In this document: positions 1-64,000 of the stretch, piece after piece
Layout of the letters: each line of letters starts with the position of its first letter
How positions within the stretch are numbered: position 1 is the first letter of the stretch
NCBI GenBank assembly: GCA_039679675.1
Contig: JBDKUN010000033.1
Location: forward strand, 64,001 to 128,000
Reading direction: 5' to 3'
Length of the DNA: 64,000 nucleotides
Source of the DNA: Armatimonadota bacterium
GTDB taxonomy: Bacteria; Armatimonadota; UBA5829; DTLH01
Made by a program: the position numbers and the translations under genes
Notes under the pieces: model-generated
The model's database searches: none
What the model was told of the DNA's origin: nothing
What the model saw: only the letters and a program-made list of their open reading frames with translations

Positions 1-383
1 CTACGGCTGTGGAGCTTACCGGTGATACCCTGGCTGGGAAAGCTGTAATGAAGCGCGTAAGCGCAGAGTTGTATCAGGACGGCAAGCTTGTTGCCAAACT
101 CGTGGCTCCCAATGTCGAGGCTGATGAGAAAACGAGAGTAGTCACTGCGTCCGGCGGGATTATCCTTACATCCACCGTTCCCGAAAGCACGATCCGCACT
201 GTAAAGTGCAATTGGATAAAGTGGTATTCTAAAAGCGACAAGATTGTTGGCAACGGCGGAGTGACGGCGACCGGACCGTTGGCGAAGATAAAGGCCGCGG
301 CGTTTACGGCGGATACGAAGTTGAGGACTGTTAAAGTGACGGCAGATCCTTCCGAGGCTAAAGCCGTAGTTGGGAAGCGCTAA
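1..383 (+). CDS. lptC: LptC-like LPS export protein (5' end probably outside window)
   Basis: Beta-jellyroll-like sequence directly upstream of LptA-like gene and lptB; frame is open from the window edge. Confidence 0.65.
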   Translation, partial: TAVELTGDTLAGKAVMKRVSAELYQDGKLVAKLVAPNVEADEKTRVVTASGGIILTSTVPESTIRTVKCNWIKWYSKSDKIVGNGGVTATGPLAKIKAAAFTADTKLRTVKVTADPSEAKAVVGKR

Positions 384-404
384 GTAGGAAATAAGAGTTC
401 ACAT

Positions 405-980
405 ATGAAGAAAATACTTTGCATATTGCTTCTGGCAGCATTGGCAATTCCGGCTTTTAGCCAACAGAAGCAGCAGATAGGTTCCGTTGTCGTTGAGGGG
501 TTCAAGGACTTGAGTGTGTCCAAAGACCAGGTGACACTCTCCGGCCCCAGGGTTTATATTCGGACGACTGATGGAAAGTTGGAAGCAAAGGCACAGAAGA
601 TAATCATCAAGTTTGGTCCCGGCGGAGCTCAGGGCGGAATGGGCTCTCTCAAGAGCGCGACACTTACGGGCGATGTCTGGATGTTTTCCAAAATCGAAAA
701 AGATAAATCGACCGAGGCCAGAGCGTCGAGCGTCGATATAGACTGGGCAGGGGCAAGGCAGGCCGTTCTGAACGGCAATGTGCAGATAGAGAGCACCGAC
801 CCTTCGATGTTTGCTGAGCCGCTGACTATCACCGCCGACAAGGCCACGGTAAACCTCAAGCCGGATGCGGAATTGAAAGATGGCGAGACCCGGATCAGGA
901 TCGAGAGTGATCCCGGAAAGAGTAAGATGCAGTTTACTCCGGTGGCCAAGCCAAAAACCGAAGAGAATAAGCAGGGCTGA
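405..980 (+). CDS. lptA: LptA/OstA-like periplasmic LPS transport protein
   Basis: Signal peptide [19 protein letters not shown]; OstA-like segments ([16 protein letters not shown]); position before lptB. Confidence 0.65.
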
Positions 981-987
981 CGCTGGA

Positions 988-1710
988 ATGCAGATAAGAA
1001 CGGAAAATCTGGCGAAGGTGTATCGCGGCAGGCGCGTTGTAGACAGTGTGAGCCTGGATGTCGCGCGCGGCGAGATAGTCGGGCTTCTCGGTCCGAACGG
1101 AGCAGGAAAGACCACCACATTTTACATGATCGTCGGCCTGATAAAGCCGAACGGCGGCCGGGTGTTCCTCGATGACCGCGATATAACCCGGATGCCGATG
1201 TACGGGCGCGCGCGTCTCGGCATCGGTTATTTGGCACAGGAGCCTTCCGTATTCCGCAAGCTGACTGTTGCCCAGAATGTCCTTCTCGTGCTTGAGATGG
1301 CCGGGGTGGGGAAGAAGGAACGGTTGAGAAAGACCGATCAGCTTCTGGATGAGCTTGGACTCCGGCAGTTGAAGGATGAACGCGGCATAGTGCTTTCCGG
1401 CGGAGAGAGAAGGCGCACGGAGATTGCCCGTGCGCTCGCTACCGACCCGGCGTTTATCCTGCTGGATGAGCCGTTTACTGGAGTCGACCCGATAGCGATA
1501 GACGATATTCAGACCACGATAGCAAGGCTCCGCTCGGAGAAGAACATAGGGATACTTATCACTGACCACAACGTGCGGGCAACGCTCAAGATCACGGACC
1601 GGGCTTATATCATATCCGAAGGCAAGATTGCTACATCAGGCCCAGCGGCCGAGCTTCCAAACGATCCCATCGCGAAGAAGTACTACCTCGGCGAACGGTT
1701 TGAGATGTGA
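988..1710 (+). CDS. lptB: LPS export ABC transporter ATPase
   Basis: [40 protein letters not shown]-terminal YLGERF; start moved to ATG 988. Confidence 0.95.
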
Positions 1711-1719
1711 GGCCGACAC

Positions 1720-2826
1720 GTGAAAATACTTGACCGTTTCATCAGCTCCGAGTTGATCGCACCTTTTTTCTTCGGAGTCGCAGCATTCACTTCCATCTTT
1801 TTCGCAGGCTCGTATCTGATGAAGCTGACCAGCCAGGTGCTTGCCGGTACGCCGGTTACAACAGCCATAATTCTGCTTGTACTGTATCTTCCATCCATAA
1901 TTGTTTTCACGCTCCCGATGTCGGCGCTTCTCGCGGTGCTTGTAGCTTTCAGCCGGCTTTCCAGTGAAAGCGAAGTCATTGCGCTTTACGCGGGCGGTGT
2001 CAGCATCTACCGGGCTATTGCCCCTGTCGTTGCGCTTGGGATTATAGTCACGGGAATCACATTCGGTCTGAGTGAGGTCATCGTGCCGAACGCCAACAGT
2101 CTCTCTCAGGATATACAAGCGCATATTTTGAAGGAAGAAGTCTCGACAGGAAAGCCTTTCGTTGTTATTGACAAAACCTCCAACTCAACCATTTATGTGC
2201 ACGGTGGGTTCAGTGCTAAAACAAAAACCATGCGCGATGTGACGATTACACGTTATAATGAGAATGAGCCGAGCATACTTTTCCAGGCGCGTGAAGCACG
2301 TTGGGAAGGCGAGAACAAGTGGGGGTCGAATGACTGGGGCCTGTACGATGGTAAGATGTACGCGCTTAGGCCGGATGGTTCCGGGGTTTCTGCGACATTC
2401 GAGGGGCTGAAGTCCAAGCAGATCAAGTTGAACCAGGACCCGCGTGATATTGTGCTGCATCAGAAGAAACCTGAAGACATGACCTTCAGAGAGTTGAGGC
2501 AGCAGGTAGATACTCTTTCAGACGGAGGAGTCCGGCCAGAGGAACTGCGAGAGCTTGAGGTAGATATGTATAATAAGCTCGCAATCCCGATTGCCGGGCT
2601 GGTTTTCGCGTTGATCGCGGCGCCTCTTGCAATAAGACCGGCAAGGGCCGGGGCATCGGTCGGTATAGGACTGAGCATTCTGATAATATTCGGCTATTGG
2701 CTCACGTGGCATATTACATCTGCGTTTGCCATACAGGGAGGAATCCCTCCTATAGTCGGCGCGTTTGTTGCTGATATACTGGGGCTTGCACTGGGCGTTA
2801 TCCTTTTGCTCCGAACGGCGAAATAG
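1720..2826 (+). CDS. LptF/LptG family permease
   Basis: MKILDRFI start, LPMSALLAVL..RLSSESE..GVS motif, 3+3 TM layout. Confidence 0.92.
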   Translation: MKILDRFISSELIAPFFFGVAAFTSIFFAGSYLMKLTSQVLAGTPVTTAIILLVLYLPSIIVFTLPMSALLAVLVAFSRLSSESEVIALYAGGVSIYRAIAPVVALGIIVTGITFGLSEVIVPNANSLSQDIQAHILKEEVSTGKPFVVIDKTSNSTIYVHGGFSAKTKTMRDVTITRYNENEPSILFQAREARWEGENKWGSNDWGLYDGKMYALRPDGSGVSATFEGLKSKQIKLNQDPRDIVLHQKKPEDMTFRELRQQVDTLSDGGVRPEELRELEVDMYNKLAIPIAGLVFALIAAPLAIRPARAGASVGIGLSILIIFGYWLTWHITSAFAIQGGIPPIVGAFVADILGLALGVILLLRTAK

Positions 2827-2830
2827 GTGA

Positions 2831-4318
2831 GTGATTAGAGTGACATATACTGTGCTCTTTATAGTAACACTGATAGCGGTATCCGGGTTGATCGCGTATC
2901 TTGGCGATCTGCTTGGACGTCGGATGGGTAAGCACCGGCTCACGCTGTTCGGACTGCGTCCACGCCATACCGCAGTTGTTATGACCACGATCACCGGAAT
3001 GCTCATTGCAGGGCTTACTTTTGCTACACTCATCGCCACAAGCTCAAGTCTCCGAGATGTGTTGATACACGGTGAGCAGCTTGCAAAAGATAACGAGATT
3101 TACCAGGCAAAAAACAAAGAGCTGCATAACAGTAATGTCAATCTTACCGCTACAAGCAGCAGGCTCTCCAGAGAAGTCCGTGAGAAATCGAAGCAGGTGG
3201 CTGCAGCCCGGAAAGAGGCGGAGAACGCGCTTAAGGCGAGAAACGAAGTCCGGCTGCATGTAAAGCAACTGCAGGCTGAGATCAAGAAAAGCCAAATAGA
3301 ACTTTTTAAATTGAGCCGCACCGGAAAATTGACCGAAAATCGGCTGAAGGTAATATCTGCAAGTCTCAGAAACCGTAAAAAGGAGCTTGCCTCAGTCAGA
3401 GCGAACCTTGCTAAAAAGGACAGCGAACTCATCGAGAAGCTGAATGACCTCGTCGAGAAAGATTCTGAGCTTGCCGAGAAGAAATCCGAGCTTCAGGATA
3501 AAGAGGTAAGCATCACAAGGGCCGAAAACACGATCAAGGAGCACGAAGCGCTTATACAGGAACAGCAGCTGTATCTCAGACGTGCTGTTCGGCTTACAGA
3601 CCTGCTTTTGACAGGCGATGTCGTCATACAGCAGGGACAGGAGCTTGACCGCAGGGTAATCAACAGCTCTCTTTCTCCGTCTGAACTTCGCGCCGAGTTC
3701 GTCAGCATGCTCGATGAAGCAAATGATAAAGCAAAGAAGGCAAATGCAGGGCCAAACGACGGGAAGTCCCGCAGCGTGCAGCTTGTTTACAGTGATAAGG
3801 CTACCGGCGCATTCAGCGATGACGAGAAAGCCGGTATAGATGAAGCCGTAAACGCTATCATCGAACAGGGCAAGGATAGCCAGGTGAAAAGTGTTCTGGC
3901 ACAGCTTATTGTTGTAAATAACACCCTGAAAGGCGAGAAGGCGCTTGTAAAACTGAGGTTTTACTGGAACACTTTGAAATTCCAGCGCGGGCAGAATATT
4001 GCGAGCCGCACTATAGACGGCAGTATGTCAGAAGGCAGGATTTTACTCTCTGTGATGGATTTTTTGCGCGAAAACGTGAGATCATCAGCGGAGAAAGCCG
4101 GAATCGTGCCGGTAGCAAATCCTGACCCTGAAGAGGTTGGAGAGCCGATATCGAGCAAGCAGTTCGATGATGTCATGGAACTTGTTGAGAATATCAGCAA
4201 GCTCGGCAGGAAGGTGGAAATTCGCGCAGTGGCTCGGAAGGACATCTACGCTGCAGGCCCTCTCAATCTGGACAGCATCGGCTTTGCTATCAATACTATG
4301 ACTTCCGCATCGAGATAA
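2831..4318 (+). CDS. DUF3084 domain coiled-coil membrane protein
   Basis: GLIAYLGDLLGRRMGKHRLTLFGLRPRHTA signature followed by a long coiled coil. Confidence 0.85.
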   Translation: MIRVTYTVLFIVTLIAVSGLIAYLGDLLGRRMGKHRLTLFGLRPRHTAVVMTTITGMLIAGLTFATLIATSSSLRDVLIHGEQLAKDNEIYQAKNKELHNSNVNLTATSSRLSREVREKSKQVAAARKEAENALKARNEVRLHVKQLQAEIKKSQIELFKLSRTGKLTENRLKVISASLRNRKKELASVRANLAKKDSELIEKLNDLVEKDSELAEKKSELQDKEVSITRAENTIKEHEALIQEQQLYLRRAVRLTDLLLTGDVVIQQGQELDRRVINSSLSPSELRAEFVSMLDEANDKAKKANAGPNDGKSRSVQLVYSDKATGAFSDDEKAGIDEAVNAIIEQGKDSQVKSVLAQLIVVNNTLKGEKALVKLRFYWNTLKFQRGQNIASRTIDGSMSEGRILLSVMDFLRENVRSSAEKAGIVPVANPDPEEVGEPISSKQFDDVMELVENISKLGRKVEIRAVARKDIYAAGPLNLDSIGFAINTMTSASR

Positions 4319-4322
4319 GGCC

Positions 4323-4718
4323 GTGATTACAGTCCTCGCTGTCGACCCCGGACGTTCAAAGTGCGGTATTGCTGTTGTTTCCAGCGCTGATGGCATCCTC
4401 CATCGAGCTGTAATAGCTACAAATGACCTGCCCGGCGCAGTTACTTCACTTATCACCCGGTTCAGCCCGGAAGTTATGGTTATAGGGTCAGGGACCGGCT
4501 CGCAAGAAGCTATTTCCTCACTTGGCGATCTGGAAGTGCCTGTCAGAGTAGTAAACGAGAGACACAGCACAGAAGAAGCCCGCGCACGTTACTTCAAGGA
4601 CAATCCTCCGCGCGGTTGGCGAAAATATGTCCCGATTGGGCTTCAAACTCCGCCGCAACCCTATGATGACTATGCTGCAGTCGTGCTTGCTGAGGAGTAT
4701 TTGGAGAGAACAGAATAA
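4323..4718 (+). CDS. YqgF/RuvX-like RNase H-fold nuclease
   Basis: LAVDPGRSKCGIAV, VNERHSTEEAR, DDYAAVVLA. Confidence 0.85.
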   Translation: MITVLAVDPGRSKCGIAVVSSADGILHRAVIATNDLPGAVTSLITRFSPEVMVIGSGTGSQEAISSLGDLEVPVRVVNERHSTEEARARYFKDNPPRGWRKYVPIGLQTPPQPYDDYAAVVLAEEYLERTE

Positions 4719-4749
4719 ATTTGGAGTGCGGAAGCGTTAGCTTCACTGC

Positions 4750-5865
4750 TTATCCTCCCTCTACATACACCCGAGGCAGAAGCGGATTTGTTGTGACTCT
4801 TCTTGCAGGAATTATCACTTCGTCTCCGATAGCTGCGTCTGGAATATGCGTTACATCGACTGAGCACATCTGCATGGCTATTCTTCCGGCGACAGGGGCT
4901 CTCTTACCCCTTATAGTGACTGTCAGAGCAGGTTTTTTCATAAGTTTCTGTGCAACTAATCGCAACACCCCGCGCCGCGCCAGACTCTCCGGCGCCAGAG
5001 TCAGCCCATCTGCCCATCCAAGCGGTATTACGGCGATTCTGCTCTCCTTTTTTGTGCGATGTTCTGCTCCATACCCGATTGCATACCCCGCAGGGACGGT
5101 TTTTATAAAGCTTATTCGTGCTTTCAACTTCCAGGTGTTCTTCAGATCCAGAGTTCGCGGTACATAACGGGAAGGATACTGGCCGTAGAGGATAGTCCCC
5201 GGCCGGACCATGTCGAAATGGGAGTCCGGCAGGCGAAGGATTGCCGAGCTGTTTGCCGCGTGGACTATGCCAGGGTCAAGAAACGCCTGCTTGATGGCCT
5301 GTACAGCATTGTTAAACTTTTCGAGTTGTTCCTTAGCAGAACTCATATCTTTCTCTGCTGCGGTGGCAAGGTGGGTATACGTCCCTGCGTGATTAACACC
5401 CTCAGTAGCGGCAATCATGCGGGCGAGATCAACGGCTTTGGACGGCAGCACGCCGAGTCTTCCCATCCCGGTATCGATCTTCAGATGTACACCAATCGTC
5501 TTGTGTGCTTCGCAGGCAGCTGCTCCAAGTGTTGCGACAAGCTCTGGGGTACAGATGGTGCATTCTGCATCGAGTTTTACGGCTTCAGCGGCTGCTCCTG
5601 GCTGGATGGAGTCGAATACGAGTACCGGCGCGGTGATGCCGCCGTCACGGAGGCGCGCAGCTTCTTCGAGCCGCGTCACAGCGAGAGAATCGGCTCCGGC
5701 ATTTAAAATAGCCCTGGATGTCTCGACTTCGCCATGACCGTAAGCGTTGGCCTTGACGACAGCCATCATCCGCACGTTGTCCCCGATGAGGGACCTGATT
5801 TGCCCGACGTTATGTTTTATCGCGTCGAGATCGACTTCCACCCAAGCATCCCGCTCATAATTCAT
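4750..5865 (-). CDS. alr: Alanine racemase family protein (divergent paralog)
   Basis: AVVKANAYGHG PLP lysine, HLKIDTGMGRLG, HAANS, DMVRPG, IGYG. Confidence 0.9.
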   Translation of the reverse strand: MNYERDAWVEVDLDAIKHNVGQIRSLIGDNVRMMAVVKANAYGHGEVETSRAILNAGADSLAVTRLEEAARLRDGGITAPVLVFDSIQPGAAAEAVKLDAECTICTPELVATLGAAACEAHKTIGVHLKIDTGMGRLGVLPSKAVDLARMIAATEGVNHAGTYTHLATAAEKDMSSAKEQLEKFNNAVQAIKQAFLDPGIVHAANSSAILRLPDSHFDMVRPGTILYGQYPSRYVPRTLDLKNTWKLKARISFIKTVPAGYAIGYGAEHRTKKESRIAVIPLGWADGLTLAPESLARRGVLRLVAQKLMKKPALTVTIRGKRAPVAGRIAMQMCSVDVTHIPDAAIGDEVIIPARRVTTNPLLPRVYVEGG

Positions 5866-5960
5866 TAATTTGCGTCCTTTGCGATCTACGGATAAGAAAA
5901 AGCGAAGCGCTTTATGCTCCTACATCATATCACATTATACAAGGCTGTTCGCCAGGCGCT

Positions 5961-6121
5961 GTAAGAGTTCACTCTTGCAAGAATTATATATCAACCTGAA
6001 CAACCAGCGCGTCATCATGGATGGAAGCACGTCACCCTGAACTTGATTCAGGGTCCATTTTCTTCCTGGATGCTGAGTCAAGCTCAGCATGACGTTGTAC
6101 TCATCAACTCTGAACTATTAC
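5961..6121. mobile_element. MITE-like element copy 1 containing double-hairpin REP (family A)
   Basis: Ends GTAAGAGTTCA / TGAACTATTAC (inverted, 1 mismatch); body shared with 12057-12218. Confidence 0.65.
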
Positions 6122-6230
6122 CAGGAGCTTTACTCATCACAGTCTAGCATTTATTATAATATCTGAGACAAGTTGGCTCAGATATAAAGGAGATTTGCCG
6201 CATCATCAAGGCGCGGCATTGGAGCAAAAA

Positions 6231-7481
6231 ATGAAAGGCAGGATCACAAAGGTGTGTATTGCAGGTCTGCTGTGCAGTGGACTGATAATGTCCACGTGTG
6301 CGGCTTATGCGGGCGAAAGTAAAAGAAACTACGATTTTGACGGCAAAATCTCGCAGGAAGTGCTTCGAAATTACCTGTCCAGGGCCGTCACGATCAACGG
6401 GCTCAGTTTCAGCCCTCAAAAAGAAGATGACATCCGTATGGTCAAGAACATCGGTGCGAAGTTTCTTGGCCGTGTTGCTTATATATGGGGCAATCCCTGG
6501 GGTGATGAATCAGGCTACTGGCATGAGATGAAAGCCGTCGCGGAGCGGCTGCATAAGGACGACCCGCAGTATATAATTCAAGCCTGTATATTCGAGGCCA
6601 TCCATCCGGGGATAGACAATGTGCCTGTTCCTGACTGGGTATTCAAAGAGTTCGGCCTGAAACCGGAGCATCGGAATTTCAGATATAAAGACACGCTTTT
6701 TGACAACGACAAGATGGCTGGCAAATGGGGAAGCGATGGTTCGGTCCCTGATATAAGCAAACTGGAAACGAAAATGTGGTTCTTCTACCGCGCGAAGATG
6801 TACATTGACTGTGGGTATGAGGGGCTTCACCTGGGGCAGATAGGTATGATCGGCAGAGCTGACCCCGGCTATAAGAACTGGAAAGATGTCATCGACCGGA
6901 TTCGCCGCTATGCCGCTAAGCACGCAAGACGGCATTACATAATCATCGATGCGCATGTAAATGTTCAAAATGACGGGAATGTGCCGGTAGTAGCCGGCAA
7001 AATACTGCTAGATTTCTTCAGTTTCCCGACTCGTCCGGTGGAGGTTCCCGGAGAACCGATGAAAGCTGTATTAAAAGTCGGACATGCCGATACTATTTAT
7101 AAGAGAAGTCCTGGAGGTATTCACCCGAGCGGGTGGAAGTGTGAGCATGTGCCGACTCTGGTGGAGTTCGATCAGTGCCATGCGAGCGGCAGGGAAGGAC
7201 AGCCGAATCTTGGCACGCCTTTCGTCTGGGGATATGAAGAGGCGACATGGTTTGCCCACCAGCCGGAAGAATATCGGAATGAATGGCTCAGATACGCCTG
7301 GAAATGGCTGAAAGAGAACGACCCGAACTGCCATTTCCAAATGCCGGGCAGTATTCCTATGCAAGTTCCGATAGATGGAGACAATTGGTACAGGGCGAAT
7401 ACCAAAAGTGCTGCGAGCCCGCATGGGTTCAGCCAGGAAGAGACCATCAAGGCTATCTGGGCGGCAGATAGCGGTAAATAG
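6231..7481 (+). CDS. Secreted hypothetical protein, possibly a glycoside-hydrolase-like fold
   Basis: GGAG SD before ATG 6231, signal peptide ending AYA, Trp/Tyr-rich long ORF; family not recognised. Confidence 0.65.
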   Translation: MKGRITKVCIAGLLCSGLIMSTCAAYAGESKRNYDFDGKISQEVLRNYLSRAVTINGLSFSPQKEDDIRMVKNIGAKFLGRVAYIWGNPWGDESGYWHEMKAVAERLHKDDPQYIIQACIFEAIHPGIDNVPVPDWVFKEFGLKPEHRNFRYKDTLFDNDKMAGKWGSDGSVPDISKLETKMWFFYRAKMYIDCGYEGLHLGQIGMIGRADPGYKNWKDVIDRIRRYAAKHARRHYIIIDAHVNVQNDGNVPVVAGKILLDFFSFPTRPVEVPGEPMKAVLKVGHADTIYKRSPGGIHPSGWKCEHVPTLVEFDQCHASGREGQPNLGTPFVWGYEEATWFAHQPEEYRNEWLRYAWKWLKENDPNCHFQMPGSIPMQVPIDGDNWYRANTKSAASPHGFSQEETIKAIWAADSGK

Positions 7482-7501
7482 AAAATAGACAGGGGAAAGA
7501 T

Positions 7502-8581
7502 ATGACTCGCGTTTATAACTTCAATGCAGGCCCGGCTGCTCTTCCGCTTCCGGTGCTCAAAAAAGCACAGGCGGAGATGCTGGATGCTTGCAACACCGGG
7601 ATGTCGATTATGGAGATATCCCACAGATCAAGGGAATTCGATGCCGTGATCGAAAGCGCCGAAGCAAATGTCCGCAGGCTTCTGGGCATAACGGATGATT
7701 ACTCGGTCCTGTTCCTTCAGGGCGGCGCGAGCATGCAGTTTGCCATGATCCCGCTGAATTTGCGGAGAGAAGGCCGTGCAGCTGATTATGTAAACACCGG
7801 TGTCTGGGCATCGAAGGCTATAAATGAAGCAAAGATCGGCGGAAAGGTCCACGTCGCCTGGGACGGGCGGGATGAGAACTATATCCGCACTCCAAATGAA
7901 GACGAACTGAATTTCACCCACGGAGCTGAGTATGTTCACATCTGCTCAAACGAGACTGTAGGCGGAATACGCTTTCCAATGTTTCCCCGGACTGAAGCGC
8001 CGCTCATCGCCGATATGTCGAGCGAGATTATGTCGCGCGTAATCGATGTAAACCGGTTCGGGATGATCTATGCAGGCGCTCAGAAGAACCTGGGGCCATC
8101 AGGACTTGCGCTGGTAATCATCAGAAAAGACCTGATAGAACGCAGCCCTGAGACGATCAATATATTCCTGCGCTACAAGACCCATGCTGAGGGGAAAAGC
8201 CTCTATAACACGCCGAATACATGGGCTATTTACATACTGAAACTTGTCACGGACTGGGTGGAGGACCTCGGCGGGCTTCCCGCGATGCAGTCGATAAACG
8301 AAGAGAAGGCCGGGATACTCTACAACACGCTTGATTCCAGCTCTTTCTGGACTGTCCCTGTTTCAAAAGAAAGCCGGTCGATAATGAACATCGTCTGGCG
8401 GCTTCCCAGCACAGAACTCGAAGATATGTTCCTTCCAGAAGCCAAAACAGCCGGGTTTGTGGGGCTGAAAGGCCACCGTTTGGTCGGCGGAATCCGCGCA
8501 AGCATCTACAACGCCGTCTCAAAGGATGCTGTAATAGCGCTCGCAGAGTTCATGAGTGACTTCGAGAAGAGAAGGGGATAG
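7502..8581 (+). CDS. serC: Phosphoserine aminotransferase
   Basis: YNFNAGPAALP, EISHRS, FLQGGAS, YAGAQKNLGP, GHRLVGGIRASIYNA. Confidence 0.97.
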   Translation: MTRVYNFNAGPAALPLPVLKKAQAEMLDACNTGMSIMEISHRSREFDAVIESAEANVRRLLGITDDYSVLFLQGGASMQFAMIPLNLRREGRAADYVNTGVWASKAINEAKIGGKVHVAWDGRDENYIRTPNEDELNFTHGAEYVHICSNETVGGIRFPMFPRTEAPLIADMSSEIMSRVIDVNRFGMIYAGAQKNLGPSGLALVIIRKDLIERSPETINIFLRYKTHAEGKSLYNTPNTWAIYILKLVTDWVEDLGGLPAMQSINEEKAGILYNTLDSSSFWTVPVSKESRSIMNIVWRLPSTELEDMFLPEAKTAGFVGLKGHRLVGGIRASIYNAVSKDAVIALAEFMSDFEKRRG

Positions 8582-8688
8582 GGTTGGGGGTCTTTTTCGA
8601 CTATCCCAGGGTAAACGCATCTGAGTATAGAAGAGGCAAGATGGAGAATTGGGGTCAGTGTGAATGGTGCAAGTCTCTACCAATTTCT

Positions 8689-8923
8689 TTGGAGTGCGGA
8701 AGCGGCAGCTTCCGCTTTTCTATCAACATTCTCTTTTGAAACGCGAATTACGCGGATTTAGCGGATATCACGAATGGTAGAGACTTAAAACATCTACAAT
8801 AAGACCCTCAAGTCTTCATCAATCCCTTTTTACTTTGCTTCGGACCGCTTGCTGCCGAAGCCGACGCCGTAGGTGTCGAGTTTCGAATTTTTCGCGCTTC
8901 TTCGCGCATTTCGCGATTCAGGA
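8689..8923. repeat. Composite intergenic cluster of short palindromic repeats
   Basis: TTGGAGTGCGGAAGC..GCTTC (also ~4720); AAACGCGAATTACGCGGATT (inverse at ~50245-50276); GCTTCGGACCGCTTGCTGCCGAAGC (also ~34237, ~49277); TTCGCG..TTCGCGATTCA (also ~25075). Confidence 0.7.
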
Positions 8924-8971
8924 TCTTCGATGCCGTTTCGAAATATGGTGCGTTTGCCCTTCGACTACTCC

Positions 8972-9001
8972 TTGACTCCATCCAAGCTTGCTTGCTATAG
9001 T
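8972..9001 (+). promoter_or_regulatory. Sigma70-type promoter for tldD-tldE
   Basis: TTGACT-18-TATAGT with a TG extended -10. Confidence 0.5.
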
Positions 9002-9066
9002 TTCAAAGGTAGTGCGGCTGGGTACGAACAACCAACCACTCAAAGCGGAGGGGGGATTACGTCAGA

Positions 9067-10548
9067 TTGAAAGAGTTTACTGAGAAAGTCCTGCAGAAAG
9101 CAAAGGACCTCGGCGCGAGCTATGCCGATGTCCGGATCGTCCGCACTAAAAATGAGGCGATCAACGTTAAAAACGGCAAGGTCGATGCTCTTGCCGGATC
9201 AGATGATTATGGTTTTGGAGTAAGAGTCATTGTAGACGGCGCATGGGGGTTTTCATCCAGCTTCGTTGTCTCGCCTGAAGAAGGGGAGCGCGTCGCAGCG
9301 GAAGCTGTACGCATAGCCAGAGCAAGCGCCAGGGTCAAGAAGAGTGATGTCAAGCTGGCGCCGGTAGAGCCTGCGGAAGGCAAGTTCAAGAGCGATTGGA
9401 AGACCGATCCGTTCGAAGTCCCGCTCGAAGACAAGATAAACCTTCTGCTGGAAGCTGACAAGATAGTCCGGGAACAGCCGGAAGTGAAAATATCCGAAGG
9501 TTCGATGGACTTCTATCGGTTCGACAGCACTTTCGCAAGCACTGAAGGCAGCTATATAGAACAGACAAAGATAGAAAGCGGCGCGGGGATAACTGCGACG
9601 GCAATCGAAGCCGGAGAAATGCAGCGGCGGTCGTATCCGGGCTCATTCGGAGGCGACTATGCCTCGCAGGGTTACGAATTTGTAGAAAGTTGGGACCTTA
9701 CTGCACATGCAGAGGAGACCGCAAAGAGCGCAGCAGACCTTCTGAAAGCTCCGCAGTGTCCGTCGGACAGACGCGATCTCATCCTTGAGGGGAGTATGCT
9801 CGCCCTGCAGGTCCATGAGTCCTGCGGACATCCGGTAGAGCTGGACAGAGTCTTCGGCACAGAAGCGTCATTCGCAGGAACGAGCTTCCTGACCCCTGAG
9901 AAGCTGAATAACTTCCGCTACGGCTCCGATGAGGTCAACATAGTGGCAGATGCAACAGCTCCCGGCGGCCTTGGCACATTCGCCTATGATGACGAAGGCG
10001 TTCCCGCGCAGTGCGTGGACGTAGTAAAAGAAGGTATCTTCTCCGGGTACCTCTCATCCAGAGAGACCGCAGCTCAGTTGGGATTGAACGCAAGCGGCGG
10101 CGCGATGAGGGCTGACGGTTGGAGCAGGATTCCTATCATCAGGATGACCAACGTCAATTTGAAGCCCGGAGACTGGACGCTCGATGAGATCATTAAAGAC
10201 ACCAAGAAAGGCATTTATGCCGAGATGGTCCAGTCCTGGAGCATAGACGACAAACGGCTCAACTTCCAGTTCGGAACGGAAGTCGCTTACGAGATAACCG
10301 ACGGCAGTCTCGGAAGAATGCTCAAAAACCCGACTTATACCGGGATCACATACGAGTTCTGGCGCAGCTGCGATGCTGTTGCCGGAAAAGACGAGTGGCA
10401 TTTGTGGGGCGTGCCGAACTGCGGCAAGGGAGAGCCCGGTCAGACCGCACATGTCGGTCACGGAGTTGCTCCGTCAAGGTTCAAGAACGTGCGGATAGGG
10501 GTTATGGAATCTCCTTCCGGCGAGTCGGAGGGTGAAGATAATGAGTAA
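9067..10548 (+). CDS. tldD: TldD metalloprotease (copy 1)
   Basis: HESCGH zinc motif, DDEG, RMTN, NCGKGEP; TTG start with GGAGG SD. Confidence 0.93.
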   Translation: MKEFTEKVLQKAKDLGASYADVRIVRTKNEAINVKNGKVDALAGSDDYGFGVRVIVDGAWGFSSSFVVSPEEGERVAAEAVRIARASARVKKSDVKLAPVEPAEGKFKSDWKTDPFEVPLEDKINLLLEADKIVREQPEVKISEGSMDFYRFDSTFASTEGSYIEQTKIESGAGITATAIEAGEMQRRSYPGSFGGDYASQGYEFVESWDLTAHAEETAKSAADLLKAPQCPSDRRDLILEGSMLALQVHESCGHPVELDRVFGTEASFAGTSFLTPEKLNNFRYGSDEVNIVADATAPGGLGTFAYDDEGVPAQCVDVVKEGIFSGYLSSRETAAQLGLNASGGAMRADGWSRIPIIRMTNVNLKPGDWTLDEIIKDTKKGIYAEMVQSWSIDDKRLNFQFGTEVAYEITDGSLGRMLKNPTYTGITYEFWRSCDAVAGKDEWHLWGVPNCGKGEPGQTAHVGHGVAPSRFKNVRIGVMESPSGESEGEDNE

Positions 10549-11890
10549 CAAGAATTTTGAGCTTCTGGGCAGTGAGAGACTGCAGGAAGTTGCGAAAAAG
10601 GCGATGGGGTTCTCGACCGCTGATCAGACAGAGGTCTCTATAGGTATCGGACAGAGCAGCCTGACCCGGTTTGCCGGTTCGATCATTCACCAGAACGTAG
10701 CTGAGCGGAATGCAGCTATTGCTGTTCGTGCGATCATCGGCAAAAAGATCGGATATGCTACAGGCAATTCGATTACTGATGATGCGGTGCGAGAAACGGT
10801 CGAAAGAGCCGTTATATTTGCTAAAAACCAGCACGACAACCCGGACTTCAAGTCTCTGCACGGGCCGAAACCCATACCTCAGGCTCCGCAGACGTTTTTC
10901 GAGCCGACAGTGGAGTTTTCTCCTGAGGATAGAGCCGCCGCTGTTCGGAAAATCGTCGATGTAGCGTCTAAAGTCAACGCTGAGGCGTCAGGATCGTTCT
11001 CGGTGGGATACGGCGAGCATGCGATAGCCAACTCGCTTGGCGGGAGTGCCTACACGGCCGGTACGGACAGTCATCTGTCGATGGTCGTTACCGCTGGTAC
11101 CGGGTTTGGATATTCCAACAAACAAAACCGCGATGTGATGAAGATAAACGTCGAGGAAGCGGCGAATGAGGCTGCACAGACGGCTGATAAGAGCCGGAAC
11201 CCGGTCTCAATCGAGCCGGGAGAGTATGATGTTGTGCTGACTCCTTACTGCGTCGAGGATATATTGAGTTACCTCTCGTGGCTGGGCTTCAGCGCTCTTG
11301 CGGTGCAGGAAGGCCGGAGCTTCATGGCTGGGAAGCTCGGCGAGAAGGTATGCGGCGAGAATATCAATATTTGGGATGACGGGTTCGATCCCAGGGGCAG
11401 TATCAGTTCGTTTGATGGGGAAGGCCTACCCAAGCAGAAGGTAGATCTCATCGTAAACGGCGTTGCCAATGCAGTGGTCTACGATTCCTTCACAGCCGGA
11501 AAAGAAGGCAAGGAATCTACTGGCCATTCTATCGGTGGAACTGGGACTCATGGCCCATACGCGACGAATATGTTCCTTGCGCCCGGCGACAAGACTATAG
11601 AAGAGATGATCGCGAGCACCGAACGCGGGATATTTGTGACCCGGTTCAACTATACGAACGTGGTGCATCCGCTCCTCGTGATATTCACCGGTATGACCAG
11701 GGACGGGACATTCCTGATCGAGAACGGCAAGATCACGAAGCCGGTCAAGAACCTCAGGTTCACGGAAAACATTCTGAAAGTGCTTTCGAACGTGGAGATG
11801 ATTGGAAAAGACCTGAGTCTTCAGGGGATGGCGACCGTTCCGGCGATCAAAGCAAAGAACTTCCGCTTTACCGGAGTAACGGAATTCTAG
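10541..11890 (+). CDS. pmbA: PmbA/TldE partner subunit
   Basis: TRFAGSIIHQN, FDGEG, TGMTRDGTFLIENG..PVKNLRF; no HExxH. Confidence 0.9.
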   Translation: MSNKNFELLGSERLQEVAKKAMGFSTADQTEVSIGIGQSSLTRFAGSIIHQNVAERNAAIAVRAIIGKKIGYATGNSITDDAVRETVERAVIFAKNQHDNPDFKSLHGPKPIPQAPQTFFEPTVEFSPEDRAAAVRKIVDVASKVNAEASGSFSVGYGEHAIANSLGGSAYTAGTDSHLSMVVTAGTGFGYSNKQNRDVMKINVEEAANEAAQTADKSRNPVSIEPGEYDVVLTPYCVEDILSYLSWLGFSALAVQEGRSFMAGKLGEKVCGENINIWDDGFDPRGSISSFDGEGLPKQKVDLIVNGVANAVVYDSFTAGKEGKESTGHSIGGTGTHGPYATNMFLAPGDKTIEEMIASTERGIFVTRFNYTNVVHPLLVIFTGMTRDGTFLIENGKITKPVKNLRFTENILKVLSNVEMIGKDLSLQGMATVPAIKAKNFRFTGVTEF

Positions 11891-11906
11891 TTGCTATTCA
11901 CGAAAT

Positions 11907-12056
11907 AGCCTTTCTCGGACTGCATTTGTAATGTAGCCCGGACTGGCATAAAAGGGATCTGTGATACCGGATGTGTAGTTATAACCAAAACTTGCACACC
12001 CGGCATCATAGATGCCTCGTTTGTCTCTCCGGTAGGGATTGCAAATCCCTACCGAG
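11907..12056. repeat. Palindromic repeat family B, copy 1
   Basis: Reverse-complement match to 48072-48180 (CTCGGTAGGGATTTGCAATCCCT, CCGGGCT.CATT.CAAAT.CAG.CCGAG). Confidence 0.75.
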
Positions 12057-12218
12057 GTAACAGTTCACTCTTGATAAGAATTATACATCATACTGAACAA
12101 CCAGCACGTCACCCTGAACTTGATTCAGGGTCCAGTTTTTCCTGGATTCCGAGTCAAGCTCGGAATGACGTCGTGGCAGCCCGGAATGATGTTGCACTCA
12201 TCAACTCTGAACTCTTAT
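12057..12218. mobile_element. MITE-like element copy 2 containing double-hairpin REP (family A)
   Basis: Ends GTAACAGTTCA / TGAACTCTTAT; shares flanks and core with 5961-6121. Confidence 0.65.
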
Positions 12219-12256
12219 CTATCGAGTAGGTCGTGTTTCCGAGGGGATTTGGAGCA

Positions 12257-13717
12257 TTGAAAGAGTTTACTGATAAAGTTTTGCAGAAAGCGAAAGACCT
12301 CGGCGCAAGCTATGCCGATGTCAGGATAATTAAAGGTGAGTCCGAGTCTATAGGCGTCAAAAAAGGCAATGTGAATGCGCTTGCGTCATCGACCAACTAT
12401 GGGTTTGGTGTGCGGGTCATCGTAAACGGATCATGGGGGTTTTCATCAAGCTCTGTGGTCCGTGACGGCGAGATAGACAGGGTCGTCGACGAGGCCGTAC
12501 GCATAGCAAGAGCGAGTTCCTACGTGAAGAAAGAGGATGTCAAACTTGCTCCTGTCGAGCCGGTAGAAGGCAAGTTCAAAAGCGAATGGAAAGTAAACCC
12601 TTTCGAAGTCTCTCTCGAAGAAAAGATCAGCCTGCTGCTGGACGCCGACAGTATCATGCGGGAACAGCCGGAAGTAAAGATATCCGAAGGTTCCATGCGG
12701 TTCTGGCGGACTGATAACACTTTTGCAAGCACCGAAGGCAGCTACATAGAGCAGACCAAGATAGAAAGCGGCGCGGGGATAACTGCGACCGCAATCGAAG
12801 CCGGAGAAATGCAGCGGAGGTCGTATCCTGCATCCAAAGGCGGCGCATTCCAATCGAGCGGTTATGAGTTTATAGAGAGTTGGGACCTTGCCGGTCACGC
12901 CGAAGAGATCGCAAAAGAATCGGCTGACCTTCTGAAAGCCCCTCAGTGCCCGTCAGGTTTCAGCGACCTCATAATAGACAAGGATATGCTCGCGCTGCAG
13001 GTCCACGAGTCCTGTGGGCATCCAATAGAGCTGGACAGAGTATTCGGCACGGAGGCAGCATTCGCAGGAACGAGCTTTCTGACTCCTGAGAAGCTGAACA
13101 ATTACCGTTATGGCTCCGAATCGGTAAATATAGTTGCCGATGCGACTGCTCCCTGTGGTATGGGCACGTTTGCCTATGATGACGAAGGTGTTCCCGCTCA
13201 GCGCGTCGATATAATCAAAGAAGGTATCTTCTCCGGATACCTCTCATCCAGAGAGACTGCTGCTCAGATGGGATGGGACGCAAGCGGCGGCGCGATGAGA
13301 GCTTCAGGTTGGAATAGAATTCCTATCATCAGGATGACGAACATCAATCTGCTGCCCGGAGACTGGACGCTCGACGAGATTATCAAAGACACCAAGAAAG
13401 GCATACTTGGGCGTTCTGTCACATCGTGGAGCATAGATGACAAGCGGCTTAACTTCCAGTTCGGAACAGAGATCGGTTATGTGATCAACGACGGAAGCAT
13501 CACCGGGATCGTGAAGAACGTCACGTATACAGGCATTACCCCTGAGTTCTGGGGCAGCTGCGATGCCGTTTCGAACAAAGACGAGTGGGAGATGCGGGGT
13601 ACGCCGAACTGCGGTAAAGGCGAGCCAGGTCAGGTTATACATGTCGGGCATGGAGTAGCTCCTGCGCGGTTCAGAAACGTGCGGATAGGGGTAATGGAGC
13701 AATCGGAGGAAATTTGA
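12257..13717 (+). CDS. tldD: TldD metalloprotease (copy 2)
   Basis: HESCGH, NCGKGEP; very similar to 9067-10548 in protein and DNA; TTG start at 12257. Confidence 0.93.
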
Positions 13718-14367
13718 TGAGTTCAGCACTGATTGTACAAGGCGGATGGGAAGGTCACGAGCCCGTTCAAGTCTCGGAAATACTTGCGGGCGCGCTCCGC
13801 GAGCACGGGTTCGACGTCGAAGTATCGGATACTCTTGATGCGTTCAAAGATCAGGCAAAGCTGGAATCGTTGGACCTCATAGTCCCGCTCTGGACAATGG
13901 GAGCTATCACCCAGGAGCAGCTTGGCCCGGTCCTGACAGCTATCAGAAACGGCACCGGAGTTGCCGGACTGCATGGCGGCATGGGCGATGCCTTTAGAAA
14001 CGAGACTGAATGGCAGTTCATGGTCGGCGGACAGTGGGTTGCCCATCCGGGCGGCATCATCGACTATGAAGTGAACATTACCAATAAGTATGATCCCATT
14101 ACAGTCGGTCTGGATGACTTCAAGATGCACTCAGAGCAGTATTATATGCACGTCGATCCTTCGAATGAAGTGCTGGCGACGACTACTTTCAGCGGCGACA
14201 ATGCATTCTGGATCGCCGGAACAGTAATGCCTGTTGCATGGAAGAGACATTACGGCAAAGGCCGCGTCTTCTACAGTTCCCTGGGCCATGTCGCAGCCGA
14301 TCTGAGTGTCCCCGAAGCACTTACTATTATGACCAGAGGCATGCTCTGGGCCGCAGGTAAGCTGTAA
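13717..14367 (+). CDS. ThuA-like (trehalose utilisation/GATase1-like) protein
   Basis: [48 protein letters not shown]. Confidence 0.88.
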
Positions 14368-14412
14368 AGTCCTGAAAATCAATGCCAAGTAGCCGAAAGG
14401 GTTTGTTGTGCC

Positions 14413-14441
14413 TTGGCAGACGAACGAATGTTCGATATTAT
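14413..14441 (+). promoter_or_regulatory. Promoter with LexA (Cheo-type) SOS box in its spacer
   Basis: TTGGCA-17-TATTAT; perfect CGAAC-GAAT-GTTCG at 14421-14434. Confidence 0.8.
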
Positions 14442-14479
14442 GTCTAATAAGCATAAAGACGTTGTGTTGAGGGTGGCGT

Positions 14480-14740
14480 ATGGAAGCAGTCACTGTCGAC
14501 GAAGAGGTTCGAGTGGGAGCGGCGTTCGACAATAGAAAGATATGCCCGGTATGGTTCCTGTGGAGGAGCCGTTACTACAGGGTAAGGAGGGTTACCTACA
14601 ACTGGCGGAGCAGCCTGGGGATCGAAAAGCTGTACTATTTCGCCGTTACCGTAGCCAGCGGCAGCAGTGTGTACGAGTTGTGTTTCAACTCAGGCTCCCT
14701 TGAGTGGACGCTTTCCAGGATCAGCGGAGGTGACGTATGA
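14480..14740 (+). CDS. Small dinB-associated protein (DUF6504-like)
   Basis: PVWFLWRSRYYRV..W..YELCF..WTL pattern; ATGA overlap with dinB. Confidence 0.7.
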   Translation: MEAVTVDEEVRVGAAFDNRKICPVWFLWRSRYYRVRRVTYNWRSSLGIEKLYYFAVTVASGSSVYELCFNSGSLEWTLSRISGGDV

Positions 14741-15900
14741 CGGATGATCGGACGATCATTCTGGTTGATATGGACGCGTTTTTTGCAAGTATAGAGCAGC
14801 AGTGCAACCCTGGCCTCAGGGGTAAGCCGGTTCTGGTCGGTGGAAGTCTGACCGGCCGCTCCGTAATCTCCGCTGCGAGCTACGAAGCCCGGGCTTACGG
14901 CATCCATTCAGCTATGCCTGTTATGGAGGCGATTGGGCGATGTCCCGATGCCGTTCTGGTGCATGGAAACCTGAGCAAATACACGGATACGGCGCACCGG
15001 GTCTTTAAAATCTGCGGCGATTATACCGACCTGATGGAGATATATTCGATAGATGAGTGCTTTTTGGATGTTACAGGCACAGCGGAGCGCTTCGGCGGGG
15101 CGTGGGATGTAGCCAGGAACATCAAACGCCGTATAAAGTCTGAGTTGGGGCTGACCTGTTCGATAGGAATTGCTCAAAATAAGATGCTTTCCAAGCTCGC
15201 CTCCGGGATGGGGAAGCCTGATGGGCTGATGGAGATAAAGAAAGATGATGTAGAGGCGCTTCTGAAAGACCTGTCGGTGGAGAAACTGCATGGGATCGGG
15301 GATAAAGTCAGGGTAAGGCTCGCGAGGATGGGGATTACGAAGGCAAGTGAGCTTGCGAGGGCTTCGAGACCTATGCTTAAGCGCGAGTTCGGTGTCTTTG
15401 GTGATGTGCTTTATTGGATGGGAAACGGAGTGGACCAGTCTCCGATAATCCCGTATCACAGCGAGCCGGATATGAAGTCCGTCGGGCATTCGTATACGAT
15501 GGAACGGAACACCAGGGACTTGAATATAGTGTGCCGCCACCTGCTGAGACTCTCGGAGATGGTAGGCCGCCAGTTGAGGGAGCAGCACTTTGCCGGCAGG
15601 ACAGTCACGCTCGTAGTAAGATATGCCGACATGCACACATTCAGCCGCCAGCGGAGCATCCCGGAGTATATCGACGATGGATACGCTATCTACAGGGCTG
15701 CACTGTCGATTCTTAGAAAGCAGGACGATGACAAACGTGCCATTCGGTTGGTGGGAGTGAGTGTATCCAACCTGGTGAAAGGTGCATGCCAGCTCGATCT
15801 GTTTGCAGACCCCCGCGTCCGCAGCCTGCTTAAGGCCATGGACGCCATCAACGACAGGTACGGGGAATTTACCATCAAACGTGCCAGCCTGATCCCATAG
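14737..15900 (+). CDS. dinB: DNA polymerase IV
   Basis: VDMDAFFASIEQ, ASYEAR, SIDE, KPDG, clamp motif QLDLF. Confidence 0.95.
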   Translation: MTDDRTIILVDMDAFFASIEQQCNPGLRGKPVLVGGSLTGRSVISAASYEARAYGIHSAMPVMEAIGRCPDAVLVHGNLSKYTDTAHRVFKICGDYTDLMEIYSIDECFLDVTGTAERFGGAWDVARNIKRRIKSELGLTCSIGIAQNKMLSKLASGMGKPDGLMEIKKDDVEALLKDLSVEKLHGIGDKVRVRLARMGITKASELARASRPMLKREFGVFGDVLYWMGNGVDQSPIIPYHSEPDMKSVGHSYTMERNTRDLNIVCRHLLRLSEMVGRQLREQHFAGRTVTLVVRYADMHTFSRQRSIPEYIDDGYAIYRAALSILRKQDDDKRAIRLVGVSVSNLVKGACQLDLFADPRVRSLLKAMDAINDRYGEFTIKRASLIP

Positions 15901-16009
15901 AATGTATATTAAGAGTGATTTCGGCAGGACAGCGGCTTGACTTCACCGCTCAGGTCGGATATTGTTTGATCACAGAGTTTTGAATATTCAGGAGAAGTAT
16001 TTGCAGGGT

Positions 16010-16873
16010 ATGCAATCACGAACAATAAGCATCGGCTCGCTTGAGCGGCGTTATATAGTTTACGTTCCGGATAGTTATTACACGCAAAAGTTTGTTTCTC
16101 TCGTGATAATGCTGCATGGCGGCGGAGGGACTGCAAAAGGCGCGATGGAGGAGACTGGCTGGACCAGGAAAGCAGATAAAGAAGGCTTTATAGCCGCATT
16201 TCCGGAGGCTATCCGGCAGGACGAGTCGCAGCCGCCCAGGTTTCTCCGTAACCCGCAGTTCTGGAATGATGGCTCAGGCCGGGCGTATTCAGGCAAAGAG
16301 AACGTCGATGATGTCGGGTTCATAAACGCGATGATCGATGATCTGATGTCCAGCTATGTAATAGATAAACGCAAAATCTTTATCACCGGGTTCTCGAACG
16401 GGGCATCAATGACTTACCGCGCTGGAGTAGAGCTGTCTAAACGTATCGCCGCGATAGCCCCTGTATCCGGTCATTTGTGGACTAAACCTGAGACACTGGA
16501 GCGCGAAGTGTCTGTTTTGGCGATTACCGGCGTCGAAGACCCGCTGAACCCGTTTAACGGCGGCGAGACGGTCAGTCCGTGGAGAGATAAAGAGATAAAA
16601 CCTCCTATGGCGGGTTCCATTAGAGCCTGGGCAAAGCTGATCGGTTGTTCAGAAAGTATTGAAATACGGCGGGATGAAAACGGTGTAAAGATCGAGGCTT
16701 ATAAAGGGTGTAGAAACGGCGTGGAAGCGTTGTTTTGCGCAATAGACGGCCTGGGGCATGTGTGGCCGGGCGGTAAAAGCTTGCTTCACGAGAGAATCGT
16801 TGGTAAAGGCAGCGATAAATTGGATGCAACGGACACGATATGGCAGTTTTTCACAGAGCATCCTATTCCGTAA
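16010..16873 (+). CDS. PHB depolymerase/LpqC family esterase
   Basis: MLHGGGG, GFSNGA nucleophile elbow, GHVWPGG; start could be TTG 16001. Confidence 0.85.
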   Translation: MQSRTISIGSLERRYIVYVPDSYYTQKFVSLVIMLHGGGGTAKGAMEETGWTRKADKEGFIAAFPEAIRQDESQPPRFLRNPQFWNDGSGRAYSGKENVDDVGFINAMIDDLMSSYVIDKRKIFITGFSNGASMTYRAGVELSKRIAAIAPVSGHLWTKPETLEREVSVLAITGVEDPLNPFNGGETVSPWRDKEIKPPMAGSIRAWAKLIGCSESIEIRRDENGVKIEAYKGCRNGVEALFCAIDGLGHVWPGGKSLLHERIVGKGSDKLDATDTIWQFFTEHPIP

Positions 16874-17519
16874 AGACAATTGTCCCGAAGCGGCTCGGCC
16901 TGTGAAAGTTCGCCGGGCTTAAAAGTGTCGGCGACCAGGCTTGAAACTCGACCGGCTCCGGTGACAGGTCGATCCGATAGAGGTTTCCGCGCCATTTTTC
17001 ACCGGGCTTCGGGGTTTTGCGTCCAAGAGAGGCAAACGGGATAGCAATCTCGACGGTCCAGCCTTTGTCTATATCGTTTCTATCGTCGAGCGTGCCGTCT
17101 ACGACCACGGCAGTCTTGAGCCCGGCTATATCCCATTCCTTCCGGCCTTCGAAGACCGGCGGATCATCGGTCGAAGCACTGATTTCGGTATCGAATACGA
17201 CATTTCGAGGGCTCACATTCAGCTCATAGTAATGGGTCAGGTCTCCGTACGGCGACAGGAATGCTTCTACGACCTCTTCATTCCAGATAAGGTCGTCGCG
17301 GTTGAACATAGTTCCCCAGATGTCCTGGTCGATGCAATCGAACGCCAGATAAAGACAGTCGTCATCCCAGCAGAGCTTTACGCTCGTCGGTTTGGATGCG
17401 GCCGCGCCATCTTCGGAAAGAACAAGATTCACAGCCTCGGCGTGAGACCATGCGCCGTCATCGAGTCGCCCGTCGATAACCGGCGGAATATTTATTTTAT
17501 GGCAGTTGTATATCATCAT
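16863..17519 (-). CDS. Carbohydrate-binding family 9-like protein
   Basis: PVIDGRLDD..W, WDDDCLYLAF, YYELNVSP, WTVEIAIPF, WRGNLYR, FHRPSRFG. Confidence 0.85.
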   Translation of the reverse strand: MMIYNCHKINIPPVIDGRLDDGAWSHAEAVNLVLSEDGAAASKPTSVKLCWDDDCLYLAFDCIDQDIWGTMFNRDDLIWNEEVVEAFLSPYGDLTHYYELNVSPRNVVFDTEISASTDDPPVFEGRKEWDIAGLKTAVVVDGTLDDRNDIDKGWTVEIAIPFASLGRKTPKPGEKWRGNLYRIDLSPEPVEFQAWSPTLLSPANFHRPSRFGTIVFTE

Positions 17520-17701
17520 CTCATTTTCAGCTTCGGCATGGAGCTGAAATGTTCCTTCTGCACTTGCCGAATGAAGCGATTAATTGTAGACTGTTGTCGA
17601 GGTTGATATATGCCGAAGAATGATTAAACATATCCGCATCTCAGCCGTAATAATATATAGAGACTTAAAGCTACAATCAGCAAGGCTTTTACGAGAGAAA
17701 T

Positions 17702-18817
17702 ATGTATAGACCAACTTACGCAGAGATTGATTTAAACGCAATAAAGGAGAATATTCAGGCAATACGCCGGGCTGTGGGTTCCGGTGTGAGGATTATGCCG
17801 GCAGTCAAGGCTGACGGTTACGGGCATGGCGCTGTCAAGGTCGGGAAAACGGCTCTTGCAGCCGGCGCTGATATGCTTGGTGTCGCAAGTGTGGAGGAAG
17901 CGCTCGAACTCAGAAGCAATGGGATCGACGCTCCCATACTGATCCTCGGATGCTCCAGCGGCTGTTCCGCCCGCGAAATAGTGGAGTTCGGTATCTCTGC
18001 GACTGTCTGCGACTTGAGCGCCGCCTGCGATCTTGCCGCTGAGGCCACACGGCAAGAGAAAAAAGCTCATATTCATGTGAAAGTTGATACCGGCATGGGG
18101 CGGATAGGTGTTCCTTCTGATGGAGCCGTTGAGTTGGTCACGGCCTTGATTGGCCTCCCGCAGCTTGAAATAGACGGTATATTTACGCATTTTCCATCTT
18201 CAGATGAGGCGGACAGGTCCTTCACGGAAGAACAGATAAGATTATTCAAGAGTATAGTATCCAAACTAAGCGAGCTTGGTATACGGCCCGAGTATGCTCA
18301 CGCGGCAAATAGTGGAGCTGTGCTCGATTATCCATCAGCTTACCTGGATATGGTACGGCCGGGAATTGCCATCTACGGGCTTTATCCATCGCCGGAAGCG
18401 AGCAGGAGCATAGAACTGAAGCCCGCTCTGACCTTCCGCACAAAGATCATCTTTATGAAAGATTATTCTGCCGGTAGGACTATCAGCTACGGGCGTACAT
18501 TCAAGACTTTACGCAGCACCAAAGTCGCCGTTATTCCCGTAGGTTATGCGGACGGCTTCGAGAGATCGCTGTCGAACAAAGGTGAGGTGTCCGTAAAAGG
18601 ATACAGAGCTCCTGTTATCGGCCGGGTCTGCATGGACCAGACAATGATCGATGTGACGGATGTCCCGGACGCGGCAATTGGAGATGACGTCATCCTGCTC
18701 GGCGGCGGAGTGGAGTATTTATCCGTAGAACGGGTTGCCGAAGTGCTGGGGACTATACCGCATGATGTCGTAACATCCATTGGTAAGCGCGTGCCGAGGG
18801 TTTACGTCGGCGAATAA
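17702..18817 (+). CDS. alr: Alanine racemase
   Basis: AVKADGYGHG, HVKVDTGMGRIG, ISYGRTF, PVGYADG, GRVCMDQ. Confidence 0.95.
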   Translation: MYRPTYAEIDLNAIKENIQAIRRAVGSGVRIMPAVKADGYGHGAVKVGKTALAAGADMLGVASVEEALELRSNGIDAPILILGCSSGCSAREIVEFGISATVCDLSAACDLAAEATRQEKKAHIHVKVDTGMGRIGVPSDGAVELVTALIGLPQLEIDGIFTHFPSSDEADRSFTEEQIRLFKSIVSKLSELGIRPEYAHAANSGAVLDYPSAYLDMVRPGIAIYGLYPSPEASRSIELKPALTFRTKIIFMKDYSAGRTISYGRTFKTLRSTKVAVIPVGYADGFERSLSNKGEVSVKGYRAPVIGRVCMDQTMIDVTDVPDAAIGDDVILLGGGVEYLSVERVAEVLGTIPHDVVTSIGKRVPRVYVGE

Positions 18818-18822
18818 GACGT

Positions 18823-19788
18823 TCAGGGATTATCAGCTCCATATAGAGAGAAATCCGCACACATGGGCCGATGGTTCGACGCGTCGATCTTCGGCATCCA
18901 GCACTGGACTGGCTCGATGCTGCCTTTCGAGAAGATGTGGTCGATGCGGACCATCGGTAGTTCTCTCTTGTAGCTCAGGCCAAGCCCTTGTCCCCTGCGC
19001 TTGAAGGCATTCGTCATATGTGAACCGAGCATTCTGTAAATCCGCGTGTTCGGCGGGGTGTTGAAGTCTCCGCATACGATTACCGGAACATCTGCGGGCA
19101 GTTCGTTCAGAATTTCGGTCGCCTGTTTCATCCGCAGATCGTCTGCAGCGCAGATATTACCAGGTGTCATGCTCGATAGCCTTGGCTTGAACGGCACTGC
19201 AAAGTGGGTGTTTGCGATTACGACCTCCTCGCCGTCCACATCCGCTGCTGCCCAGAGCGCGGAATGGGTAGTTCCGAGCCGCTTTAAGGGAAACCTGCTC
19301 AAGATGACAAGTTCGCCGCAGACTTTTGAACTCCACCCCCTAAACTGTGGACGGGAGAGCATCTCGTCCAGATGTTTTTGTGCCCACGGGTCTGCTTCCT
19401 GAAGGCAAATGATGTCCGGCATTGTCTGCGTGAAAAGCTCCGGCAGGCGGGAGCCGCCTCTGCCGTAGTATAAGTTCCATGTCAGGATTCTAAGCTGTGA
19501 CGGCATTTTCGGTGAAGCCTGTGGGAGGGACATCCCAATCAGAAATATAAGTACGAAGGCTACCGGGACTATCGAAATGACCGCAAGCCACCATTTGTGG
19601 CGGATGATCATATAAACGGTGAGGATGATCGGCGGCATCAGCCATACCTGCTGCGGCATGTAGACAAGAAGGAGCGTTGGCCACCAGCGCTCACCTGGGA
19701 ACCGTTCGAGTGCGATTACAAGAAGGATAAGGAGAACCCCGGCAGCGGCAAGTGTAAAATCCGATCTGAGAGTAAATGGGATTTTCAT
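18823..19788 (-). CDS. Membrane-anchored endonuclease/exonuclease/phosphatase family protein
   Basis: 3 N-terminal TMs; LTWN, LQE, GDFNTP, RIDH, SNHRP. Confidence 0.88.
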   Translation of the reverse strand: MKIPFTLRSDFTLAAAGVLLILLVIALERFPGERWWPTLLLVYMPQQVWLMPPIILTVYMIIRHKWWLAVISIVPVAFVLIFLIGMSLPQASPKMPSQLRILTWNLYYGRGGSRLPELFTQTMPDIICLQEADPWAQKHLDEMLSRPQFRGWSSKVCGELVILSRFPLKRLGTTHSALWAAADVDGEEVVIANTHFAVPFKPRLSSMTPGNICAADDLRMKQATEILNELPADVPVIVCGDFNTPPNTRIYRMLGSHMTNAFKRRGQGLGLSYKRELPMVRIDHIFSKGSIEPVQCWMPKIDASNHRPMCADFSLYGADNP

Positions 19789-19952
19789 AGCTGACCTGTA
19801 TATACCCAACAGGCAGGCGTATAATCTCTTTCGCGTATTTTGCGGTTCAGAAATTGAGGGTAAAACCTGAAACAGCTATTGTCACTTAAGCTCGCACGGA
19901 GTTACAATAGCTAAAATGTTCAGTCAGATAGCTTTATGCGGAGGACAGGCAT

Positions 19953-20798
19953 ATGCGTTTTAGAAAAGCGTTAATCTTATTACTCCTGCTGTTATGTATA
20001 CCTGCTGTTGCGCAAAACAGCGGGTTCATGTTCGTTCAGATAGCAGATCCCCAGTTGGGAATCTCGGAGAAAGATAAGAGCATGACTCAGGAAGTGAATA
20101 ACTTCGAGAAAGCTGTAAAGCATATAAACCAGCTTCAGCCAGCTTTTGTGGTTATATCAGGTGATCTGGTAAATCAAAAGCAAGATATGGAACAGATTAA
20201 CGCTTTCTGGAATGTAGCAAAGCAGATTCGACCGGAAATACCGCTGTTTCTGGTTTCCGGTAATCACGACCTGGCTCCGGCTACAGAAAGTGATGTGCAG
20301 TCCTACAGAAAGCTGTTCGGAAATGACTATTACTCGTTCACGTATGGCGGGTCTACGTTTATAGTGCTCGATTCTTCTGTGATCCATTATACCGAGGGTG
20401 ATCCGGTGATACGTAAGGCCCAGCGGGGATGGTTTGAAAGCCAACTGGCAGAAGCGAGAAAGAACAATGCTAGCCATATCTTTGTGCTGACTCATCATCC
20501 GTGGTTTATTAATAATCCCGACGAGATCGATGCCAATGATAATATACCGTTGTCTGAACGCAAGGACTATCTATCACTGATGGATACTTATGGAGTCGAT
20601 TACGCCTTAGCAGGACACCTGCACATGGAAGTATTCGGGCAGTATGGCAAGATGTCACTTATTACCACCGGTCCATTAAGTAAATCATTTACCAAAACAC
20701 CTGTGGGTTTGCGTATATTCAAAGTTTACAAAGACAGAGTCGAGCAGGAATACTATCCGCTCGACAAAATACCTGATCATATCGAAGTAAATAAATAG
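19953..20798 (+). CDS. Secreted calcineurin-like metallophosphoesterase
   Basis: Signal peptide; ADPQ, SGDL, GNHD, HHP, GHLH. Confidence 0.9.
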   Translation: MRFRKALILLLLLLCIPAVAQNSGFMFVQIADPQLGISEKDKSMTQEVNNFEKAVKHINQLQPAFVVISGDLVNQKQDMEQINAFWNVAKQIRPEIPLFLVSGNHDLAPATESDVQSYRKLFGNDYYSFTYGGSTFIVLDSSVIHYTEGDPVIRKAQRGWFESQLAEARKNNASHIFVLTHHPWFINNPDEIDANDNIPLSERKDYLSLMDTYGVDYALAGHLHMEVFGQYGKMSLITTGPLSKSFTKTPVGLRIFKVYKDRVEQEYYPLDKIPDHIEVNK

Positions 20799-20814
20799 AA
20801 AAGGGTTTGTTTAG

Positions 20815-21975
20815 ATGAGTAACAAAGTTCGCATAGGAATCATCGGCGTAGGAGGCATGGGGAGCGGACATGCCGAGTATATCAAAAATGGCAAGATCAA
20901 AGGCTGTGAGCTTACAGCCGTGTGCGATATCGTGCCTGAAAAGCTCAAGAGATTCTCAGCACTAAAAACATATACGGACAGCCGGGAAATCATCCGCTCC
21001 GGCGAAGTTGACGCGGTTATTATAGCTACCCCGCACTACTTTCACACAACAATTGGAATAGATGCGCTGGAGCAGGGGCTCCATGTTCTTGTCGAGAAGC
21101 CGATTTCCGTCCATAAGGCTGATTGCGAGCGTCTTATTGCCGCCCATAAGAATAAAGACCAGGTCTTCTCAGCAATGTTCAACCAGAGGACTGACCCGCA
21201 CTATCAGAAGCTGAAGGCTATGATCGAAAACGGGGAACTGGGGGAGATTACCCGCGTAAACTGGGTCATTACGGACTGGTTCCGGCCGGAAGCTTATTAT
21301 GCAAGCGGCGGTTGGAGAGCTACCTGGAAAGGTGAGGGCGGCGGTGTGCTGACAAATCAGTGTCCGCATCAACTCGACCTGATGCAGTGGCTTTTTGGAA
21401 TGCCGAGCAAGGTACGGGCGTTCTGTAAGTTCGGTGCGAAGCACAACATAGAAGTCGAGGACCAGGTAACTGCGTATCTCGAGTATCCGAACGGAGCGAC
21501 CGGTATTTTTATAACGACTACAGGCGAGGCTCCCGGCGTTAACAGGCTGGAAGTCTGCGGCGAGAGAGGCAGAGTCACTATCGAGGGAGGGAATATACGT
21601 TTCGTAAGAAACGAGGTTCCGACAACCGAGTTCAGCAAGACAACAGATCAGGTGTTTGCGACTCCGCCGGTCTGGTGGGTTGAAATCCCTGTGTCGGGAC
21701 ATGGCGAGCAGCATCCCGCTATTACGCAGAATTTCGTAAATGCGATTCTTCATGGAACGCCGCTTCTGGCTCCTGCTGAGGAAGGTATCAAGTCCGTCGA
21801 ACTGGCAAATGCTATGCTCTACTCGACGCTTACGAACTCCACGGTCGAGATGCCGCTGGATGGAGCCGCTTACGAGAAAGAGCTCAAGAAACTTATAGAG
21901 AACTCTACATTTGAGAAGAAAGCCGTTGATGACAGCAAGGTATTGGACCTTTCGGGGTCAGTCAAGCAATCATAA
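20815..21975 (+). CDS. Gfo/Idh/MocA oxidoreductase
   Basis: GIIGVGGMG, ATPHYFH, EKP, GGGVL..QCPHQLD. Confidence 0.93.
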   Translation: MSNKVRIGIIGVGGMGSGHAEYIKNGKIKGCELTAVCDIVPEKLKRFSALKTYTDSREIIRSGEVDAVIIATPHYFHTTIGIDALEQGLHVLVEKPISVHKADCERLIAAHKNKDQVFSAMFNQRTDPHYQKLKAMIENGELGEITRVNWVITDWFRPEAYYASGGWRATWKGEGGGVLTNQCPHQLDLMQWLFGMPSKVRAFCKFGAKHNIEVEDQVTAYLEYPNGATGIFITTTGEAPGVNRLEVCGERGRVTIEGGNIRFVRNEVPTTEFSKTTDQVFATPPVWWVEIPVSGHGEQHPAITQNFVNAILHGTPLLAPAEEGIKSVELANAMLYSTLTNSTVEMPLDGAAYEKELKKLIENSTFEKKAVDDSKVLDLSGSVKQS

Positions 21976-21987
21976 ATAACCTGTAAT

Positions 21988-22121
21988 CGTGCTTCTCCCC
22001 ATGAACCCATTGGACCACGGGGAGAAGCACGATTTTGCACTAATTTGATAAACTTTCCTGGATGCTGAGTCAAGCTCAGCATGACGTATGCTTCGGGACC
22101 GCAGTTCGTCCCGAAGTACGA
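21988..22121. repeat. Composite palindromic cluster (families F, A half-site, C)
   Basis: CGTGCTTCTCCCC..GGGGAGAAGCACG hairpin; GGATGCTGAGTCAAGCTCAGCATGACG; TATGCTTCGGGACCGCAGTTCGTCCCGAAG. Confidence 0.75.
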
Positions 22122-22208
22122 GTCTCCAATAATCCCCTAGATATCAAGCCCTTTTTGAACTCCAATCTCCTGGGTAGACTTTTCATTGTTAATTCAGGAG
22201 GATGTGCT

Positions 22209-23414
22209 ATGCCCGATAAATCATATAAATACATCATTGTCGGCGGTGGTTTGGCGGGTGCATCGGCTGTCGAGGGGATCAGGGAACGGGACAAAGGAGG
22301 CTCGATCCTGCTCTTCGGAAGCGAAAAGCATCTGCCGTATGACCGCCCTCCATTGACCAAGAAACTGTGGTTCGGACAGAAAAAGGTAGAAGAAATCTTC
22401 GTCCACGACAGCGATTTCTACAAGGCCAACAACGTCGATCTTGCCTTTGATGTGGATGTCGTCGGGGTGGATGCCTCAGGAAAAAACGTCACGGACAGCA
22501 GAGGCGACACGTATCCGTTCGATAAGCTTCTTTTAGCGACAGGCGGTGTTCCGAGAACGCTTGATATTCCCGGCGGGGATCTGGATGGGATTTATTACTA
22601 CCGTTATCTCGACGATTACCTCCGGCTAAGAGGAGAAGCAATCGAAGAGGCGCGGGCTGTCGTCATAGGCGGCGGGTTTATCGGCTCAGAGATAGCAGCA
22701 GCGCTCAACATCAATGAAGTAGAAGTAACGATGATATACCCTGAAGCCTATATCGTGCAAAGGGTCTTTCCTGAAGGTCTGGGACGGGCGATACAGGACG
22801 AATACATCGATCGGGGAGTAAATATCTACTCCAGTGATGTTCCTGTGACGATAGAAAAGCAGCGGAGTGTGTTTCTGACTCGCACTAAGGCTGGTGCTCT
22901 GATCGAGTCGGATATGGTGATCATCGGTGCGGGGATAATCCCGTCTATCGAGCTGGCAGAGATGGCGGGACTTACCATCCAAAACGGGATTACGGTGAAC
23001 GACCGCCTTCAGACATCCAATACCGACATATATGCCGCTGGAGATAACGCATATTTCCCATATGCGGCTCTCGGAGAGATGATGGGAGTCGAGCACTGGG
23101 ACAACGCGATCAACCAGGGTAAGCAGGCGGGGCTAAACATGGCCGGAGCAGACGAGCCTTATACCTATATGCCTTATTTCTTCTCTGACCTGTTCGATTT
23201 CGGCTACGAGGCAGTAGGGGACATTAACTCAAAGCTCGAAACACACGCGGACTGGCAGAAAGAATACGACACAGGGACCATCTACTACCTAAAAGACGGC
23301 AAAGTCAGAGGCATGATGATGTGCAATGTGTGGGAAAGAGTGGAAGACGCTAGAAGTATCATCAGAAATGGCAGGCAGATCCTTCCCGAAGATTTGAGAG
23401 GTGCAATCACATAG
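22209..23414 (+). CDS. FAD/NAD(P)-dependent oxidoreductase (ferredoxin reductase-like)
   Basis: GGGLAG, PYDRPPL, LLATG, GGGFIGSE, IYAAGD, EHW; AGGAGG SD before ATG 22209. Confidence 0.9.
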   Translation: MPDKSYKYIIVGGGLAGASAVEGIRERDKGGSILLFGSEKHLPYDRPPLTKKLWFGQKKVEEIFVHDSDFYKANNVDLAFDVDVVGVDASGKNVTDSRGDTYPFDKLLLATGGVPRTLDIPGGDLDGIYYYRYLDDYLRLRGEAIEEARAVVIGGGFIGSEIAAALNINEVEVTMIYPEAYIVQRVFPEGLGRAIQDEYIDRGVNIYSSDVPVTIEKQRSVFLTRTKAGALIESDMVIIGAGIIPSIELAEMAGLTIQNGITVNDRLQTSNTDIYAAGDNAYFPYAALGEMMGVEHWDNAINQGKQAGLNMAGADEPYTYMPYFFSDLFDFGYEAVGDINSKLETHADWQKEYDTGTIYYLKDGKVRGMMMCNVWERVEDARSIIRNGRQILPEDLRGAIT

Positions 23415-23426
23415 AAGGAGGCTGAT

Positions 23427-23747
23427 ATGAGACTTTCCGAGGAGAAAACGATTCCATCCAGAGCAGGGGCTTCGCCAATGCATTCGGAGGATGCTGAAGA
23501 CCTGGCCATGCAGGTGCCTGAATGGATAATGGAGGACAATAAAATCGTTCGAGAGTTCAAACTGAAGGACTTCAAGAGTGCCATCGATTTTGTTAATGAT
23601 GTAGCTGATATTGCGGAGACCGAGGACCACCACCCGGACATTTGCATCAGCTACAATAAGGTAAAATTGGAGCTTTCGACACATAAAATCGGCGGACTTT
23701 CCCGAAATGACTTTATTTTAGCGGCGAAAATAGATAAGCTATTGTAG
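23427..23747 (+). CDS. Pterin-4a-carbinolamine dehydratase
   Basis: EDHHPD..THKIGGLSRNDFILAAKID. Confidence 0.93.
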   Translation: MRLSEEKTIPSRAGASPMHSEDAEDLAMQVPEWIMEDNKIVREFKLKDFKSAIDFVNDVADIAETEDHHPDICISYNKVKLELSTHKIGGLSRNDFILAAKIDKLL

Positions 23748-23786
23748 GTAACAGCCATAAACCTAAAGACTGCAAAAGGAGATTGA

Positions 23787-24533
23787 ATGGGAAGAAGATT
23801 GCTTAGGGGGAAAACTGCACTTATTACCGGAGCAGCCAAGAGAATCGGCCGGGCGACAGCACTCGCGCTTGCGGACGAGGGAGTGAATATTGTAATTCAC
23901 TACAACAGCTCCAGCGCTGATGCGGAAGAGCTCATGACAGAGCTTGCCGAGCACGGCGTCAACAGTTGGACGATGAAGGCTGACTTTAGCAATCCGGATG
24001 AATACGAGTCACTTCTTACCCGTGCGCTCGATACTGCGGGCCCCATAGATATTCTGATCAACAATGCGTCCATCTTCCCAATGGAAAAACTCGATTCGAT
24101 AACCTTCGATAACTTTGTTTCCAACATGCAGATCAATGCCTGGGTTCCATTTGTGCTCGGCAGGGCTTTTGCCAAGCACATGAGGCATGGGATGATAATA
24201 AACCTCTTGGACAGCCGGATAAGCGGCTACGACTGGGCGCATGCAGGTTATATCTGGAGCAAGCACGTTCTTGCCGTGATGACCCGCATGATGGCGCTAG
24301 AATTCGCCCCGGAAATCGCCGTCAACGCTGTGGCCCCTGGGCTTATCCTACCTCCGCCTGGACAGGATGAAAGCTACCTTGACCGGCTGGTTAATACAGT
24401 CCCGCTCAAACGGCACGGCTCTGCCGAAGATGTCGCCGATGCGGTCGTATACCTCGCCGGGACGGATTTTCTGACCGGTGAAGTGGTCTATGTAGACGGC
24501 GGCAGGCATCTGAAAGAGTACACAAATGGATAG
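23787..24533 (+). CDS. Pteridine reductase-like SDR (FolM/PTR1 type)
   Basis: TGAAKRIG, IHYNSS, NNASIF, YxxSK, VAPGLIL. Confidence 0.88.
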   Translation: MGRRLLRGKTALITGAAKRIGRATALALADEGVNIVIHYNSSSADAEELMTELAEHGVNSWTMKADFSNPDEYESLLTRALDTAGPIDILINNASIFPMEKLDSITFDNFVSNMQINAWVPFVLGRAFAKHMRHGMIINLLDSRISGYDWAHAGYIWSKHVLAVMTRMMALEFAPEIAVNAVAPGLILPPPGQDESYLDRLVNTVPLKRHGSAEDVADAVVYLAGTDFLTGEVVYVDGGRHLKEYTNG

Positions 24534-24882
24534 GGTATTCATAGACGATATCCTCGCCCGGTGCATCATAGGGGTTCGTGATTATGAGCGAAAAGAGCCG
24601 CAGGAGATTCTCATAAGTGTTTCGCTTTCTGTAGACCTGAGCAAACCGGGGAAGAGCGACGACTTCGAAGATACAGTAGACTACAGCCTGCTCAAAGACT
24701 GCATACTTGAGATGGCTGAATCATCACGTTTTTACCTGATAGAAGCCCTCGCCGAGCGTACTGCCGAAATCTGCCTTGAAAATCCGATGGTGAAGGAAGC
24801 AACTGTGACTGTCAAAAAGCCATCAGCCCTCCGCTTTGTTCGTACCGTAGGCGTAGAGATTACGAGAAAAGGGGACAGATGA
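24526..24882 (+). CDS. folB: Dihydroneopterin aldolase
   Basis: IGVRDYERKEPQ, SDDFEDTVDY, LIEALAE, KPSA. Confidence 0.92.
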   Translation: MDRVFIDDILARCIIGVRDYERKEPQEILISVSLSVDLSKPGKSDDFEDTVDYSLLKDCILEMAESSRFYLIEALAERTAEICLENPMVKEATVTVKKPSALRFVRTVGVEITRKGDR

Positions 24883-24979
24883 CAGGGAACAGAATTTCCT
24901 ATATGCTTCTATTCTGCGGGAATTGATTCTGTGTAAATCAATGGATTATACAGACCTGCCATTCCCGCAGAATAAAATA

Positions 24980-25113
24980 CCCCTCATCCCAACCTTCTCC
25001 CGCAAGGGGAGAAGGAGTTTACCTTATGCTTCGGGACCGCTTTTCGTCCCGAAGCACGACATCCACTATTTCCTTTCGCGTTTTTCGTGCTCCTTCGCGT
25101 CATTCGCGATTCA
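24980..25113. repeat. Composite palindromic cluster
   Basis: CCCCTCATCCCAACCTTCTCCC..GGGAGAAGG; family C hairpin at 25025-25062; TTCGCG-type unit. Confidence 0.7.
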
Positions 25114-25197
25114 AAGTCCCCCGGCAAAAGTGTAACCACTCTTCGTAAATGGGTATCTGCTGAACTGTACAGATAATTTTGATGGAGGTTGCCACTT

Positions 25198-25620
25198 ATG
25201 CCTGAATTCGTGTCTCCTTTCAAAGGACTAGTAGAACGCGAGATGTCTCATACCGAGCTTGTTCGTGCAATCATGCTCGATATTGCAGCAGAGCTTGAGG
25301 CCGTACATATTTATATGGCGCACATGGAAGCTACTAATAACGAAGATGCGCGGAAGGTCCTGTATGATATAGCACTGGAAGAATTGGTACACGTCGGGGA
25401 GTTCACAAGCCTCCTCTACCGCCTCGATCCAGTTTCTGCGGCGAAGGCAAAAGAAGGGTTTGACGAAGTTGCAGAGCTTCTTGGTTCAAAAGCGCCGGGT
25501 GAACCGGCTGGGGTAGGGGATGTTACAGAATCAGGTGATGGAGCTAAGCAAGATACATCAGCGCCGACTGGGTTTACCGTCGGAAGTCTCATAGGCCGCG
25601 AGCAGCAAAAGCAGCCGTAA
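25198..25620 (+). CDS. Ferritin-like protein with C-terminal encapsulin cargo-loading peptide
   Basis: ELEAVHIY..IALEELVHVGE di-iron motif; G/P/A/T-rich linker then GFTVGSLIG. Confidence 0.8.
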   Translation: MPEFVSPFKGLVEREMSHTELVRAIMLDIAAELEAVHIYMAHMEATNNEDARKVLYDIALEELVHVGEFTSLLYRLDPVSAAKAKEGFDEVAELLGSKAPGEPAGVGDVTESGDGAKQDTSAPTGFTVGSLIGREQQKQP

Positions 25621-25879
25621 CGGGAAAACCACCTGCGACGGAAAAAACAGAATAGTTGATATTATTTCTGCTTAATAGTTAGCCAAATATATAGCTGCAT
25701 AAATGTATTAAAATGACAAATATGCCATACATGGCGATCTATAACGTTAACAATTAGCCCTAAAACTAACAGATTAATGGTTGTGGCTATACTATAGATG
25801 ATATATTATATTATTAAGGTTGATGGCCACAATATCTGTTAAGAATTGGAACCAATAGTGTTATAAGGGGCTAGACACA

Positions 25880-26971
25880 ATGGGCAGAGTAACGATTCGT
25901 AAAATAATAGAGAAGGTTCATGTTGATAATCCTGATGCGCTAGAAATGGTTGATGTTGAATTCATTCGCTTATTTAACGAGTGTGCGCGTAATGAATTCA
26001 GTGTTTCTGAGCCAGAATCGAAATGGCAATTCTGGAGTATAGAACGAGCAAGAAAGGCAATAAAGGCGGAAAAACTAGGTGGATTGAAAGAAAGAGACAA
26101 AAGACGGTTTCTTTTGTTGCTAGACCAGTATCGTAAGGCTGCAGAATCAATCTATCAAATGCCCACTATATTTAGTATTTCTACAAGTCACTTGCAGGAT
26201 ATATGGGAAGCGGTCAACAAAGAAAGAAATAATGAAATAGAAACAACAAAGAAGATGATTAAAGAGGCAGAATCGATAGATCATACAGCAAAGGAAGGTA
26301 AAATCTTTTCAGCAAAGGAGCTAAAAACTCTGGAAGATGTAATAAAGCGTGCACGCATTATTCTGAAGAAAACTACAGATGCTGCAGAAAAAGCTATACC
26401 AGCACAACAAGCCATGAAAGAAAACATACTATCGACATCAGAACATGTTTATCCTTCTGCATTCGTTTATTTGATCGCGATTCTCGATAGCTTTATTGCT
26501 GATACATTAAGGTTCATATATACAATGCATCCACATCAGATGCAAACCAAGTTTACTCAACACACAAGGAAGGAAAATGCTGAGTTAAAACGAGTGGATT
26601 ACCAAACGATATTTCAGAGTGGTTCCTACTCAGCATTGATCAACCACATAGTGGAACAAGAGGTCGGATTGGTAACAAACAGAAATATTACATTGCAATT
26701 TACTGCAATGGAAAATTGCGGTATTGACTTATCCAAAATCGATAAGCTTGATGCGGTAGAAATCACTGCCACTCGCAACATATACGTACACAATGCAGGG
26801 AAAGTTAATGAAATATACCTTGATACGACGAAAGAATATTGGTCTGCGCTCAAAAAACGGACACCATTCAAGATTGGGCAGGTTCGACCAATTGACAAAG
26901 ATTACTTTGAGCATGTGGGACCATTAATTGAAGGCGTGTTAATAGCTGTTAAGGAATTTATAACACCTTAA
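25880..26971 (+). CDS. AT-rich hypothetical protein with HEPN-like RxxxxH motif
   Basis: TRNIYVHNAG near C-terminus; visibly lower GC than neighbours. Confidence 0.6.
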   Translation: MGRVTIRKIIEKVHVDNPDALEMVDVEFIRLFNECARNEFSVSEPESKWQFWSIERARKAIKAEKLGGLKERDKRRFLLLLDQYRKAAESIYQMPTIFSISTSHLQDIWEAVNKERNNEIETTKKMIKEAESIDHTAKEGKIFSAKELKTLEDVIKRARIILKKTTDAAEKAIPAQQAMKENILSTSEHVYPSAFVYLIAILDSFIADTLRFIYTMHPHQMQTKFTQHTRKENAELKRVDYQTIFQSGSYSALINHIVEQEVGLVTNRNITLQFTAMENCGIDLSKIDKLDAVEITATRNIYVHNAGKVNEIYLDTTKEYWSALKKRTPFKIGQVRPIDKDYFEHVGPLIEGVLIAVKEFITP

Positions 26972-26983
26972 TTAGATCAGTAT

Positions 26984-27760
26984 TTATCTATGTGGTTTGC
27001 ACGCAAGAAGTGCTGCTCCAAGAGCGCCGGTCATCTGTGGGTTCGGCGCTGTTGAAACGGGATGCCCCAGGACCCGTTCCAGAGCTTTGTCCATTCCGGG
27101 GACGAGTGCGACTCCGCCGGTGAAAACTACAGGGGGAATAACTGATTTTCCTGCCATCGAGGTGATTCTGGTCGCTATGGAGTTCTGGACACCAGCAACT
27201 ATGTCTTCAGGTGCTGTGCCGGATGCCAGAAGCCCGATGATCTCCGTTTCCGCGAATACTATACACATGCTGCTGATCGCTGCGGGGGTTATACTCTTCG
27301 ATGCAAGCTCTCCGAGTTCAGCCAGTTCCACGCTCAAACGGTCTGCGACGACTTCGAGAAAGCGCCCTGTGCCTGCGGCGCATCTGTCATTCATCATGAA
27401 GTCCTGTACGGAGCCGCCGGGGCCGAGCTTCAGGAGTTTGCTGTCCTGTCCGCCTATTTCTACGACTGTACGAGCAGAGGGAACAAGGTGATGCACACCG
27501 CGGGCGTGGCAGGTGATCTCTGTTATAGTCGTATCGGCGATGCTGATGGTGTTTCGCCCGTAGCCGGTCGCTACGATCTTTTGGACATCCTCGGAGTTGT
27601 GGCTGCTGTCCTTTAGAAGATGCTCGTAAAGCTCCATTGCCAGATCATTGCTCTTTACACCCTGTCCAACCGTTCCTGATGCGATGACTTCGTGCGTCTC
27701 GGTATCCACCAGGACTATTTTTATTGCTCTTGATCCGGCATCTATTCCAACCCCGATCAT
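26984..27760 (-). CDS. ATP-dependent activase (HgdC/BcrAD/DCCP-R, ASKHA family)
   Basis: GIDAGS, ATGYGR, EITCHARG, IGGQDSK, MNDRCAAGTGRFLE, SSMCIVFAE. Confidence 0.95.
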   Translation of the reverse strand: MIGVGIDAGSRAIKIVLVDTETHEVIASGTVGQGVKSNDLAMELYEHLLKDSSHNSEDVQKIVATGYGRNTISIADTTITEITCHARGVHHLVPSARTVVEIGGQDSKLLKLGPGGSVQDFMMNDRCAAGTGRFLEVVADRLSVELAELGELASKSITPAAISSMCIVFAETEIIGLLASGTAPEDIVAGVQNSIATRITSMAGKSVIPPVVFTGGVALVPGMDKALERVLGHPVSTAPNPQMTGALGAALLACKPHR

Positions 27761-29127
27761 TACTTCCTCCACTCTCTTGCGGTTTCTATCAGTGCTTCAA
27801 TTCTGGTCATTATCATCGGCTGCATCGAATCAGTAAGCGGCGGCACTTCTATTTCCACCACCGGCAGATTCAGCTTGGCCTTAATGATCCTGCCTATTAT
27901 CGCGCCTTCTGTGGCGCAGTGGCTTGCTCCCGGTATCTTTGAAATTAGGACTGCCTCCGATCCGAAATCTTCGATGTCATTACATATACGCTCTGCCCGG
28001 TCATGAGAACTCCCGACCATCGGGTCAGCAAGCGCCATTCTTGCGAGTGCTTCCATCGGATGCAGGTCTTCAGGTATTTCATCCAACGCATGCGCGAAAA
28101 GGTAGTCGGCCCCGCATATCCGCCCGCCGCAGTCTTCCAACAAATTCATTGCACGCAAATCTGCGACAGGGTTCACCCAGAATATACGGACAGAGTCCTC
28201 CGGCAGTATCCCAATACCTGAGTTTATGCGATTTTGCACTTCAGTGAGCAAATCCTGAAGCACCGCGGCGGTCTCTTCCCTGTCGGAGCAGAAATGGATA
28301 GCGAGCATCTCGGCTATCTGCATCTCAAGCGCGGGCATCGGGCATATCTTCGCGGTAAAAACAGCTTTTCGAAGCTCAGAAAGAGTCTTCCGCACTTTAT
28401 TTGCGGCGCGAATCCCGGCCCTCAGCATATCATCCGTCAGTTTATATCCTGAAAGCTGTTCTAACGCAGTCTTGACCTGCTCAAGCTCGGACTTTACGAA
28501 CGCTACCTGCTCGGATGATGCATAAAACCCGCCCGGAAGCCGGATTGCATCTTCATTTGGGCCTGGTTTATGTCTCGCGGGCATTTCCCACCAGTTGATC
28601 GGATATCCAAGCCCCTCAAGACGCTGCGCAATGGACGAAAAATCATCGCAGGTCGCTCCGACGCTGCATGTGAGCATATCGGGAATCGGAAAATGCGCTT
28701 CGGTGACGAATGCTCCGAGCATCGCGCGCACCGGGCAGAATGATTCATCCAGCCCGTATGATGCGGCAAGATTTAGCAGCCCCTCGCTCATTTCCATGAT
28801 GCATGGAGTCCACCAGGCGCCGTCCGGGTAAAATGCTACCACATTCGGGAGCGAATACGCCATCACCGGGACCGTGCCAAGGTCTTTCATAGTCCCGACA
28901 AGCTTCTTACCTTTGGCTCGGGCCTCCCGCAGCCGGTCTTCTTCGGTCAAAAGGAAGTTCCAGAGCCTGAGCGCTGCTGCGGAATCATCATACCGGAGCT
29001 TGAGCAGCCTGAGGTCTCCATCATCAACGTGTCTTCGGAGCGGGCCGCCGTACCAGGGCTCGTTCAGACCTGCTTCTTTCAACTCGGCATAGCGCCTGTC
29101 CCAGTCACTCAAGGTAATTCCGCTCAT
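27760..29127 (-). CDS. 2-hydroxyacyl-CoA dehydratase / double-cubane family protein
   Basis: FCPVRA, ATCDD, SHCATE, IEV..TRIEALIE. Confidence 0.85.
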   Translation of the reverse strand: MSGITLSDWDRRYAELKEAGLNEPWYGGPLRRHVDDGDLRLLKLRYDDSAAALRLWNFLLTEEDRLREARAKGKKLVGTMKDLGTVPVMAYSLPNVVAFYPDGAWWTPCIMEMSEGLLNLAASYGLDESFCPVRAMLGAFVTEAHFPIPDMLTCSVGATCDDFSSIAQRLEGLGYPINWWEMPARHKPGPNEDAIRLPGGFYASSEQVAFVKSELEQVKTALEQLSGYKLTDDMLRAGIRAANKVRKTLSELRKAVFTAKICPMPALEMQIAEMLAIHFCSDREETAAVLQDLLTEVQNRINSGIGILPEDSVRIFWVNPVADLRAMNLLEDCGGRICGADYLFAHALDEIPEDLHPMEALARMALADPMVGSSHDRAERICNDIEDFGSEAVLISKIPGASHCATEGAIIGRIIKAKLNLPVVEIEVPPLTDSMQPMIMTRIEALIETAREWRK

Positions 29128-30089
29128 TTGATCGACTCCATAAAGGCCTGGATTCTCGATGATGTGCGTATATCAACAATCCCATCGTCATTCGCGTCAA
29201 TCTGGATAAACGGCAGGCCGGACCATTCCTTCAAACGATACGCCTCTGCGTTCCAGTTGTCGCACCAGAGATAACGGCGGAGGATTATGCCTCGCACCCC
29301 GCGTTCTGCAAGTTTCAGTTTGAGCCACTTGAACAGCTCGCTGTTCGGCCTCCTGAATGCGTCTGGAATAGTATTAAAATATGAATCAGCCAGCGCCGCC
29401 ATTGGGTTTTCGTTAAGCAGCCTTCTATCAAACGGCGCTGGAAGTGTCCGCTCACCCGTTTCGGTGGCGTCCAGCGCTACATATCCACCGGCCTTCTCGA
29501 TAAAATCGTATAAGCTGTATTGATTAGCTGGAACAGGCCCGCCGACAAGTGCAACCGGGATGCCGGACGGCACATGCCTCATAGCTGGAACCGCCTGATC
29601 AAAATCTCCAGTTCTATTGAAATCAGCTAAACGAAGAGCCCATTCCCTCGGCGAAAGGCTTCCCTGAAGGTCACGGAGTACGGCTCTCTTATTGTCATAT
29701 TCGAACATCATCTGTTTGAGCAAATCAGGGGTGGGGGTGCTGCCTCCAAGCGCAATCAGAAAATCTCCCAGCCGCTTCAACTCAGAAGCATACAGCTTTT
29801 GCGATTCCACTGTCTGCCAGGTATGCGGTAAGTGCATCAAAAACGCCGGTAGATCAGTGTTTTCAGTGATGATGTCATAAATCCGCCTCATCTGGTCGCA
29901 GGCGGTTGTTACTATGACCCCGGCAGCGGTTTTCTCCTCGATGGAAGCACCTGCAAATGAACAGGCGTAAGGGCACACTCCCGGCCCCAGATTAAGGCTC
30001 GATCTGTCCGGCGATATTCTCGACGGCGATAACCCATATGCCGCAATCCACTCAGCCGGGACGAACGGACAACTGTAGATGATCTTCAA
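29124..30089 (-). CDS. 2-hydroxyacyl-CoA dehydratase family subunit
   Basis: YSCPFVPAEWIAA, VCPYA, TACDQMRR, WCDNW, SRIQAFME. Confidence 0.85.
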   Translation of the reverse strand: MKIIYSCPFVPAEWIAAYGLSPSRISPDRSSLNLGPGVCPYACSFAGASIEEKTAAGVIVTTACDQMRRIYDIITENTDLPAFLMHLPHTWQTVESQKLYASELKRLGDFLIALGGSTPTPDLLKQMMFEYDNKRAVLRDLQGSLSPREWALRLADFNRTGDFDQAVPAMRHVPSGIPVALVGGPVPANQYSLYDFIEKAGGYVALDATETGERTLPAPFDRRLLNENPMAALADSYFNTIPDAFRRPNSELFKWLKLKLAERGVRGIILRRYLWCDNWNAEAYRLKEWSGLPFIQIDANDDGIVDIRTSSRIQAFMESIK

Positions 30090-30092
30090 GCT

Positions 30093-31349
30093 TCAGTCCC
30101 CGCAGCAGCTCGGCGCAGTACACGCATTTTTGACCGTCTCGAAAAGCGCCTCGACCCTGACGGCAATCCGCGCGGAGTCAGAAGGCGAATAGTCGGTTTC
30201 AATCCTCAAGAACGGGACATGCAGCTCATTTTCGGCAAGCTGTTTCACCCGGTAAGATTCGATGCTGTAAGTAATGCACGCCTGCCATGCGAGGTCTATT
30301 ATGCACTCAGCACGGTACTGCCTCGCAATGTCGCGGATTGCGTCGATCCTACGATTGTTCTTCGTCATAACCGAGCAATGCAGATTGAAATACTTTGCAG
30401 CGAGCGCGCGGACCGGGTCGTCTGCATCGGCATCGACGTTTTCCAGAATCGGCTTTAAGCCAGTGCAGTTTTCGGCACAGACTATCAATCCGCCGTGGTC
30501 TTCGATAATATCGATTACCCTTTCCGCCCCATGAACTACCGGAACTCCGGTCAAAAGTACCCTTACTCTAGACGATCTATCGCCATTACCCGATTGTCCC
30601 TCGTATAACTTAACTGCCTTTTCATACTGCTCCAGATCGGCTGGTATGCCTGATATAGTGCTCTTAAGCTCTAGCAACTGCCGGCCTGTAATTGGTGGAC
30701 TATCCAGCTTCATAAGCTCAGCAAGCCGAAGCCTGAGCGCGCGCTCATGGTTCATTAAATCAATTGCTTCTCTGATCTTTTTATCTGTAATCTCTACATT
30801 GAACCGTTTTTCAAGCTCAAATATGAGCTTTTTCAGCTCAAGCACCCAGTGTTCAAATGCGTCGGCATCATCCTGTTTTTGCGGAAGCTCCATTATGTAT
30901 GTCGGTCTCGTCTCAGCCATCAGCTCGAACATCTTCTTCTTGCCGTCGCAGGTGGTCTCTGCGATGATAAGGTCTGCCATTTCAAGAAATGGATTGGAAC
31001 CAAGCGTATGGTAGCCGAATGTTGATTTGATGAGCGGACACAGGTTCGACGGCAGCGTCTCTTCTGCTGCAGGAATTGTCGCAGCAGAGCCGCCACAGAG
31101 GCACACAGGAACACCTCCTGCCGCCATTATCAGCTCTCTTGGGGCGTATTCGCACATAATCCCGACAACCGGCCTGCCTTCGGACTTTGTCTTTTCGGCG
31201 TAGTCCAGGCAGTTGTCGATCATATTATCGAACCAAGCAAGTGGTGCGGAGGAAATATGCCCGGTGGAGCAGGGCAGAGCGCTCGGAGGATTGCATGGAT
31301 CGCAGCTTTCCTTGTGAATATTCTTGTTATTGCCACAGCATCCGCTCAT
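30093..31349 (-). CDS. Double-cubane-cluster protein (DCCP)-like anaerobic reductase
   Basis: MCEYAPREL, NLCPLIKS, ETTCDGKKK, ENCTG, HCSVM, ACITY, ETDYS; extra CC motifs at both termini. Confidence 0.88.
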   Translation of the reverse strand: MSGCCGNNKNIHKESCDPCNPPSALPCSTGHISSAPLAWFDNMIDNCLDYAEKTKSEGRPVVGIMCEYAPRELIMAAGGVPVCLCGGSAATIPAAEETLPSNLCPLIKSTFGYHTLGSNPFLEMADLIIAETTCDGKKKMFELMAETRPTYIMELPQKQDDADAFEHWVLELKKLIFELEKRFNVEITDKKIREAIDLMNHERALRLRLAELMKLDSPPITGRQLLELKSTISGIPADLEQYEKAVKLYEGQSGNGDRSSRVRVLLTGVPVVHGAERVIDIIEDHGGLIVCAENCTGLKPILENVDADADDPVRALAAKYFNLHCSVMTKNNRRIDAIRDIARQYRAECIIDLAWQACITYSIESYRVKQLAENELHVPFLRIETDYSPSDSARIAVRVEALFETVKNACTAPSCCGD

Positions 31350-31361
31350 CTTATTCAGTCC

Positions 31362-32168
31362 CTAGTCTTTCTTATGTGCAACAAACAATCCTTGAATGAT
31401 TTTACCGGCATGTGCGAGTTCTTGGATGAACATCATCTCGCCAGCAAGCGCCTTAAAGAGTTCTGTATCATAACCGATGGTTCTCAGCGCGTCGGAAGTG
31501 AGCTGCATATCGAGCATAGCGAGGTAAAGGTCTACACATGGAGCATATCTCCCGGTATCCTCGCAAATCTTCACATCGCAGCCGCTTGCCGTGAGTAAAT
31601 CGCAGTAGCCGTTTGTGTCCTGTAGGTTCGGGAACTTCATGAACCGCATAAACCGGTCGGCTTCGTCTTTTGTAAGTCCGGCAGGTCCCTCAATCCAGTC
31701 GGTGAAGGCAATAGTCCCGCCCGGCTTTACCAGACGCGCAGCTTCGGCTATCAACTGCGGTTTGTCTTCGACATAGCACCATGCGTCCTCGCCCCAAATG
31801 AAGTCGGCAGTGGAATCGGGAAGCCCGCTGTCGCAGGCATCGGCGAGCGTAAATGTGGCTCTATTGCCAAAACCTTCTTCCGCACACCTGTACTTTGCGC
31901 GGTTCATTACTTCTTCTGTCGCATCGACTCCGTGCATGTGTTTTACATCCTGGAACCTCAGAAGAAACCTCATTCCGGCGCCGTTGCAGCAGCAGAGATC
32001 GATTCCGTAGCCTTTTCCGGCCACTTTGGCCTTTTCGGCAAGGTCCATGGAGGATTTGAATCCGCCTATGTGGATCTGGTGGCCCATAATCAGTTCCCAA
32101 AGATTACCTTCCGGCCCGCTGTACACTGATTGAACGTCACATAACCCTATTCCTTGAATGCCTTTCAT
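31362..32168 (-). CDS. Class I SAM-dependent methyltransferase with CCC in motif I
   Basis: GIDLCCCNGAG, GVD, DFIWGEDAWCY, LVKPGG..FTDW. Confidence 0.85.
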   Translation of the reverse strand: MKGIQGIGLCDVQSVYSGPEGNLWELIMGHQIHIGGFKSSMDLAEKAKVAGKGYGIDLCCCNGAGMRFLLRFQDVKHMHGVDATEEVMNRAKYRCAEEGFGNRATFTLADACDSGLPDSTADFIWGEDAWCYVEDKPQLIAEAARLVKPGGTIAFTDWIEGPAGLTKDEADRFMRFMKFPNLQDTNGYCDLLTASGCDVKICEDTGRYAPCVDLYLAMLDMQLTSDALRTIGYDTELFKALAGEMMFIQELAHAGKIIQGLFVAHKKD

Positions 32169-32184
32169 TGCCCGTCCCCTTTCT

Positions 32185-34107
32185 TTATCTTAAGAGCCTT
32201 CTATCCCCGTCTCTTCTTGTTAAGCAGGTGCTGTCAAAGTATTCCAGAAGCGCAATTGCGTATTTTCGTGAAACCGAGAGAAGATCGCGCAGTTCGGCAG
32301 CTGTAATCCCGCCGTTTGCCTTGATGTACTCGATAACGGACTTTTTCGCTTTCTCAAAGGTGTCTCTATGATATGTGACCTTGTCACTTAAACGCAGTAA
32401 TTGTCCCTGGTCAATAAGGCTCTTCATAACGTTATCGAAGACCTTTGGTGAAAGCCGCAGTTCCTCCATCACATCATCTTCGAGAGGAGTCGAGTAACCA
32501 GCAGCTAAGAAAACCGACTCTATCCTATCTGCCGCCCTCTGTTCGGCATCTGAGAGCTTCGATTGATGGTCCGAGAGTCCAACTTTGTTGTCCCTTTTTA
32601 CCAAAATCTTATTCTCAGCAAGTTTCGAGACAATTGCATCGAAAACCTGCCGGTCGGCAAGCTTCAAGAACCTGGATTGCAGGTCTGCAGCAGGCATCAT
32701 CGTCTTGTAAGCGTCTTTTGAGTAGTAGTCCTTGATAATCTCGATCAGTTTTGCCGTCAGCTCATCGAACCTGTCTTTTTGAAGATACTTCTCTTGAGCG
32801 CCTGAAGCTATCAAGGCGAGCTTTCCAACACTTATAAGCGATTTTATAACTTCGGCTACCTCTGATTCGCTCTCTTCGACGGCAAAAGCAATCTCCGAGG
32901 CAGTCTTTGGCGCGAATCTGGACTTGAAGAAGGCATGATCGACAACATCAGAGATGCAACCTTCGAGCTTCTCCAGTCCTTCGATTGCGGTTTTATCGAA
33001 ACGCTTATGATGCGCGGGCTGTGAGTCGAGTATTGTCCCACCTCCGATGGTCTCCTGCGAAGAGAATGACCGTATGACGAACCTGTCTTTAGGGAGCGCA
33101 ACCGTAGGCGACTCCAGCACAAGCTGCGCATAGCCGGTCTCGCCTGGTATAAGTGTTTCTGCGTCCAGAAGCACTGTGCGGCACATCACCTCGTCTGTCC
33201 CGACGTGCAGCCTGACACGGGTGCGGTTCTTCAGCTCGTCATTGTAGCTCTGAGACACGAAAAGCCGGACATCGAGAAGCGTAGTAGGGGAGAGCGAGCC
33301 GGGAGCGCAGGCGACCTGCCCGCGTCTTAATTGATCCTTCTTCACATCCTGAAGGTTGATAGCTGTGCGCCTGCCGAGATAAGACCTTTCCTTGCTCTCA
33401 TTGTGAATCTGTATTCCGCGGACTCTTGCATTTAGTCCATCGGGCATTATCTCCAGCCTGTCGCCGACATTTACCTCGCCTGATAATACCGTCCCCGCAA
33501 TGACCGCGCCGAAGCCCTGCAACGCAAAAACGCGGTCTACAGGCATCCTGAATATTCCGCTGTCCCGGCGTTTTTTGGTCTTCCCGGCAACAGAAATGAG
33601 GGCAGACCGCACTTCATCGACCCCGGCTCCGGTAATTGCCGAAACAGGGATAATCGGTTGGCTTTCGAGGAATGTCCCGGCGACGAGACTTTCAATATCT
33701 GACTTAACGATGCGTATATGCTCATTGTCTACGAGATCGGCCTTAGTGATTGCAATAATCCCGGTCTCTACTCCGAGGATTCGCAGAATATCAAAGTGCT
33801 CGCGCGTCTGGACATTGATTCCCTCGTCAGCGGCTACTACCAAGAGCGCTGCGTCTATATTGCTTGCGCCTGCAACCATCGTCTTGATGAGCTTTTCATG
33901 TCCGGGGACATCAATGAAGACGATTTGCCGGTCGAGCCCTGGCGTCTCCAAAAAGGCGAAGCCGAGCTCGATTGTGATTCCACGCTTTTTCTCTTCTGTA
34001 AGCGTGTCACAATCAAAGCCGGTGAGCGCTTTAACCAAAGCTGTCTTTCCGTGATCGATGTGCCCGGCAGTCCCAATTATTGTTTGTTCAATCTCAATAA
34101 GTGTCAT
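32185..34107 (-). CDS. selB: Selenocysteine-specific elongation factor
   Basis: GTAGHIDHGKT, GITIELGF, DVPGHE, C-terminal SRKYAIALLEYFD..TRRDGDRR; start moved to ATG 34107. Confidence 0.97.
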   Translation of the reverse strand: MTLIEIEQTIIGTAGHIDHGKTALVKALTGFDCDTLTEEKKRGITIELGFAFLETPGLDRQIVFIDVPGHEKLIKTMVAGASNIDAALLVVAADEGINVQTREHFDILRILGVETGIIAITKADLVDNEHIRIVKSDIESLVAGTFLESQPIIPVSAITGAGVDEVRSALISVAGKTKKRRDSGIFRMPVDRVFALQGFGAVIAGTVLSGEVNVGDRLEIMPDGLNARVRGIQIHNESKERSYLGRRTAINLQDVKKDQLRRGQVACAPGSLSPTTLLDVRLFVSQSYNDELKNRTRVRLHVGTDEVMCRTVLLDAETLIPGETGYAQLVLESPTVALPKDRFVIRSFSSQETIGGGTILDSQPAHHKRFDKTAIEGLEKLEGCISDVVDHAFFKSRFAPKTASEIAFAVEESESEVAEVIKSLISVGKLALIASGAQEKYLQKDRFDELTAKLIEIIKDYYSKDAYKTMMPAADLQSRFLKLADRQVFDAIVSKLAENKILVKRDNKVGLSDHQSKLSDAEQRAADRIESVFLAAGYSTPLEDDVMEELRLSPKVFDNVMKSLIDQGQLLRLSDKVTYHRDTFEKAKKSVIEYIKANGGITAAELRDLLSVSRKYAIALLEYFDSTCLTRRDGDRRLLR

Positions 34108-34122
34108 TTTGAAACACGAATT

Positions 34123-34412
34123 CCCTATGCATCGGGACCGCAGTTCGTCCCGATGCACGACATTCACAAATTTAAAAAGTTTCTTCGCTTCGCTAGCCTG
34201 TATTGTTCGAAGAAAATACAGGCAGAATGACATTGTTGCTTCGGACCGCTTGCTGCCGAAGCGTTCGCCGCAGGCGGACTTCACCCTATGCTTCGGGATC
34301 GCAGTCCATCCTACTACCCCGTGGACCTACTGGACCACGGGGGTATTAACCGTGGACCTACTGGACCACGGGGGTATTAACCGTGGTCTCACCGGACCAC
34401 GTGGAGAAGCAC
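34123..34412. repeat. Composite palindromic cluster between selD and selB, with a 31-nt tandem repeat
   Basis: Family C hairpins at 34123-34172 and 34235-34305; CCGTGGACCTACTGGACCACGGGGGTATTAA x2 (34319, 34350) plus a degenerate third at 34381. Confidence 0.8.
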
Positions 34413-34454
34413 AAGTCTCCACAAAACCCACTCCTAAATCCTGAATTCTAACTC

Positions 34455-36032
34455 CTAAATCTTATTCATAACCGATTCGTAAAACATCCTGACAGGTGCG
34501 CCGCCGAAAGAGATCGCCATCCACACTGCCTCGTCAATCTCTTCTTCGCCGATCCCCATGCCCCGCGCCTTATTGATGTGAATTTTGATGCATGGCTCGC
34601 ACTTGGATAAAACCGACAGTGAAATTGCCATAAGTTCTTTTGTTCGGAGTGAAACTGCGCCAGGTGCATTGACTGTGCGCATAAAGTCACCGAATATCTC
34701 TTCTGCTGTTGATTGCGTACTCGTTTTTGTCTCAACTGGCGCGGCACAGCAGTCTGCACTCATTGATGAGCAGCAGGCTCCGTCATTTGGTTCTGGCATA
34801 TCAGCACTCTCCTTACGCGTCGGGGTATATGTCCCACTGCTGGTTCTCAAGAGGATTCTACCTTCTGATTTTGAGATGACTTTCCCTATAACTGTCGCAT
34901 GGCTAACGCCCCGTGACCTGAGCTTTTCGACCAATGCGCCGGATTTTGCCTCAGAAATGGCTATCAAAAGCCCTCCAGAGGTCTGCGGGTCGTACAGGAC
35001 GTGGACTATTTCTTCCGGTACATCGCTCGATACGGAAACACGGCTGGAGGCGTATTCGCTGTTTCTCTCGATACCGCCGGAGATGTATCCCTGTGCAACA
35101 TAGTCTAATATTTCATCAAAAACCGGCACTTGATCGGTGTAAACTTCTGCCGTAACGCCGCTCTGCGATACCATCTCGCCGAGGTGTCCCAGAAGGCCGA
35201 ATCCAGTTACATCCGTAGCCGTCGTGACTCCCATCTCGCTAATAACCTCGGCGGCAGCCTTGTTTAGCTCGGTCATGGACTTCGCTGCAGCGGCCAGTGC
35301 AGCGCCGGATGCTTTTCCCATCTGCCCTGCAAAGCTGATGATGCCGACTCCGAGCGGTTTTGTAAGCACCAATAGATCACCAGGCTGCGCTTTATCGTTT
35401 GTAATGATTCTGGACGGATTGACTATCCCCGTGACGGCGTAACCGAACTTGGGGTCTTTGTCGTTGACGCTGTGCCCGCCTATGATTGCAACCCCGGCTT
35501 CCTGCATTTTGTCCATCCCGCCGCGAAGCATCTGGGCCATTATCTCGTGACTCAATGTTTCGATAGGAAAACCGATTACCGAGAGCGCTGTCATCGGCTT
35601 TCCGCCCATCGCATAGACATCACTGAGTGAGTTCGCGGCGGCTATCTGGCCGAAGGTGTACGGATCGTCTACACTTGGCGTGAAAACATCCACTGTCTGA
35701 ACAAGCGCGGTATCTTCGTCAATTTTGTAGACACCGGCATCGTCGCACGTGTTCGTGCCGACAAGAACGCGAGGGTCCGACACCTGCGGGAGCCCGGAAA
35801 GTACCTTTTTTAAGTCATTCTGGTTGATCTTGGAGGCGCAGCCTGCCTTCTCGACTAGCGTTGTGAGATTAACATGCTCAATCGTCTGTTCCGGGCGCTC
35901 TCCGGCGCACGGACATATATTCTTATTTTTGAAAGTGTCGCAAGGGCAACCCTGCTTGGGGTTACAGATGCAGTGCCCCAGCTTTATGGACCGCTGCATG
36001 ACTCGGCGTCTTTTTTCGATGTCTATTTTCAT
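34455..36032 (-). CDS. selD: Selenophosphate synthetase fused to an N-terminal Cys-rich domain and a C-terminal AhpD/CMD domain
   Basis: AGCASK, DDAGVY, QTVDVF, AAANSLSDVYAMGG, GGHS, TDVTGFGLLGH, DPQTSGGLL; N-term CICNPKQGCPC..CPC; C-term KELMAIS..CEPC..H. Confidence 0.95.
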   Translation of the reverse strand: MKIDIEKRRRVMQRSIKLGHCICNPKQGCPCDTFKNKNICPCAGERPEQTIEHVNLTTLVEKAGCASKINQNDLKKVLSGLPQVSDPRVLVGTNTCDDAGVYKIDEDTALVQTVDVFTPSVDDPYTFGQIAAANSLSDVYAMGGKPMTALSVIGFPIETLSHEIMAQMLRGGMDKMQEAGVAIIGGHSVNDKDPKFGYAVTGIVNPSRIITNDKAQPGDLLVLTKPLGVGIISFAGQMGKASGAALAAAAKSMTELNKAAAEVISEMGVTTATDVTGFGLLGHLGEMVSQSGVTAEVYTDQVPVFDEILDYVAQGYISGGIERNSEYASSRVSVSSDVPEEIVHVLYDPQTSGGLLIAISEAKSGALVEKLRSRGVSHATVIGKVISKSEGRILLRTSSGTYTPTRKESADMPEPNDGACCSSMSADCCAAPVETKTSTQSTAEEIFGDFMRTVNAPGAVSLRTKELMAISLSVLSKCEPCIKIHINKARGMGIGEEEIDEAVWMAISFGGAPVRMFYESVMNKI

Positions 36033-36036
36033 ACCA

Positions 36037-37428
36037 CTACTCATTCCTAAAGATAGCTCGAATCGCATCTACCACGTTGCTGTCTTCATTCGGCTGAATT
36101 GTCCTGAAGTCGAACAACACCGACTCCTGATGTATACGCGCAAATATCGGAGTGTCGTTATATCTGAGTTTTCTTGCGAGCGAATCGGCAGACATGTTCT
36201 CAGACTTCACACTGAGGAGTTTTGTTGCTATAGTTTCGGCGGGAACAGACCCGCTCCCGACCTGTGATCTGCCATCTATTACGGATACCTCTGCTGATAT
36301 ATCTCCGAGCTTGTCAGCCACAGCCTGCACACGTCTGTCGAGCTCATCCAGCGGGGTAGAAAGCATTCTGTAAGTCGGATGCCTCTCCTCCAGCCTGTCG
36401 GGACCCAAAAATAGCTTGAGAGTAGCCTCCAGTGCCGCGACTTCCATCTTTCCGACTCTGAGAGCCCTTGCGAGCGGATTTTTCTTGATCTTTTTGATGG
36501 TCTCTTCCATCCCGATGATAATCCCGGACTGCGGCCCGCCGATCAGCTTGTCTCCGCTGAAGCATATCGCATCGCATCCCGCCTTCACACTTGCCTGCAC
36601 CATCGGCTCAGACTCAAGCCCGTATTTGGTAAGGTCAACTAGCGCGCCGCTTCCCAGGTCGTCGATAATTGGGATGCCATGTTCCTTCGCAAGTGGGGCC
36701 ATCTCTTCAACAGTAGGCTCTGCAGTGAACCCGACTATCCTGTAGTTACTCTGGTGGACGTGCAGGATGGCTCCAGTGTTCTCATTTATGGCTGCAGCGT
36801 AGTCTCGAAGGTGAGTTTTGTTCGTAGTTCCGACTTCGCGCATGATCGCGCTGCTCGCTGCCATCACATCAGGCATACGAAACGCACCGCCGATCTCTAC
36901 TAACTGACCACGGGAGACGATTACTTCTTTACCGGCTGCAATCGTGTTCAGAATCAGCATTGTGGCGGCAGCATTGTTGTTCACAATGGTCGCCGCTTCA
37001 GCTCCGGTGAGTTCACAGAGCAGTCTGCTTATGTGGATGTCCCGGCTGCCTCTCTGTCCCGTCTCAATATCAGTCGCAAGGGTGCAGTAGCCTTTTATAA
37101 CATCACTTACCGCCGTAGCGGCAGCTTCAGAGAGCATCGCTCGTCCAAGTCCAGTATGAAGTATGATTCCTGCGGCGTTTATGGCGTGCCGTATAGACGG
37201 CCTGAACTCGGCTTTGATGTATTCCAGAACTATCCCGCCGACGTTCTCAGGTGATAGGTCCATCTCCGGCCCATCTTCACTGATGATTCGGCTGCGTAGC
37301 TTGTCCACGACTTTCCGGCATGAGTCGGCGAGAAATTCACGGTCATGATCATCTAGCGCACTCTTCAGCGCTTCCGTATTCATCAATTCATCTATTGCAG
37401 GCAGTTTCCGCAGGATGTCTTTCTTCAT
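36037..37428 (-). CDS. selA: L-seryl-tRNA(Sec) selenium transferase
   Basis: INAAGIILHTGLGRA, VNNNAAA, SRGQLVEIGGAFR, EVGTTNKTH, DDLGSG, FSGDKLIGGPQ. Confidence 0.97.
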   Translation of the reverse strand: MKKDILRKLPAIDELMNTEALKSALDDHDREFLADSCRKVVDKLRSRIISEDGPEMDLSPENVGGIVLEYIKAEFRPSIRHAINAAGIILHTGLGRAMLSEAAATAVSDVIKGYCTLATDIETGQRGSRDIHISRLLCELTGAEAATIVNNNAAATMLILNTIAAGKEVIVSRGQLVEIGGAFRMPDVMAASSAIMREVGTTNKTHLRDYAAAINENTGAILHVHQSNYRIVGFTAEPTVEEMAPLAKEHGIPIIDDLGSGALVDLTKYGLESEPMVQASVKAGCDAICFSGDKLIGGPQSGIIIGMEETIKKIKKNPLARALRVGKMEVAALEATLKLFLGPDRLEERHPTYRMLSTPLDELDRRVQAVADKLGDISAEVSVIDGRSQVGSGSVPAETIATKLLSVKSENMSADSLARKLRYNDTPIFARIHQESVLFDFRTIQPNEDSNVVDAIRAIFRNE

Positions 37429-37463
37429 TGAATGTCCCTCAGGTTATCTCAAGTCTCAAATAT

Positions 37464-37501
37464 AAAAAACGGGGGCTGACGCATCACGTCAACCCCCGTT
37501 T
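37464..37501 (-). terminator. Intrinsic terminator-like hairpin just upstream of selA
   Basis: Minus strand GGGGGTTGACG-TGATG-CGTCAGCCCCC followed by GTTTTTT. Confidence 0.7.
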
Positions 37502-37539
37502 AATACTGAATTCTGCCCGAAATAGTTGTAATAACTCTA

Positions 37540-38253
37540 CTATCTTGTCCAGATAGTATCTTTTATCGTTACTTTAAATGGGCCGGTTTGAAGCACAGGG
37601 CGAACTGTGACACGTCCTTTTACACTTGATGGTATTCCCCCGGAATACGTGCATGTGCCGCCTCACCCATACTTGAATGACCCACTCCAGACCACCTTGC
37701 CAGTGCTGTTTATTACTTTGAAGCGTGGAGGGTCGGTTTCTCCATCAGATTTTTTGATTACACATTTGTTGTTGCCCTGAGCAGTAACTACGTTGAGGTC
37801 CAGATCTGCTTTGTTGCCGTGCTTGGTGACTTTTATGGACGCGATGAAAGGCGGGCCAAAATTAAGTTTCTGAGCCTTATTCGCCGAGATATCGATCTTG
37901 AGCGTATTACCAGGCGATATAGATGCGGTCCAGCTCACATTGTTCTTATCTTTAGCTATCGCGTCGCAGCCCCAGACATCATGATTACCGACAGGTAAAA
38001 GCAGCACACCATTAGTGGTAGAATATTCGCTGATTTTCCTGCCTGAGTTGCTGAACGTCGTAAGTACAGCATTCCCATGGTAAGGAAGAGTCACTTTTCC
38101 CATCTTACCTTTGTACGTTTTGGGGTCAAAGCGCTCGAATCCAAGAGTGCCGCTCTTGGCGGAATAGCTGGTTATACCGATTGCCACGAGCGCGCATACA
38201 CCGGCCAAAACTGATGCCATGATTTTTCTGGAGTTCTTTTGAATTGTGGTCAT
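37540..38253 (-). CDS. Putative exported selenoprotein (237 aa with Sec; YGUGGTC motif)
   Basis: TGA at 37663-37665 is followed in frame by GGTCTYSGGIPSSVKGRVTVRPVLQTGPFKVTIKDTIWTR then TAG; SECIS-like hairpin; N-terminal signal/TM; GGAGG SD; next to selA. Confidence 0.75.
37632..37648 (-). promoter_or_regulatory. Candidate bacterial SECIS element 1
   Basis: GTATTCC-GGG-GGAATAC stem-loop starting 14 nt after the UGA; G-containing loop. Confidence 0.65.
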
Positions 38254-38327
38254 TCTTCTTTTCTCACCTCCTTTCGCAGTAGCATTAATGAATCTCAGGT
38301 ATTAACCGAAACGCCATAGGCGGGATT

Positions 38328-39113
38328 CTACTTGGAGCCAAGTTTCAAATGGCCGATTGGTGTGCAGTCCAGGCACCTGATGCATTCGGCACTGTTAATA
38401 TCGTCAACCGGGTCAATATCGACCGGGCATTTCTTTGCGCATGCGCCGCAGTGAGTGCACTTGTTCATCGCAAGACGCATCCTGAAAATGGATATTCTAT
38501 TGAAAAGCGAGAATATAGCGCCGAGCGGGCAGAACATCCTGCAGAAGCCGCGAGTGACGAGTATCGTAAATATGAAGAACGCAGCCAGAATAGAGACCCT
38601 CACATAAAACATAAGGTTCATAGGAGATGTCTCGTGCAAAAACAGCCGGCGAGGAAGAGCTGATTCCAATGTCCCAGACGGGCAGAAATTACAGAATGAG
38701 TATGGTGCGCCGGGAAAGAAAAACGGCACGATAAATACCAGCCCGACAAGAACAAGATACTTTGTGTATCTGAGCGGCCGCGGGATCGAGAACTTTTTAA
38801 CAGGGATTTTTGATAATAAATCCTGCAGCAGCCCGAACGGACATATCCATCCGCAGACCAGCCTGCCGAGGAAAGCGCCGACCAGTCCGAGTATCCCTAA
38901 AGTGACGAATGGAATGATCCTGAACGTTGAAAAGTTCACGAGCACGCCGATAGGGCAGGCGAACATAGAGAGCGGACACGAATGACAGTAAAGCGCCGGA
39001 CAGCATATGGTCTTCAGATCAAAATAGGGAAGACCCAGGATCACTAGCGCGATAAACTGGCTCAGATAGCGCAATCTCGTTAATCGTTTAGTTTTTTTGA
39101 TTATGGACCCCAT
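38328..39113 (-). CDS. Membrane 4Fe-4S binding protein (NapH/MauN/YccM-like)
   Basis: CHSCP..ACPIG, CGWICPFG, CNFCPSG, FCRMFCPLG, CTHCGACAKKCP, CIRCLDC with TM helices. Confidence 0.88.
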   Translation of the reverse strand: MGSIIKKTKRLTRLRYLSQFIALVILGLPYFDLKTICCPALYCHSCPLSMFACPIGVLVNFSTFRIIPFVTLGILGLVGAFLGRLVCGWICPFGLLQDLLSKIPVKKFSIPRPLRYTKYLVLVGLVFIVPFFFPGAPYSFCNFCPSGTLESALPRRLFLHETSPMNLMFYVRVSILAAFFIFTILVTRGFCRMFCPLGAIFSLFNRISIFRMRLAMNKCTHCGACAKKCPVDIDPVDDINSAECIRCLDCTPIGHLKLGSK

Positions 39114-39119
39114 AATCAA
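39097..39119 (-). promoter_or_regulatory. Candidate bacterial SECIS element 2, overlapping the next start codon
   Basis: Perfect 10-bp stem TTGATTATGG-GGT-CCATAATCAA starting 15 nt after the UGA. Confidence 0.65.
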
Positions 39120-39128
39120 TCCTCTCTA

Positions 39129-39419
39129 TTACAGTCAAGTAGGGCACGCTTTGCCGCCGGATTTGGACTTTCCGGACTTTTTGTTATCTTTGGATATACT
39201 CGGATTTTCAGCAGGAACTTCCAGCTTTCCGTCTTTGCCGCGGATAACGCTATGGGTCAGGCTGAGTTCCGTTATGGTGAACTCGCTTTTTGAGGATTTT
39301 CCTGCATTGTATTTGACGAAAAAGGTGGAATACAGGATGATCCCCGCGAAGATAACCAACAGGGCAATAAGGAGCAAGGGGCGCGTGCTTCGATTTGTAG
39401 TGATATTCTCTTCGGACAT
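39129..39419 (-). CDS. Putative small membrane-anchored selenoprotein (96 aa, C-terminal CPTU-L)
   Basis: Single TM; reads TGC CCT ACT TGA CTG TAA TAG, a CxxU motif followed by a tandem stop; SECIS-like hairpin downstream. Confidence 0.7.
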
Positions 39420-39567
39420 GCTTCTATCCCCTTTAGCATCTACTGAGTTTCAGGTGTCACCCGAAACTCTCCCGAAAGATTTCGGTAATAGTTGGTATAT
39501 GGTTGGTCTCTAATTGAACAGCCGAAAATTACAGTAGCGACATTACAACAACCGCATCTACATAAAA

Positions 39568-39596
39568 AGTCTATTCCCCAAACCGGCTGTTGTCAA
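39568..39596 (-). promoter_or_regulatory. Sigma70-type promoter of the selenoprotein operon
   Basis: Minus strand TTGACA-17-TAGACT. Confidence 0.65.
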
Positions 39597-39692
39597 TACC
39601 GTATTTAAGACTATCACATCCTATATGAGTCACAGTAGAGATTAACACTAATATATATGTGATGAATATTGTGCGGAGTGTCACAAAAAATA

Positions 39693-39721
39693 TTGACAGG
39701 TGTAGTTGACTCACATATACT
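39693..39721 (+). promoter_or_regulatory. Sigma70-type promoter of the divergent large gene
   Basis: TTGACA-17-TATACT. Confidence 0.7.
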
Positions 39722-39768
39722 GAAACTACTTGCAATAGATGAGCTGGTAGTCTGGGAGGATCGTATCC

Positions 39769-42700
39769 ATGCGTTGGGTTGCTGCGATAGTGCTTATTCT
39801 GCTTGCTTCTGGTGTAGCTGCTGCGGCTGATGGTATTGATAGAGCTTCTCTAATGGCGGAAGGCCAGAAAGCCGAACTCGCCGGCAAGTGGTTGGATGCC
39901 GCTTTGGCATATTCCGGAATCCTTGTCGAATCTCCTGATGACCCTGAGATCAACCTGAAAGTGGCAGAAATGCTTATAGGGCTAAATTGGCCGGAAGATG
40001 CAGCTTCGTTTCTTGTAAAAGCACTTGATTCACTTAATAGTGACCCCGGAGCATCAAACGAGCTCAAAATGCAGGTCTGTGATGCTCTCATGAACCGTTT
40101 GCCGGCTGCATTGACATCCAGAAAAGATTATAAATGGAACTCCTATAATGCCCCATTCGATACTTTGCCGCAAGCTGAGAAGATAAGAATATATAGATCA
40201 GTACCCCATGACTGGTTGATAAAATCTAAACTACAAGAAGCATATTTACTTCGAAGTGTATCGGAATATGAAAGAGCAGACTCTCTGGCGCATGCGGCGA
40301 TTATTGAAGGCGATTGGCAATGGGGTGCGGCATACCTGTCAAGCTCCGGCCTGGATAACTTTAACCGCGAGTATCTGCTAAACAAGTGGCGAAAAGAAGC
40401 TGAAAGGACCGACAACCCGATGCTTTGGATAGTGCTTTCCGCTGCTTACGCTCGCACAGCGCGAACCGCGGCTTTTTTCGATACATTTCCACGCGTAATA
40501 AAAGCTGTAAAAAAGTTTGATGAGATGCTGGTCGAGTTGCAGGGAATCTGTGAAGAGTTGAAGTGGGATGATGGTGTTAGTAGAGTCAAAAAGCTATTAC
40601 CACCTCCGATCAGTAAGGAAGAGCCAATCAGCCAAAAAGAGCCAATCAGCCAGATAGAACCAAAAGTTGATCCCTGTCCCAAGTTAAGCAAAGCTGTAGC
40701 TGAAAAGAACCTGAAGCAGGCGGAATTAATCGTGTCGAAGCTTCAGGAGGACAGCCCCAGGCTGCTGAAAGAAGCCGGTACCCCGGAGTTACTTGAAGCA
40801 ATGCTTGTGAATGGTTGGGATGACCTTGCGTTAAAGATAGCACCTCACAGCAACGACCCATATGAATTTTCCCCTGTTGTGATACCTATGATCAAGACAT
40901 CGTTATATAATCGGCCCCAATTAGAGAATCGAATCAAGAATATCCTGAATTACCATTTACCTGAGCAAGTCGCGGAGAAAGTGGAGGAAGTAATCCACGC
41001 TCGTTCTTCTCATTATGATGAAGAACCACAGGATGAAAGGGTCTGGTACCTCGAAAATACTGTAAATTTACTGCCTGAACACACTGTTTTAACGGAATTA
41101 TTGATTGATGAATATGAAAATGAAGGTTATTCCCCGAAGGCGTTCGATGTCGCAATCAGAGCAGCAAAGCTTCCCGGAAAGATAGAAAGTCAGGAATCGC
41201 CGCTGATTACCTACGCAAGAAACTACAATCAATCAAAGGAATCAAATGATAAGTTATTCGAAACCAGGAAACAGCTTTCGGTAGACGAACTTCTTGGTAT
41301 AGCAGCCGAATGTAATGAAAATCAGAATCCGGCCGAGGCGATTCGTTGGATCGATGAGGCAATATCGGTTTCGATAAGCCGGTATTACACGAAAAAGGCG
41401 GCATCAGTCGTACCGGTCTATCCGAATATTCCGCAGAATGAATTGAAAGAAATAGCCTCCAGCACAGAGAATGGCAATAACCCGTTCAGCGGCGGCATCT
41501 ATCGGCTCAGGCTTGATTGCCTGGGTAAGCTCGGACGCAAGAATGAAGCACGTCTCGTGCTTAGTGAGGCAAAAAAGCTTTATCCTAACGAGGATTTCGA
41601 GAATTCTCCAAAAGAGCAGAAAGTTTCAGAAAAACCCGAGTCCGTGATCAGTATTCCGTCCTTGTCAGGCAGTGCCTTTCCCGGTATTTTGCCTATATGC
41701 GCTGTACCAGTGCCGGCTGACCCCGCAGATAACCTTCTCTATCTTAAAGAGCAGGTTAGGGCTGCAGGGCTTCCAAATTCAAATGTCAGCATTCATTACG
41801 CGGTTACGGATCTGGCAAACGCGCTTGCAAAATCATCCGCCAATGAGAACATTGATGTTTTGGCAAGGCAACTGCTGCCGCTAATGCCGAGGTATCAAAA
41901 ACTTCTTGTTTTGTCTGTGGATTTATTCAGGAACCGAATGTCTGCTGTAATTCCACTTGCAAGATGTACATTGTATATTGACAAAAGTTCAAAAGATGGT
42001 CAATTTACAGCTACTTGCTATTGCGCCAGTGCGATTGCCAGGACCGGCGATAATGGATTAGCCTGTGCGTACGCGTTGGCAGCCACTTTAATAGAACCCA
42101 ATCTTTCGCCACTTGATAAATTCTGGAACAAGGCTCCTGCAGGGGGCTGGTATAATTCGTTACCCAAGGCAGATTACGATGAGTTGATGGTACTGCTGGC
42201 CGAAGATCTGCCACACGGCTACCCTTATGATTATGTGAAGGGTATTCCCATAATAAAGCTGGGTGATTTGTATAGGCAGTATTTGGATAGAGTATACCGC
42301 TTAACGGGCACGCTCCGTTCTGAACTCAATCAGAATTCTCTGAATCGGTCCTCATTGCGCATTGACCGGGGGCTCGATGAATTGAGCAAAGGTAATAGAG
42401 ATTGGAAACCATTCACAGCAGCGGATGCTCGCGAACTTGCTGTTTGTATGTTTCAGGAAGGGATGAAAGCCCAGGCAATAAGGTTCCTCGATATCGTTAT
42501 TGCAAATATTGATGAAAATGAAAAACCAAAAGTAATAGAGTTATCGCAAAGGATCAGAGAATTAGATGAGCTTGCTGTGATAGTAACTCCTTACACTCTT
42601 TCGCCTGCCGTAACGGAGTTGCTGGACTCTGGAAAACGCAATGATGCATGGAACTTATGCTGTAAATTCTTCGAAGAAAATGAAATTGTGGAATATAGGG

Positions 42701-43503
42701 CAAAAGCTTTATCCGAAATGGTTAGAATCGATCCGCATAAAGCATTCAGGCTCATAAACACATACATTCCTAATATGCGAATAGGTAATAATGGTCTGTA
42801 TTATATCAACGCTGCAGTTTACCAGCTTCTCCGCAGTGATCCAAAATCAGCAGTGAAAGCGCTACCTGTGTTGAAACGATTGGTAGAAATCAGTAAATAT
42901 GGAACCGAAAACTGTGCCCGTAAATATGGAGCCGAAAACTGTGCTCGTCGCAACTACGCATTGGCGTTGATTCTTGCAGGCCAAAATGATAAGGGTATCG
43001 ATATTTTGTTCCATTTGGATGACCCGCTTTATCATGCATTTAGGATTATAGATGATGCCTGCATACCGAAAAAAATACGGCTTGTTGTTTCAAACGGCTT
43101 AAAAGAATATTTGCGCACCGAGAAACCAAGTATAGCTGGTCTATCGGAAGTGCTGGGGGGGTATGGTGGAGCAACCTCGCAGGATGGCGTTGTTCTTATA
43201 ATGGACTACCTCTCGGAATATATAAGAGACAGAGATTGTTTCATTACAGAAGAATTCATCCAGAAGGTTTATAATGTTCAGTTCAGTTTTATTAGTGATA
43301 AGATTGAACCTGAAGTAAAGGATACCGTATATACCTTTTTTAAAACGGTTATTCTGAAAGCAGCAGCCACTCCGGGAGATAAAAGGGAGTTGGGTGCATG
43401 GTTGCTTAACAGATCTGAAGGTCCTATTTGCATGGGCTATGGTACAACGAAACAATTCAAACAATTGTATAATTTCGCCATTAATCTTTATAACGGAGGA
43501 TAA
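39769..43503 (+). CDS. Large secreted alpha-helical/TPR-like hypothetical protein (1244 aa)
   Basis: Signal peptide, GGAGG SD, TPR-like segments, lower GC, short internal tandem duplications. Confidence 0.7.
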   Translation: MRWVAAIVLILLASGVAAAADGIDRASLMAEGQKAELAGKWLDAALAYSGILVESPDDPEINLKVAEMLIGLNWPEDAASFLVKALDSLNSDPGASNELKMQVCDALMNRLPAALTSRKDYKWNSYNAPFDTLPQAEKIRIYRSVPHDWLIKSKLQEAYLLRSVSEYERADSLAHAAIIEGDWQWGAAYLSSSGLDNFNREYLLNKWRKEAERTDNPMLWIVLSAAYARTARTAAFFDTFPRVIKAVKKFDEMLVELQGICEELKWDDGVSRVKKLLPPPISKEEPISQKEPISQIEPKVDPCPKLSKAVAEKNLKQAELIVSKLQEDSPRLLKEAGTPELLEAMLVNGWDDLALKIAPHSNDPYEFSPVVIPMIKTSLYNRPQLENRIKNILNYHLPEQVAEKVEEVIHARSSHYDEEPQDERVWYLENTVNLLPEHTVLTELLIDEYENEGYSPKAFDVAIRAAKLPGKIESQESPLITYARNYNQSKESNDKLFETRKQLSVDELLGIAAECNENQNPAEAIRWIDEAISVSISRYYTKKAASVVPVYPNIPQNELKEIASSTENGNNPFSGGIYRLRLDCLGKLGRKNEARLVLSEAKKLYPNEDFENSPKEQKVSEKPESVISIPSLSGSAFPGILPICAVPVPADPADNLLYLKEQVRAAGLPNSNVSIHYAVTDLANALAKSSANENIDVLARQLLPLMPRYQKLLVLSVDLFRNRMSAVIPLARCTLYIDKSSKDGQFTATCYCASAIARTGDNGLACAYALAATLIEPNLSPLDKFWNKAPAGGWYNSLPKADYDELMVLLAEDLPHGYPYDYVKGIPIIKLGDLYRQYLDRVYRLTGTLRSELNQNSLNRSSLRIDRGLDELSKGNRDWKPFTAADARELAVCMFQEGMKAQAIRFLDIVIANIDENEKPKVIELSQRIRELDELAVIVTPYTLSPAVTELLDSGKRNDAWNLCCKFFEENEIVEYRAKALSEMVRIDPHKAFRLINTYIPNMRIGNNGLYYINAAVYQLLRSDPKSAVKALPVLKRLVEISKYGTENCARKYGAENCARRNYALALILAGQNDKGIDILFHLDDPLYHAFRIIDDACIPKKIRLVVSNGLKEYLRTEKPSIAGLSEVLGGYGGATSQDGVVLIMDYLSEYIRDRDCFITEEFIQKVYNVQFSFISDKIEPEVKDTVYTFFKTVILKAAATPGDKRELGAWLLNRSEGPICMGYGTTKQFKQLYNFAINLYNGG

Positions 43504-43516
43504 ACTGGAGGTAACG

Positions 43517-44308
43517 ATGAGACTTGTAGCTTGTATGGTAGCAGTAGTAATGACATTGGGTGGGGCGGTTATGGCGCAGCAAGCATTTGTGCAACCTACG
43601 CCGCTCACTTTCCGCGTTACGGGGCAGGCTGAGGCTATGCCTGAGTATGCCGTTATACGTATTGCGGCTGATGGAGAAGGAGAGACATTAACAAAAGCCC
43701 AGGGTATGCAGACCCTGGTAGAGAATCGTATCCTGAATGTACTGGACAAGTACGGCATCAAAAGAAATGCCATTCAGACGTATAAGTTCGATGTGACACC
43801 TATACTTCCGGCATCAAACTCATCATCATATTCGTCGTCAAGGTCATCATCAGATGGTATGGCCCAAGTTGGATACAATGTTAGGCGCGAGTACAAGATC
43901 ACGATACCGGTCAATATAGAATCGCTCGACAAGCTGCTGGAGATTACCGATGCGTGTTTGAAGGAAGGCGCGAAGCTGTATCTGCCATTTGACTCATCCT
44001 CCGGATCCTGGAGCAGTAGTCAGAAGAATACCTCGATTATAGAGTTCATGCAGATTGATACGACAGCACTTACGCAGAAGGCTATGAACGATGCAATCGC
44101 ACGTGCACGTAAACTCGCTGAAGATGCAGCCAAGGGGATGGGCAAGACAAGTGCCAATCTTGTAAAAGTGCAAATGATTGGTTCGCAAAACACAACTACT
44201 ATGCGGACATCAAGCAGTAGTTATGATTATACTCCGATAACCACAGTACCTGCTTGGGAACCGATTAAGGTATCCGTTACGGTAGAAACATCTTTCTCCT
44301 GTGACTAA
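43517..44308 (+). CDS. SIMPL (DUF541) domain protein
   Basis: Signal peptide; VTGQAEAMPEYAVI; AMNDAIARARKLAE; C-terminal VSVTVETSF. Confidence 0.8.
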   Translation: MRLVACMVAVVMTLGGAVMAQQAFVQPTPLTFRVTGQAEAMPEYAVIRIAADGEGETLTKAQGMQTLVENRILNVLDKYGIKRNAIQTYKFDVTPILPASNSSSYSSSRSSSDGMAQVGYNVRREYKITIPVNIESLDKLLEITDACLKEGAKLYLPFDSSSGSWSSSQKNTSIIEFMQIDTTALTQKAMNDAIARARKLAEDAAKGMGKTSANLVKVQMIGSQNTTTMRTSSSSYDYTPITTVPAWEPIKVSVTVETSFSCD

Positions 44309-44355
44309 TGGTAAAATATCCCTCCGAGTCCACACCGGAGGGCTAACCTCTCCAT

Positions 44356-44384
44356 TTGACAGCAGGGTGCTGCCGGGATAGAAT
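44356..44384 (+). promoter_or_regulatory. Sigma70-type promoter, likely near-leaderless transcript
   Basis: TTGACA-17-TAGAAT ending 9 nt before ATG 44394. Confidence 0.6.
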
Positions 44385-44393
44385 TTGACTACG

Positions 44394-46421
44394 ATGAAGA
44401 CTCCTTCTAAACCCACACATGCACCCGGACTGTTCACAGCGGTGCTCGTGATCGCTTTACTGGTTCTGGCTCCGTTCATCGGCGGCAGGGATTCGGTGAT
44501 CGAGACTGCTCTTTTGGCTTCGGTCGCGCTGATCGCCTTAGGAACGATGATTCTCAGCCATCGGTTTAGCAATCCCATCGGTGTATGGCCGTTTGCCGTA
44601 TTTGTCGGGCTTATTGCGGCATCATCCATAGTCACCGTCAGCCTCCATGCCACCATTGAGCAGACTTTATACTTCGCCGCGTGTGCTGCAGCGGCGATAG
44701 CTGCATCGTCGTCTCTTCGGAGCGACAAGAGGTTCGTCACTGCGCTCCTTGCGCTTACCGGAGTGGGGCTGGTGCTCGGAGCTATGGCCGTTGTGGAGTA
44801 TTGGGAGTCAGGTAACGGCTGGCGGGTGTTCGGCCCGTTTTATAACCCCGGCTACTTCGGCGGTTACCTCGTAATGATCGTCCCGGTGGCGCTTGCCGTT
44901 TTTCTCTCAAGCCGGTCGGCGGCTGTGGCAGCAGGAGGCGGACTTGCCTTTGGGTTTTCCTTCGCAGCACTGCTCCTTACAGGGACCCGTTTCGCACTTG
45001 TTTTCTCTCTGGTCTCGATCATTCTCTTCTTCATTCTTGCAATATTATGCAGAGCAATCAGAAAAAAACAGTTGATCCATATTGCAGTCGCGGTGCTCAT
45101 CGCTCTCGTTGCAGTTTCTTTATGCAGAACTACGGTAGAAAGCCGTGTCGAGGGCAAAGCTGCTGCTCAGCAGTCCCACTCGTTCCCATTCAGGGTTGCG
45201 ACTTGGAAAGGGACAGCGAATATAGTACGCAAGCACCCGGTTCTGGGGACCGGCGCAGGGACATTCGAACTGGTATTCCAGCAATATATGGTCGCGGGCT
45301 ATACCCGTGTTGCGCATAACAGTTACCTGGAACTCGCCAGTGATGCCGGAGTTCCTGCTCTTGCCGCAGGTGCTGCGGCGTTCGGCATATTGTTCTTTGC
45401 CGGTCTCAAAAACCTGCGCCGCGAAGATGATGAAGGGGACAAATCCCAATTCCTTCTGCCGCATGGAGCGGTGCTTATGGCGTGCGCTCTGGCAGCGGCG
45501 CTTGTCGGGGCGCTTGCCCGAAACCTTTTCGATTCGGATATTTACAACCCTGGAATAGGGTTCACTTTCTGGACGCTGGCGGGCGTACTCGCAGCCCGTG
45601 CCCCTGTCAAAACAGAAGCCAAACCATCAGTAGCAGCCCGTGCCGGGACAGCCGCTCTGATTGGTGTGATGATAGTCATGTGGTCGCTTTTTGCAATGGC
45701 CAGGCATTCAGCTGACGCAGCGATGGAGTCGATAAAGTCCGGCGATCTTGCCGCAGGTATCGATTATCTTCGTTCGGCGGCTGTTTATGATCCTCTCTGC
45801 GGCGAATACCGGATGCAGCTTGGGCAGACACTTGTGTATGCGTCCGGTAATGATGAAGCCCAGTGGAAAGAAGAGGTTTCATCGCTTAATAAGGCTATCA
45901 GTCTGGAACCGACAAGAGCGCGGAATATGATCGCACTTGGCCGGATTTTACGCGCAAAAGGCGACGATAACGGCGCAATCCGTATGTTCGGAAAGGCACT
46001 AATTGCGGACCCACATGCCACACCTGCAATGGTGGCAATGGCGGAGATCTGGAAACAATCGAAAGAGACGCTGTCTGAAGCCGAGCTGATGTACGAGCGG
46101 CTCATAGATCAAGAAAAAAGCCCTGTCGAGGAGCTTCGAGGTGTGCCGGAAATTGTCAACCCGGACTATGTCTGGGCCCATTTCTACTTTGGAACGAAAT
46201 ATCTCTCGGATAAAGACTGGAATGATGCAGAAGAACAGTTCAGCGCCGTAATTGAAAGGCTTGAGCTCAGAGAATCATACACAGTCCAGCGGCAGGCAGC
46301 TGAGGCATCAGGGATGGTCGATTCCGCGGAGGAATCTGCTCTTAATAGCGTGCTGCAGCGCTCAAAAGACGGGCTTGCCAAGGCAAAAGAGAATGAAGTG
46401 AGGGCAGACGATGCCCGCTAA
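44394..46421 (+). CDS. O-antigen ligase family protein with C-terminal TPRs
   Basis: GPFYNPGYFGGYL, LTGTR, R..TW..HPVLGTGAGTF, AHNSYLE; TPR tail. Confidence 0.88.
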   Translation: MKTPSKPTHAPGLFTAVLVIALLVLAPFIGGRDSVIETALLASVALIALGTMILSHRFSNPIGVWPFAVFVGLIAASSIVTVSLHATIEQTLYFAACAAAAIAASSSLRSDKRFVTALLALTGVGLVLGAMAVVEYWESGNGWRVFGPFYNPGYFGGYLVMIVPVALAVFLSSRSAAVAAGGGLAFGFSFAALLLTGTRFALVFSLVSIILFFILAILCRAIRKKQLIHIAVAVLIALVAVSLCRTTVESRVEGKAAAQQSHSFPFRVATWKGTANIVRKHPVLGTGAGTFELVFQQYMVAGYTRVAHNSYLELASDAGVPALAAGAAAFGILFFAGLKNLRREDDEGDKSQFLLPHGAVLMACALAAALVGALARNLFDSDIYNPGIGFTFWTLAGVLAARAPVKTEAKPSVAARAGTAALIGVMIVMWSLFAMARHSADAAMESIKSGDLAAGIDYLRSAAVYDPLCGEYRMQLGQTLVYASGNDEAQWKEEVSSLNKAISLEPTRARNMIALGRILRAKGDDNGAIRMFGKALIADPHATPAMVAMAEIWKQSKETLSEAELMYERLIDQEKSPVEELRGVPEIVNPDYVWAHFYFGTKYLSDKDWNDAEEQFSAVIERLELRESYTVQRQAAEASGMVDSAEESALNSVLQRSKDGLAKAKENEVRADDAR

Positions 46422-47298
46422 TGGGATTATTGTGCATTGCCGCGCTAAAATCAACCTGACGCTCGATATTCTCGACAAGAGGCCGGACGGATACCATAAT
46501 TTAAAGAGCGTTATGCAGTCCGTCGATGTAGTGGATACGTTGCGTATCGAAAAAAACACCGCTGGCTCTATAAAAATCACAGCCAGCCTGCCCGATCTTC
46601 CGACAGGCCCCGGAAACACTGTATATTCTGCTTCCGAACTCTTCTTTTCGGCTGCAGAGATCAACAGTGGCATCACGATCTTCATCGAAAAACGTATTCC
46701 ACATCAGGCAGGGATGGGGGGAGGCTCAAGCGATGCAGCTGGAGCGCTTTTAGGCCTCAACAAGCTGTTCGGTTCTCCTCTTTCCTTGGCTGAACTGACC
46801 GATCTTGCCGCTCAGATAGGGTCGGATGTCCCGTATTTCCTGTATGGAGGAACCGCTGTAATCAGTGGGCGGGGAGAGATCGTAGAGAAGCTGCCTGATG
46901 CGCCGAAACTCGACCTCGTGGTCGTAAAACCTGATGTTGGCGTTCCGACAGCCTGGGCGTATAAGCAGTTAGCAGAAACAGACCGGCTGAGATCATCTGC
47001 TTCTACTGACTTTATGATCGACGCGATAAAGAGGGGAGACAGAGCAGCAGTCATAGGCAATATATCGAACGACTTCGATGATATTGTCGCTATGGAGTTT
47101 TCTGAGATCGCAGAGATCAAAAACAGGCTTTTGTCGCTTGGCGCGGAGCGGGCGATGCTTTCTGGAAGCGGCGCAGCGGTTTTCGGCGTGTTTGATAGCT
47201 CAGATGAAGCCGCCGAAGCTGTCGAAATGTTGAAAACGGATTATCCTTTTGTTGTGGCAACTGCTGCCACGGCAGAAGCTGTATGTATGGAGATGTAA
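46411..47298 (+). CDS. ispE: 4-diphosphocytidyl-2-C-methyl-D-erythritol kinase
   Basis: AKINLTL..RPDGYH, KRIPHQAGMGGGSSDAA, GSDVP, LSGSG. Confidence 0.96.
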   Translation: MPANGIIVHCRAKINLTLDILDKRPDGYHNLKSVMQSVDVVDTLRIEKNTAGSIKITASLPDLPTGPGNTVYSASELFFSAAEINSGITIFIEKRIPHQAGMGGGSSDAAGALLGLNKLFGSPLSLAELTDLAAQIGSDVPYFLYGGTAVISGRGEIVEKLPDAPKLDLVVVKPDVGVPTAWAYKQLAETDRLRSSASTDFMIDAIKRGDRAAVIGNISNDFDDIVAMEFSEIAEIKNRLLSLGAERAMLSGSGAAVFGVFDSSDEAAEAVEMLKTDYPFVVATAATAEAVCMEM

Positions 47299-48066
47299 AT
47301 GTCGAAAGTTGACGTGATTATAATGGCCGGAGCTCCGGCTGACCCGGATATGTGCGCTCCCGGCGAGGAGATAAGCCGGGCGATGATAAAGATCGCCGGT
47401 AAAACAATGATCCAGTGGATTATGGACGCGCTGAACAAATCGGAGACCATCCACAGGAAGATCGCAGTAGGCGATGTCACGGCGGATGGACTGGACGAAG
47501 TTGTTCAACCTGGTTCAGGATTTTTGGATAATCTTATGCTTGGGCTGGAGCGATGCCAGGGCGCTGACCGGGTGCTGGTGATGACATCCGATATACCGAT
47601 GCTCACGCCGGAAGCCGTGGACGACTATGTGAACCGTGCCATAGACTCCGGCGGTGATATGTGCTATCCGATTGTCACACAAAGAGCTTGTCTCGAAAAA
47701 TATCCTCATATGAAACGCACTTATCTCAAGACCGCTGAGGGGATGTTCACCGGCGGAAATATGATGATTCTCAGCACCGGGTTCCTAAAGCGAAACCAGG
47801 AGCTTATATCGGAGGCCTATAACGCGCGGAAAAACCCGGTGAAACTGGCATCCATGATTGGGTTCGGGTTTCTGTTCAGATTGATCCTCGCTCAGGTGCT
47901 GGCTCCGTCCCTGTTGCCTATCCCCATGCTGGAGAGGTCTCTGTCGAAAGCGCTCAAGTGTAAAATAGTTGCTATACGGACTGATTATCCTGAAATCGGG
48001 GCCGATGTTGATAAACCGTCCGATCTCTCGGATGTCCAGACTGTGCTTGGTGAGAGAAGGATTTAG
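47299..48066 (+). CDS. MobA-like NTP transferase family protein
   Basis: IIMAG, AGKTMIQW, TSDIPML, TGGN, ADVDKPSDL. Confidence 0.8.
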   Translation: MSKVDVIIMAGAPADPDMCAPGEEISRAMIKIAGKTMIQWIMDALNKSETIHRKIAVGDVTADGLDEVVQPGSGFLDNLMLGLERCQGADRVLVMTSDIPMLTPEAVDDYVNRAIDSGGDMCYPIVTQRACLEKYPHMKRTYLKTAEGMFTGGNMMILSTGFLKRNQELISEAYNARKNPVKLASMIGFGFLFRLILAQVLAPSLLPIPMLERSLSKALKCKIVAIRTDYPEIGADVDKPSDLSDVQTVLGERRI

Positions 48067-48071
48067 GGCTT

Positions 48072-48180
48072 GCTCGGTAGGGATTTGCAATCCCTGCCGG
48101 AGAGGCAAGATTAGGCTGCTATTACACATCCGGCTTATGTAAGTCCGGGCTGCATTGCAAATACAGCCCGAGTAGGGCAC
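48072..48180. repeat. Palindromic repeat family B, copy 2
   Basis: Inverse match to 11907-12056. Confidence 0.75.
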
Positions 48181-48332
48181 GAATTTCCACTAATCCCGTC
48201 TGGTGGCTGAATGCTGATTACTGAAAGCTTGCTAATTCATTGAATTGGCCGATATTGCTTGCTATAATACATCTGGCTGGCGGGCGGTGTTGCCCGTATA
48301 GGCGCCCGGAGCCGCAACTTGAGGGTATATTT

Positions 48333-49175
48333 ATGAGAGAGATAGACACATCTGCTATCACAAGTGCCGTTGCGGCGGCATGCATGGCAGCCAACTATGA
48401 ATTGCCTGAAGACGTCGAAAGAGCGCTTCAAAGTGGATTGGTAAATGAAGAATCTTCCGTAGGAAAGGATATCTTCCGCCAACTCATCGAAAATGCCAGG
48501 ATTGCCCGCGAAGAATCAGTCCCAATCTGCCAGGATACCGGCTTTACGGTGATATTTGTCCGCATTGGACAAGAAGTTCATATCACTGGAGGCGGGTTGG
48601 CCGACGCCATAAACGAAGGCGTCAGGCGAGGCTATGCTGAAGGTTTCCTCCGAAAGTCGATAGTCGCTCACCCCCTGGAGCGAGTCAATACTGGTGATAA
48701 CACCCCCGCAATCATCCACACAGACATTATTCCCGGCGATCAACTTTATATTACTATTGCTCCCAAAGGCGGAGGCAGTGGAAATATGAGTGGTGTTCGC
48801 ATGTTGAAGCCTTCGGACGGTGTTGAGGGTGTCAAGAAGTATGTCGTGGAGTTGGTGAAGTCAGCCGGGTCTAATCCCTGTCCGCCTATCATAATTGGTG
48901 TAGGTATCGGCGGAACGATGGAGAAGGCTGCAATCATGGCGATGGACGCAGTGCTCCGTGAGGTCGGTAAGCACAGCGATAAAGCATACGATGCGGCACT
49001 CGAAGAGGATCTGCTTCAGTTGGTAAACGATACAGGAGTAGGCCCTGCAGGGCTTGGCGGCCGGATAACCGCGCTCGCGGTAAATGTGGAGACATATCCC
49101 GCGCATATCGCAAGCCTGCCGGTCGCCGTAAATATCCAGTGCCACGCAGCGCGGCACAAGGAGATAATACTTTAG
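48333..49175 (+). CDS. Fe-S fumarate hydratase / tartrate dehydratase alpha subunit
   Basis: PICQDTG, NTGDNTPA, KGGGS, NPCPP..GVGIGG, HIASLPVAVN.QCHAARH. Confidence 0.93.
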   Translation: MREIDTSAITSAVAAACMAANYELPEDVERALQSGLVNEESSVGKDIFRQLIENARIAREESVPICQDTGFTVIFVRIGQEVHITGGGLADAINEGVRRGYAEGFLRKSIVAHPLERVNTGDNTPAIIHTDIIPGDQLYITIAPKGGGSGNMSGVRMLKPSDGVEGVKKYVVELVKSAGSNPCPPIIIGVGIGGTMEKAAIMAMDAVLREVGKHSDKAYDAALEEDLLQLVNDTGVGPAGLGGRITALAVNVETYPAHIASLPVAVNIQCHAARHKEIIL

Positions 49176-49199
49176 GGAACAGGTGATAGGGAACAGAAT

Positions 49200-49372
49200 C
49201 ACGTCACCCTGAGCTTGACTCAGGGTCCATTTTCTTCCTGGATGCTGAACCAAGTTCAGCATGACGTATTCCCTTTGCTTCGGACTGCTTGCTGCCGAAG
49301 CGTCCGCCGCAGGCGGACTTTACCCTATGCTTCGGGACCGCAGTTCGTCCCGAAGCACGACATTCACAAATT
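49200..49372. repeat. Composite palindromic cluster (families A and C) between fumarase subunits
   Basis: CACGTCACCCTGAGCTTGACTCAGGGTCC..GATGCTGAACCAAGTTCAGCATGACG; GCTTCGGACTGCTTGCTGCCGAAGC; TATGCTTCGGGACCGCAGTTCGTCCCGAAGCACGAC. Confidence 0.8.
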
Positions 49373-49416
49373 CCTCCCTACTGATTGCTGATAGCTAAAA
49401 AAAGCGAGAAAAGAAT

Positions 49417-49986
49417 ATGAAAGAACCAATAAGACTTACAACACCAATATCGGAAGAGGATGTTCGGAATCTTCGGGCGGGAGACCAGGTTCTCTTGTCC
49501 GGCGTGATATACACCGGGCGGGATGCAGCTCATAAGAGGTTGATTGAGCTTCTACAGGCAGGAAAAGAGCTGCCATTCGATATAAATGGGCAGATTATTT
49601 ATTATGTTGGGCCGTCGCCTGCAAAACCGGGCGAGGTTATCGGCTCAGCTGGCCCGACCACAAGCGGGCGGATGGACGTCTATGCCCCCGCGCTCATCGA
49701 ACTCGGTCTTAAAGGCATGATAGGAAAGGGACTCCGTAATCAGACAGTAATCGATGCCATGAAGAAGCATGGAGCTGTTTATTTCGGAGCTACCGGCGGA
49801 GCAGCTGCTCTTCTTGCAAAAAGGATCAAGGCCTGCGAGGTCGTGGCTTACGAAGATCTGGGGACTGAGGCTGTTTGCAGGTTGATGGTCGAGGACTTTC
49901 CTGTTGTAGTTGTGAACGATACTCATGGCGGAGACCTTTATAAAGAAGGGGTGAAGTCATATGAGCGAGTATCAGGAGAAGCCTGA
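49417..49986 (+). CDS. Fe-S fumarate hydratase beta subunit
   Basis: TGRDAAHKR, YYVGP, AGPTTSGRM, IGKG, DLGTEA. Confidence 0.93.
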   Translation: MKEPIRLTTPISEEDVRNLRAGDQVLLSGVIYTGRDAAHKRLIELLQAGKELPFDINGQIIYYVGPSPAKPGEVIGSAGPTTSGRMDVYAPALIELGLKGMIGKGLRNQTVIDAMKKHGAVYFGATGGAAALLAKRIKACEVVAYEDLGTEAVCRLMVEDFPVVVVNDTHGGDLYKEGVKSYERVSGEA

Positions 49987-50239
49987 TTTGCCTATTCAAC
50001 TATTGGCAGCAATAGTCATAGCAGCTAATGTGCTTGTTGTAGTGATGTTTATCCGTCGTCGTTATCTGGAAAAAAACAGTAAATTCCCCTTTGCAATAAT
50101 AGCAGCAAGTCTTGCAGTCCAAGATATAGCTTTGTTTACGAGTAAAACAGCATTTGTATATTTACAGGCATTTGCGTTATATTTATTATTCTTTGGTATG
50201 CTGATCAATATTTTTATTGGTCGCAACAAGCAAGATTAG
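49961..50239 (+). CDS. Small AT-rich membrane protein
   Basis: Three hydrophobic segments; sits between fumarase and sdhC. Confidence 0.5.
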   Translation: MSEYQEKPDLPIQLLAAIVIAANVLVVVMFIRRRYLEKNSKFPFAIIAASLAVQDIALFTSKTAFVYLQAFALYLLFFGMLINIFIGRNKQD

Positions 50240-50312
50240 TGGCGAAATCCGCTTAATCCGCGTGATTCGCGTTTCTAAAGCTGATCGCTATAACGTCGAA
50301 AGGAGAATATTC

Positions 50313-50666
50313 ATGTATCGAGGCAGGGAGGGGATGTGGTCCTGGGTCCTGCACCGCGTAGCCGGTGTCGGGATTTTTGTTTTTTTGATAGCCCACATCG
50401 TTGACACTTCCTTTGTCGGGTGGGGATCAACACTGTACGATCACACGGTAAAGAGTCTCTATAGGACCCCGATTGGTAAAATGGGGGAGATCGTACTTAT
50501 CGGAGCCGTATTGTTCCACGCGATAAACGGAATTCGGATTATCGTTATCGACTTTGTACGGAGAGCAACAAGGTTCCAGCGGCAGTTGTTCTATGTCGTA
50601 GCAGCCGTTTTTCTCGCACTTTTTATCCCGGGCGCTCTCTACCTGGCCCGTGCGATATTCAATTAG
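50313..50666 (+). CDS. sdhC: Succinate dehydrogenase cytochrome b556 subunit
   Basis: MYRGREGMWSWVLHR, HIVD, FHAINGIR; AGGAG SD. Confidence 0.92.
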   Translation: MYRGREGMWSWVLHRVAGVGIFVFLIAHIVDTSFVGWGSTLYDHTVKSLYRTPIGKMGEIVLIGAVLFHAINGIRIIVIDFVRRATRFQRQLFYVVAAVFLALFIPGALYLARAIFN

Positions 50667-50678
50667 GAGGCGCTCCCG

Positions 50679-51047
50679 ATGTTGAGAAAAACAACGAAAC
50701 CCAGGGACAACTTCGAGCTTAAAAGCTGGTACTTTATGCGAGTGTCCGGCGCGCTCATTGTGGTCCTGGTGATGATCCACCTTGCCTTCGTTCATTTTGT
50801 CCACGGCGTTGATGAGATCGATACAAAATTTGTTTTGAACAGATGGGCGAACCCCACATGGCGGCTGCTCGACTTTTCGCTCCTGCTTTTAGCGCTGCTG
50901 CATGGCACAAACGGGATGCGTATATTGGTCGACGACTATATCCACGCCAAGGGATGGCGCACGTTCATACTGACCGGGCTTTACACGATGACGCTAGCTC
51001 TTTTGGTGCTCGGCGGGCTCGTTATGCTGACAATACAGCCTCGATAG
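50679..51047 (+). CDS. sdhD: Succinate dehydrogenase membrane anchor
   Basis: WYFMRVSG, HL, LHGTNGMR..DDY. Confidence 0.9.
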   Translation: MLRKTTKPRDNFELKSWYFMRVSGALIVVLVMIHLAFVHFVHGVDEIDTKFVLNRWANPTWRLLDFSLLLLALLHGTNGMRILVDDYIHAKGWRTFILTGLYTMTLALLVLGGLVMLTIQPR

Positions 51048-51056
51048 GAGAGATTT

Positions 51057-52781
51057 ATGTACCACAGGCACGATGCGATAATAGTCGGCGCAGGCGGAGC
51101 GGGGCTTAGGGCGGCCATAGAGCTCTGCGGTAAAGCCGACGTCGCAGTTATAAGCAAACTTTACCCTACAAGGTCACATACAGGCACAGCGCAGGGTGGG
51201 ATAGGCGCAGCGCTCGGAAACCAGGAAGAAGACAATCCTGAGTGGCATGCTTTTGATACCGTCAAGGGGAGCGATTACTTTGGCGATCAGGATGCAATCG
51301 AGCTCATGTGCCGCGAAGCGATAGATGCTGTCTATGATTTGGAGCACATGGGGCTTCCGTTCTCCAGAACTCCCGATGGGAAGATAGCCCAGAGGCGATT
51401 CGGCGGCCATACCAGAAACTTCGGAGAAGGGCTCGTGATGCGGTCCTGCTACGCAGCCGACCGGACGGGCCACATGATCCTCCAGACCCTCTATCAGCAG
51501 TGCATCAAGCACAATGTAAAGTTCTACGATGAGTTCCATGTGCTGGACATCATCGTAAACGACGGCGTCTGCTGCGGGGTAGTGGCCTACGAGCTCGCAA
51601 CCGGAGAACTGCACGTTTTCCACGCTAAAACTGTGCTTTTTGCCACAGGCGGCTGCGGCAAGATGTATAAAGTCACGTCGAACGCACACGCCCTAACGGG
51701 CGACGGCATAGCAATCCCGTTTAGAAAGGGACTTCCGATCGAGGACATGGAGTTCTTCCAGTTCCATCCGACCGGAATCTACAAGATGGGGATTCTCATC
51801 ACAGAGGGTGCGCGCGGCGAAGGCGGGATTCTGATTAACGGCAAGGGCGAGCGGTTTATGGAGAAATACGCTCCTTCCGTCAAAGACCTTGCACCGCGAG
51901 ACGTTATCGCCCGGTCGATTTACCTCGAAATCCGTGAGGGCAGGGGAATCGAAGGAAAAGATTATGTTTATCTGGACCTGACGCACCTAGGGCGAGATGT
52001 AATCGAGAAGAAGCTTCCTGATATTACGGACTTCGTCCGCACGTATTTAGGCATTGACCCGGTAACAAAACCGATCCCGATCCAGCCGACGGCGCACTAT
52101 GCCATGGGCGGTATCCCGACGGATGTAGACGGCTGCGTGCTCATTGATGAGAAAAACACCGTAATGCCGGGGTTCTACGCGGCTGGGGAGTGCGCATGTG
52201 TATCTATTCACGGCGCGAACAGGCTTGGGACGAACTCACTCGTCGATATTCAGGTGTTCGGCAAGCGCGCCGGGAAGCACATGGCTGAGTTTTCAGCAGA
52301 TAACGATTTCAAACCGCTGCCGGAGGACCCTGCGGAGATGTCCAGACGGGAGATCGACCGGCTGAAGACCAATCCCGGCGGCGAATCTGCCGCAAAGATC
52401 AGGGCGGAGCTTCAGGAAGCGATGATGGACAACGCATCGGTCTTCAGGACTGCTGAAACCCTCGGTACGATGAGAAAGAAGCTCGCTGAACTTCAGGAGA
52501 GGTATAAGAATGTGGCTGTCGAGGACAAAGGCACTGTTTATAACACCGAACTGATGGAAGCCTATGAGCTGGGGTACCTTCTCGATCTGGCAGATGCGCT
52601 GCTTGTCTCCGCTGAAGCGAGGACCGAAAGCCGTGGCGCGCACTGCCGGGAGGATTATCTTAAGCGTGACGATGTCAACTGGTTGAAGCATACATTTGCG
52701 TACAAGACCGGCTCAGGGATTCGTCTGGCCTATAAGCCGGTAACTATCACCAAATTCCAGCCAAAAGAGAGAAAATATTAA
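51057..52781 (+). CDS. sdhA: Succinate dehydrogenase flavoprotein
   Basis: [45 protein letters not shown]. Confidence 0.97.
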
Positions 52782-52791
52782 AGGTGCGACT

Positions 52792-53490
52792 ATGCAGGTA
52801 ACGCTTAAGATAAAGAGATACGATCCCGAAAGGGATAAAAAACCGGTATTCAAGGAATATACGGTTGAAGTAGAGCCGACGGATCGTGTGCTGGACGCTA
52901 TGAACAAGGTGAAATGGTACCAGGATGGCACGCTTTCCTATCGCAGGTCGTGTGCTCATGGCATCTGCGGTTCTGACGCTATGATCATAAACGGAGTAAA
53001 CCGGCTCGCGTGTAAAACACTCATTCAGGATGTAGGTAAGCACATCACACTTGAGCCGCTGGCCGGTTTCAAGGTGCTGAAGGACCTAATCGTCGATATG
53101 GAGCCGTTCTTCGCCCAATACAGGGCTGTAATGCCGTATCTGATCAACCACGATGCGACACCGATCAAAGAGAGATTGCAGAGCCCGGAAGAACGAGAGG
53201 TTTTCGACGATACCACAAAATGCATTTTGTGCGCTTCATGCACAACCTCATGCCCGATCTACTGGGCAAATCCGAGCTACGTCGGGCCTGCGGCAATAGT
53301 GAACGCTCACAGGTTCATATTCGACAGCCGAGACCAGGGCTCGTCCGAGCGGCTGGATATTTTGAACAACCGTTCAGGAGTCTGGCGCTGCCGGACTATC
53401 TTCAACTGCACAGAAGCCTGTCCGAGAGAGATAGAAGTCACTCGCGCGATAGAAGATGTCAAACGGGCGATACTCTACGGAGAGGTATGA
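52792..53490 (+). CDS. sdhB: Succinate dehydrogenase iron-sulfur subunit
   Basis: SCAHGICGSD, CILCASCTTSCP, CRTIFNCTEACP. Confidence 0.97.
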   Translation: MQVTLKIKRYDPERDKKPVFKEYTVEVEPTDRVLDAMNKVKWYQDGTLSYRRSCAHGICGSDAMIINGVNRLACKTLIQDVGKHITLEPLAGFKVLKDLIVDMEPFFAQYRAVMPYLINHDATPIKERLQSPEEREVFDDTTKCILCASCTTSCPIYWANPSYVGPAAIVNAHRFIFDSRDQGSSERLDILNNRSGVWRCRTIFNCTEACPREIEVTRAIEDVKRAILYGEV

Positions 53491-53491
53491 A

Positions 53492-53530
53492 ATAATGCTG
53501 GCAGCTGCTTCTTACAGTTGCCAGCATTAT
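53492..53530. terminator. Hairpin after sdhB
   Basis: ATAATGCTGGCAGCTG..CAGTTGCCAGCATTAT inverted repeat; no strong U-tract. Confidence 0.5.
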
Positions 53531-53583
53531 AAATGCACCACAGCTCCACCAAATCTTAATGGCTACAGAGGGACTTATAGCCT

Positions 53584-55236
53584 ATGAAGGCGCTTTTGTA
53601 CCTGTATTCAAAACAGATCAAGAACAGCATCCTGAGTATCTTCAGATCAGCTAAAAAACTGCTGGCAGTCATATTTATCTTTAGCTTTATATTCATGAAC
53701 ATCGGTGTGAGTGCTATGGTCAGAGGCAGTAAATACGGAGGCCCGCCTGTTCGATTTATGCCGATGACTGCTGATACTGTATGGTCAGGGGTCTTTCTTA
53801 TCATTGTTGTATTCCTGGCGAGAAGCATATTTGCTTCTTTTAAGGAGGGTCTGCTTATCTTTTCCCCGTCGCACGTCGATTATTTGTTTCCGAGTCCCAT
53901 CAGCAGGCGGAGTGTTCTTACATTCAAGCTGCTCGGTGACTACATAATGAGTTTTGCTTGTATCTGCCTTATAGCATTCTTTTTCGGGGCGAGTTTATAT
54001 ATGCAGATGAGGCAGCCGATGTTTCCCTCTATCTGGTATGCTATTACTGCAATCTGGTTCCTATTTATCTTCATAGCGAACCTGAGTCACATTTTGAGGC
54101 TTATTACATCGGTCAGTTCTGACAGGTTTACCGCTGCAAGGACTGCTGTGAAGAGCATCTTTATCCTGATTGCAGCCGGTATACTTGTTATAGCTGGAAT
54201 TCATTATTTGAACTCCGGTAATATGCTCGCCAGCCTGTCAAATGCAGCGCGGTCGGAAGTAAGTAAAACAATATTTGCTCCTATTGCCTGGTGTGTGAAT
54301 GTGGTAGTTGGACCGATGTTCGGGGTGGACTACGGGTCTATAGGAGGTCAGGTAATGTGGCTTGGGATGCTGGCATTGGGGTCTTTTGCTGTGCTGGTTG
54401 GATATACCGGCAAGTTCTATGAGCCGTCACTTGCGATCAGTTCAAGGTCAGCACGGATCAGAGAGGCAGCAAAAGGCGGAAACTTTGCAGCAGTCAGGAT
54501 AGAAGCCGTAAAAGGCAAGGTGAAGGATAAAGGCTGCAGGACTCTTTTGCCGCCATTCGGACGAGGCGCAGGCGCATTGATCTGGAAGATCCTTATCATA
54601 AAGCTTCGGAGTAACGGCTGGTGGCTGGTGTTGTTCCTTATTGCACCTCCGGTTGCAGCCGCATTGGCGGTTGCTTTCATCAAAACTGATAATATTTCTA
54701 AATACTTGCCATTTGTGATTCCTTATGCAACTTTGTTGATTGCAGTCAACCCGGGGATGCAAGGGCAGCGAAATGAACTGAAGCAAGTTGAGATCATCAA
54801 GACTATTCCTGATACTCCTTACAAAATTGTGACTTGTCTTGTGTTCACGCAATGGCTTTTTGCCGTGCTCTTCACGTTAATCTGCGCTGTGTCTGGAGGA
54901 GTCATAATTACAGCTGTCGACTATTATCTGTTGTGGTTGACTACAATAGCAACAATTACCGGATCATTTGCCTTTATATCTGGCGGCGCTATCTTGGCAT
55001 TTCTATATCCGAACACGCGCGATAAATTGTCTATGACAATCCCCGGATGTCTAACCTTTTTTATGATAATGCTCCTTATGGTTCCGTCAATTATTATAGG
55101 TGTTATTGCAGTTACTACAAGGTGCAGTCTTTTCTGGAGCGGGTTTTTCTTGATAGTGATTAATGGCCTTGTCGGTTTGTTAGCGCTGCACATTGCCGGA
55201 CTGGCGCTCAAGAACGCTGATCCGAACGAGGCTTGA
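53584..55236 (+). CDS. Putative ABC exporter permease
   Basis: About 12 TMs; FSPSHVDYLFPSPISRR, GAGALIWK; precedes an ABC ATPase. Confidence 0.8.
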   Translation: MKALLYLYSKQIKNSILSIFRSAKKLLAVIFIFSFIFMNIGVSAMVRGSKYGGPPVRFMPMTADTVWSGVFLIIVVFLARSIFASFKEGLLIFSPSHVDYLFPSPISRRSVLTFKLLGDYIMSFACICLIAFFFGASLYMQMRQPMFPSIWYAITAIWFLFIFIANLSHILRLITSVSSDRFTAARTAVKSIFILIAAGILVIAGIHYLNSGNMLASLSNAARSEVSKTIFAPIAWCVNVVVGPMFGVDYGSIGGQVMWLGMLALGSFAVLVGYTGKFYEPSLAISSRSARIREAAKGGNFAAVRIEAVKGKVKDKGCRTLLPPFGRGAGALIWKILIIKLRSNGWWLVLFLIAPPVAAALAVAFIKTDNISKYLPFVIPYATLLIAVNPGMQGQRNELKQVEIIKTIPDTPYKIVTCLVFTQWLFAVLFTLICAVSGGVIITAVDYYLLWLTTIATITGSFAFISGGAILAFLYPNTRDKLSMTIPGCLTFFMIMLLMVPSIIIGVIAVTTRCSLFWSGFFLIVINGLVGLLALHIAGLALKNADPNEA

Positions 55237-55260
55237 TGAATATTACAGTGGGAGGTCCGA

Positions 55261-55989
55261 ATGTTATCCGTAAGGAAACTGACAAAATGGTATAAGACAA
55301 CTCAGGCTCTTGAGGATGTCAGCTTTTCTGTAGCCGACGGTGAGATAGTAGGGCTGCTCGGCCCGAACGGAGCTGGAAAGACCACTACACTCCGCTGCAT
55401 TACCGGAATTGTGGAGCCCAACAGAGGCGAAGTTGAAGTGGACGGCTTTCTGCTTAATGTAAATGAGCAGGAAGTGAAACGCAGGCTCGCATTTGTCCCG
55501 GAAGTGCCGAACCCTTATGATTTACTCACTGTTATGGAGCAAATTCGGTTTGTCGCTATGGCTTATAACACTACAGAGGCGTTCGAAGCAAGGAGCGAGG
55601 CACTTCTCAAGAGGTTCGATCTTTATGACAAGAAAGACGACCTTGTGCTTGGACTGTCGAAAGGGATGAAACAGAAACTTGCGGTTGTTTGCGCGTTCAT
55701 CCATGATGCAAAAACGATTCTTTTCGATGAACCTCTTATCGGGATCGACCCACGTGGCGCTCATGAGCTGAAAGAGATGATTCTTGAAGCCCGGTCAAAT
55801 GGCTGCTCTATTCTCATCAGTACTCATATGTTGGACACAGCCGAGCGGCTGTGCGACAGGATTATAATCCTCAGAGAAGGCCAAAAGGTTGCCGAAGGAA
55901 GCCTGACGGAACTGCATGAACGTGCAAAGATGGGGCAGGATGCTTCGCTGGAAGATGTATTTCTCAGCTTGACGGAAGCTGATACTTGA
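55261..55989 (+). CDS. ABC transporter ATP-binding protein
   Basis: [24 protein letters not shown]. Confidence 0.93.
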   Translation: MLSVRKLTKWYKTTQALEDVSFSVADGEIVGLLGPNGAGKTTTLRCITGIVEPNRGEVEVDGFLLNVNEQEVKRRLAFVPEVPNPYDLLTVMEQIRFVAMAYNTTEAFEARSEALLKRFDLYDKKDDLVLGLSKGMKQKLAVVCAFIHDAKTILFDEPLIGIDPRGAHELKEMILEARSNGCSILISTHMLDTAERLCDRIIILREGQKVAEGSLTELHERAKMGQDASLEDVFLSLTEADT

Positions 55990-56089
55990 ATCGTATTTAT
56001 TAACGGATGATAAAACCCAGTATTTAGCATCCTGAAGTTTATATGCCCTCCTGCCGAGAATATTTAATGGCATTTTCCACAGGAGGGTC

Positions 56090-56707
56090 TTGATGAGAAA
56101 TATTCTGCTCCTAGCTGCAATTCTTGGTGTGTGTACAGCCGCAGCGTATGCACAAAACCCGAATTGTGCCTTGACATCCGGCTTAACTTCGGTTGCAAGC
56201 GAACTAAACGGCAATACGTTCACCTGGACGATTATGAACAACACCGGCCCGAATGATGGGAATCCTGACTGGGATGTGCTTGTGTGGGAATTCGAACCTA
56301 TCGGCCTGCCCGATCCAATAGAGGTAACAGCGCCTGATGGTTGGGAATGGAAAACAAACGGACACAGCAAGTTCCAGATCATAGACCAGAGTAAAAAATA
56401 CAAATCGACAGCGGCGATTACTCCCGGAAACTCTCTGGAATTTAAGTATACTGTCGATTCAGCCGAGTTGGGCAGCATAGACCAGTCGAATGTATCTTTT
56501 CTGACGCACGTTGCGGCAGTAAAACCGACCCCAACCGTTAAAGTAGGCAAGCTGGAATGGACGCCGACTACTGTCAACGGTTCACCCACCTGGCACGACA
56601 AGTCGAGTACTCCTGAGCCTGAAGCGATATTGCCGTTTCTTCTAGCCTGCAGCGCTATTACAGGCATCGTAAAATCAGGCCGCCGCAGACGCTTGCCTGA
56701 TCGATAG
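56090..56707 (+). CDS. PEP-CTERM sorting-domain protein
   Basis: Signal peptide; C-terminal TPEP, hydrophobic helix, then RRRR. Confidence 0.8.
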   Translation: MMRNILLLAAILGVCTAAAYAQNPNCALTSGLTSVASELNGNTFTWTIMNNTGPNDGNPDWDVLVWEFEPIGLPDPIEVTAPDGWEWKTNGHSKFQIIDQSKKYKSTAAITPGNSLEFKYTVDSAELGSIDQSNVSFLTHVAAVKPTPTVKVGKLEWTPTTVNGSPTWHDKSSTPEPEAILPFLLACSAITGIVKSGRRRRLPDR

Positions 56708-56755
56708 CCTCGTGCTATACTGCACCTGCTTCATACTATAGCGGGCAGGCGCAGC

Positions 56756-57229
56756 ATGGCTGTTATCTACACCATCGGGCACAGCAACGTGCCGGTGCAA
56801 AAGTTGATCGATCTTCTGATGGGCCACGGCATCGAAGTGGTTGTCGATGTTCGGAGCGAGCCCTACAGCAAGTACGCCTCGCAGTTCAATAAGCGTGAAA
56901 TCGAGCCTGAGCTTCGTGAAAACGGGTTCGATTATATCTACCTCGGCAACAAACTCGGCGGAAAACCCAAAAGCCCCGGATTTTTGACTCCAGGCGGCGT
57001 CCCGGATTACGAGAAAATGGCTGAATCACCTCTCTTTAAGGCCGGTATCGAAGAAGTAGAACAGCTTGCCGGAGAGAAGAAGACCTCGTTGATGTGCTCT
57101 GAGGCTGATCCGAAGTCCTGCCACCGCGACAGGCTCCTTGCCTGGGTTTTGAGAGGCCGCGGGCATACTGTAAGCCACATTTTACACGACGGCTCCATCG
57201 CCACCGATGAACAGGGCGTGCTGTTGTAA
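56756..57229 (+). CDS. DUF488 family protein
   Basis: IYTIGHSN, VDVRSEPYS, LGG, LMCSEADP..CHR, HI. Confidence 0.9.
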   Translation: MAVIYTIGHSNVPVQKLIDLLMGHGIEVVVDVRSEPYSKYASQFNKREIEPELRENGFDYIYLGNKLGGKPKSPGFLTPGGVPDYEKMAESPLFKAGIEEVEQLAGEKKTSLMCSEADPKSCHRDRLLAWVLRGRGHTVSHILHDGSIATDEQGVLL

Positions 57230-57242
57230 TGGTAATGAAGCG

Positions 57243-59933
57243 ATGAGTCTCAGTATCTCCAATGACAGGCTCATGCAGCTTCCGCCAAGGCTGCGGTTGC
57301 GTATCCTTAATTTCTTCCTCCGCTGGCATCGATATGATGAAGCGCTTCCGGTTGCATCACGGCTTGCAGAAGAACAGGCAGACGGGCTGCTCTACCGCTC
57401 AGCGCTTGTCAAAGTCCTGGCGGGGCTCGGCAGGCTGGAAGAAGCTGAGATAGTTGCCTCTGATCTCATCGACAAGTATCCGCACCGCCCGAATGCGCTC
57501 GCGGCGGCGGGTGACCTCGAAATGGCTAAAGGTGACCTTCCGGCAGCTCTAAAATACTATCTCGAAATGCTGAAGACGAATGCAAAGAGCCCGAAAGCAT
57601 GGAGAAGGCTCGGAATGCTGTATCTGGCTGCCGGACAGCCTCAAAAAGCGCATTTTTATTGCCGTAAAATGCTCGATTTCTACAGTGAAAAGCAGAACGG
57701 CGACAATGACGAACATCAGATTCCGCCTGATGGCCTACGGACACTCGCACAGGTCCACCGGCAGAAGGGTGATGATGCTCTGGCAGCGGAAATAGAGTCG
57801 AAACTGGCTCAGCGTGAGAAAGATGAAGAAGAAAAGCTGAGGATGGATATTGAAGCCGCGCCAAGTTCTTCTTCGAAAAATGCAAAATCAGCAAAGAGTC
57901 AGAAGTTACCAGATCCAAAACCGTTTATTCATCCTGAAATCACACGCGAAATCACTGAACCGAGGATGGAGAGACCCATTCCGCCGAAACCGCAGCTTCC
58001 CGATAGTGCCATCGGCTGTCTGAAGGCTGTATTCGGACATGACCAGTTCCGTTCCGGGCAGGAGGAAGTCGTCGCCCGGATGCTCTCCGGCCAGGATATA
58101 CTCGCTGTGATGCCGACGGGTGCTGGAAAATCGCTCTGCTACCAGCTTCCGGCTGCTTTGGGAAAGAAAGTAGTCGTCATTTCTCCGCTGATCGCGCTTA
58201 TGAAGGACCAAATAGACGGCCTGCCGCCTGAACTGGCCTCCCGCGCCATATTTGTCGACAGCTCGCTCGAAAGCCATGAAATAAAACGGCGGTTGGCTGA
58301 GATAGCGAGAGGTAAATATAATCTCATATATGCCGCACCTGAGCGGCTTCGCCAAATGCCTTTCCTTCATGCGTTGAAGAAGTGCGGCATCGGCATTCTT
58401 GTGGTTGATGAGGTCCACTGCATCAGCATCTGGGGGCATGACTTCAGGCCGGACTATTTGTTCATCTCGCAGGCGCTCGGCATGATAGGAAACCTGTCAT
58501 TTTGCGGTATGACGGCGACCGCTGACACCGATATGAGGACCGAGATCGAGATTAGGATCGGAAAGCCTCTGGTCACAGTCAATGTGGGTGTCCATCGTCC
58601 CAATTTAGTGTTCGAAGTAAGAAAAACATCCAATAGCAGCGATAAGCTGAGGAGCCTCGCAAGGTTCTGCCAGGAGGAAAAGGGCAGCGGGATTATTTAT
58701 ACCAACTCGCGGAAGAAAACAGAGGAAATAGCAGCGTATCTGTGCGATGCAGGAATGCAGGCCGGATATTACCACGCTGGGATGAGGAAAGAAGAACGCG
58801 CATATGCGCAGGACTCGTTTATGTGCGGACACTACCGGGTGATGGCAGCGACGGTCGCGTTCGGTATGGGTATCGACAAGCGGGATGTCCGGTTTGTGGT
58901 GCATTACTCGCTTCCGAAATCGCTGGAGAACTACTATCAGGAGGCTGGCCGTGCGGGCAGGGACGGACTGCCTGCGAGATGCATTTTGCTCTATTCGCCC
59001 GGCGACAAGGGACGGCTGACAACCTGGATGAAAGAGTCGCTTATAAGGCTCCAGGACCTGAAAGCTGTCTATGAATCGATAAAGCTCCTTTCAGCCGGTG
59101 GAGTAGGGTTGGTACATGACGACGACCTACAGCGGGAATCGGGGCTCGATGAGACGGCTGTGCGTGTTGCGATAAGCCTTTTGGAGCGGGCGGGGCTCAT
59201 TAAACGGCACATGGATGTCCCTGTTACAGTCACAGTCAATATTAAATCCATCGAAAAAGCACCGGAAGATGTTATTGCCTTTGTGAAGTCGGCAAGGCTC
59301 AGGGTGGGGCAGAGGATGCAGCTCGATATACGGGAGCTTTCGGCTCGGACAGGCATCCCGGTTTATGAGATCGAGCCATTACTTCTTGAATGGCGCGATG
59401 GAGGTTGGCTCGCTTATAGCAGTTCCGGGCGGACGATGTGCATCGAACGCTGCAGAGTGGGGCCAGGTGCGAGAAAACTGCTGGATGAGATGATAGAGAG
59501 CTCAATTGATACTGCGAAGACGAAGATCGGGCAGTTGGCGGTGTATGTAAAACACACCGGGTGCAGGCATGGTTTCATTTCGCAGCATTTCGGGGATGAA
59601 CCTGTGGCCGGATGCCGTTCCTGTGACAACTGTCTCCAGACAGCCTCAAAAGAGCAACTGACCGACGACCACCTACTGATATTGAAAGCAGTAATGGACC
59701 TTCCTGTATTGTTGAACAAAAAGGGGCTTCTAAACGCGCTCGAAGGGGCCAAAGGTTGCCCGATACAGTCTCATGAATGGCCGCATCTCGGCGTATTCAG
59801 AGGGAGAAGCCGGGATGCAATCGAGCAGATGATAAACGAACTCACGGACTGGGGCTATTTGGAACGCGGCGGGACATTCATCCGCCCGTATTTAGCCATG
59901 ACACTCTCAGGACGGAAGTTAGTGGTCCCGTAA
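57243..59933 (+). CDS. recQ: RecQ family helicase with N-terminal TPR domain
   Basis: MPTGAGKSLCYQ, DEVHCIS.WGHDFRP, ATVAFGMGIDK, YYQEAGRAGRDG, CR..C..CDNC, RQC-like tail; TPRs in the first ~200 aa. Confidence 0.9.
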   Translation: MSLSISNDRLMQLPPRLRLRILNFFLRWHRYDEALPVASRLAEEQADGLLYRSALVKVLAGLGRLEEAEIVASDLIDKYPHRPNALAAAGDLEMAKGDLPAALKYYLEMLKTNAKSPKAWRRLGMLYLAAGQPQKAHFYCRKMLDFYSEKQNGDNDEHQIPPDGLRTLAQVHRQKGDDALAAEIESKLAQREKDEEEKLRMDIEAAPSSSSKNAKSAKSQKLPDPKPFIHPEITREITEPRMERPIPPKPQLPDSAIGCLKAVFGHDQFRSGQEEVVARMLSGQDILAVMPTGAGKSLCYQLPAALGKKVVVISPLIALMKDQIDGLPPELASRAIFVDSSLESHEIKRRLAEIARGKYNLIYAAPERLRQMPFLHALKKCGIGILVVDEVHCISIWGHDFRPDYLFISQALGMIGNLSFCGMTATADTDMRTEIEIRIGKPLVTVNVGVHRPNLVFEVRKTSNSSDKLRSLARFCQEEKGSGIIYTNSRKKTEEIAAYLCDAGMQAGYYHAGMRKEERAYAQDSFMCGHYRVMAATVAFGMGIDKRDVRFVVHYSLPKSLENYYQEAGRAGRDGLPARCILLYSPGDKGRLTTWMKESLIRLQDLKAVYESIKLLSAGGVGLVHDDDLQRESGLDETAVRVAISLLERAGLIKRHMDVPVTVTVNIKSIEKAPEDVIAFVKSARLRVGQRMQLDIRELSARTGIPVYEIEPLLLEWRDGGWLAYSSSGRTMCIERCRVGPGARKLLDEMIESSIDTAKTKIGQLAVYVKHTGCRHGFISQHFGDEPVAGCRSCDNCLQTASKEQLTDDHLLILKAVMDLPVLLNKKGLLNALEGAKGCPIQSHEWPHLGVFRGRSRDAIEQMINELTDWGYLERGGTFIRPYLAMTLSGRKLVVP

Positions 59934-60743
59934 AGCCATAACCGCAGCCATCCTGCCGGTGGAACCATCGCGGCGGTAGCTGAAGAAATCTTCTGCTTCG
60001 CAGGCGGTGCAAAGCTCTGAAACGGCGATATTGGCTTCCGGGATGCCGGACTTTCTTAGAATGAACCAGTTTGCGAGTTTTAGATCGAGCCGCATTTTGT
60101 CCTGGCAGGCCCTTGCGATTATCCTGTCGTCTCCGGCGGCGGTGAAAACTGCTTCGGCAACATCGGGGGATACATCATAGCAGCATCGCCCGATGGATGG
60201 GCCAATCGCCGCAAGGCATTCGCTCGGATTTGTCCCGAACTCCTGCTGCATAGCTTCAACAGTCTTTAGCGCAATGGAGAGCGCAGTCCCTTTCCAGCCG
60301 GCATGCGCAAGCCCAATGGCTTTTCTTATGGGGTCGAGAATGAACACCGGGACGCAGTCAGCGAAAAAGAGCGACAATACCGGACCGGGCGCATTCGTAA
60401 TAAGCGCATCGGTATTTGGAATGGAATCTTCGAATTTGGTCGCGCCTCGGCTGGCATCTTCAGCTTTGACGACCGCAACTTCTGATCTGTGAACTTGCTC
60501 GGCGCAGACAATAGCCGCTGGGTCGAGCTTGAGTGATGAACATAACCGCCGCCGGTTTTCGAGCACGGATGCCGCGTCATCCCCTACATGAAGCGCCATA
60601 TTTAGCGAATCCCTGGGCGGTGCGCTGACCCCACCATACCGTGTAGTGAAACAGTGGGCGACAAGCTCCGTCTGCTCTATATTCCACGCTTTATGAACTA
60701 CGATCTCACCGCTTACTGATCTATGCCAACTTCTGATGTCCAA
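59919..60743 (-). CDS. pgeF: YfiH/PgeF family protein (purine nucleoside phosphorylase/laccase-like)
   Basis: FTTRYGGVS, QVH, ADCVP, HAGWKG, IGPSI, CT, FFSYRR. Confidence 0.93.
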   Translation of the reverse strand: MDIRSWHRSVSGEIVVHKAWNIEQTELVAHCFTTRYGGVSAPPRDSLNMALHVGDDAASVLENRRRLCSSLKLDPAAIVCAEQVHRSEVAVVKAEDASRGATKFEDSIPNTDALITNAPGPVLSLFFADCVPVFILDPIRKAIGLAHAGWKGTALSIALKTVEAMQQEFGTNPSECLAAIGPSIGRCCYDVSPDVAEAVFTAAGDDRIIARACQDKMRLDLKLANWFILRKSGIPEANIAVSELCTACEAEDFFSYRRDGSTGRMAAVMALRDH

Positions 60744-61013
60744 TTCTGACTCCTGAACAATAGATTTTCGGCTGATTAGTTAACGGCAAACCGCATATTG
60801 TCTGTTGCCGAAAATCTTCCGGGAAGAGTTTCAGGTATAAGTGTAAAATCAACAGATAAAGCTACATCAGAGAAATATTTATATAACTGTAAGGCTGTTA
60901 CTTTATCTCCTGAAACTCTGTAACTAGACCGGATGCAGCAACAACACTGGAGTGCGCCGTAAAAATAGCCGCGCATATCAAACTACAGGTTTGAATTGGG
61001 CGCAGATATAACC

Positions 61014-61973
61014 TCAGTTTTTTGGTATATGGACTTTGCTCTCATCTTTCAAGCCGACAGTATCATGCACGATGTAAAGCGGTCGATTTCTGACATCCTC
61101 GTAAATCCGGCCAATGTACTCGCCCAGTATGCCGACGACTATGAGCTGTATGCCTGTAAAGAATGCCAGTATAACGGTCATTATACCGAGTGATGGTAGA
61201 ATAGGGTGCCTGAATAATGCCGTGACGATAGCACATAACCCCACAACAATGGAAGCCAACGTGATAAATATGCCGCCAGTTAAGATGAATCTCAATGGAG
61301 CGAACGAGAAGCTCAGAATTCCATCCAGAGCTAACTTCAGCATCTTTGACAGCGGGTATTTGGTAGAGCCTGCGAACCGCTCAGATCGAAGATATTTAAC
61401 CCCTGTCTGCTTGAACCCAACCCACGTAAACATTCCCCTGACATAACGGTTGTGTTCGCGGAGAGATTTGAATGCATCCAATGCTTTTCGGTCTACCAAA
61501 CGGAAGTCTCCTGTATCAACTGGGATATCCATTCCGGTAAACTTTCTCAGCAACCTGTAGAACATAGCAGCGGTAGTCTTTTTAAACCAGGTTTCGCCAA
61601 GGCGTTCCTTTCGCACTCCATATACAACATCACTGCCTGCTCTCCAATGTCTGGTCATCTCCAGAACGACTTCCGGCGGATCCTGCAGGTCTGCATCCAT
61701 AATTATAATAGCCTGCCCACTGGCAAAATCCATTCCTGCGCTGATAGCGACCTGGTGTCCGAAGTTGCGTGAAAACCGGATTAGCTTGAATCTTTCGTCG
61801 CTGGAGTGAATATCCGTCATTATGTCAAAGCTGCGGTCACGACTGCCGTCATCAACGAGTATTACTTCGCAATCGCCATCCAAGCGCTCCATCAGTTCCG
61901 AAAGACGCCGTGCGAGCTCAGGAAGGGTTTCCTCTTCATTGAACACTGGGATAACAAGCGAATATGTTGGCAT
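61014..61973 (-). CDS. GT2 polyprenol-phosphate glycosyltransferase (GtrB-like)
   Basis: VIPVFNEE, VDDGS, SRNFGHQ, DADLQDPP, GEYIGRIY; start moved to ATG 61973. Confidence 0.93.
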   Translation of the reverse strand: MPTYSLVIPVFNEEETLPELARRLSELMERLDGDCEVILVDDGSRDRSFDIMTDIHSSDERFKLIRFSRNFGHQVAISAGMDFASGQAIIIMDADLQDPPEVVLEMTRHWRAGSDVVYGVRKERLGETWFKKTTAAMFYRLLRKFTGMDIPVDTGDFRLVDRKALDAFKSLREHNRYVRGMFTWVGFKQTGVKYLRSERFAGSTKYPLSKMLKLALDGILSFSFAPLRFILTGGIFITLASIVVGLCAIVTALFRHPILPSLGIMTVILAFFTGIQLIVVGILGEYIGRIYEDVRNRPLYIVHDTVGLKDESKVHIPKN

Positions 61974-62007
61974 TTTATAATACCTCTTTCTCAATTTCGT
62001 ATTGCCG

Positions 62008-63426
62008 CTAGGATCCAGATTGGGGTATTCGAAATACTTGATACACACCGGAGCTATAAATGTTCCGCGCGCTATGCCCGATCAATTCAGTAGACGGGTG
62101 ATATTCCTTCTGGACTACGACCAATGTTGGATGGAATTCTGATGCAGCCTTCTTCCCGCCTGCGCTGAAATCGTCGTTTTCGAGTTCCAGAACCTTAAAA
62201 GATCTATAACCGCCTGATCGAAGAATGATGCCGTATGCCTGTAACTGGTAGTTATTAACACATAACAATCGGTCATTTTGCTTGATTTCTGTAGATAGAA
62301 ATTTGCTGACCTGCATTTCATCTGGGTTTCTATCCCGTATTGGAAGGCAGAGTTTAGAATGGCGTGAGTAATCGGCTTCTTGCATGCCTAGTGTCAGGAT
62401 AATCAGCGCTGCAGCGATCCAGGTCTGCTTTTTAGTGCATTTTGTTATGCCGTATACAGCGTACGCAGCATAGGGAAGAAGCAGTAACGCCGGAATGATC
62501 ACATATCGATCACGAGGATCCCAACCTGGGGTGGTAAATGACTTGTATGCGAGTGGCAGGAGCATTGCGATTGCCAGAGCCACCATATTGATGTTGAGGC
62601 GTCGTTTTACAGCCAGCCACATTCCGACAATGCTCGCCATAAACACAAAAGGTCCGGGATCTTTGGTAAACGATACTGCCCAGCGGTGGACGATATGAAG
62701 TATGTTAAGCGGAGTTCGTCCAGCAAGTTCACTCTTCTTAATGGTATCTATACCGGAAAGAGGATAAAGGAACCCGTATCCCGCCGTATAGTTCATAGCT
62801 CCCCACAAAACAAATGGCAATAGACCGATAACTGCGTAAGGTATTACAAACTTTCTCATCTTGCTCGAAAACAGCATCCAGATTGAGAAGATTCCGGTCA
62901 TAAGCCATGCTTCATGCCTGAATCCACCGCCTATTGCCAAAAGGAAAGCAGCCAGCAAGACTCGCCTGGCTGTTGGTTTCTTACAAAGCGATTGTTCGAG
63001 CATAATATCGGCTGCCAGGAGTGCAAAAAGCGCAAAAGGCGCCTCAGACATCGTTAATGATGACAGTGCTACGTGCATACCAAGGATGCTTAACAACAGT
63101 CCCGTAAACAATGCCACTTTGCGGCCAAACAGCCTGGTGGAGATATTATACAAAGGAATTACAGTAAGAGTGCCTGTGATAACACTGAGCAGCTTACCTG
63201 CAATTAATGGATTGCCGACTAAATAGTAAATAAGGCCGATGGAGTAGAAATGGAGTGGTAGCCATACGCCGTAGCGAAGCAAATGAGGGTGGCAGGCCCA
63301 GTCTACACTCATCAGCGCTCTGCAATCAGGGTCTCCCGGCGCATTTTGTGTAATCGCTGCTATAGTAGCGCGTATTATGCCCGCTAATGCAACCAAGAGT
63401 ATTATATCCCGTTTTCTCTCAGACAA
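62008..63426 (-). CDS. ArnT/GT39-like membrane glycosyltransferase
   Basis: Multi-TM; early DPD, WLPLHF, SE, R-HE, RY; paired with GtrB-like gene. Confidence 0.75.
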   Translation of the reverse strand: MSERKRDIILLVALAGIIRATIAAITQNAPGDPDCRALMSVDWACHPHLLRYGVWLPLHFYSIGLIYYLVGNPLIAGKLLSVITGTLTVIPLYNISTRLFGRKVALFTGLLLSILGMHVALSSLTMSEAPFALFALLAADIMLEQSLCKKPTARRVLLAAFLLAIGGGFRHEAWLMTGIFSIWMLFSSKMRKFVIPYAVIGLLPFVLWGAMNYTAGYGFLYPLSGIDTIKKSELAGRTPLNILHIVHRWAVSFTKDPGPFVFMASIVGMWLAVKRRLNINMVALAIAMLLPLAYKSFTTPGWDPRDRYVIIPALLLLPYAAYAVYGITKCTKKQTWIAAALIILTLGMQEADYSRHSKLCLPIRDRNPDEMQVSKFLSTEIKQNDRLLCVNNYQLQAYGIILRSGGYRSFKVLELENDDFSAGGKKAASEFHPTLVVVQKEYHPSTELIGHSARNIYSSGVYQVFRIPQSGS

Positions 63427-63691
63427 AATAGCCTCCTCTGATACGCTGCAATAACTGCTGTATCAATATGTAGAGCCTGTTCTATCTGTAACAGAAAGCA
63501 GGCAGGAGCACAACTAAATTTTATCTTACTATCGTACCGGTGTCAATGTATTCGCGGTGTTATACTTTCTTATACGGTCTGGCTACTTACAGATTTATGC
63601 CAACTACACAAGACTATACAAATATCTTCGATTATGATAGCTTACTACTCAATATAGTGTATTATAAATATTGCTAATTAGAATTATCGAC

Positions 63692-64000
63692 ATGATGAAG
63701 CCGGATTTAAAGGTTGAATTGACTGATCCTTTCAGATTTAAGGATGGAAGCAGGGTCTCTACCGCGGATGAATGGCCGCAGCGGAGGCTGGAAATGCTGG
63801 ATATAATCGTTGGGATCGAATACGGCGGTTTGCCGCCGGTACCGGTGTCCACTGTGGCAGAAGAGCTTCACACTCATCTGGCGGAAGACGCAAGATTTAT
63901 ATCCTGCAGGGTGATATGCGGGCCGAACTGTGCTTTCTCGTTCCCAATGCAGCTTCTCGTCCCGCCAGGCAGCGGTACATTTCCGGTTGTGCTGACCGGA
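63692..64000 (+). CDS. Partial glucuronoyl/acetylxylan esterase-like (CE15-type) protein; runs off the window and is absent from the ORF track
   Basis: MMKPDLKVELTDPFRFKDGSRVSTADEWPQRRLEM..EYGGLPP..P.GSGTFPVVLTG, open to the edge. Confidence 0.6.
   Translation, partial: MMKPDLKVELTDPFRFKDGSRVSTADEWPQRRLEMLDIIVGIEYGGLPPVPVSTVAEELHTHLAEDARFISCRVICGPNCAFSFPMQLLVPPGSGTFPVVLTG

Follow-up and report, generated by a model that had tools for sequence, protein, structure and literature searches.

A candidate selenium-handling locus of Armatimonadota with two predicted selenocysteine protein families, a SelD-AhpD fusion and a methyltransferase-reductase cassette

The SAO system of Clostridioides difficile and other anaerobes is a multi-gene system with several overlooked selenoproteins that are truncated in databases, and its selenocysteine (Sec) motif is CU in the sections of the account by Haft and Gwadz (bioRxiv 10.1101/2022.07.06.499078) drawn on here. 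The same sections report that double-cubane proteins of family NF040772 are nearly confined to SelD-containing genomes (955/970). Type I mlp gene clusters (MGCs) join a methyltransferase and a double-cubane cluster protein (DCCP) with a reductase and selABD; the excerpt of PMC10418091 used here implicates these DCCP-containing clusters in methyl-selenide use, with a proposed selenium supply for selenoprotein synthesis. In the BCR/HAD layout, which includes class I benzoyl-CoA reductase BzdNO-PQ, one subunit carries a catalytic [4Fe-4S] cluster on 3 Cys and the other a many-Cys cluster, according to the relevant part of PMC11971306. Known SelD fusions, Ndh-SelD and NifS-SelD, combine a Cys-type SelD with a redox or selenium-delivery domain, in the excerpts of PMC4561486 and PMC2398784 exclusively as N-terminal fusions. 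According to the pertinent passage of PMC13188914, the source from which SelD draws its selenium in vivo has yet to be settled.

The locus described here lies in a window of 64,000 nucleotides from an uncultured wastewater bacterium of the Armatimonadota. Eleven genes, all in the same orientation, occupy positions 26984-39419 of its minus strand; coordinates and profile matches agree with both the co-orientation and the gene order given in the original prediction. The features, in the direction of transcription, are as follows.

39568..39596, minus strand: sigma-70-like promoter match TTGACA-17-TAGACT (10/12 matches), upstream of the first gene
39129..39419, minus strand: predicted small membrane-anchored selenoprotein, 96 aa; C-terminus ACPT-U-L, Sec TGA at 39137-39135, TAA stop at 39131-39129
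39097..39119, minus strand: SECIS-type hairpin GATTATGG-GGT-CCATAATC, 17 nt after the TGA of the small selenoprotein
38328..39113, minus strand: NapH-like Fer4_5 membrane Fe-S protein (PF12801, 61.5 bits)
37540..38253, minus strand: predicted exported selenoprotein, 237 aa; U197 (TGA 37665-37663) in a YG-U-GG-T-C loop
37631..37649, minus strand: SECIS hairpin GTATTCC-GGG-GGAATAC, 14 nt after that TGA, within the exported-protein coding sequence
37467..37501, minus strand: hairpin resembling an intrinsic terminator (16 pairs, 9 of them G-C, with a T-run), behind the exported selenoprotein gene and ahead of selA
36037..37428, minus strand: selA (TIGR00474, 563.5 bits, cut-off 267.9)
34455..36068, minus strand: SelD-AhpD fusion with Cys-type SelD (TIGR00476, 378.7 bits; PF02627 on residues 458-526)
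32185..34106, minus strand: selB (TIGR00475, 370.6 bits), reading frame open to 34284
31362..32168, minus strand: class I SAM methyltransferase of a distinct family (PF08241; motif I DLCCCNGAG)
30093..31349, minus strand: DCCP, 418 aa (NF040772, 416 bits, cut-off 350)
29124..30089, minus strand: HGD-D family protein X1, 321 aa (PF06050, 124.9 bits; invariant Cys 39, 64 and 276)
27760..29127, minus strand: HGD-D family protein X2, 455 aa (PF06050, 128.7 bits; eight conserved Cys)
26984..27772, minus strand: ATP-dependent [4Fe-4S] activase of the HgdC/BcrAD type (TIGR00241, 267.5 bits, cut-off 125.4)

The set differs from SAO, as had been proposed. Sao-family profiles match none of the eleven proteins, and the window contains neither a MerB-like lyase nor an ABC transporter. 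Its Sec motifs are YGUGGxC and a CPTU tail instead of CU, and the sel genes, with the SelD-AhpD fusion, belong to the conserved set. The absence of an ABC transporter holds for the window but not for all of its relatives: in 4-5 related metagenome loci there is an ABC ATPase that matches SaoA best (238 bits, under the cut-off of 360), together with a binding protein that resembles SsuA/SaoX, also below cut-off. The MGCs, for their part, rely on corrinoid proteins together with methyltransferases that are MtaA-like (URO-D family), whereas the window encodes a class I SAM-type enzyme and no corrinoid protein. In one relative (G263, locus L069), B12-binding and URO-D genes lie between the UGGxC gene and selA.

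The first gene encodes a protein with an N-terminal transmembrane helix, a conserved SE..SL...R...G.L segment and a Lys-rich linker, and its family is without a Pfam or NCBIfam match. Its TGA had been proposed to be read as Sec in a CxxU-type membrane protein, and this is backed by conserved ends and a covarying SECIS. All six tblastn homologues in Armatimonadota end in CPTU, one residue and a stop, and all eight genuine metagenome members, which came from ORF clustering blind to TGA, end in C[PAS]TU, two residues and a stop. Across 21 sequences, 94.6% of the cells of the hairpin are paired, compensatory changes occur at 5/8 pairs, and the observed score was reached by 0/500 shuffles. The 5' arm of this hairpin holds the ATG (39113) of the NapH-like Fe-S gene; the Fer4_5 gene comes next in 20/21 cases, and its start codon lies inside the SECIS in 20/21.

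The exported protein has two beta-sandwich domains behind a signal/anchor peptide; around the TGA it reads FKYG-U-GGTC, and its frame stays open for another 40 residues. Its family also lacks a Pfam or NCBIfam match, and fold searches with it returned generic Ig-like matches only (AF2 model, pLDDT 78.6). The YG-U-GG-x-C motif spanning the in-frame TGA is conserved, and all close or moderate relatives have one such TGA with flanks conserved on both sides. A profile of the family matches 1673 representative clusters, most top matches stopping exactly at the Sec position, and one full-length homologue (P0114) has Cys at this site (CGGVC). In 58 sequences, 92.2% of SECIS cells are paired, with compensatory changes at 5/8 pairs and a score reached by 0/500 shuffles. 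The UGGTC protein of the original prediction is therefore backed as a Sec protein by conserved flanks, a Cys homologue and a covarying SECIS, and the sequence evidence indicates that both cryptic selenoproteins are real.

The UXX-star families (NF041114, NF041211) likewise have a reactive Sec beside Cys, with only one or two positions separating it from the C-terminal end; a search with the UXX-star HMMs gave no match at E up to 1. Thioredoxin reductase ends in a GCUG tail, and SoxY in a GGCGG carrier arm. By analogy, the tail protein may be likened to the thioredoxin reductase arm and the exported protein to SoxY, as a glycine-flanked chalcogen residue on a beta-sandwich periplasmic protein. 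Like polyferredoxins of the NapH/MauN/NosR/CcoG type, the membrane protein encoded between them has a Fer4_5 domain, a pair of CX3CP motifs that follow membrane helices and a C-terminal pair of 4Fe-4S motifs; both pairs lie on the predicted cytoplasmic side, in a topology inferred from charge distribution. It differs from NapH/MauN in its score (TIGR02163, 57 bits, under the 213-bit cut-off), in two predicted outer loops with CxxCP-x5-CP and CxxCP, invariant in a 14-sequence alignment, and in its translational entanglement with the Sec-tail protein.

The sel genes follow, and a tRNA-Sec is present in the genome. Translation of selB most likely starts near 34106 and not at 34284, because homologues align only from residue 44-67 on and a start-like sequence lies there; the selD-selB spacer is then about 350 nt and holds a 31-nt tandem repeat. 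The SelD fusion begins with a Cys-rich segment and ends with an AhpD/CMD-like domain that carries CEPC...H; it also has a CC...CC linker. In contrast to Ndh-SelD and NifS-SelD, its added CxxC domain is C-terminal, and the parts of PMC2398784 and PMC13188914 used here describe no SelD-AhpD fusion. SelD was found in 220/401 Armatimonadota genomes, most with a SelD of about 350 aa containing a TGA; the long frame, free of stop codons, is found in 14/14 genomes with the core UGGxC locus. Two of these, G015 and G026, have both types, the long SelD inside the locus and an ordinary Sec-type SelD in addition. The AhpD-like domain was present in 23/23 complete SelDs among the best-scoring 80 of at least 427 metagenome loci. 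That of the window's SelD matches the fusion families ArsM_AhpD_UU and MduS.

From selB to the activase the genes are nearly gap-free, as first described: the first three spacers measure 16, 12 and 3 nt, and at the last two junctions the genes overlap by 4 and 13 nt. In the methyltransferase, Cys59-61 and Cys131 are invariant across 36 sequences, and Cys112 and Cys197 are 97% conserved. Its top NCBIfam match is the DVU_1556 family (43 bits, under the 155 cut-off), with weak matches to arsenite-methyltransferase-type families fused to AhpD-like domains; its nearest solved relatives are small-amine N-methyltransferases (e.g. phosphoethanolamine N-methyltransferase, E 5e-15), not metalloid methyltransferases. 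The next protein, of 418 aa, is a genuine DCCP akin to the Carboxydothermus hydrogenoformans DCCP/DCCP-R proteins (7YYL, E 3e-61; 6ENO, E 9e-61), with cluster cysteines 100% conserved and extra Cys-rich tails at both termini. The original prediction counted three double-cubane proteins, but this one alone passes NF040772. X1 (82.8 bits) and X2 (70 bits) fall below the cut-off of 350 and are rejected as double-cubane proteins; they are divergent HGD-D proteins. Together with one activase they look like a BCR/HAD-type heterodimer, in which, from cysteine counts only, X1 would hold the 3-Cys cluster and X2 the many-Cys one. Both lie far under every curated BCR/HAD/DCCP cut-off, and no genes of CoA-ester metabolism are nearby.

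The eleven genes had been placed below one promoter. A promoter match is present at 39596-39568, although the region as a whole has no excess of promoter-like sites (11, shuffle mean 13.5). The terminator-like hairpin after gene 3, which is also kept in the same-genus genome G001, splits the run and makes a single operon doubtful. This hairpin was not found in G004 or G227. The run probably forms two transcription units.

The proposed linkage of the cassette to sel and selenoprotein genes stands up in other genomes, where the block mostly co-occurs with both, contrary to the pattern that would have refuted it. In 13/14 Armatimonadota genomes the core UGGxC gene is a neighbour of selA/selD, and in the 14th a contig end cuts the locus. 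X2 occurs in 4/401 Armatimonadota genomes, all among the 14 with the core locus; the other 10/14 have SelD-AhpD and the UGGxC locus without X2, and no DCCP gene was seen in the fetched stretch of 7/14. The metagenome set consists of the best-scoring 80 of at least 427 loci, which are not independent of one another; GC ranges from 0.41 to 0.70, and named relatives belong to Planctomycetota, Phycisphaerae and Hydrogenedentes. Within these best-scoring 80, the order methyltransferase-DCCP-X1-X2-activase is rigid (33/34, 42/45, 61/61 and 52/55 for the successive junctions), and the X2 family is highly conserved (62-73% identity). Also among these 80, selD lies directly behind the activase in 26/38 testable loci and not in 12/38, with selA and selB apart on the other strand, while UGGxC genes lie upstream of the methyltransferase in 19/28 (none in 9/28) and an outer-membrane beta-barrel of the DUF3034 type in 14 loci. 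In other lineages, cassette, sel and UGGxC families thus occur together in different gene order and orientation.

From the observed gene content, Sec decoding signals, family sizes and conserved linkage, the locus may be read as a conserved selenium-handling system of three modules, in which selenium capture and ATP-driven reduction feed a dedicated SelD. This reading is preferred tentatively, at slightly less than an even chance. The envelope module would comprise a protein anchored in the inner membrane, with Cys-Pro-Thr-Sec at the end of its C-terminal arm, a NapH-like four-helix Fe-S protein with Cys motifs on both faces, and at least one exported beta-sandwich protein with a glycine-flanked Sec...Cys loop. 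The second would consist of selA, selB and the specialised Cys-type SelD with its AhpD-like CxxC domain, and the third, a cytoplasmic cassette, of the Cys-rich SAM methyltransferase, one true DCCP, the putative heterodimer of X1 (3-Cys cluster site) and X2 (8 Cys), and one activase. A scarce or refractory selenium species would be captured on Sec/Cys sites of envelope proteins held reduced via the Fe-S membrane protein; the cassette would then use ATP-energised, very low-potential electrons and methyl transfer to release selenide, which thiol domains would pass to the system's own SelD for conversion into selenophosphate. The electron relay across the membrane and the methyl transfer to a metalloid, both foreseen in the original prediction, are putative, and so are the nature of the substrate, the membrane topology, the direction in which the flow runs and what the methyltransferase does. 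Of the three candidate elements, Se is better supported than As or Hg, since a specialised SelD-AhpD fusion belongs to the conserved set and G015 and G026 carry an ordinary Sec-type SelD besides. Several considerations count against selenium supply: the cassette is non-obligatory, with X2 in 4/14 core-locus Armatimonadota genomes; among the best-scoring 80 loci, selD is not directly behind the activase in 12/38 and no UGGxC gene precedes the methyltransferase in 9/28; the solved enzymes closest to the methyltransferase act on small amines; and a Sec-requiring selenium-uptake system faces a bootstrap problem. Moreover, sel genes often adjoin the selenoprotein genes they serve, so that co-location alone does not prove selenium to be the substrate.

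Alternatives can be weighed against this reading. It is rather unlikely, yet conceivable, that the selenoproteins serve the SAO-like, low-potential metabolism of a non-selenium substrate, such as an organometal(loid), arsenic, mercury, tellurium or elemental sulfur/polysulfide, and that the sel genes, SelD included, travel along for the Sec requirement. With two to five selenoproteins in the system, carrying its own sel genes would pay; G000 has one SelD only, and its single molybdopterin enzyme is without an in-frame stop. The SaoA-like ATPase and SsuA/SaoX-like binding protein of 4-5 related loci point the same way, as do the enrichment of double-cubane proteins in SAO genomes, reported in the sections of Haft and Gwadz used here, and the recent report of elemental sulfur respiration by a Sec enzyme (PMC13510729). 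However, the SelD of the locus is a specialised fusion in all 14 core genomes, the second SelD of G015 and G026 would be needless if SelD served Sec synthesis alone, metagenome selD sits directly behind the activase with selA/selB elsewhere, and no window protein matches a Sao family.

A further explanation, named as a formal possibility for DCCP-SelD co-occurrence in section 24 of Haft and Gwadz, is that SelD supplies activated selenium for a Se-containing Fe-S cofactor (e.g. a Se-bridged double cubane) of DCCP or X1X2, with a substrate unrelated to selenium. The position of selD behind the activase (26/38 among the best-scoring 80 of at least 427 loci) and the dedicated SelD paralogue of G015 and G026 would fit. 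The explanation is nevertheless improbable: it leaves the exported Sec proteins, outer-membrane barrel, Fe-S membrane protein and methyltransferase unaccounted for, X2 is missing from 10/14 Armatimonadota genomes with the SelD-AhpD and UGGxC locus and DCCP from the fetched stretch of 7/14, and in the relevant part of PMC11971306 the bridging atom in the solved clusters of DCCP and BzdN was refined as sulfur.

Selenium detoxification or homeostasis, in which excess selenide would leave as volatile methyl selenides while the reductases and envelope proteins reduce selenium oxyanions or elemental selenium, has a similarly small likelihood. The invariant methyltransferase cysteines, the weak arsenite-methyltransferase-type matches and the affinity of the SelD AhpD-like domain to the same fusion families speak for it, but such a function needs neither SelD nor a very low-potential ATP-driven reductase, and tight conservation beside selA/selB suits supply more than disposal. 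Finally, that trio, sel genes and cassette are independent units adjoining by chance, as the strong terminator between trio and selA in G000 and G001 and the many cassette-free Armatimonadota loci (most of them) might suggest, is disfavoured as highly improbable, because the families recur together in other order and orientation, at GC 0.41-0.70, in no fewer than three other named lineages, which also makes inherited gene order alone hard to uphold.

The conserved Sec positions and covarying decoding signals of this locus point to two selenocysteine protein families that were previously unrecognised.

The eleven minus-strand genes at 26984-39419 belong to what is firmly a conserved multi-phylum gene system, in which a rigid cassette of reductases and a methyltransferase is combined with a specialised SelD and two selenoprotein families that had gone unrecognised. 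The run lies in a 3.1-Mb genome that is 98% complete, and unrelated plus-strand housekeeping genes stand on both sides of it. The predicted gene order, from two cryptic selenoprotein genes through the sel genes to an activase, was present, and the genes between selB and the activase are indeed closely packed.

Genes of the run, in order along the minus strand
Gene 1: 39129-39419, minus strand, tail selenoprotein, 94(+2) aa, without a family in Pfam/NCBIfam
Gene 2: minus strand, Fer4_5/NapH-like membrane Fe-S protein (PF12801; TIGR02163 57 bits, under cut-off)
Gene 3: 37540-38253, minus strand, exported selenoprotein, 196(+41) aa, without a family in Pfam/NCBIfam
Gene 4: minus strand, selA, 563 bits
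Gene 5: 34455-36068, minus strand, selD with C-terminal AhpD/CMD domain, 379 bits
Gene 6: minus strand, selB, 371 bits
Gene 7: minus strand, class I methyltransferase
Gene 8: 30093-31349, minus strand, double-cubane protein (DCCP), NF040772 416 bits against a cut-off of 350
Gene 9: 29124-30089, minus strand, X1, divergent HGD-D protein, NF040772 82.8 bits, far under cut-off
Gene 10: 27760-29127, minus strand, X2, divergent HGD-D protein, NF040772 70 bits, far under cut-off
Gene 11: minus strand, HgdC-type activase, 267 bits against 125

All eleven genes had been placed under one promoter, TTGACA-17-TAGACT. The site exists, and promoter-like sites are not enriched (11 found against 13.5 expected from shuffles); a single promoter for the whole run is made doubtful by a terminator-like stem of 16 bp, nine of them G-C, with a T-run (37501-37467) between the exported selenoprotein gene and selA. 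Because this stem is kept, slightly altered, in the same-genus genome G001, the run probably forms two transcription units in this genus; no such stem was seen in two further Armatimonadota genomes, G004 and G227. An Rfam scan of 26000-40500 gave nothing meaningful, its sole match being a chance snoRNA (E 0.39). Oriented away from the selenoprotein genes, across their promoter region, lies a plus-strand ORF of 1244 aa without a Pfam family (39769-43503).

Gene 3, read with its TGA as selenocysteine (Sec), encodes an exported protein of 237 residues that contains ...FKYG-U-GGTCTYSGGIP... and typifies the UGGxC family. A single-protein query matched 8 of 41 genomes (the source genome and relatives), with exactly one TGA in 13 of the 16 matches listed; a six-sequence profile matched 44 of 401 Armatimonadota genomes, and nearly all matches listed again carried one TGA. 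Conservation 3' of the TGA equals that 5' of it in the alignments, and a motif scan across the fetched loci gave 62 distinct GUGGxC sites. Searched against 1.84 billion representatives, the profile matched 1673 clusters at E <= 1e-3, of which 358 reached E <= 1e-10. Of the 150 best matches the majority, including the window's own entry, stop at profile position 158, the residue preceding Sec; these gene calls are therefore truncated at the TGA. The full-length database homologue P0114 has Cys at the Sec position (CGGVC), where further full-length homologues carry G, Q or I.

In the bacterial SECIS model, a hairpin with a G in its small apical loop lies 16-37 nt after the UGA (PMC13188914). The hairpin of the exported gene begins 14 nt past the TGA and its loop starts at 21 nt, within this range; the arms are GTAYTCC/GRRTAC in Armatimonadota and GGTACTCG-TGG-CGAGTRCC in metagenome relatives. 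Across 58 distinct sequences 92.2% of cells are paired (24-58% in slid controls), five of the eight pairs show changes on both sides, and the covariation score was reached by none of 500 shuffles. A tRNA-Sec (68.4 bits) is encoded elsewhere in the genome, and selA, selB and selD lie in the window. The conserved in-frame TGA, the covarying SECIS hairpin, the Cys homologue and the Sec machinery together bear out the proposal that the exported protein is a selenoprotein. Its AF2 model (pLDDT 78.6) consists of a disordered N-terminal signal or anchor and two beta-sandwich domains, the Sec loop being the part of lowest confidence within the second. Foldseek against the PDB and VIA-align wide returned generic Ig-like/FnIII beta-sandwich matches only and no functional lead; the best fold match (Z 8.8) covers the second domain alone, and a SoxY-like fold was not among the matches listed.

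The source genome carries a second, longer UGGxC paralogue on contig C22 at about 57789-59237 (7789-9237 of fetched locus L027, plus strand), which runs for 429 aa and then U, reads ...GKFG-U-GGVCEYSVRIP... and carries a GTATTCC...GAATAC hairpin of its own; neither Fer4_5 nor tail-protein nor sel genes turned up around it. Several Armatimonadota loci have a diverged second UGGxC gene (GFG-U-GGxCxYSVR) straight after the first. On a contig attributed to an uncultured Pirellulales bacterium (L032, 2435-2962), a relative of the exported protein with 27% identity occurs, in which the motif scan found no GUGGxC site. A contig scan with one pattern having Cys for Sec found 5 loci, a small yield that is no sign of a narrow distribution.

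Members of the second UGGxC subfamily in fetched loci (the first four are TGA-truncated ORFs of 224-275 aa without a Pfam family)
L025: 4251-4970
L066: 5209-6036
L067: 12946-13674
L068: 338-1012
L069: near 4842, seen from its Sec site alone

The tail protein encoded by gene 1 opens with a membrane helix, continues through a conserved segment and a Lys-rich linker, and ends ACPT-U-L-stop. All six Armatimonadota homologues found by tblastn finish with CPTU, one residue and a stop. Clustering of unexplained ORFs in metagenome loci, which was blind to TGA, recovered the family in eight loci, and all eight genuine members finish with C[PAS]TU, two residues and a stop; a ninth ORF of that cluster proved to be an unrelated upstream frame and was excluded. 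The family is alignable end to end, and two relatives have a long Lys/Pro/Ala-rich spacer ahead of the tail. In 21 distinct genes a hairpin lies 15-20 nt past the TGA, with 94.6% pairing (17-46% in slid controls), compensatory changes in five of eight pairs and a score that 0 of 500 shuffles reached. The conserved TGA, followed by one or two codons and a stop, and the covarying SECIS hairpin establish this small membrane protein as the second selenoprotein that had been predicted. A screen of the source genome for TGA, nearby Cys and hairpin gave 228 candidates and recovered the CPTU-tail gene; eight others that were read looked non-coding.

The 5' arm of this hairpin, read by eye, holds the ATG or GTG of the next gene in 20 of the 21 cases, and the following gene encodes the Fer4_5 protein in 20 of 21. 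The Sec-decoding signal therefore overlaps the initiation site of the partner gene. For a SECIS element to lie beyond its own gene and hold the start codon of the next is an unusual form of translational coupling, through which synthesis of the Fe-S membrane partner could hinge on Sec decoding and hence on selenium supply. In metagenome relatives of the tail protein, basic residues precede the helix and acidic ones follow it, which suggests that the C-terminal tail lies on the outer side of the membrane.

The partner falls within Pfam Fer4_5 (61.5 bits against 22) and outside TIGR02163 (NapH/MauN; 57.1 bits against 213). In fourteen homologues, helices 1, 2, 3 and 4 are followed by invariant CxxCP-x5-CP (in the loop), CGWxCP, CxxCP and CRxxCP respectively, and two ferredoxin-type motifs at the C-terminus are likewise invariant. 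By the positive-inside rule and the topology that NapH presumably has, the clusters and both CX3CP motifs would face the cytoplasm, with the remaining two Cys motifs on the outer side. Complex prediction pairing this Fe-S protein with the tail protein gave a median of 0.26 against a mark of 0.32, a result that counts neither way on binding.

Neither selenoprotein family matched Pfam or NCBIfam, even at E <= 1, and NCBIfam release 20 includes recent selenoprotein models (UXX-star, Tso and Sao families). The UXX-star families NF041114 and NF041211 gave no match at E up to 1 with the window's tail protein and two metagenome members, and NF049953, the one GUxG family of a 2026 review, gave none with the exported protein. 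That review covers more than 110 selenoprotein families, and a term search of it returned neither a UxxxC nor a CPTU motif (PMC13188914). Both families appear to be absent from these curated lists (the ~110-family review and NCBIfam release 20); the available text of the BSepDB paper mentions neither Armatimonadota nor Planctomycetota. The UGGxC family is large (1673 representative clusters), and its entries in public protein sets systematically stop short at the Sec codon, so its annotation is wrong on a wide scale.

SelD of the run scores 378.7 bits against the TIGR00476 cut-off of 125 and contains AG-C-AS-K, whose Cys...Lys pair we take to be the catalytic motif. It has an N-terminal HCICN..CPCD..CPC segment, and GACCSSMSADCC links its kinase and AhpD-like parts; vicinal-cysteine motifs border the catalytic cores of both DCCP and SelD. 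SelD occurs in 220 of 401 Armatimonadota genomes, mostly as a protein of ~350 aa with one in-frame TGA (Sec-type). All 14 genomes with a core UGGxC gene, defined as a match at E <= 1e-25, have a SelD frame of 530-600 aa without a stop, and G015 and G026 have both kinds. The AhpD-like domain is spanned by 11 of 11 SelDs in the Armatimonadota core loci and by all 23 metagenome-locus SelDs without a contig-end cut. Long stop-free SelD frames without a UGGxC match were seen in seven genomes (G098, G031, G082, G155, G333, G070 and G188). The fusions described so far, Ndh-SelD and NifS-SelD, are both N-terminal (PMC4561486, PMC2398784), and the accessible literature on SelD fusions contained no mention of a C-terminal AhpD fusion. 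Downstream, selB most likely starts near 34106, leaving a predicted selD-selB spacer of ~350 nt, in which a 31-nt palindromic unit is present at 34319-34401 in 2.7 tandem copies. Its 22-nt core has 9 copies in the genome, on contigs C10, C24, C33 (4), C42 and C62 (2), and the unit looks like a dispersed REP-like element.

The cytoplasmic cassette begins with the methyltransferase, a member of a highly conserved family, whose motif I reads DLCCCNGAG; among 36 sequences, Cys59-61 and Cys131 are invariant and Cys112 and Cys197 are 97% conserved. Its closest solved relatives are phosphoethanolamine and sarcosine/dimethylglycine N-methyltransferases, and its top NCBIfam matches (the DVU_1556 family and ArsM-type fusion selenoproteins) are all under cut-off; assignment as ArsM is ruled out by 32-35 bits against cut-offs of 240-510. 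An HGD-D domain is fused to the methyltransferase in two of nine long homologues. P0158, a 566-aa protein attributed to the dinoflagellate Cladocopium goreaui, shares 44% identity with the methyltransferase along 94% of its length.

Three double-cubane proteins had been proposed, and only one is present. DCCP (30093-31349) passes NF040772 with 416 bits against 350 and matches the solved C. hydrogenoformans protein (PDB 6ENO) at E 9e-61; its Cys66, 83, 85, 104, 134, 295, 325 and 358 are 100% conserved in 43 sequences. The spacing from fourth to fifth Cys, 156-160, is shorter than the published 166-170, and partly conserved Cys-rich tails stand at both ends (start MSGCC..., end ...PSCCGD). X1 and X2, at 82.8 and 70 bits against the same 350, belong to Pfam HGD-D (PF06050) only, X1 with three invariant and X2 with eight conserved Cys. 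Class I benzoyl-CoA reductase has a catalytic [4Fe-4S]-OH2 cluster held by three Cys on one subunit and a six-Cys [8Fe-9S] cluster on the other, and among the members of its superfamily is a desulfidase, which abstracts sulfur at a cluster (PMC11971306). By analogy, X1 and X2 may divide their labour as the subunits of that enzyme do.

The cassette recurs well beyond the window. Scanning metagenomes with an X2 alignment brought up at least 427 relatives, and the best 80 loci (62-73% identity, GC 0.41-0.70) were searched by tblastn with the 11 window proteins. These loci are the best-scoring, mutually related and annotated by similarity alone, and linkage was counted only where the flank was sufficient.

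Linkage in metagenome loci
X1 before X2: 61 of 61
Activase after X2: 52 of 55
DCCP before X1: 42 of 45, at least one miss being a slightly overlapping match
Methyltransferase before DCCP: 33 of 34
selD following the activase by no more than 1 kb: 26 of 38
UGGxC genes, one to four in tandem, no more than 5 kb upstream of the methyltransferase: 19 of 28
selA further upstream: 10 of 17
Fer4_5 gene downstream: 8 of 16

The proposed linkage of the cassette with sel genes and UGGxC selenoproteins thus recurs in these counts. A DUF3034 outer-membrane-type barrel stands immediately ahead of the methyltransferase in 14 metagenome loci. X2 relatives form at least 2742 clusters at E <= 1e-50, the named ones from Armatimonadota, Planctomycetota, Phycisphaerae and Hydrogenedentes. 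DUF1559 is typical of Planctomycetota and relatives, and pilin-like genes with this domain suggest that some of the metagenome contigs come from these groups.

Within Armatimonadota, the loci of the 14 core UGGxC genes were fetched. selA and/or selD adjoins the core gene in 13, and the fourteenth ends at a contig edge. The full trio of tail, Fer4_5 and exported UGGxC genes is found in nine, in one locus no Fer4_5 gene was detectable beside the tail gene, and four have neither within the stretch fetched. The full cassette is rarer, X2 being found in 4 of 401 genomes (G000, the source genome, G001, G004 and G018), each of them one of the 14. In G015 a close DCCP and an activase follow selB, and in G227, G308 and G372 a distant DCCP-like protein (31-33% identity) and an activase adjoin the sel genes.

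The original observation largely holds; the prediction drawn from it, a selenium-dependent redox/methylation system, was right about the linkage and wrong in some details. The favoured function is selenium acquisition and activation, by a mechanism that we infer. Making selenide from elemental selenium takes a very negative potential, about -0.7 V, a task for which ATP-driven reductases would be useful. The least explained part is the methyltransferase, which may produce a methylated intermediate or rid the cell of excess selenide. Selenium acquisition is preferred because SelD-AhpD is specific to the system and kept even beside a housekeeping Sec-SelD, because selD directly follows the activase, because the outer-membrane, periplasmic and membrane parts suggest uptake, and because double-cubane proteins already track SelD: 955 of 970 strong NF040772 proteins occur in SelD-containing assemblies, for which selenium-compound processing or a selenium-bridged cluster has been proposed (Haft and Gwadz, bioRxiv 10.1101/2022.07.06.499078).

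The main rival is a metabolism of another element resembling the SAO system, which the same authors defined (bioRxiv 10.1101/2022.07.06.499078), with selenoproteins that merely travel with the sel genes. There is a likeness, since an NF040772 protein co-occurs with selenocysteine in SAO and the window's DCCP shares a gene run with selABD. Four to five metagenome loci also contain an ABC ATPase and a binding protein whose best, sub-threshold matches are SaoA (238 bits, cut-off 360) and SsuA/SaoX (41 bits to SaoX, cut-off 300). As originally stated, the set itself is unlike SAO: HMM comparison with NCBIfam found no Sao family (SaoL, SaoA, SaoB, SaoP, SaoX, SaoC, SaoT, SaoD or SaoE) in the 11 proteins. 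A second known arrangement, the mlp clusters, joins corrinoid methyltransferases, DCCP and selABCD and is tied to methyl-selenide use (PMC10418091). Type I mlp clusters have a corrinoid protein and MtaA-like Mlp methyltransferases, whereas the window's 11 proteins contain no B12-binding or URO-D domain; the relative G263 does carry a B12-binding corrinoid protein and a URO-D/MtaA-like methyltransferase between its UGGxC gene and selA (L069, 5080-7856). A selenium cofactor, detoxification and chance juxtaposition are less likely explanations, the last because the families recur together elsewhere in a different order and orientation.

Within the favoured reading of selenium acquisition, a tentative and on balance doubtful proposal is that capture by Sec carriers and ATP-driven low-potential reduction constitute the missing dedicated selenide route to SelD. 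Envelope carriers bearing Sec would fish out refractory selenium, elemental or organically bound; DCCP and the benzoyl-CoA-reductase-like enzyme, energised by ATP, would carry out a very low-potential reduction or C-Se cleavage to selenide; and the AhpD-like domain would pass the selenide to SelD.

The finding belongs to an emerging class of gene neighbourhoods that combine selenoproteins with double-cubane proteins. The in vivo selenium donor for SelD is stated to be unresolved in the 2026 review (PMC13188914). Genes that bear on that donor and on the role of double-cubane proteins meet here in one rigid, widely conserved cassette, which provides a concrete hypothesis that is testable with purified proteins. 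If true, the selenide route would be the first physiological function for double-cubane proteins and would explain their near-perfect co-occurrence with SelD.

Follow-up and report, generated by a model that had tools for sequence, protein, structure and literature searches.

The gene on the minus strand at positions 37540–38253 is very probably a true selenoprotein gene whose product belongs to a new family, as judged from its own sequence and those of its relatives. It lies in the 64,000-nucleotide stretch of Armatimonadota DNA that we analysed as a whole (the window). In the explanation that we favour, SelB and tRNA-Sec would decode the UGA at 37665–37663 as selenocysteine, directed by a hairpin with a G-rich apical loop, the start of which is 14 nt further downstream. 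An N-terminal hydrophobic segment would anchor the product in, or export it across, the cytoplasmic membrane, and two Ig-like beta-sandwich domains would lie outside the cytoplasm. There, in the periplasm or at the surface of the cell, Sec197 and Cys201 could form a reversible selenenylsulfide or could bind a soft metal or a chalcogen, and a NapH-like membrane ferredoxin encoded upstream may keep the pair reduced. Taken as a whole, with recoding, product, family and a proposed role for the Sec/Cys pair, this explanation is likely in our judgement; the specific redox or carrier mechanism at the pair, which we infer, is tentative.

The in-frame TGA and its hairpin

Read directly on the minus strand, the gene has its ATG at 38253–38251, the in-frame TGA at 37665–37663 and a Cys codon, TGC, at 37653–37651 (Table 1). 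A sequence-only reading of the same DNA had proposed that the ORF at 37663–38253 halts at this TGA while the frame stays open for 40 codons to the TAG at 37540–37542, with a Cys four residues past the UGA, and the sequence bears this out; the post-TGA residues are GGTCTYSGGIPSSVKGRVTVRPVLQTGPFKVTIKDTIWTR (40 sense codons, then TAG at 37542–37540). The same reading placed the gene just upstream of selA and gave it an N-terminal signal or TM segment. Both points are correct, as selA starts at 37428 and the protein begins with MTTIQKNSRK and continues with a hydrophobic stretch of 20 residues.

Table 1 Features of the selenoprotein gene and its surroundings in the window
Feature	Position	Strand	Details and evidence
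Whole selenoprotein gene (predicted)	37540..38253	-	237 codons plus TAG stop 37540-37542; translated with TGA=U
GGAGG, Shine-Dalgarno-like	38267..38271	-	13 nt before ATG; direct reading
N-terminal hydrophobic segment	38164..38220	-	About residues 12-30, behind a basic stretch; signal anchor or signal peptide
First beta-sandwich domain (predicted)	37864..38142	-	About residues 38-130; strands 38-129, pLDDT 90-98
Second, Sec-bearing Ig-like/MG2-like beta-sandwich (predicted)	37543..37857	-	Residues 133-237; AF2, VIA, weak MG2 matches
Sec codon UGA (predicted)	37663..37665	-	Residue 197; aligned column mostly U
Cys201 codon	37651..37653	-	C of U-G-G-x-C, likely Sec partner; Cys conserved at +4/+5
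SECIS-like hairpin	37632..37648	-	5' arm 37648-37642, GGG loop 37641-37639, 3' arm 37638-37632
Terminator-like hairpin	37467..37501	-	16 pairs plus T tail; between TAG and selA
NapH/MauN-like membrane polyferredoxin (Fer4_5)	38328..39119	-	Upstream neighbour; PF12801, 7.2e-17
selA	36037..37428	-	Directly downstream; PF03841, 2.2e-145
selD fused to C-terminal AhpD/CMD domain	34455..36068	-	TIGR00476, 378.7 bits; PF02627
selB	32185..34284	-	Listed GTG start; GTPase domain from near residue 69
Methyltransferase (31362-32168) and three HGD-D family genes	27760..32168	-	

The Sec codon is conserved across the family. Among 61 unique domain copies, the column aligned with residue 197 holds U in 52, C in three, S in one, W in one and a gap in four. 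The best eight relatives found with the read-through product have one TGA each, in alignments that reach query residue 233–237, and profile searches gave exactly one in-frame TGA in 82 of 96 match rows from 401 Armatimonadota genomes and in 98 of 122 rows from 301 Planctomycetota genomes (both counted by hand). The motif of the Sec loop is [FY]-G-U-G-G-x-C-x-Y-S. In 47 of the 52 Sec sites its Cys stands at +4, or at +5 where one residue is inserted; all 83 sites from other phyla have the Cys at +4, which the pattern used to find them required. Homologues with TGA or Cys at the Sec site, and with the GG-x-C and the residues downstream conserved, were what the sequence-only reading had called for, and both kinds are found. 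Cys occurs in L048 (FGCGGVCEYSG), L051 and L052, and in the full-length Cys forms P0107 (YSCGGVCRYSG), P0039 and P0077. Homologues ending at YG with TAA or TAG were named there as the contrary outcome; instead, we find TGA at this point and conservation that extends through the last residues of the 237-residue product. The 40 codons past the TGA are conserved at the protein level down to relatives of 15–25% identity, and the extension differs from that of a same-genus orthologue by seven synonymous and four non-synonymous codons.

The stem GTATTCC/GGAATAC and its 14-nt spacer were also described correctly at the outset; the loop, given as a single G, is GGG. The distance from UGA to loop is 24 nt. 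This distance and the G in the loop agree with the bacterial SECIS model as quoted in PMC13188914, which has 16–37 nt from UGA to loop and a small apical loop that contains G or U. A hairpin lies 14–17 nt past the UGA at all 52 unique UGA sites, and seven of its eight pairs show changes on both sides. Covariation in the alignment is 0.364 compared to 0.160 after shuffling, with none of 500 shuffles as high as the observed value, 77.6% of cells are paired compared to 65.9%, and changes on both sides are seen in 53 cells compared to 19.4, although the relatives share kinship and these figures therefore overstate significance. A control shifted by –2 is also fairly high (66% paired), because the hairpin of one subfamily is offset by one base, and part of the conservation is at the protein level, since the codons that the hairpin spans in part (YSGGIP) are themselves strongly conserved. 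The mean hairpin energy is –8.6 kcal/mol in Sec forms, compared to 0 to –3.7 kcal/mol in eight of nine TGA-less homologues; the ninth has a strong hairpin, but positioned elsewhere. An Rfam scan of 30000–45000 with E up to 10 returned four chance-level matches, none of them at the hairpin. The same TGA, motif and hairpin are seen in hundreds of homologues, a recurrence that, on the aligned sequences, is far above chance.

The machinery for decoding is present. selA, selD and selB are within the window, and the genome has a tRNA-Sec with anticodon TCA (G000:C42). TGA forms occur in 52 of the 401 Armatimonadota and 57 of the 301 Planctomycetota genomes, with at most eight copies per genome. By hand cross-tabulation, in which shared kinship again inflates significance, selA is found in 50 of these 52 Armatimonadota genomes compared to 218 of 401 overall, and in 56 of these 57 Planctomycetota genomes compared to 221 of 301 overall. 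In three TGA-form genomes selA was not found at E ≤ 1e-20 (G127, 98% complete; G225, 86% complete; G466).

The family is large and apparently undescribed. Every public gene call stops at the TGA, and of 151 relatives in databases, 138 break off directly before the Sec residue. A word-index protein search returns, besides the gene itself, a single relative at 87%; the family becomes visible through exhaustive search. The sequence-only reading did not recognise the family, and we likewise find nothing that fits: no Pfam model matches family members above its cut-off, NCBIfam release 20.0 gives no meaningful match for nine members at E up to 0.1–1, and the selenoprotein inventories of 2022 and 2026 contain no fitting family. 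The 2026 inventory lists 119 families, mostly under Pfam, TIGRFAM or NF identifiers, which are the kinds that our scans covered, and a few under cd or PTHR identifiers. A literature search on YGUGG and similar motif strings gave unrelated papers only, and the sole match for selenoprotein and Armatimonadetes, a Planctomycetes paper, names only fdhA and fmdB in its main text. Metatranscriptome contigs from two libraries, made in the study that probably also supplied the source sample, cover only 38079–38312 and 38863–39037, with the UGA outside, and may be DNA carry-over; they are neutral as to read-through.

The sequence-only reading treated a single gene. This gene is a member of a large family tied to sel genes and spread over Armatimonadota, Planctomycetota, Verrucomicrobiota and further phyla. 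Many of its copies, the long forms of 450–1100 residues, are distant from any sel gene; copy number is 5–8 in some genomes.

Predicted fold of the read-through product

The AF2 model of the full-length product has a mean pLDDT of 87.1, with residues 1–33 below 50. Hydrophobic N-terminal segments are seen in homologues too, as judged by eye. The strands encoded after the UGA (201–206, 214–220, 228–231 and 233–236) belong to the second domain and have pLDDT values of 96–98, and Sec197 is placed in a Gly-rich loop of the same domain. In the model, the fold of the second domain needs the read-through residues, which is the result that the structure prediction proposed with the sequence-only reading was meant to check.

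VIA superposes the second domain on the PorU C-terminal domain (Z 8.6, rmsd 3.1, 92 aligned) and on MG1 of E. coli alpha-2-macroglobulin (4zjg; Z 8.4, rmsd 2.1, 74 residues aligned), where a Z near 8 indicates a common arrangement by VIA's own grading and is not decisive on homology. The wide VIA search returned beta-sandwiches of a generic kind, none with Z above 8.6. Foldseek against the PDB returned two-domain Ig proteins such as DUF3823 at low TM scores of 0.2–0.3, and a PDB profile search gave no match below E 0.006. No search of the three hints at a function.

Gene neighbourhood and alternative explanations

The upstream gene matches the NapH/MauN model TIGR02163 with 1.8e-15, under its cut-off. 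A NapH-like neighbour recurs in eight of 15 Armatimonadota loci and, in other phyla, in four loci by Pfam and seven by local HMM, and the protein is a possible redox partner of the selenoprotein. In E. coli NapH the cluster motifs are reported to lie on the cytoplasmic side; direct contact with a domain outside is therefore uncertain. On the other side of the gene, the true start of selB is probably downstream of the listed GTG, since its GTPase domain does not begin until about residue 69, and the gene at 30093–31349 is a double-cubane reductase (NF040772, 416 bits compared to a cut-off of 350). The set of methyltransferase and HGD-D/double-cubane genes is also found beside family members in Planctomycetota.

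The linkage to sel genes is recurrent. At least 10 Armatimonadota genomes have a family gene next to selA, and at least 11 Planctomycetota genomes have one within about 3 kb of it, in some cases transcribed in the same direction as selA and in others divergently; in other phyla, 22 of 80 loci have a sel, Fer4_5, methyltransferase or double-cubane gene within the 1.5 kb flank considered. This linkage would fit a role in selenium capture, in which the outside Sec/Cys loop would bind or reduce external selenium species and, with the NapH-like protein, pass selenium inward for use by SelD; the gene would then have its place in the sel cluster because it supplies that pathway. The fusion of selD to an AhpD-like thiol domain is in line with such a relay, and PMC13188914 describes the question of which donor supplies SelD with selenium in vivo as unsettled. 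We nevertheless regard the relay as rather unlikely, since many copies (the long forms) are remote from sel genes and no transporter is conserved beside the gene. The linkage itself could reflect machinery co-inherited with its main client, as outlined for fdhA in Proteobacteria in PMC4807772. A more far-reaching proposal, which we consider improbable, is that the protein, an extracytoplasmic Ig-fold selenol/thiol module with Sec in most copies, is the signature selenoprotein of the Planctomycetota–Verrucomicrobiota group and Armatimonadota and that, with the NapH-like ferredoxin, it captures and reduces external selenium or related chalcogen or organometal species and passes them to SelD-AhpD, the methyltransferase and the double-cubane reductases.

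In one Armatimonadota order the gene directly precedes a selA of the same orientation, and in the window a strong terminator-like hairpin separates the two. Such an arrangement could suggest a regulatory leader, in which translation of the UGA senses the supply of Sec-tRNA and tunes selA, selD and selB, and the protein matters less. This is very unlikely: the protein is conserved over its full length and has a confident predicted fold, many family copies are away from selA, and in Planctomycetota the gene is often divergent from it. The hairpin (37501–37467 on the minus strand) is 39 nt beyond the TAG and appears to have no obvious alternative pairing with the coding region.

The position of this terminator, downstream of the TAG rather than of the TGA, also argues against the view that the TGA is an ordinary stop, with a true product of 196 residues followed by non-coding or remnant sequence. 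All public gene calls halt there, as this view would have it, but the 40 downstream codons are conserved with synonymous changes exceeding non-synonymous ones, they supply four strands of the predicted fold, and TGA forms track selA, leaving the view a very small probability. That an altered code assigns Gly or Trp to the TGA, or that the codon stems from a sequencing error or a pseudogene break, is hardly credible: the loop is Gly-rich and two TGA-less homologues have Gly (P0136) or Trp (L047) at the site, but TGA terminates nine of 43 long ORFs in the window and several family genes with an internal TGA, two DNA assemblies are identical here (though possibly the source of this DNA), and the same codon recurs across phyla with a covarying hairpin.

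If recoding of the TGA as selenocysteine is true, a family present in about a seventh to a fifth of the sampled genomes of two phyla is misannotated as truncated hypothetical proteins, and the selenoproteomes of Armatimonadota and Planctomycetota are therefore undercounted. The family would be unusual in being exported, in having an Ig-like instead of a thioredoxin fold, and in having far more Sec than Cys copies. Methods based on Cys homologues would miss it because of this excess, and the deep-Sep authors themselves acknowledge the limit of leaning on such homologues. The sel/methyltransferase/double-cubane locus offers a concrete place to study how selenium reaches SelD, and bears on the reason why double-cubane proteins track SelD, as reported in the preprint 10.1101/2022.07.06.499078. 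Were the more far-reaching external-selenium proposal true, no earlier case would be known of a system dedicated to acquiring or processing selenium in which an exported selenoprotein is central.

Comparison with known systems

DUF1573 is an Ig-like domain. Like the present family, the DUF1573 selenoprotein (PF07610) is a predicted bacterial selenoprotein with Sec beside Gly and Cys and without a thioredoxin fold; its motif is UGC, whereas that of the GUGGxC family is U-G-G-x-C. Identity with PF07610, found in a deltaproteobacterial symbiont (2022 and 2026 inventories), was rejected, as no family member tested matched it at E up to 0.1–1 and the motif differs. The UGSC-containing protein (NF041046) and hypothetical protein DG (NF049953, GUxG) are also predicted selenoproteins with Sec beside Gly and with function likewise unassigned, and neither model matched any of nine family members in NCBIfam at E up to 0.1–1. 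GOS_A, with two Sec and 155 Cys members, and GOS_B, with 11 Sec and 125 Cys members, are both far richer in Cys than in Sec forms, and the NCBIfam model of GOS_B gave no match.

In fold, the second domain resembles domains of the MG2 (PF01835) and macroglobulin type. Weak MG2 matches are seen in three of 14 members (best E 1.1e-5), and scores of 19.0 and 17.4 bits fall short of the gathering cut-off of 32.8. We know of no Sec or Cys loop in MG2. Two periplasmic Ig-fold domains could be models for how the protein works: nDsbD bears a reactive Cys pair, and in SoxY a Cys in a Gly-rich GGCGG arm carries sulfur species covalently, with membrane or partner redox proteins serving each. Neither is among the listed Foldseek, VIA and PDB profile matches, an absence that does not exclude relatedness; the SoxY Cys is C-terminal, whereas the Sec of the present protein would be in an internal loop.

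With SelB-recoded proteins of the fdhF type, the GUGGxC family shares the in-frame UGA, the downstream hairpin with a G loop, the presence of selA, selB, selD and tRNA-Sec, and the existence of Cys homologues. It differs from bacterial selenoproteins generally in that Sec far outnumbers Cys (52 compared to three of 61 copies) and in that its product is predicted to be exported and to lack a thioredoxin fold.

Recoding signals of the selenoprotein gene

The gene upstream of selA is a real selenoprotein gene and a local member of a large exported family, which has Sec in most copies and is linked to sel genes. The sequence-only reading had claimed an unannotated exported selenoprotein here, and the claim is supported by TGA conservation, Sec/Cys exchange, the hairpin, the sel machinery and the structure. 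Translation with TGA as U confirms that the frame stays open for 40 codons beyond the TGA, and both the Cys codon four residues after the UGA (UxxxC) and selA immediately downstream were found as described. The proposed stem and its spacing also stand, but the loop is GGG and not a single G. The terminator-like hairpin, by its position, belongs behind the TAG stop and not behind the TGA. Two metatranscriptome libraries contain short identical contigs corresponding to window positions 38079-38312 and 38863-39037, the first over the 5' end of the selenoprotein gene and the second within the Fer4_5 gene; these contigs may come from DNA carry-over.

Coordinates of the selenoprotein gene, its signals and its neighbors in the window
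Feature	Position	Strand	Remark
1244-residue ORF	39769-43503	+	signal-like start; divergent from Fer4_5 gene
NapH-like Fer4_5 ferredoxin	38328-39119	-	first in minus-strand order
Order after Fer4_5		-	selenoprotein, selA, selD-AhpD/CMD, selB, methyltransferase, three HGD-D genes
GGAGG	13 nt 5' of selenoprotein ATG	-	sequence
Selenoprotein ORF start ATG	38253	-	sequence read directly
In-frame TGA	37665-37663	-	reached after 196 codons; sequence
SECIS-like stem GTATTCC/GGAATAC	37648-37642 + 37638-37632	-	14-nt spacer from UGA; loop GGG
TAG stop	37542-37540	-	40 sense codons past TGA; product 237 residues with TGA=U
Terminator-like hairpin	37501-37467	-	16 pairs, T tail; sequence
selA start	37428	-	
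selD-AhpD/CMD	34455-36068	-	
selB ORF	32185-34284	-	listed GTG start
Methyltransferase and three HGD-D genes	27760-32168	-	directly after selB

A hairpin is found at the same place at 52/52 unique UGA sites. The stems are diverse in sequence (GUAUUCC/GGAAUAC, GUACUC/GAGUAC, CGCUCUC/GAGAGCG, GUACCUU/AAGGUAC and GGUACGUC/GGCGUGCC), and the loops are G- and U-rich. A nucleotide alignment of these hairpins has both-side changes in 7 of 8 pairs. In this alignment 77.6% of cells are paired compared to 65.9% after shuffling, 53 cells are altered on both sides compared to 19.4, and the covariation score is 0.364 compared to 0.160, values reached by none of 500 shuffles. The control slid by -2 still reaches 66% paired, a fairly high value due to a U-G-F-T-C subfamily whose hairpin sits one base further 5'. 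The mean hairpin energy of the Sec forms is -8.6 kcal/mol. In the equivalent stretch of TGA-less homologues the hairpin is absent or weak (0 to -3.7 kcal/mol) in eight of nine, and in the ninth a strong hairpin sits at another position. The Cys form L048 (G220:C29:27136-27495; FGCGGVCEYSG) retains a decayed 5-pair hairpin remnant, and selA was not found in its genome; it looks like a recent Sec-to-Cys change.

Conservation of the Sec site and co-occurrence with selA

A six-frame search with the 237-residue read-through product, the check proposed in the sequence-only reading, gave matches in 11 of 61 related genomes. The best eight contain exactly one TGA each and align past it, to query residue 233-237, with identities from 87% to 33%. 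A profile of 14 read-through sequences matched 60 of 401 Armatimonadota genomes in 96 rows, of which by hand count 82 contain exactly one TGA, 13 contain none, and one has a TAG besides its TGA. In Planctomycetota, the phylum of a Sedimentisphaerales MAG, it matched 72 of 301 genomes in 122 rows (one TGA in 98, two in one, none in 23). When 61 unique domain copies from fetched loci are aligned, the residue-197 column has U in 52, C in three, S in one, W in one and a gap in four.

An exhaustive protein search yielded 343 clusters at E<=0.001. Among 151 database relatives examined, 138 terminate at the residue just ahead of Sec, in 126 cases with YG or FG, and the rest comprise 11 full-length TGA-less proteins and two partial ones. 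TGA-less full-length proteins have Cys, Ile, Gln or Gly at the Sec position, and all relatives whose source names were inspected are called "hypothetical protein". TGA also serves as an ordinary stop, closing nine of the window's 43 long ORFs. In four loci (L014, L015, L008 and L011) the family gene has two: the first is the Sec codon, and the second, about 45 codons on and with no hairpin seen by eye after it, ends translation. Tandem paralogues occur in two genomes: in G027:C19 (L013 / L078) one copy lacks the TGA and has the whole U-G-G-x-C loop swapped for an unrelated stretch, and in G018:C176 (L004 / L075) both copies have Sec.

The window codes for SelA, SelD and SelB, and a tRNA-Sec with anticodon TCA is present in the genome. 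By hand cross-tabulation, selA is found in 50/52 Armatimonadota genomes with TGA forms compared to 218/401 overall, and in 56/57 such Planctomycetota genomes compared to 221/301, figures that are descriptive since relatives are not independent. Genomes with only TGA-less forms have selA in 4/8 and 12/15 cases, respectively. In the two phyla, selA was not detected in three TGA-form genomes (G127, G225 and G466). SelD begins with a Cys-rich extension and ends in an AhpD/CMD domain (PF02627), a fusion present in all five loci checked (window, L075, L077, L079 and L081). The listed selB start lies about 65 codons ahead of the GTPase domain, and translation probably begins at a site inside this ORF.

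Structure, breadth and architectures

The AlphaFold2 model, built with a 97-row alignment (mean pLDDT 87.1, pTM 0.78), contains two beta-sandwiches, residues 38-130 and 133-237. The strands after the UGA (201-206, 214-220, 228-231 and 233-236) have pLDDT 96-98, and a 196-residue product would lack all four; the Sec loop (191-200) has pLDDT 80. Confidence is low for residues 1-33, as would fit an anchor plus linker, and every family member inspected by eye has a signal-like or membrane segment at its N-terminus. Codon differences from a same-genus orthologue comprise 7 synonymous and 4 non-synonymous ones in the extension, and 24 and 26, respectively, in the 196 codons before the UGA. The matches from fold searches were all generic (Ig-like, FN3 or macroglobulin-type), with the highest score for a PorU domain (Z 8.6, rmsd 3.1, 92 aligned), followed by MG1 of E. 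coli alpha-2-macroglobulin (Z 8.4). In scans of family members, Pfam gave nothing above threshold, with weak MG2 matches in 3/14, and NCBIfam gave no match.

Scanning one genome per species for the DNA pattern [FY]G-UGA-GG-x-C-x-YS-xx-[IV]P found at least 127 stretches. Judged by record title, most of the matches listed belong to Planctomycetota (Pirellulales, Phycisphaerae, Sedimentisphaerales), Verrucomicrobiota, Kiritimatiellia, Lentisphaerae, Sumerlaeota/BRC1, Hydrogenedentota, Riflebacteria, Acidobacteriota and Armatimonadota. Eighty fetched loci contain 83 unique sites, typically FEYG-U-GGTC-x-YSWRVP. Some members are short and anchored, as in the window; others are long (450-1100 residues) and have different N-terminal domains; in a third type the Sec domain is followed by a multi-pass membrane domain, for which there was no Pfam or NCBIfam match. 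This domain is about 250 residues in four Planctomycetota loci (L109, L132, L144 and L158), and in L144 and L158 a Fer4_5 gene adjoins the family gene. A second, long copy in the window's genome (L015, G000:C22:58607-59215; about 479 residues, FG-U-GGVCEYSVRIP) has an N-terminal region with an LDES-x-GTGKGYD motif that matches no Pfam or NCBIfam model.

Gene neighborhood and possible function

One of the three HGD-D genes encodes a double-cubane reductase (NF040772, 416 bits), and in the window cluster double-cubane genes lie next to selB. The methyltransferase has weak DVU_1556-like and ArsM-like matches, and the methyltransferase and HGD-D pair also adjoins family genes in two Planctomycetota loci (L093 and L116). 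Of 15 fetched Armatimonadota loci, eight have Fer4_5 directly next to the family gene; 13 of the 15 were picked for closeness to selA, which biases the selA count in this set. The 80 loci from other phyla (1.5 kb flank, some overlapping) were not selected by neighbors, and 22 have at least one of Fer4_5, a sel gene, the methyltransferase or double-cubane by local HMM (Fer4_5 7, selA 6, selD 3, selB 1, methyltransferase 5, double-cubane 5). Pfam confirmed Fer4_5 in four, SelA in three, SelD in two and the methyltransferase with HGD-D in two. In the Planctomycetota sample the family gene lies about 3 kb or less from selA, often divergently, in at least 11 genomes. According to an earlier preprint, 955 of 970 strong NF040772 double-cubane proteins come from assemblies that have SelD, and a role in selenium-compound chemistry is suggested for them (10.1101/2022.07.06.499078).

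The family is apparently a previously undescribed one. No Pfam or NCBIfam model or inventory family fits, in line with the sequence-only reading, which had not recognized it; the June 2026 NCBIfam release has no matching model. A U-G-G-x-C or UxxxC family is absent from the published inventories of 2022 (87 families; PMC9312934) and 2026 (119 families, each carrying a domain identifier; PMC13188914), and the DUF1573 selenoprotein (UGC) is conceptually nearest. A search of the literature, of partial coverage, on the motif and on selenoproteins of these phyla gave nothing relevant, and an earlier description is possible.

The recoding signals, the conservation, the export signal and the neighborhood are shown by the present data, as is the dependence of the fold on the extension; the function of the family is what we infer. 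The linkage to sel genes may mean that the module feeds selenium to SelD, or the family may be the main client traveling with the sel machinery. Outside the cytoplasm, Sec197 and Cys201, which a Gly-rich turn holds four residues apart, could either form a reversible selenenylsulfide or bind a chalcogen or soft metal. The NapH-like protein may donate electrons. Possible work-alikes for such a Sec/Cys module are the N-terminal domain of DsbD, which has an Ig fold, and SoxY, a sulfur carrier.

Follow-up and report, generated by a model that had tools for sequence, protein, structure and literature searches.

A small membrane protein with a probable penultimate selenocysteine, encoded upstream of a NapH-like iron-sulfur protein in an Armatimonadota selenocysteine gene cluster

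The window analysed here is a stretch of 64,000 nucleotides from an Armatimonadota genome (GCA_039679675.1, contig JBDKUN010000033.1, positions 64,001 to 128,000). Its minus strand encodes, in order of reading, a small membrane protein, a NapH-like 4Fe-4S membrane protein, an exported protein, and the products of selA, selD and selB (Table 1). The small ORF starts with the ATG at 39419, and gene callers end it at 39135 (ORF 39419..39135). On the minus strand (reverse complement of 39050..39480), its 3' end reads GCG TGC CCT ACT TGA CTG TAA TAG, with the TGA at 39137..39135, the CTG at 39134..39132, and the TAA at 39131..39129. An earlier note on this DNA had described a small membrane protein ending in C-P-T-U-L, encoded by a gene ending in TGC CCT ACT TGA CTG TAA TAG. 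Both are present on the minus strand; the note was silent on the strand.

Table 1. Features of the small gene and its surroundings (positions in the window; names of decoded products are putative).
Feature	Positions	Strand	Basis or remark
Small protein gene, read with UGA as Sec	39129..39419	-	96 codons + TAA; second stop TAG 39128..39126
A-C-P-T-U-L, CxxU motif	39132..39149	-	UGA (probable Sec) codon 39137..39135
Single membrane-spanning segment, about residues 14-35	39315..39380	-	sequence; R10 and R13 precede the segment
Conserved motif E-x-x-[IV]-T-x-L-S-L-T-H-x-[VI]-x-R-x-x-D-G-x-L, residues 46-66	39222..39284	-	alignment A3
K/S/G-rich tether, residues 67-90	39150..39221	-	sequence and relatives
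SECIS-like hairpin	39097..39119	-	10 bp here, 8-bp core in relatives
Promoter-like site TTGACA, 17 nt, TAGACT	39568..39596	-	10/12 consensus matches; consensus match only; about 150 nt upstream of the small ORF
NapH-like 4Fe-4S membrane protein (Fer4_5)	38328..39113	-	conserved neighbour, presumed partner
Membrane-anchored exported selenoprotein (predicted), Y-G-U-G-G-T-C	37540..38253	-	UGA 37665..37663; own hairpin 37648..37632
selA	36037..37428	-	TIGR00474, 563.5 bits vs cut-off 267.9
selD (Cys type) with C-terminal AhpD/CMD-like domain	34455..36068	-	family match
selB, cluster-linked lineage	32188..34080	-	370 bits vs cut-off 242; tree

Read through the UGA, the small protein would have a short cytoplasmic N-terminus, one helix, a short conserved motif in which E46 and G64 are invariant (alignment A3, 24 sequences), a flexible lysine-rich tether, and the terminal A-C-P-T-U-L. 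A Lys/Ser/Gly-rich tether joining the single transmembrane segment to the terminal motif had been noted before, and such a stretch does precede the ACPT. In relatives its length varies from 5 to about 110 residues, and Lys-Pro repeats are common. An R or K almost always stands just before the hydrophobic stretch, all 24 members have K/R-rich residues on the N-terminal side of the helix, and the segment that follows the helix is acidic or proline-rich in distant members of the family. By the positive-inside rule, which relates charge pattern to membrane topology, this pattern points to an N-in, C-out orientation.

The small protein matched no family in Pfam or NCBIfam. A search for close homologues returned three close matches, and the only named database copy is a 'hypothetical protein'. 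The ORF as translated with table 11 gave no usable feature in the ESM Atlas, where structure matches came from a poor model (pLDDT 0.49). A profile built from 24 family members was more productive, matching 421 database clusters (at 50% identity) with E≤0.001. We inspected the best 150 of these 421 matches, and all 150 end exactly two residues after a Cys (C-x-x-COOH), with CPT as the final triplet in 141, CPS in 4, CST in 2, and CSS, CYS and CKT in 1 each. None of these 150 is a strict Cys homologue, i.e., a protein ending in CPTC or running past the C-x-x. Since no Cys is aligned to the UGA in these relatives, the classical Sec/Cys alignment test finds no counterpart among them, and a Cys at the spacing of the UGA is supplied only by a positional analogue, the CD1871A-like CxxC protein.

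This analogue emerges when the loci of the Fe-S gene are compared. Homologues of the Fe-S gene were examined at 57 loci in a phylum sample of 401 genomes, with one further match, at a contig start, left out. Sixteen had the Sec form of the small gene, 38 the CxxC form, and 3 neither (two of these are cut by contig ends). The 16 Sec loci encode an upstream transmembrane protein ending in [A/P]-C-P-T-TGA-[L/I/G](W)-stop. Among 80 loci from many phyla, 10 had the Sec form, 58 the CxxC form, and 12 neither; one of the 10 lies on a contig already counted, giving 25 distinct Sec loci in all. A small CxxC or CxxU gene thus stands directly upstream of the Fe-S gene in 54/57 and 68/80 loci. That CD1871A-like CxxC proteins precede Fe-S membrane proteins of this class had been put forward in the earlier note, and the 96 CxxC loci bear this out.

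The codon after the C-x-x was tabulated, as had been proposed, upstream of the Fe-S homologues. All 25 distinct Sec loci for which DNA was available, from several phyla, carry C-[P/S]-[T/S]-TGA; endings in CPT-TAA or CPT-TAG, named beforehand as the refuting result, were looked for and are absent. In each of the 25 the TGA is followed by one or two sense codons and then a stop, the intervening residues being L, I, G, IW, VH, VK, GS, PS or TE. With so few codons there, no long conserved reading frame can exist behind the UGA. The 96 CxxC-form genes end in TGA (44), TAG (28) or TAA (24). GC-rich members of the phylum use TGA more than any other stop, and 25 of the 38 CxxC-form genes of the phylum end in it. 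Of the 1,524 stop-to-stop frames of at least 300 codons in this genome, 454 (30%) are closed by TGA, which led us to reject another genetic code with TGA as a sense codon throughout. Behind these 454 TGA stops, TGA-sense-stop occurs 26 times (5.7%), and TGA-sense-stop or TGA-sense-sense-stop 52 times (11.4%). The Sec loci are related by descent, so their counts overstate their independence.

The genomes carrying the Sec form also encode Sec machinery. In this genome selA, selD and selB share one cluster with the small gene, and a tRNA-Sec (sought in this genome only) scores 68 bits. All 16 Sec-form genomes of the phylum have selB, against 218 of the 401 in the whole sample. The nine distant Sec-form genomes comprise seven with selB above the cut-off, one with a selB fragment beside selA, and one with selA only, and the search for CPT-TGA in a genome devoid of Sec machinery came back empty. 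The genome with selA only, G409, whose completeness is not given, has no selB match at E≤1e-40 and its selA is in two pieces; other genomes gave further matches to the selB model at this threshold, G409 none at all. In 12 of the 16 loci, selA comes directly after the pair formed by the small gene and the Fe-S gene, and in 9 the whole selA-selD-selB series does. Within this lineage the pair is often found together with selA, selD and a SelB lineage of its own, forming a self-contained island of selenocysteine genes. In four genomes (G043, G047, G049 and G188), sel genes are absent from the 9-16 kb fetched around the pair, and the neighbours of the pair in G043, G049 and G188 show no common theme.

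The exported protein encoded two genes downstream in the same operon is, judging by its sequence, a clear selenoprotein and serves as an internal positive control. Its ten copies all have Y-G-TGA-G-G-[T/S/A]-C, with about 40 conserved codons behind the TGA. A hairpin of 6-7 bp with a G-rich loop lies 14 nt after the TGA in the nine copies examined for it. The protein matches no family in Pfam or NCBIfam. Its predicted fold returned only generic tandem beta-sandwich matches, which we did not retain (Foldseek E = 3e-5, but TM 0.23-0.30).

Behind the UGA of the small gene, the perfect 10-bp hairpin with a GGU loop described previously is found at 39119..39097 on the minus strand (5' arm 39119..39110, loop GGT 39109..39107, 3' arm 39106..39097), separated from the TGA by a spacer of 15 nt (39134..39120). 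It is located past the true stop and takes in the start codon of the Fe-S gene, whose ATG (39113..39111) is within the 5' arm and is preceded by a Shine-Dalgarno-like AGAGGA (39125..39120). RNAfold places the hairpin in both the minimum-energy and the centroid structures. The single-sequence fold of 81 nt is not significant (z = -1.1; 27/200 shuffles fold at least as well), and since chance is only partly excluded in this way, the case rests on conservation across relatives. A hairpin stands 11-20 nt behind the UGA in all 25 Sec loci. Pairing holds in 95% of the cells of alignment A2, whereas sliding the partner column gives 27-49%, and 5 of the 8 pairs have changed on both sides (21 cells, against 7.7 ± 2.2 after shuffling, a value reached by 0/500 shuffles). 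The hairpin proposed earlier is therefore both conserved and covarying. In 21 of the 25 loci it covers the start codon of the gene behind it, and its role could there be translation control alone. The other four (L077, L121, L134 and L147) have an Fe-S start about 15 to 240 nt further downstream, and the hairpin is still 11-18 nt from the UGA. No such shared hairpin was found in the 14 CxxC-form loci that we folded.

Comparable hairpins, defined as having at least 8 bp, a G-bearing loop, and a start 11-20 nt after the stop, follow 46 of the 5,353 TGA codons (0.86%) that close frames of at least 80 codons in this genome. We considered them as marks of further selenoprotein genes and rejected this, as the frames behind them are closed and they look like a repeated palindrome. 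No SECIS family of Rfam was matched, either at gathering scores in the whole window or at E≤10 in 37400..39500. This blank says little, as the hairpin of the neighbouring clear selenoprotein goes undetected by Rfam as well.

Together, the relatives lend good support to what had been proposed from the single sequence, namely UGA as Sec, a penultimate CxxU and the hairpin as a SECIS: they share the TGA, the covarying hairpin and the Sec machinery. We conclude that the UGA at 39137..39135 is very probably decoded as Sec by SelB and Sec-tRNA, guided by the hairpin 15 nt downstream. By analogy, the small protein appears to be the selenium counterpart of the CD1871A-like CxxC protein found ahead of this Fe-S family in many anaerobes. 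Such an exchange of the second cysteine for Sec would speak for redox or chalcogen chemistry at this site.

The presumed partner keeps all of its 17 conserved cysteines whether a Sec-form or a CxxC-form gene lies upstream. Six of them (C37, C43, C46, C53, C141 and C144) are in two predicted outer loops; among the 80 loci, C43, C46, C53 and C144 are retained in 79-80, C37 in 76, and C141 in 70. With 57.1 bits against a cut-off of 213 for TIGR02163 (NapH/MauN), the protein is a relative of NapH/MauN and not a member. Like NapH/MauN/NosR, it has Fer4_5, two CX3CP motifs, four predicted helices, and a C-terminal two-cluster ferredoxin domain; unlike them, it has the six extra conserved cysteines of the outer loops and no nap, mau or nos genes nearby. 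Solved structures related to it match at the ferredoxin motif only. Complex prediction for the small protein and the Fe-S protein, made with purpose-built alignments, gave a median ipSAE of 0.39 (runs 0.48, 0.39 and 0.35), against 0.00 for the best of three controls; the runs share at least 72% of their contacts, and the partner pLDDT is at least 61. The ipSAE mark is reached by 116 of 157 solved complexes and by 2 of 215 mismatched pairs, with only 18 of the 157 solved complexes and both passing mismatches at 0.60 or under. The prediction is thus weakly supportive of the two proteins forming a complex.

These elements can be joined into a mechanism that we put forward tentatively, at a little under an even chance. 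The tail of the small protein would stand in the periplasm, where its Cys-x-x-Sec would alternate between selenenylsulfide and thiol/selenol. The pair would be re-reduced by the adjoining NapH-like protein, with electrons passing from the cytoplasmic 4Fe-4S domain through the CX3CP cysteines in the helices to the six outer-loop cysteines, and the reduced arm would hand them to a substrate or partner on the outer side. In this organism that partner may be the neighbouring Y-G-U-G-G-T-C protein. The earlier note had envisaged a swinging-arm shuttle from the Fe-S protein to the exported selenoprotein. The charge pattern does put the tail on the outer side, with the exported protein, but the acceptor fares less well: the exported selenoprotein adjoins the pair in only 9 of the 16 loci, and a genome-wide search in five further pair-bearing genomes did not find it in four, so it is not the general acceptor.

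Even if Sec is inserted, C-x-x-U could be part of a metal or Fe-S ligand set, or a covalent carrier of chalcogen (sulfane or selenium), in a site completed by the conserved C-x-x-C-P cysteines of the Fe-S protein's outer loops. We regard this as unlikely. The near-complete retention of these six cysteines among the 80 loci fits it, as does the short CD1871A-like form, whose CxxC is only about 20 residues from the membrane and suits a fixed site better than an arm, and Sec is an established metal ligand in NiFeSe hydrogenase and formate dehydrogenase. However, the tether of the Sec form, with its wide range of lengths and often Lys-Pro-rich composition, fits a mobile arm better, CxxC and CxxU have the typical spacing of a redox pair, and complex prediction returned no interface.

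A role in selenium acquisition is very unlikely in our judgement. The pair and the exported selenoprotein would form a device in which the arm captures selenite or elemental selenium, the Fe-S protein reduces it, and selenide passes to SelD. The position of the pair upstream of selA (12/16) or of selA-selD-selB (9) would suit such a device, and so would the extra AhpD-like CxxC domain of SelD here. A 2026 review (PMC13188914) treats the question of what donates selenium to SelD in vivo as unsettled. Yet the homologous CxxC pair occurs in genomes lacking a selB match (none in the five CxxC-form genomes of family f20), so the basic job of the pair is not specific to selenium. Moreover, the four genomes mentioned above have no sel genes around the pair, a selenium uptake system needing selenium for itself would be awkward, and an island equipped to make its own selenoproteins would account for the linkage just as well.

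That the UGA is an ordinary stop, with a protein ending in A-C-P-T-COOH that has one functional Cys and a hairpin that couples or controls translation by hiding the Fe-S start, would agree with the lack of a Cys homologue among the best 150 relatives, the one or two codons behind the UGA, the Fe-S ATG inside the hairpin at 21/25 loci, the frequency of TGA in the phylum (25/38 CxxC-form genes) and the non-significant single-sequence fold, but is highly improbable given a TGA in 25/25 loci across several phyla against 44/96 in the analogous CxxC-form genes, a second in-frame stop one or two codons on in 25/25, a hairpin that keeps its distance from the UGA at the four loci with a remote Fe-S start, a family seen only in genomes with Sec machinery, a hairpin geometry shared with the clear selenoprotein of the operon, and analogous partners that always carry a second redox residue at the identical spacing.

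Assuming that Sec is inserted, the closest likeness is with the CD1871A family (NF040920). In both, a single membrane helix lies at the N-terminus and a hydrophobic residue comes after the C-terminal C-x-x-[C/U], and both are encoded directly upstream of a homologous Fer4_5 4Fe-4S membrane protein. The small family differs in its extra conserved motif, its long variable tether, the only one or two residues after the motif, and the motif itself (C-P-T-U against C-[LMT]-x-C-[IV]-G-[IL]-G). Three typed CxxC examples match NF040920 with E values of 2.5e-6 to 1.2e-3, below its cut-off (32 bits). The read-through product does not match it at E≤10, nor does any of the 24 members at E≤1. We found no paper on CD1871A.

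Other families place Sec within the last three residues, i.e., SaoC (NF040734), KCU-star (NF033934) and UXX-star (NF041114, NF041211). This position puts the SECIS behind the true stop, as in the small family, and all of them are truncated by gene callers. SaoC genes are described as ending in UGA-UAG, with a 7-bp stem and a GGU loop beyond the stop (Haft and Gwadz, 10.1101/2022.07.06.499078). The small family matches none of these four models, and differs from them in having a membrane anchor and a tether, and a CxxU instead of a CU motif. Cys forms are numerous in SaoC; among the best 150 relatives of the small family there are none.

More remote parallels concern the way the tail may work. 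Mammalian thioredoxin reductase uses a Gly-Cys-Sec-Gly arm, on a flexible tail at its C-terminus, to pass electrons from a buried centre to a substrate outside it. The penultimate Cys/Sec pair on a flexible tail is alike, and the proposed working would be similar, but the enzyme is unrelated and soluble, its Cys and Sec are adjacent, and its SECIS is eukaryotic. TonB has an N-terminal anchor and a Lys-Pro/Glu-Pro periplasmic spacer, and thus resembles the small family in joining a membrane anchor to an extended Pro/Lys-rich spacer able to span the periplasm. The small family lacks the C-terminal domain of TonB, the copy in the window has a short spacer, and the match of one family member to TonB (E 0.42) is at chance level.

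The small family is widespread and absent from the catalogues checked. NCBIfam release 20 has no model for it (read-through product and 23 relatives compared), and it does not appear in Table 1 of the 2026 review, which covers more than 110 selenoprotein families (PMC13188914). None of the families of Haft and Tolstoy 2025 that this table gives with NCBIfam numbers was matched. We found no paper on the family, and the motif letters CPTU led only to geotechnical literature among the matches listed. If its members are selenoproteins, at least 421 clusters (50% identity) would be a sizeable addition to the bacterial selenoproteome. They would also supply a SECIS wholly outside the reading frame and inside the start region of the next gene, which SECIS-based predictors may handle poorly. 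The Sec form would give a first functional handle on the widespread, unstudied pairing of CD1871A-like proteins with 4Fe-4S membrane proteins. That selA, selD and a distinct SelB clade are linked to the pair indicates that Sec use can be packaged as a portable module with its client proteins.

A bolder combination is conceivable, which we hold to be rather improbable. The C-P-T-U family would be obligately Sec-dependent and act as a periplasm-spanning 'fishing rod' with a selenol tip, and its SECIS would also gate translation of the Fe-S gene. Occupancy by SelB and Sec-tRNA, or Sec-dependent read-through, would then control Fe-S translation via the enclosed start codon, and in the island form the second selenoprotein and selA-selD-selB would be gated too. 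Such a selenocysteine island, with a SelB lineage of its own, would sense selenium and regulate itself.

The small gene encodes a protein of 94 residues under table 11, or 96 if its in-frame UGA is read as selenocysteine (Sec). In this protein, a short N-terminus with two Arg leads into a single hydrophobic helix, behind which come a conserved stretch, a tether rich in K/S/G, and the end A-C-P-T-U-L. The earlier note had described this gene by its CPT-TGA-CTG-TAA-TAG end, its hairpin, its transmembrane helix, and its tether; all these details were confirmed, and the strand is minus. The ATG of the next gene (39113..39111), which encodes an Fe-S membrane protein, sits inside the 5' arm of the hairpin and has AGAGGA immediately upstream. 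Taken alone, this single sequence is little proof of Sec at the UGA. The local fold of the hairpin region is no better than shuffles (z = -1.1). Among the TGA stops of the window's genome, 5.7% read TGA-sense-stop and 0.86% are followed by a comparable hairpin. TGA closes 30% of the long frames in this genome, and we rejected it as a genome-wide sense codon.

Features of the gene cluster around the small gene, in window coordinates
Feature	Position	Strand	Remark
Small gene	start ATG 39419	minus	3' end GCG TGC CCT ACT TGA CTG TAA TAG
In-frame TGA (UGA) of small gene	39137..39135	minus	read from sequence
Perfect 10-bp hairpin, GGT loop	39119..39097	minus	begins 15 bases after TGA
NapH-like Fer4_5 4Fe-4S membrane protein	39113..38328	minus	second in cluster
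Membrane-anchored exported protein, own in-frame TGA	38253..37540	minus	third in cluster
In-frame TGA of exported protein, in Y-G-U-G-G-T-C	37665..37663	minus	read from sequence
Hairpin of exported-protein gene	37648..37632	minus	3' of its TGA
selD, Cys type (G-C-A-S-K)	36068..34455	minus	fusion with AhpD/CMD-like domain
selB of cluster-linked lineage	34080..32188	minus	linked selB also at loci L093-L107, L188-L205

We searched 401 sampled genomes of the phylum with the Fe-S protein as query and obtained 58 matches in 56 genomes, of which 57 loci were taken in and one match at a contig start was left out. In 16 loci, with an Fe-S protein at least 47% identical to that of the window, the upstream gene ends in [A/P]-C-P-T-TGA-[L/I/G](W)-stop (Sec form). 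In 38 others, the upstream gene encodes instead a membrane protein of 45-60 residues ending in C-x-x-C-[IV]-G-L-x(1-6)-stop (CxxC form). Neither form was found in 3 of the 57 loci, two of them cut by contig ends. A scan across phyla with one genome per species gave 80 loci, all typed by one rule: 10 of the Sec form, 58 of the CxxC form, and 12 of neither, including one locus with only 40 nt upstream and another with a doubtful C-K-E-U that was left uncounted. These Sec forms come from Planctomycetota, Verrucomicrobia, Anaerolineales, a delta-proteobacterium, and unclassified bacteria. One is on a contig already counted, which leaves 25 distinct Sec-form loci; TGA directly follows the motif in all 25. 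The 96 CxxC-form genes stop with TGA (44), TAG (28), or TAA (24). Three of them match NCBIfam NF040920 (the CD1871A family) at E 2.5e-6 to 1.2e-3, under the model cut-off, so the earlier note's link between CD1871A-like proteins and such Fe-S proteins is real.

A hairpin of 6-10 bp with a G-bearing loop of 3-5 nt starts 11-20 nt after the UGA in all 25 Sec-form loci. In their alignment (A2), where three hairpins of other sequence could not be placed by letters with MAFFT and were kept as aligned, 95% of the cells are paired, against 27-49% when the partner is slid by 1-3 columns. Double-sided changes occur in five of the eight pairs (21 cells vs 7.7 +/- 2.2 in shuffles, with 0 of 500 shuffles as high). 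The first residues of the Fe-S protein are dictated by the hairpin and differ between loci (MGSII, MGSMA, MVAMT, MVSMV, or MEVMA), so the constraint acts at the RNA level. In four loci the Fe-S gene starts beyond the hairpin, by about 15 (L077), 240 (L121), 55 (L134), and 165 nt (L147), and the hairpin is still 11-18 nt from the UGA, which indicates that it belongs to the UGA. No shared hairpin of this type was found in 14 folded CxxC-form loci. The small gene shares its arrangement with SaoC, for which Haft and Gwadz (10.1101/2022.07.06.499078) describe UGA-UAG and, past this stop, a 7-bp stem capped by a GGU loop. Separately, a palindrome (ATGCTGAR, 5 nt, YTCAGCAT) recurs 13-18 nt after several stops in the window's genome (contigs C10, C50, C56, C59). 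We rejected it as a SECIS because the frames behind it are closed, so that it looks REP-like.

The selB gene is present in 218 of the 401 sampled genomes and in all 16 with the Sec form. Among the nine distant Sec-form genomes, selB is above the cut-off in seven, and in an eighth a contig end carries a selB fragment next to selA. Unlike the others, G409 (completeness not given) gave nothing at all with the selB model at E<=1e-40; its selA is in two pieces. In the five genomes of family f20, the small gene has the CxxC form and selB gave no match. A profile built from 24 members of the small-protein family (A3; G033, with a frame interrupted upstream, was left out) found 421 cluster representatives at E<=0.001 and 77 at E<=1e-10. 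The best 150 matches all end two residues past the conserved Cys (141 CPT, 4 CPS, 2 CST, 1 CSS, 1 CYS, 1 CKT). This result has two sides: it shows a large family cut short at a single position, but none of these 150 is of the C-P-T-C form, so they offer no classical Sec/Cys pair inside the family (0/150 with Cys). We regard the UGA as a plain stop as improbable. The UGA very probably encodes selenocysteine, because TGA is uniform with a second stop 1-2 codons later, the covarying hairpin is anchored to it, the family is restricted to Sec-decoding genomes, and the analogous partner proteins have the CxxC spacing. None of the NCBIfam release 20 models covers the small protein, its 23 relatives, or the exported protein, and such a family is absent from Table 1 of a 2026 review (PMC13188914). 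Our literature searches (CxxU and Planctomycetes selenoproteins, new selenoprotein families, sel clusters with membrane proteins) did not find the family, nor any paper on CD1871A. We file the small protein as a putative new family among those bacterial selenoproteins whose Sec lies at the C-terminal end, with the SECIS past the stop codon.

On the minus strand, the small gene is followed by the Fe-S gene, the exported-protein gene, selA, selD fused to an AhpD-like domain, and selB; tRNA-Sec is elsewhere in the genome (68 bits). A G+C-rich stem and T run (about 37498..37463, minus strand) between the exported-protein gene and selA resembles an intrinsic terminator and may set off the first three genes as a separate unit. 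SelD has a Cys-rich N-terminal extension of ~60 residues and C-E-P-C in its C-terminal AhpD/CMD-like domain. The selD copies of relatives align across residues 15-536, so the fusion seems conserved within the cluster. A 1244-residue ORF (39769..43503, plus strand) is divergent from the small gene.

The exported protein, presumably the "first" cryptic selenoprotein of the earlier note, is by its conservation a clear selenoprotein: Y-G-TGA-G-G-[T/S/A]-C-x-Y-S-G and about 40 codons past the TGA are kept in 10 of 10 copies. Its hairpin (6-7-bp stem, G-rich loop, 14 nt after the TGA) is present in the nine copies examined, one of the 10 having been missed by the search pattern and left out, and serves as an internal control, with the same geometry as that of the small gene. 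The protein has no NCBIfam or Pfam family match; its predicted model (pLDDT 80) has an N-terminal helix and two beta-sandwich domains, a generic fold by structure comparison.

K/R-rich residues precede the helix in all 24 small-protein members, and the segment past it is acidic or Pro-rich in distant ones. Under the positive-inside rule, the tail would face outward. The tether spans 5 to about 110 residues among relatives, often as Lys-Pro repeats. In the Fe-S protein, a strongly basic N-terminus is accompanied by four predicted helices, two CX3CP motifs, seven cysteines in a C-terminal ferredoxin domain, and six in two predicted outer loops; all of these are retained with either form of the small protein upstream. 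In the simplest reading, electrons would leave its cytoplasmic clusters, cross the membrane to the outer cysteines, and finally reach the small protein's CxxU (or CxxC) pair. Live alternatives are that CxxU forms, together with these outer cysteines, a fixed site for a metal or cluster, or that it carries a chalcogen. Contact between the two proteins is weakly supported by complex prediction: the median ipSAE is 0.39 (best control 0.00), the runs share at least 72% of contacts, and the partner pLDDT is at least 61. Of 157 solved complexes, 116 reach the mark, as do 2 of 215 mismatches; at an ipSAE <=0.60, just 18 of these solved complexes do so, together with both passing mismatches. The prediction returned no interface.

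The earlier note had proposed a shuttle from the Fe-S protein to the exported selenoprotein. The exported gene does adjoin the pair (small and Fe-S genes) in 9 of 16 loci, but a profile of nine copies did not find it in four of five further pair-bearing genomes and gave a single weak match with a TGA, downstream of selB, in the fifth. The exported selenoprotein can thus be a candidate local acceptor; it cannot be the general one. The weak match to this profile (G026:C121:56490-57122, 36.5 bits) lies close behind the cluster's selB, in an open frame of 848 residues with one TGA.

The pair is followed by selA in 12 of 16 loci and by selA-selD-selB in nine. In a tree of 28 hand-chosen SelB sequences (10 cluster-linked and 18 others), the copies linked to the cluster group in a single clade (support 100/100, branch 1.24), which also takes in those of G004 and G188, where contig ends break the cluster. 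The housekeeping SelB of this order fall outside the clade, among them the second copies of the four genomes with two selB genes (G015, G021, G026, G031). Only SelB of the cluster type occurs in the window's genome. Three genomes with the pair (G043, G047, G049) have only a housekeeping SelB, which argues that the cluster SelB is dispensable for the small gene. No bacterial selenoprotein family is more widespread than formate dehydrogenase alpha. In the window's genome (98% complete), TIGR01553 had no match at E<=1e-10, and the Sec machinery there does not seem to have this enzyme as its client. In G049 (L098, 8566..6599, minus strand), the pair lacks adjacent sel genes; behind it lie an unassigned ORF of 227 residues and then an HGD-D family protein and a BcrAD/BadFG-type ATPase, both components of ATP-driven low-potential electron activation systems.
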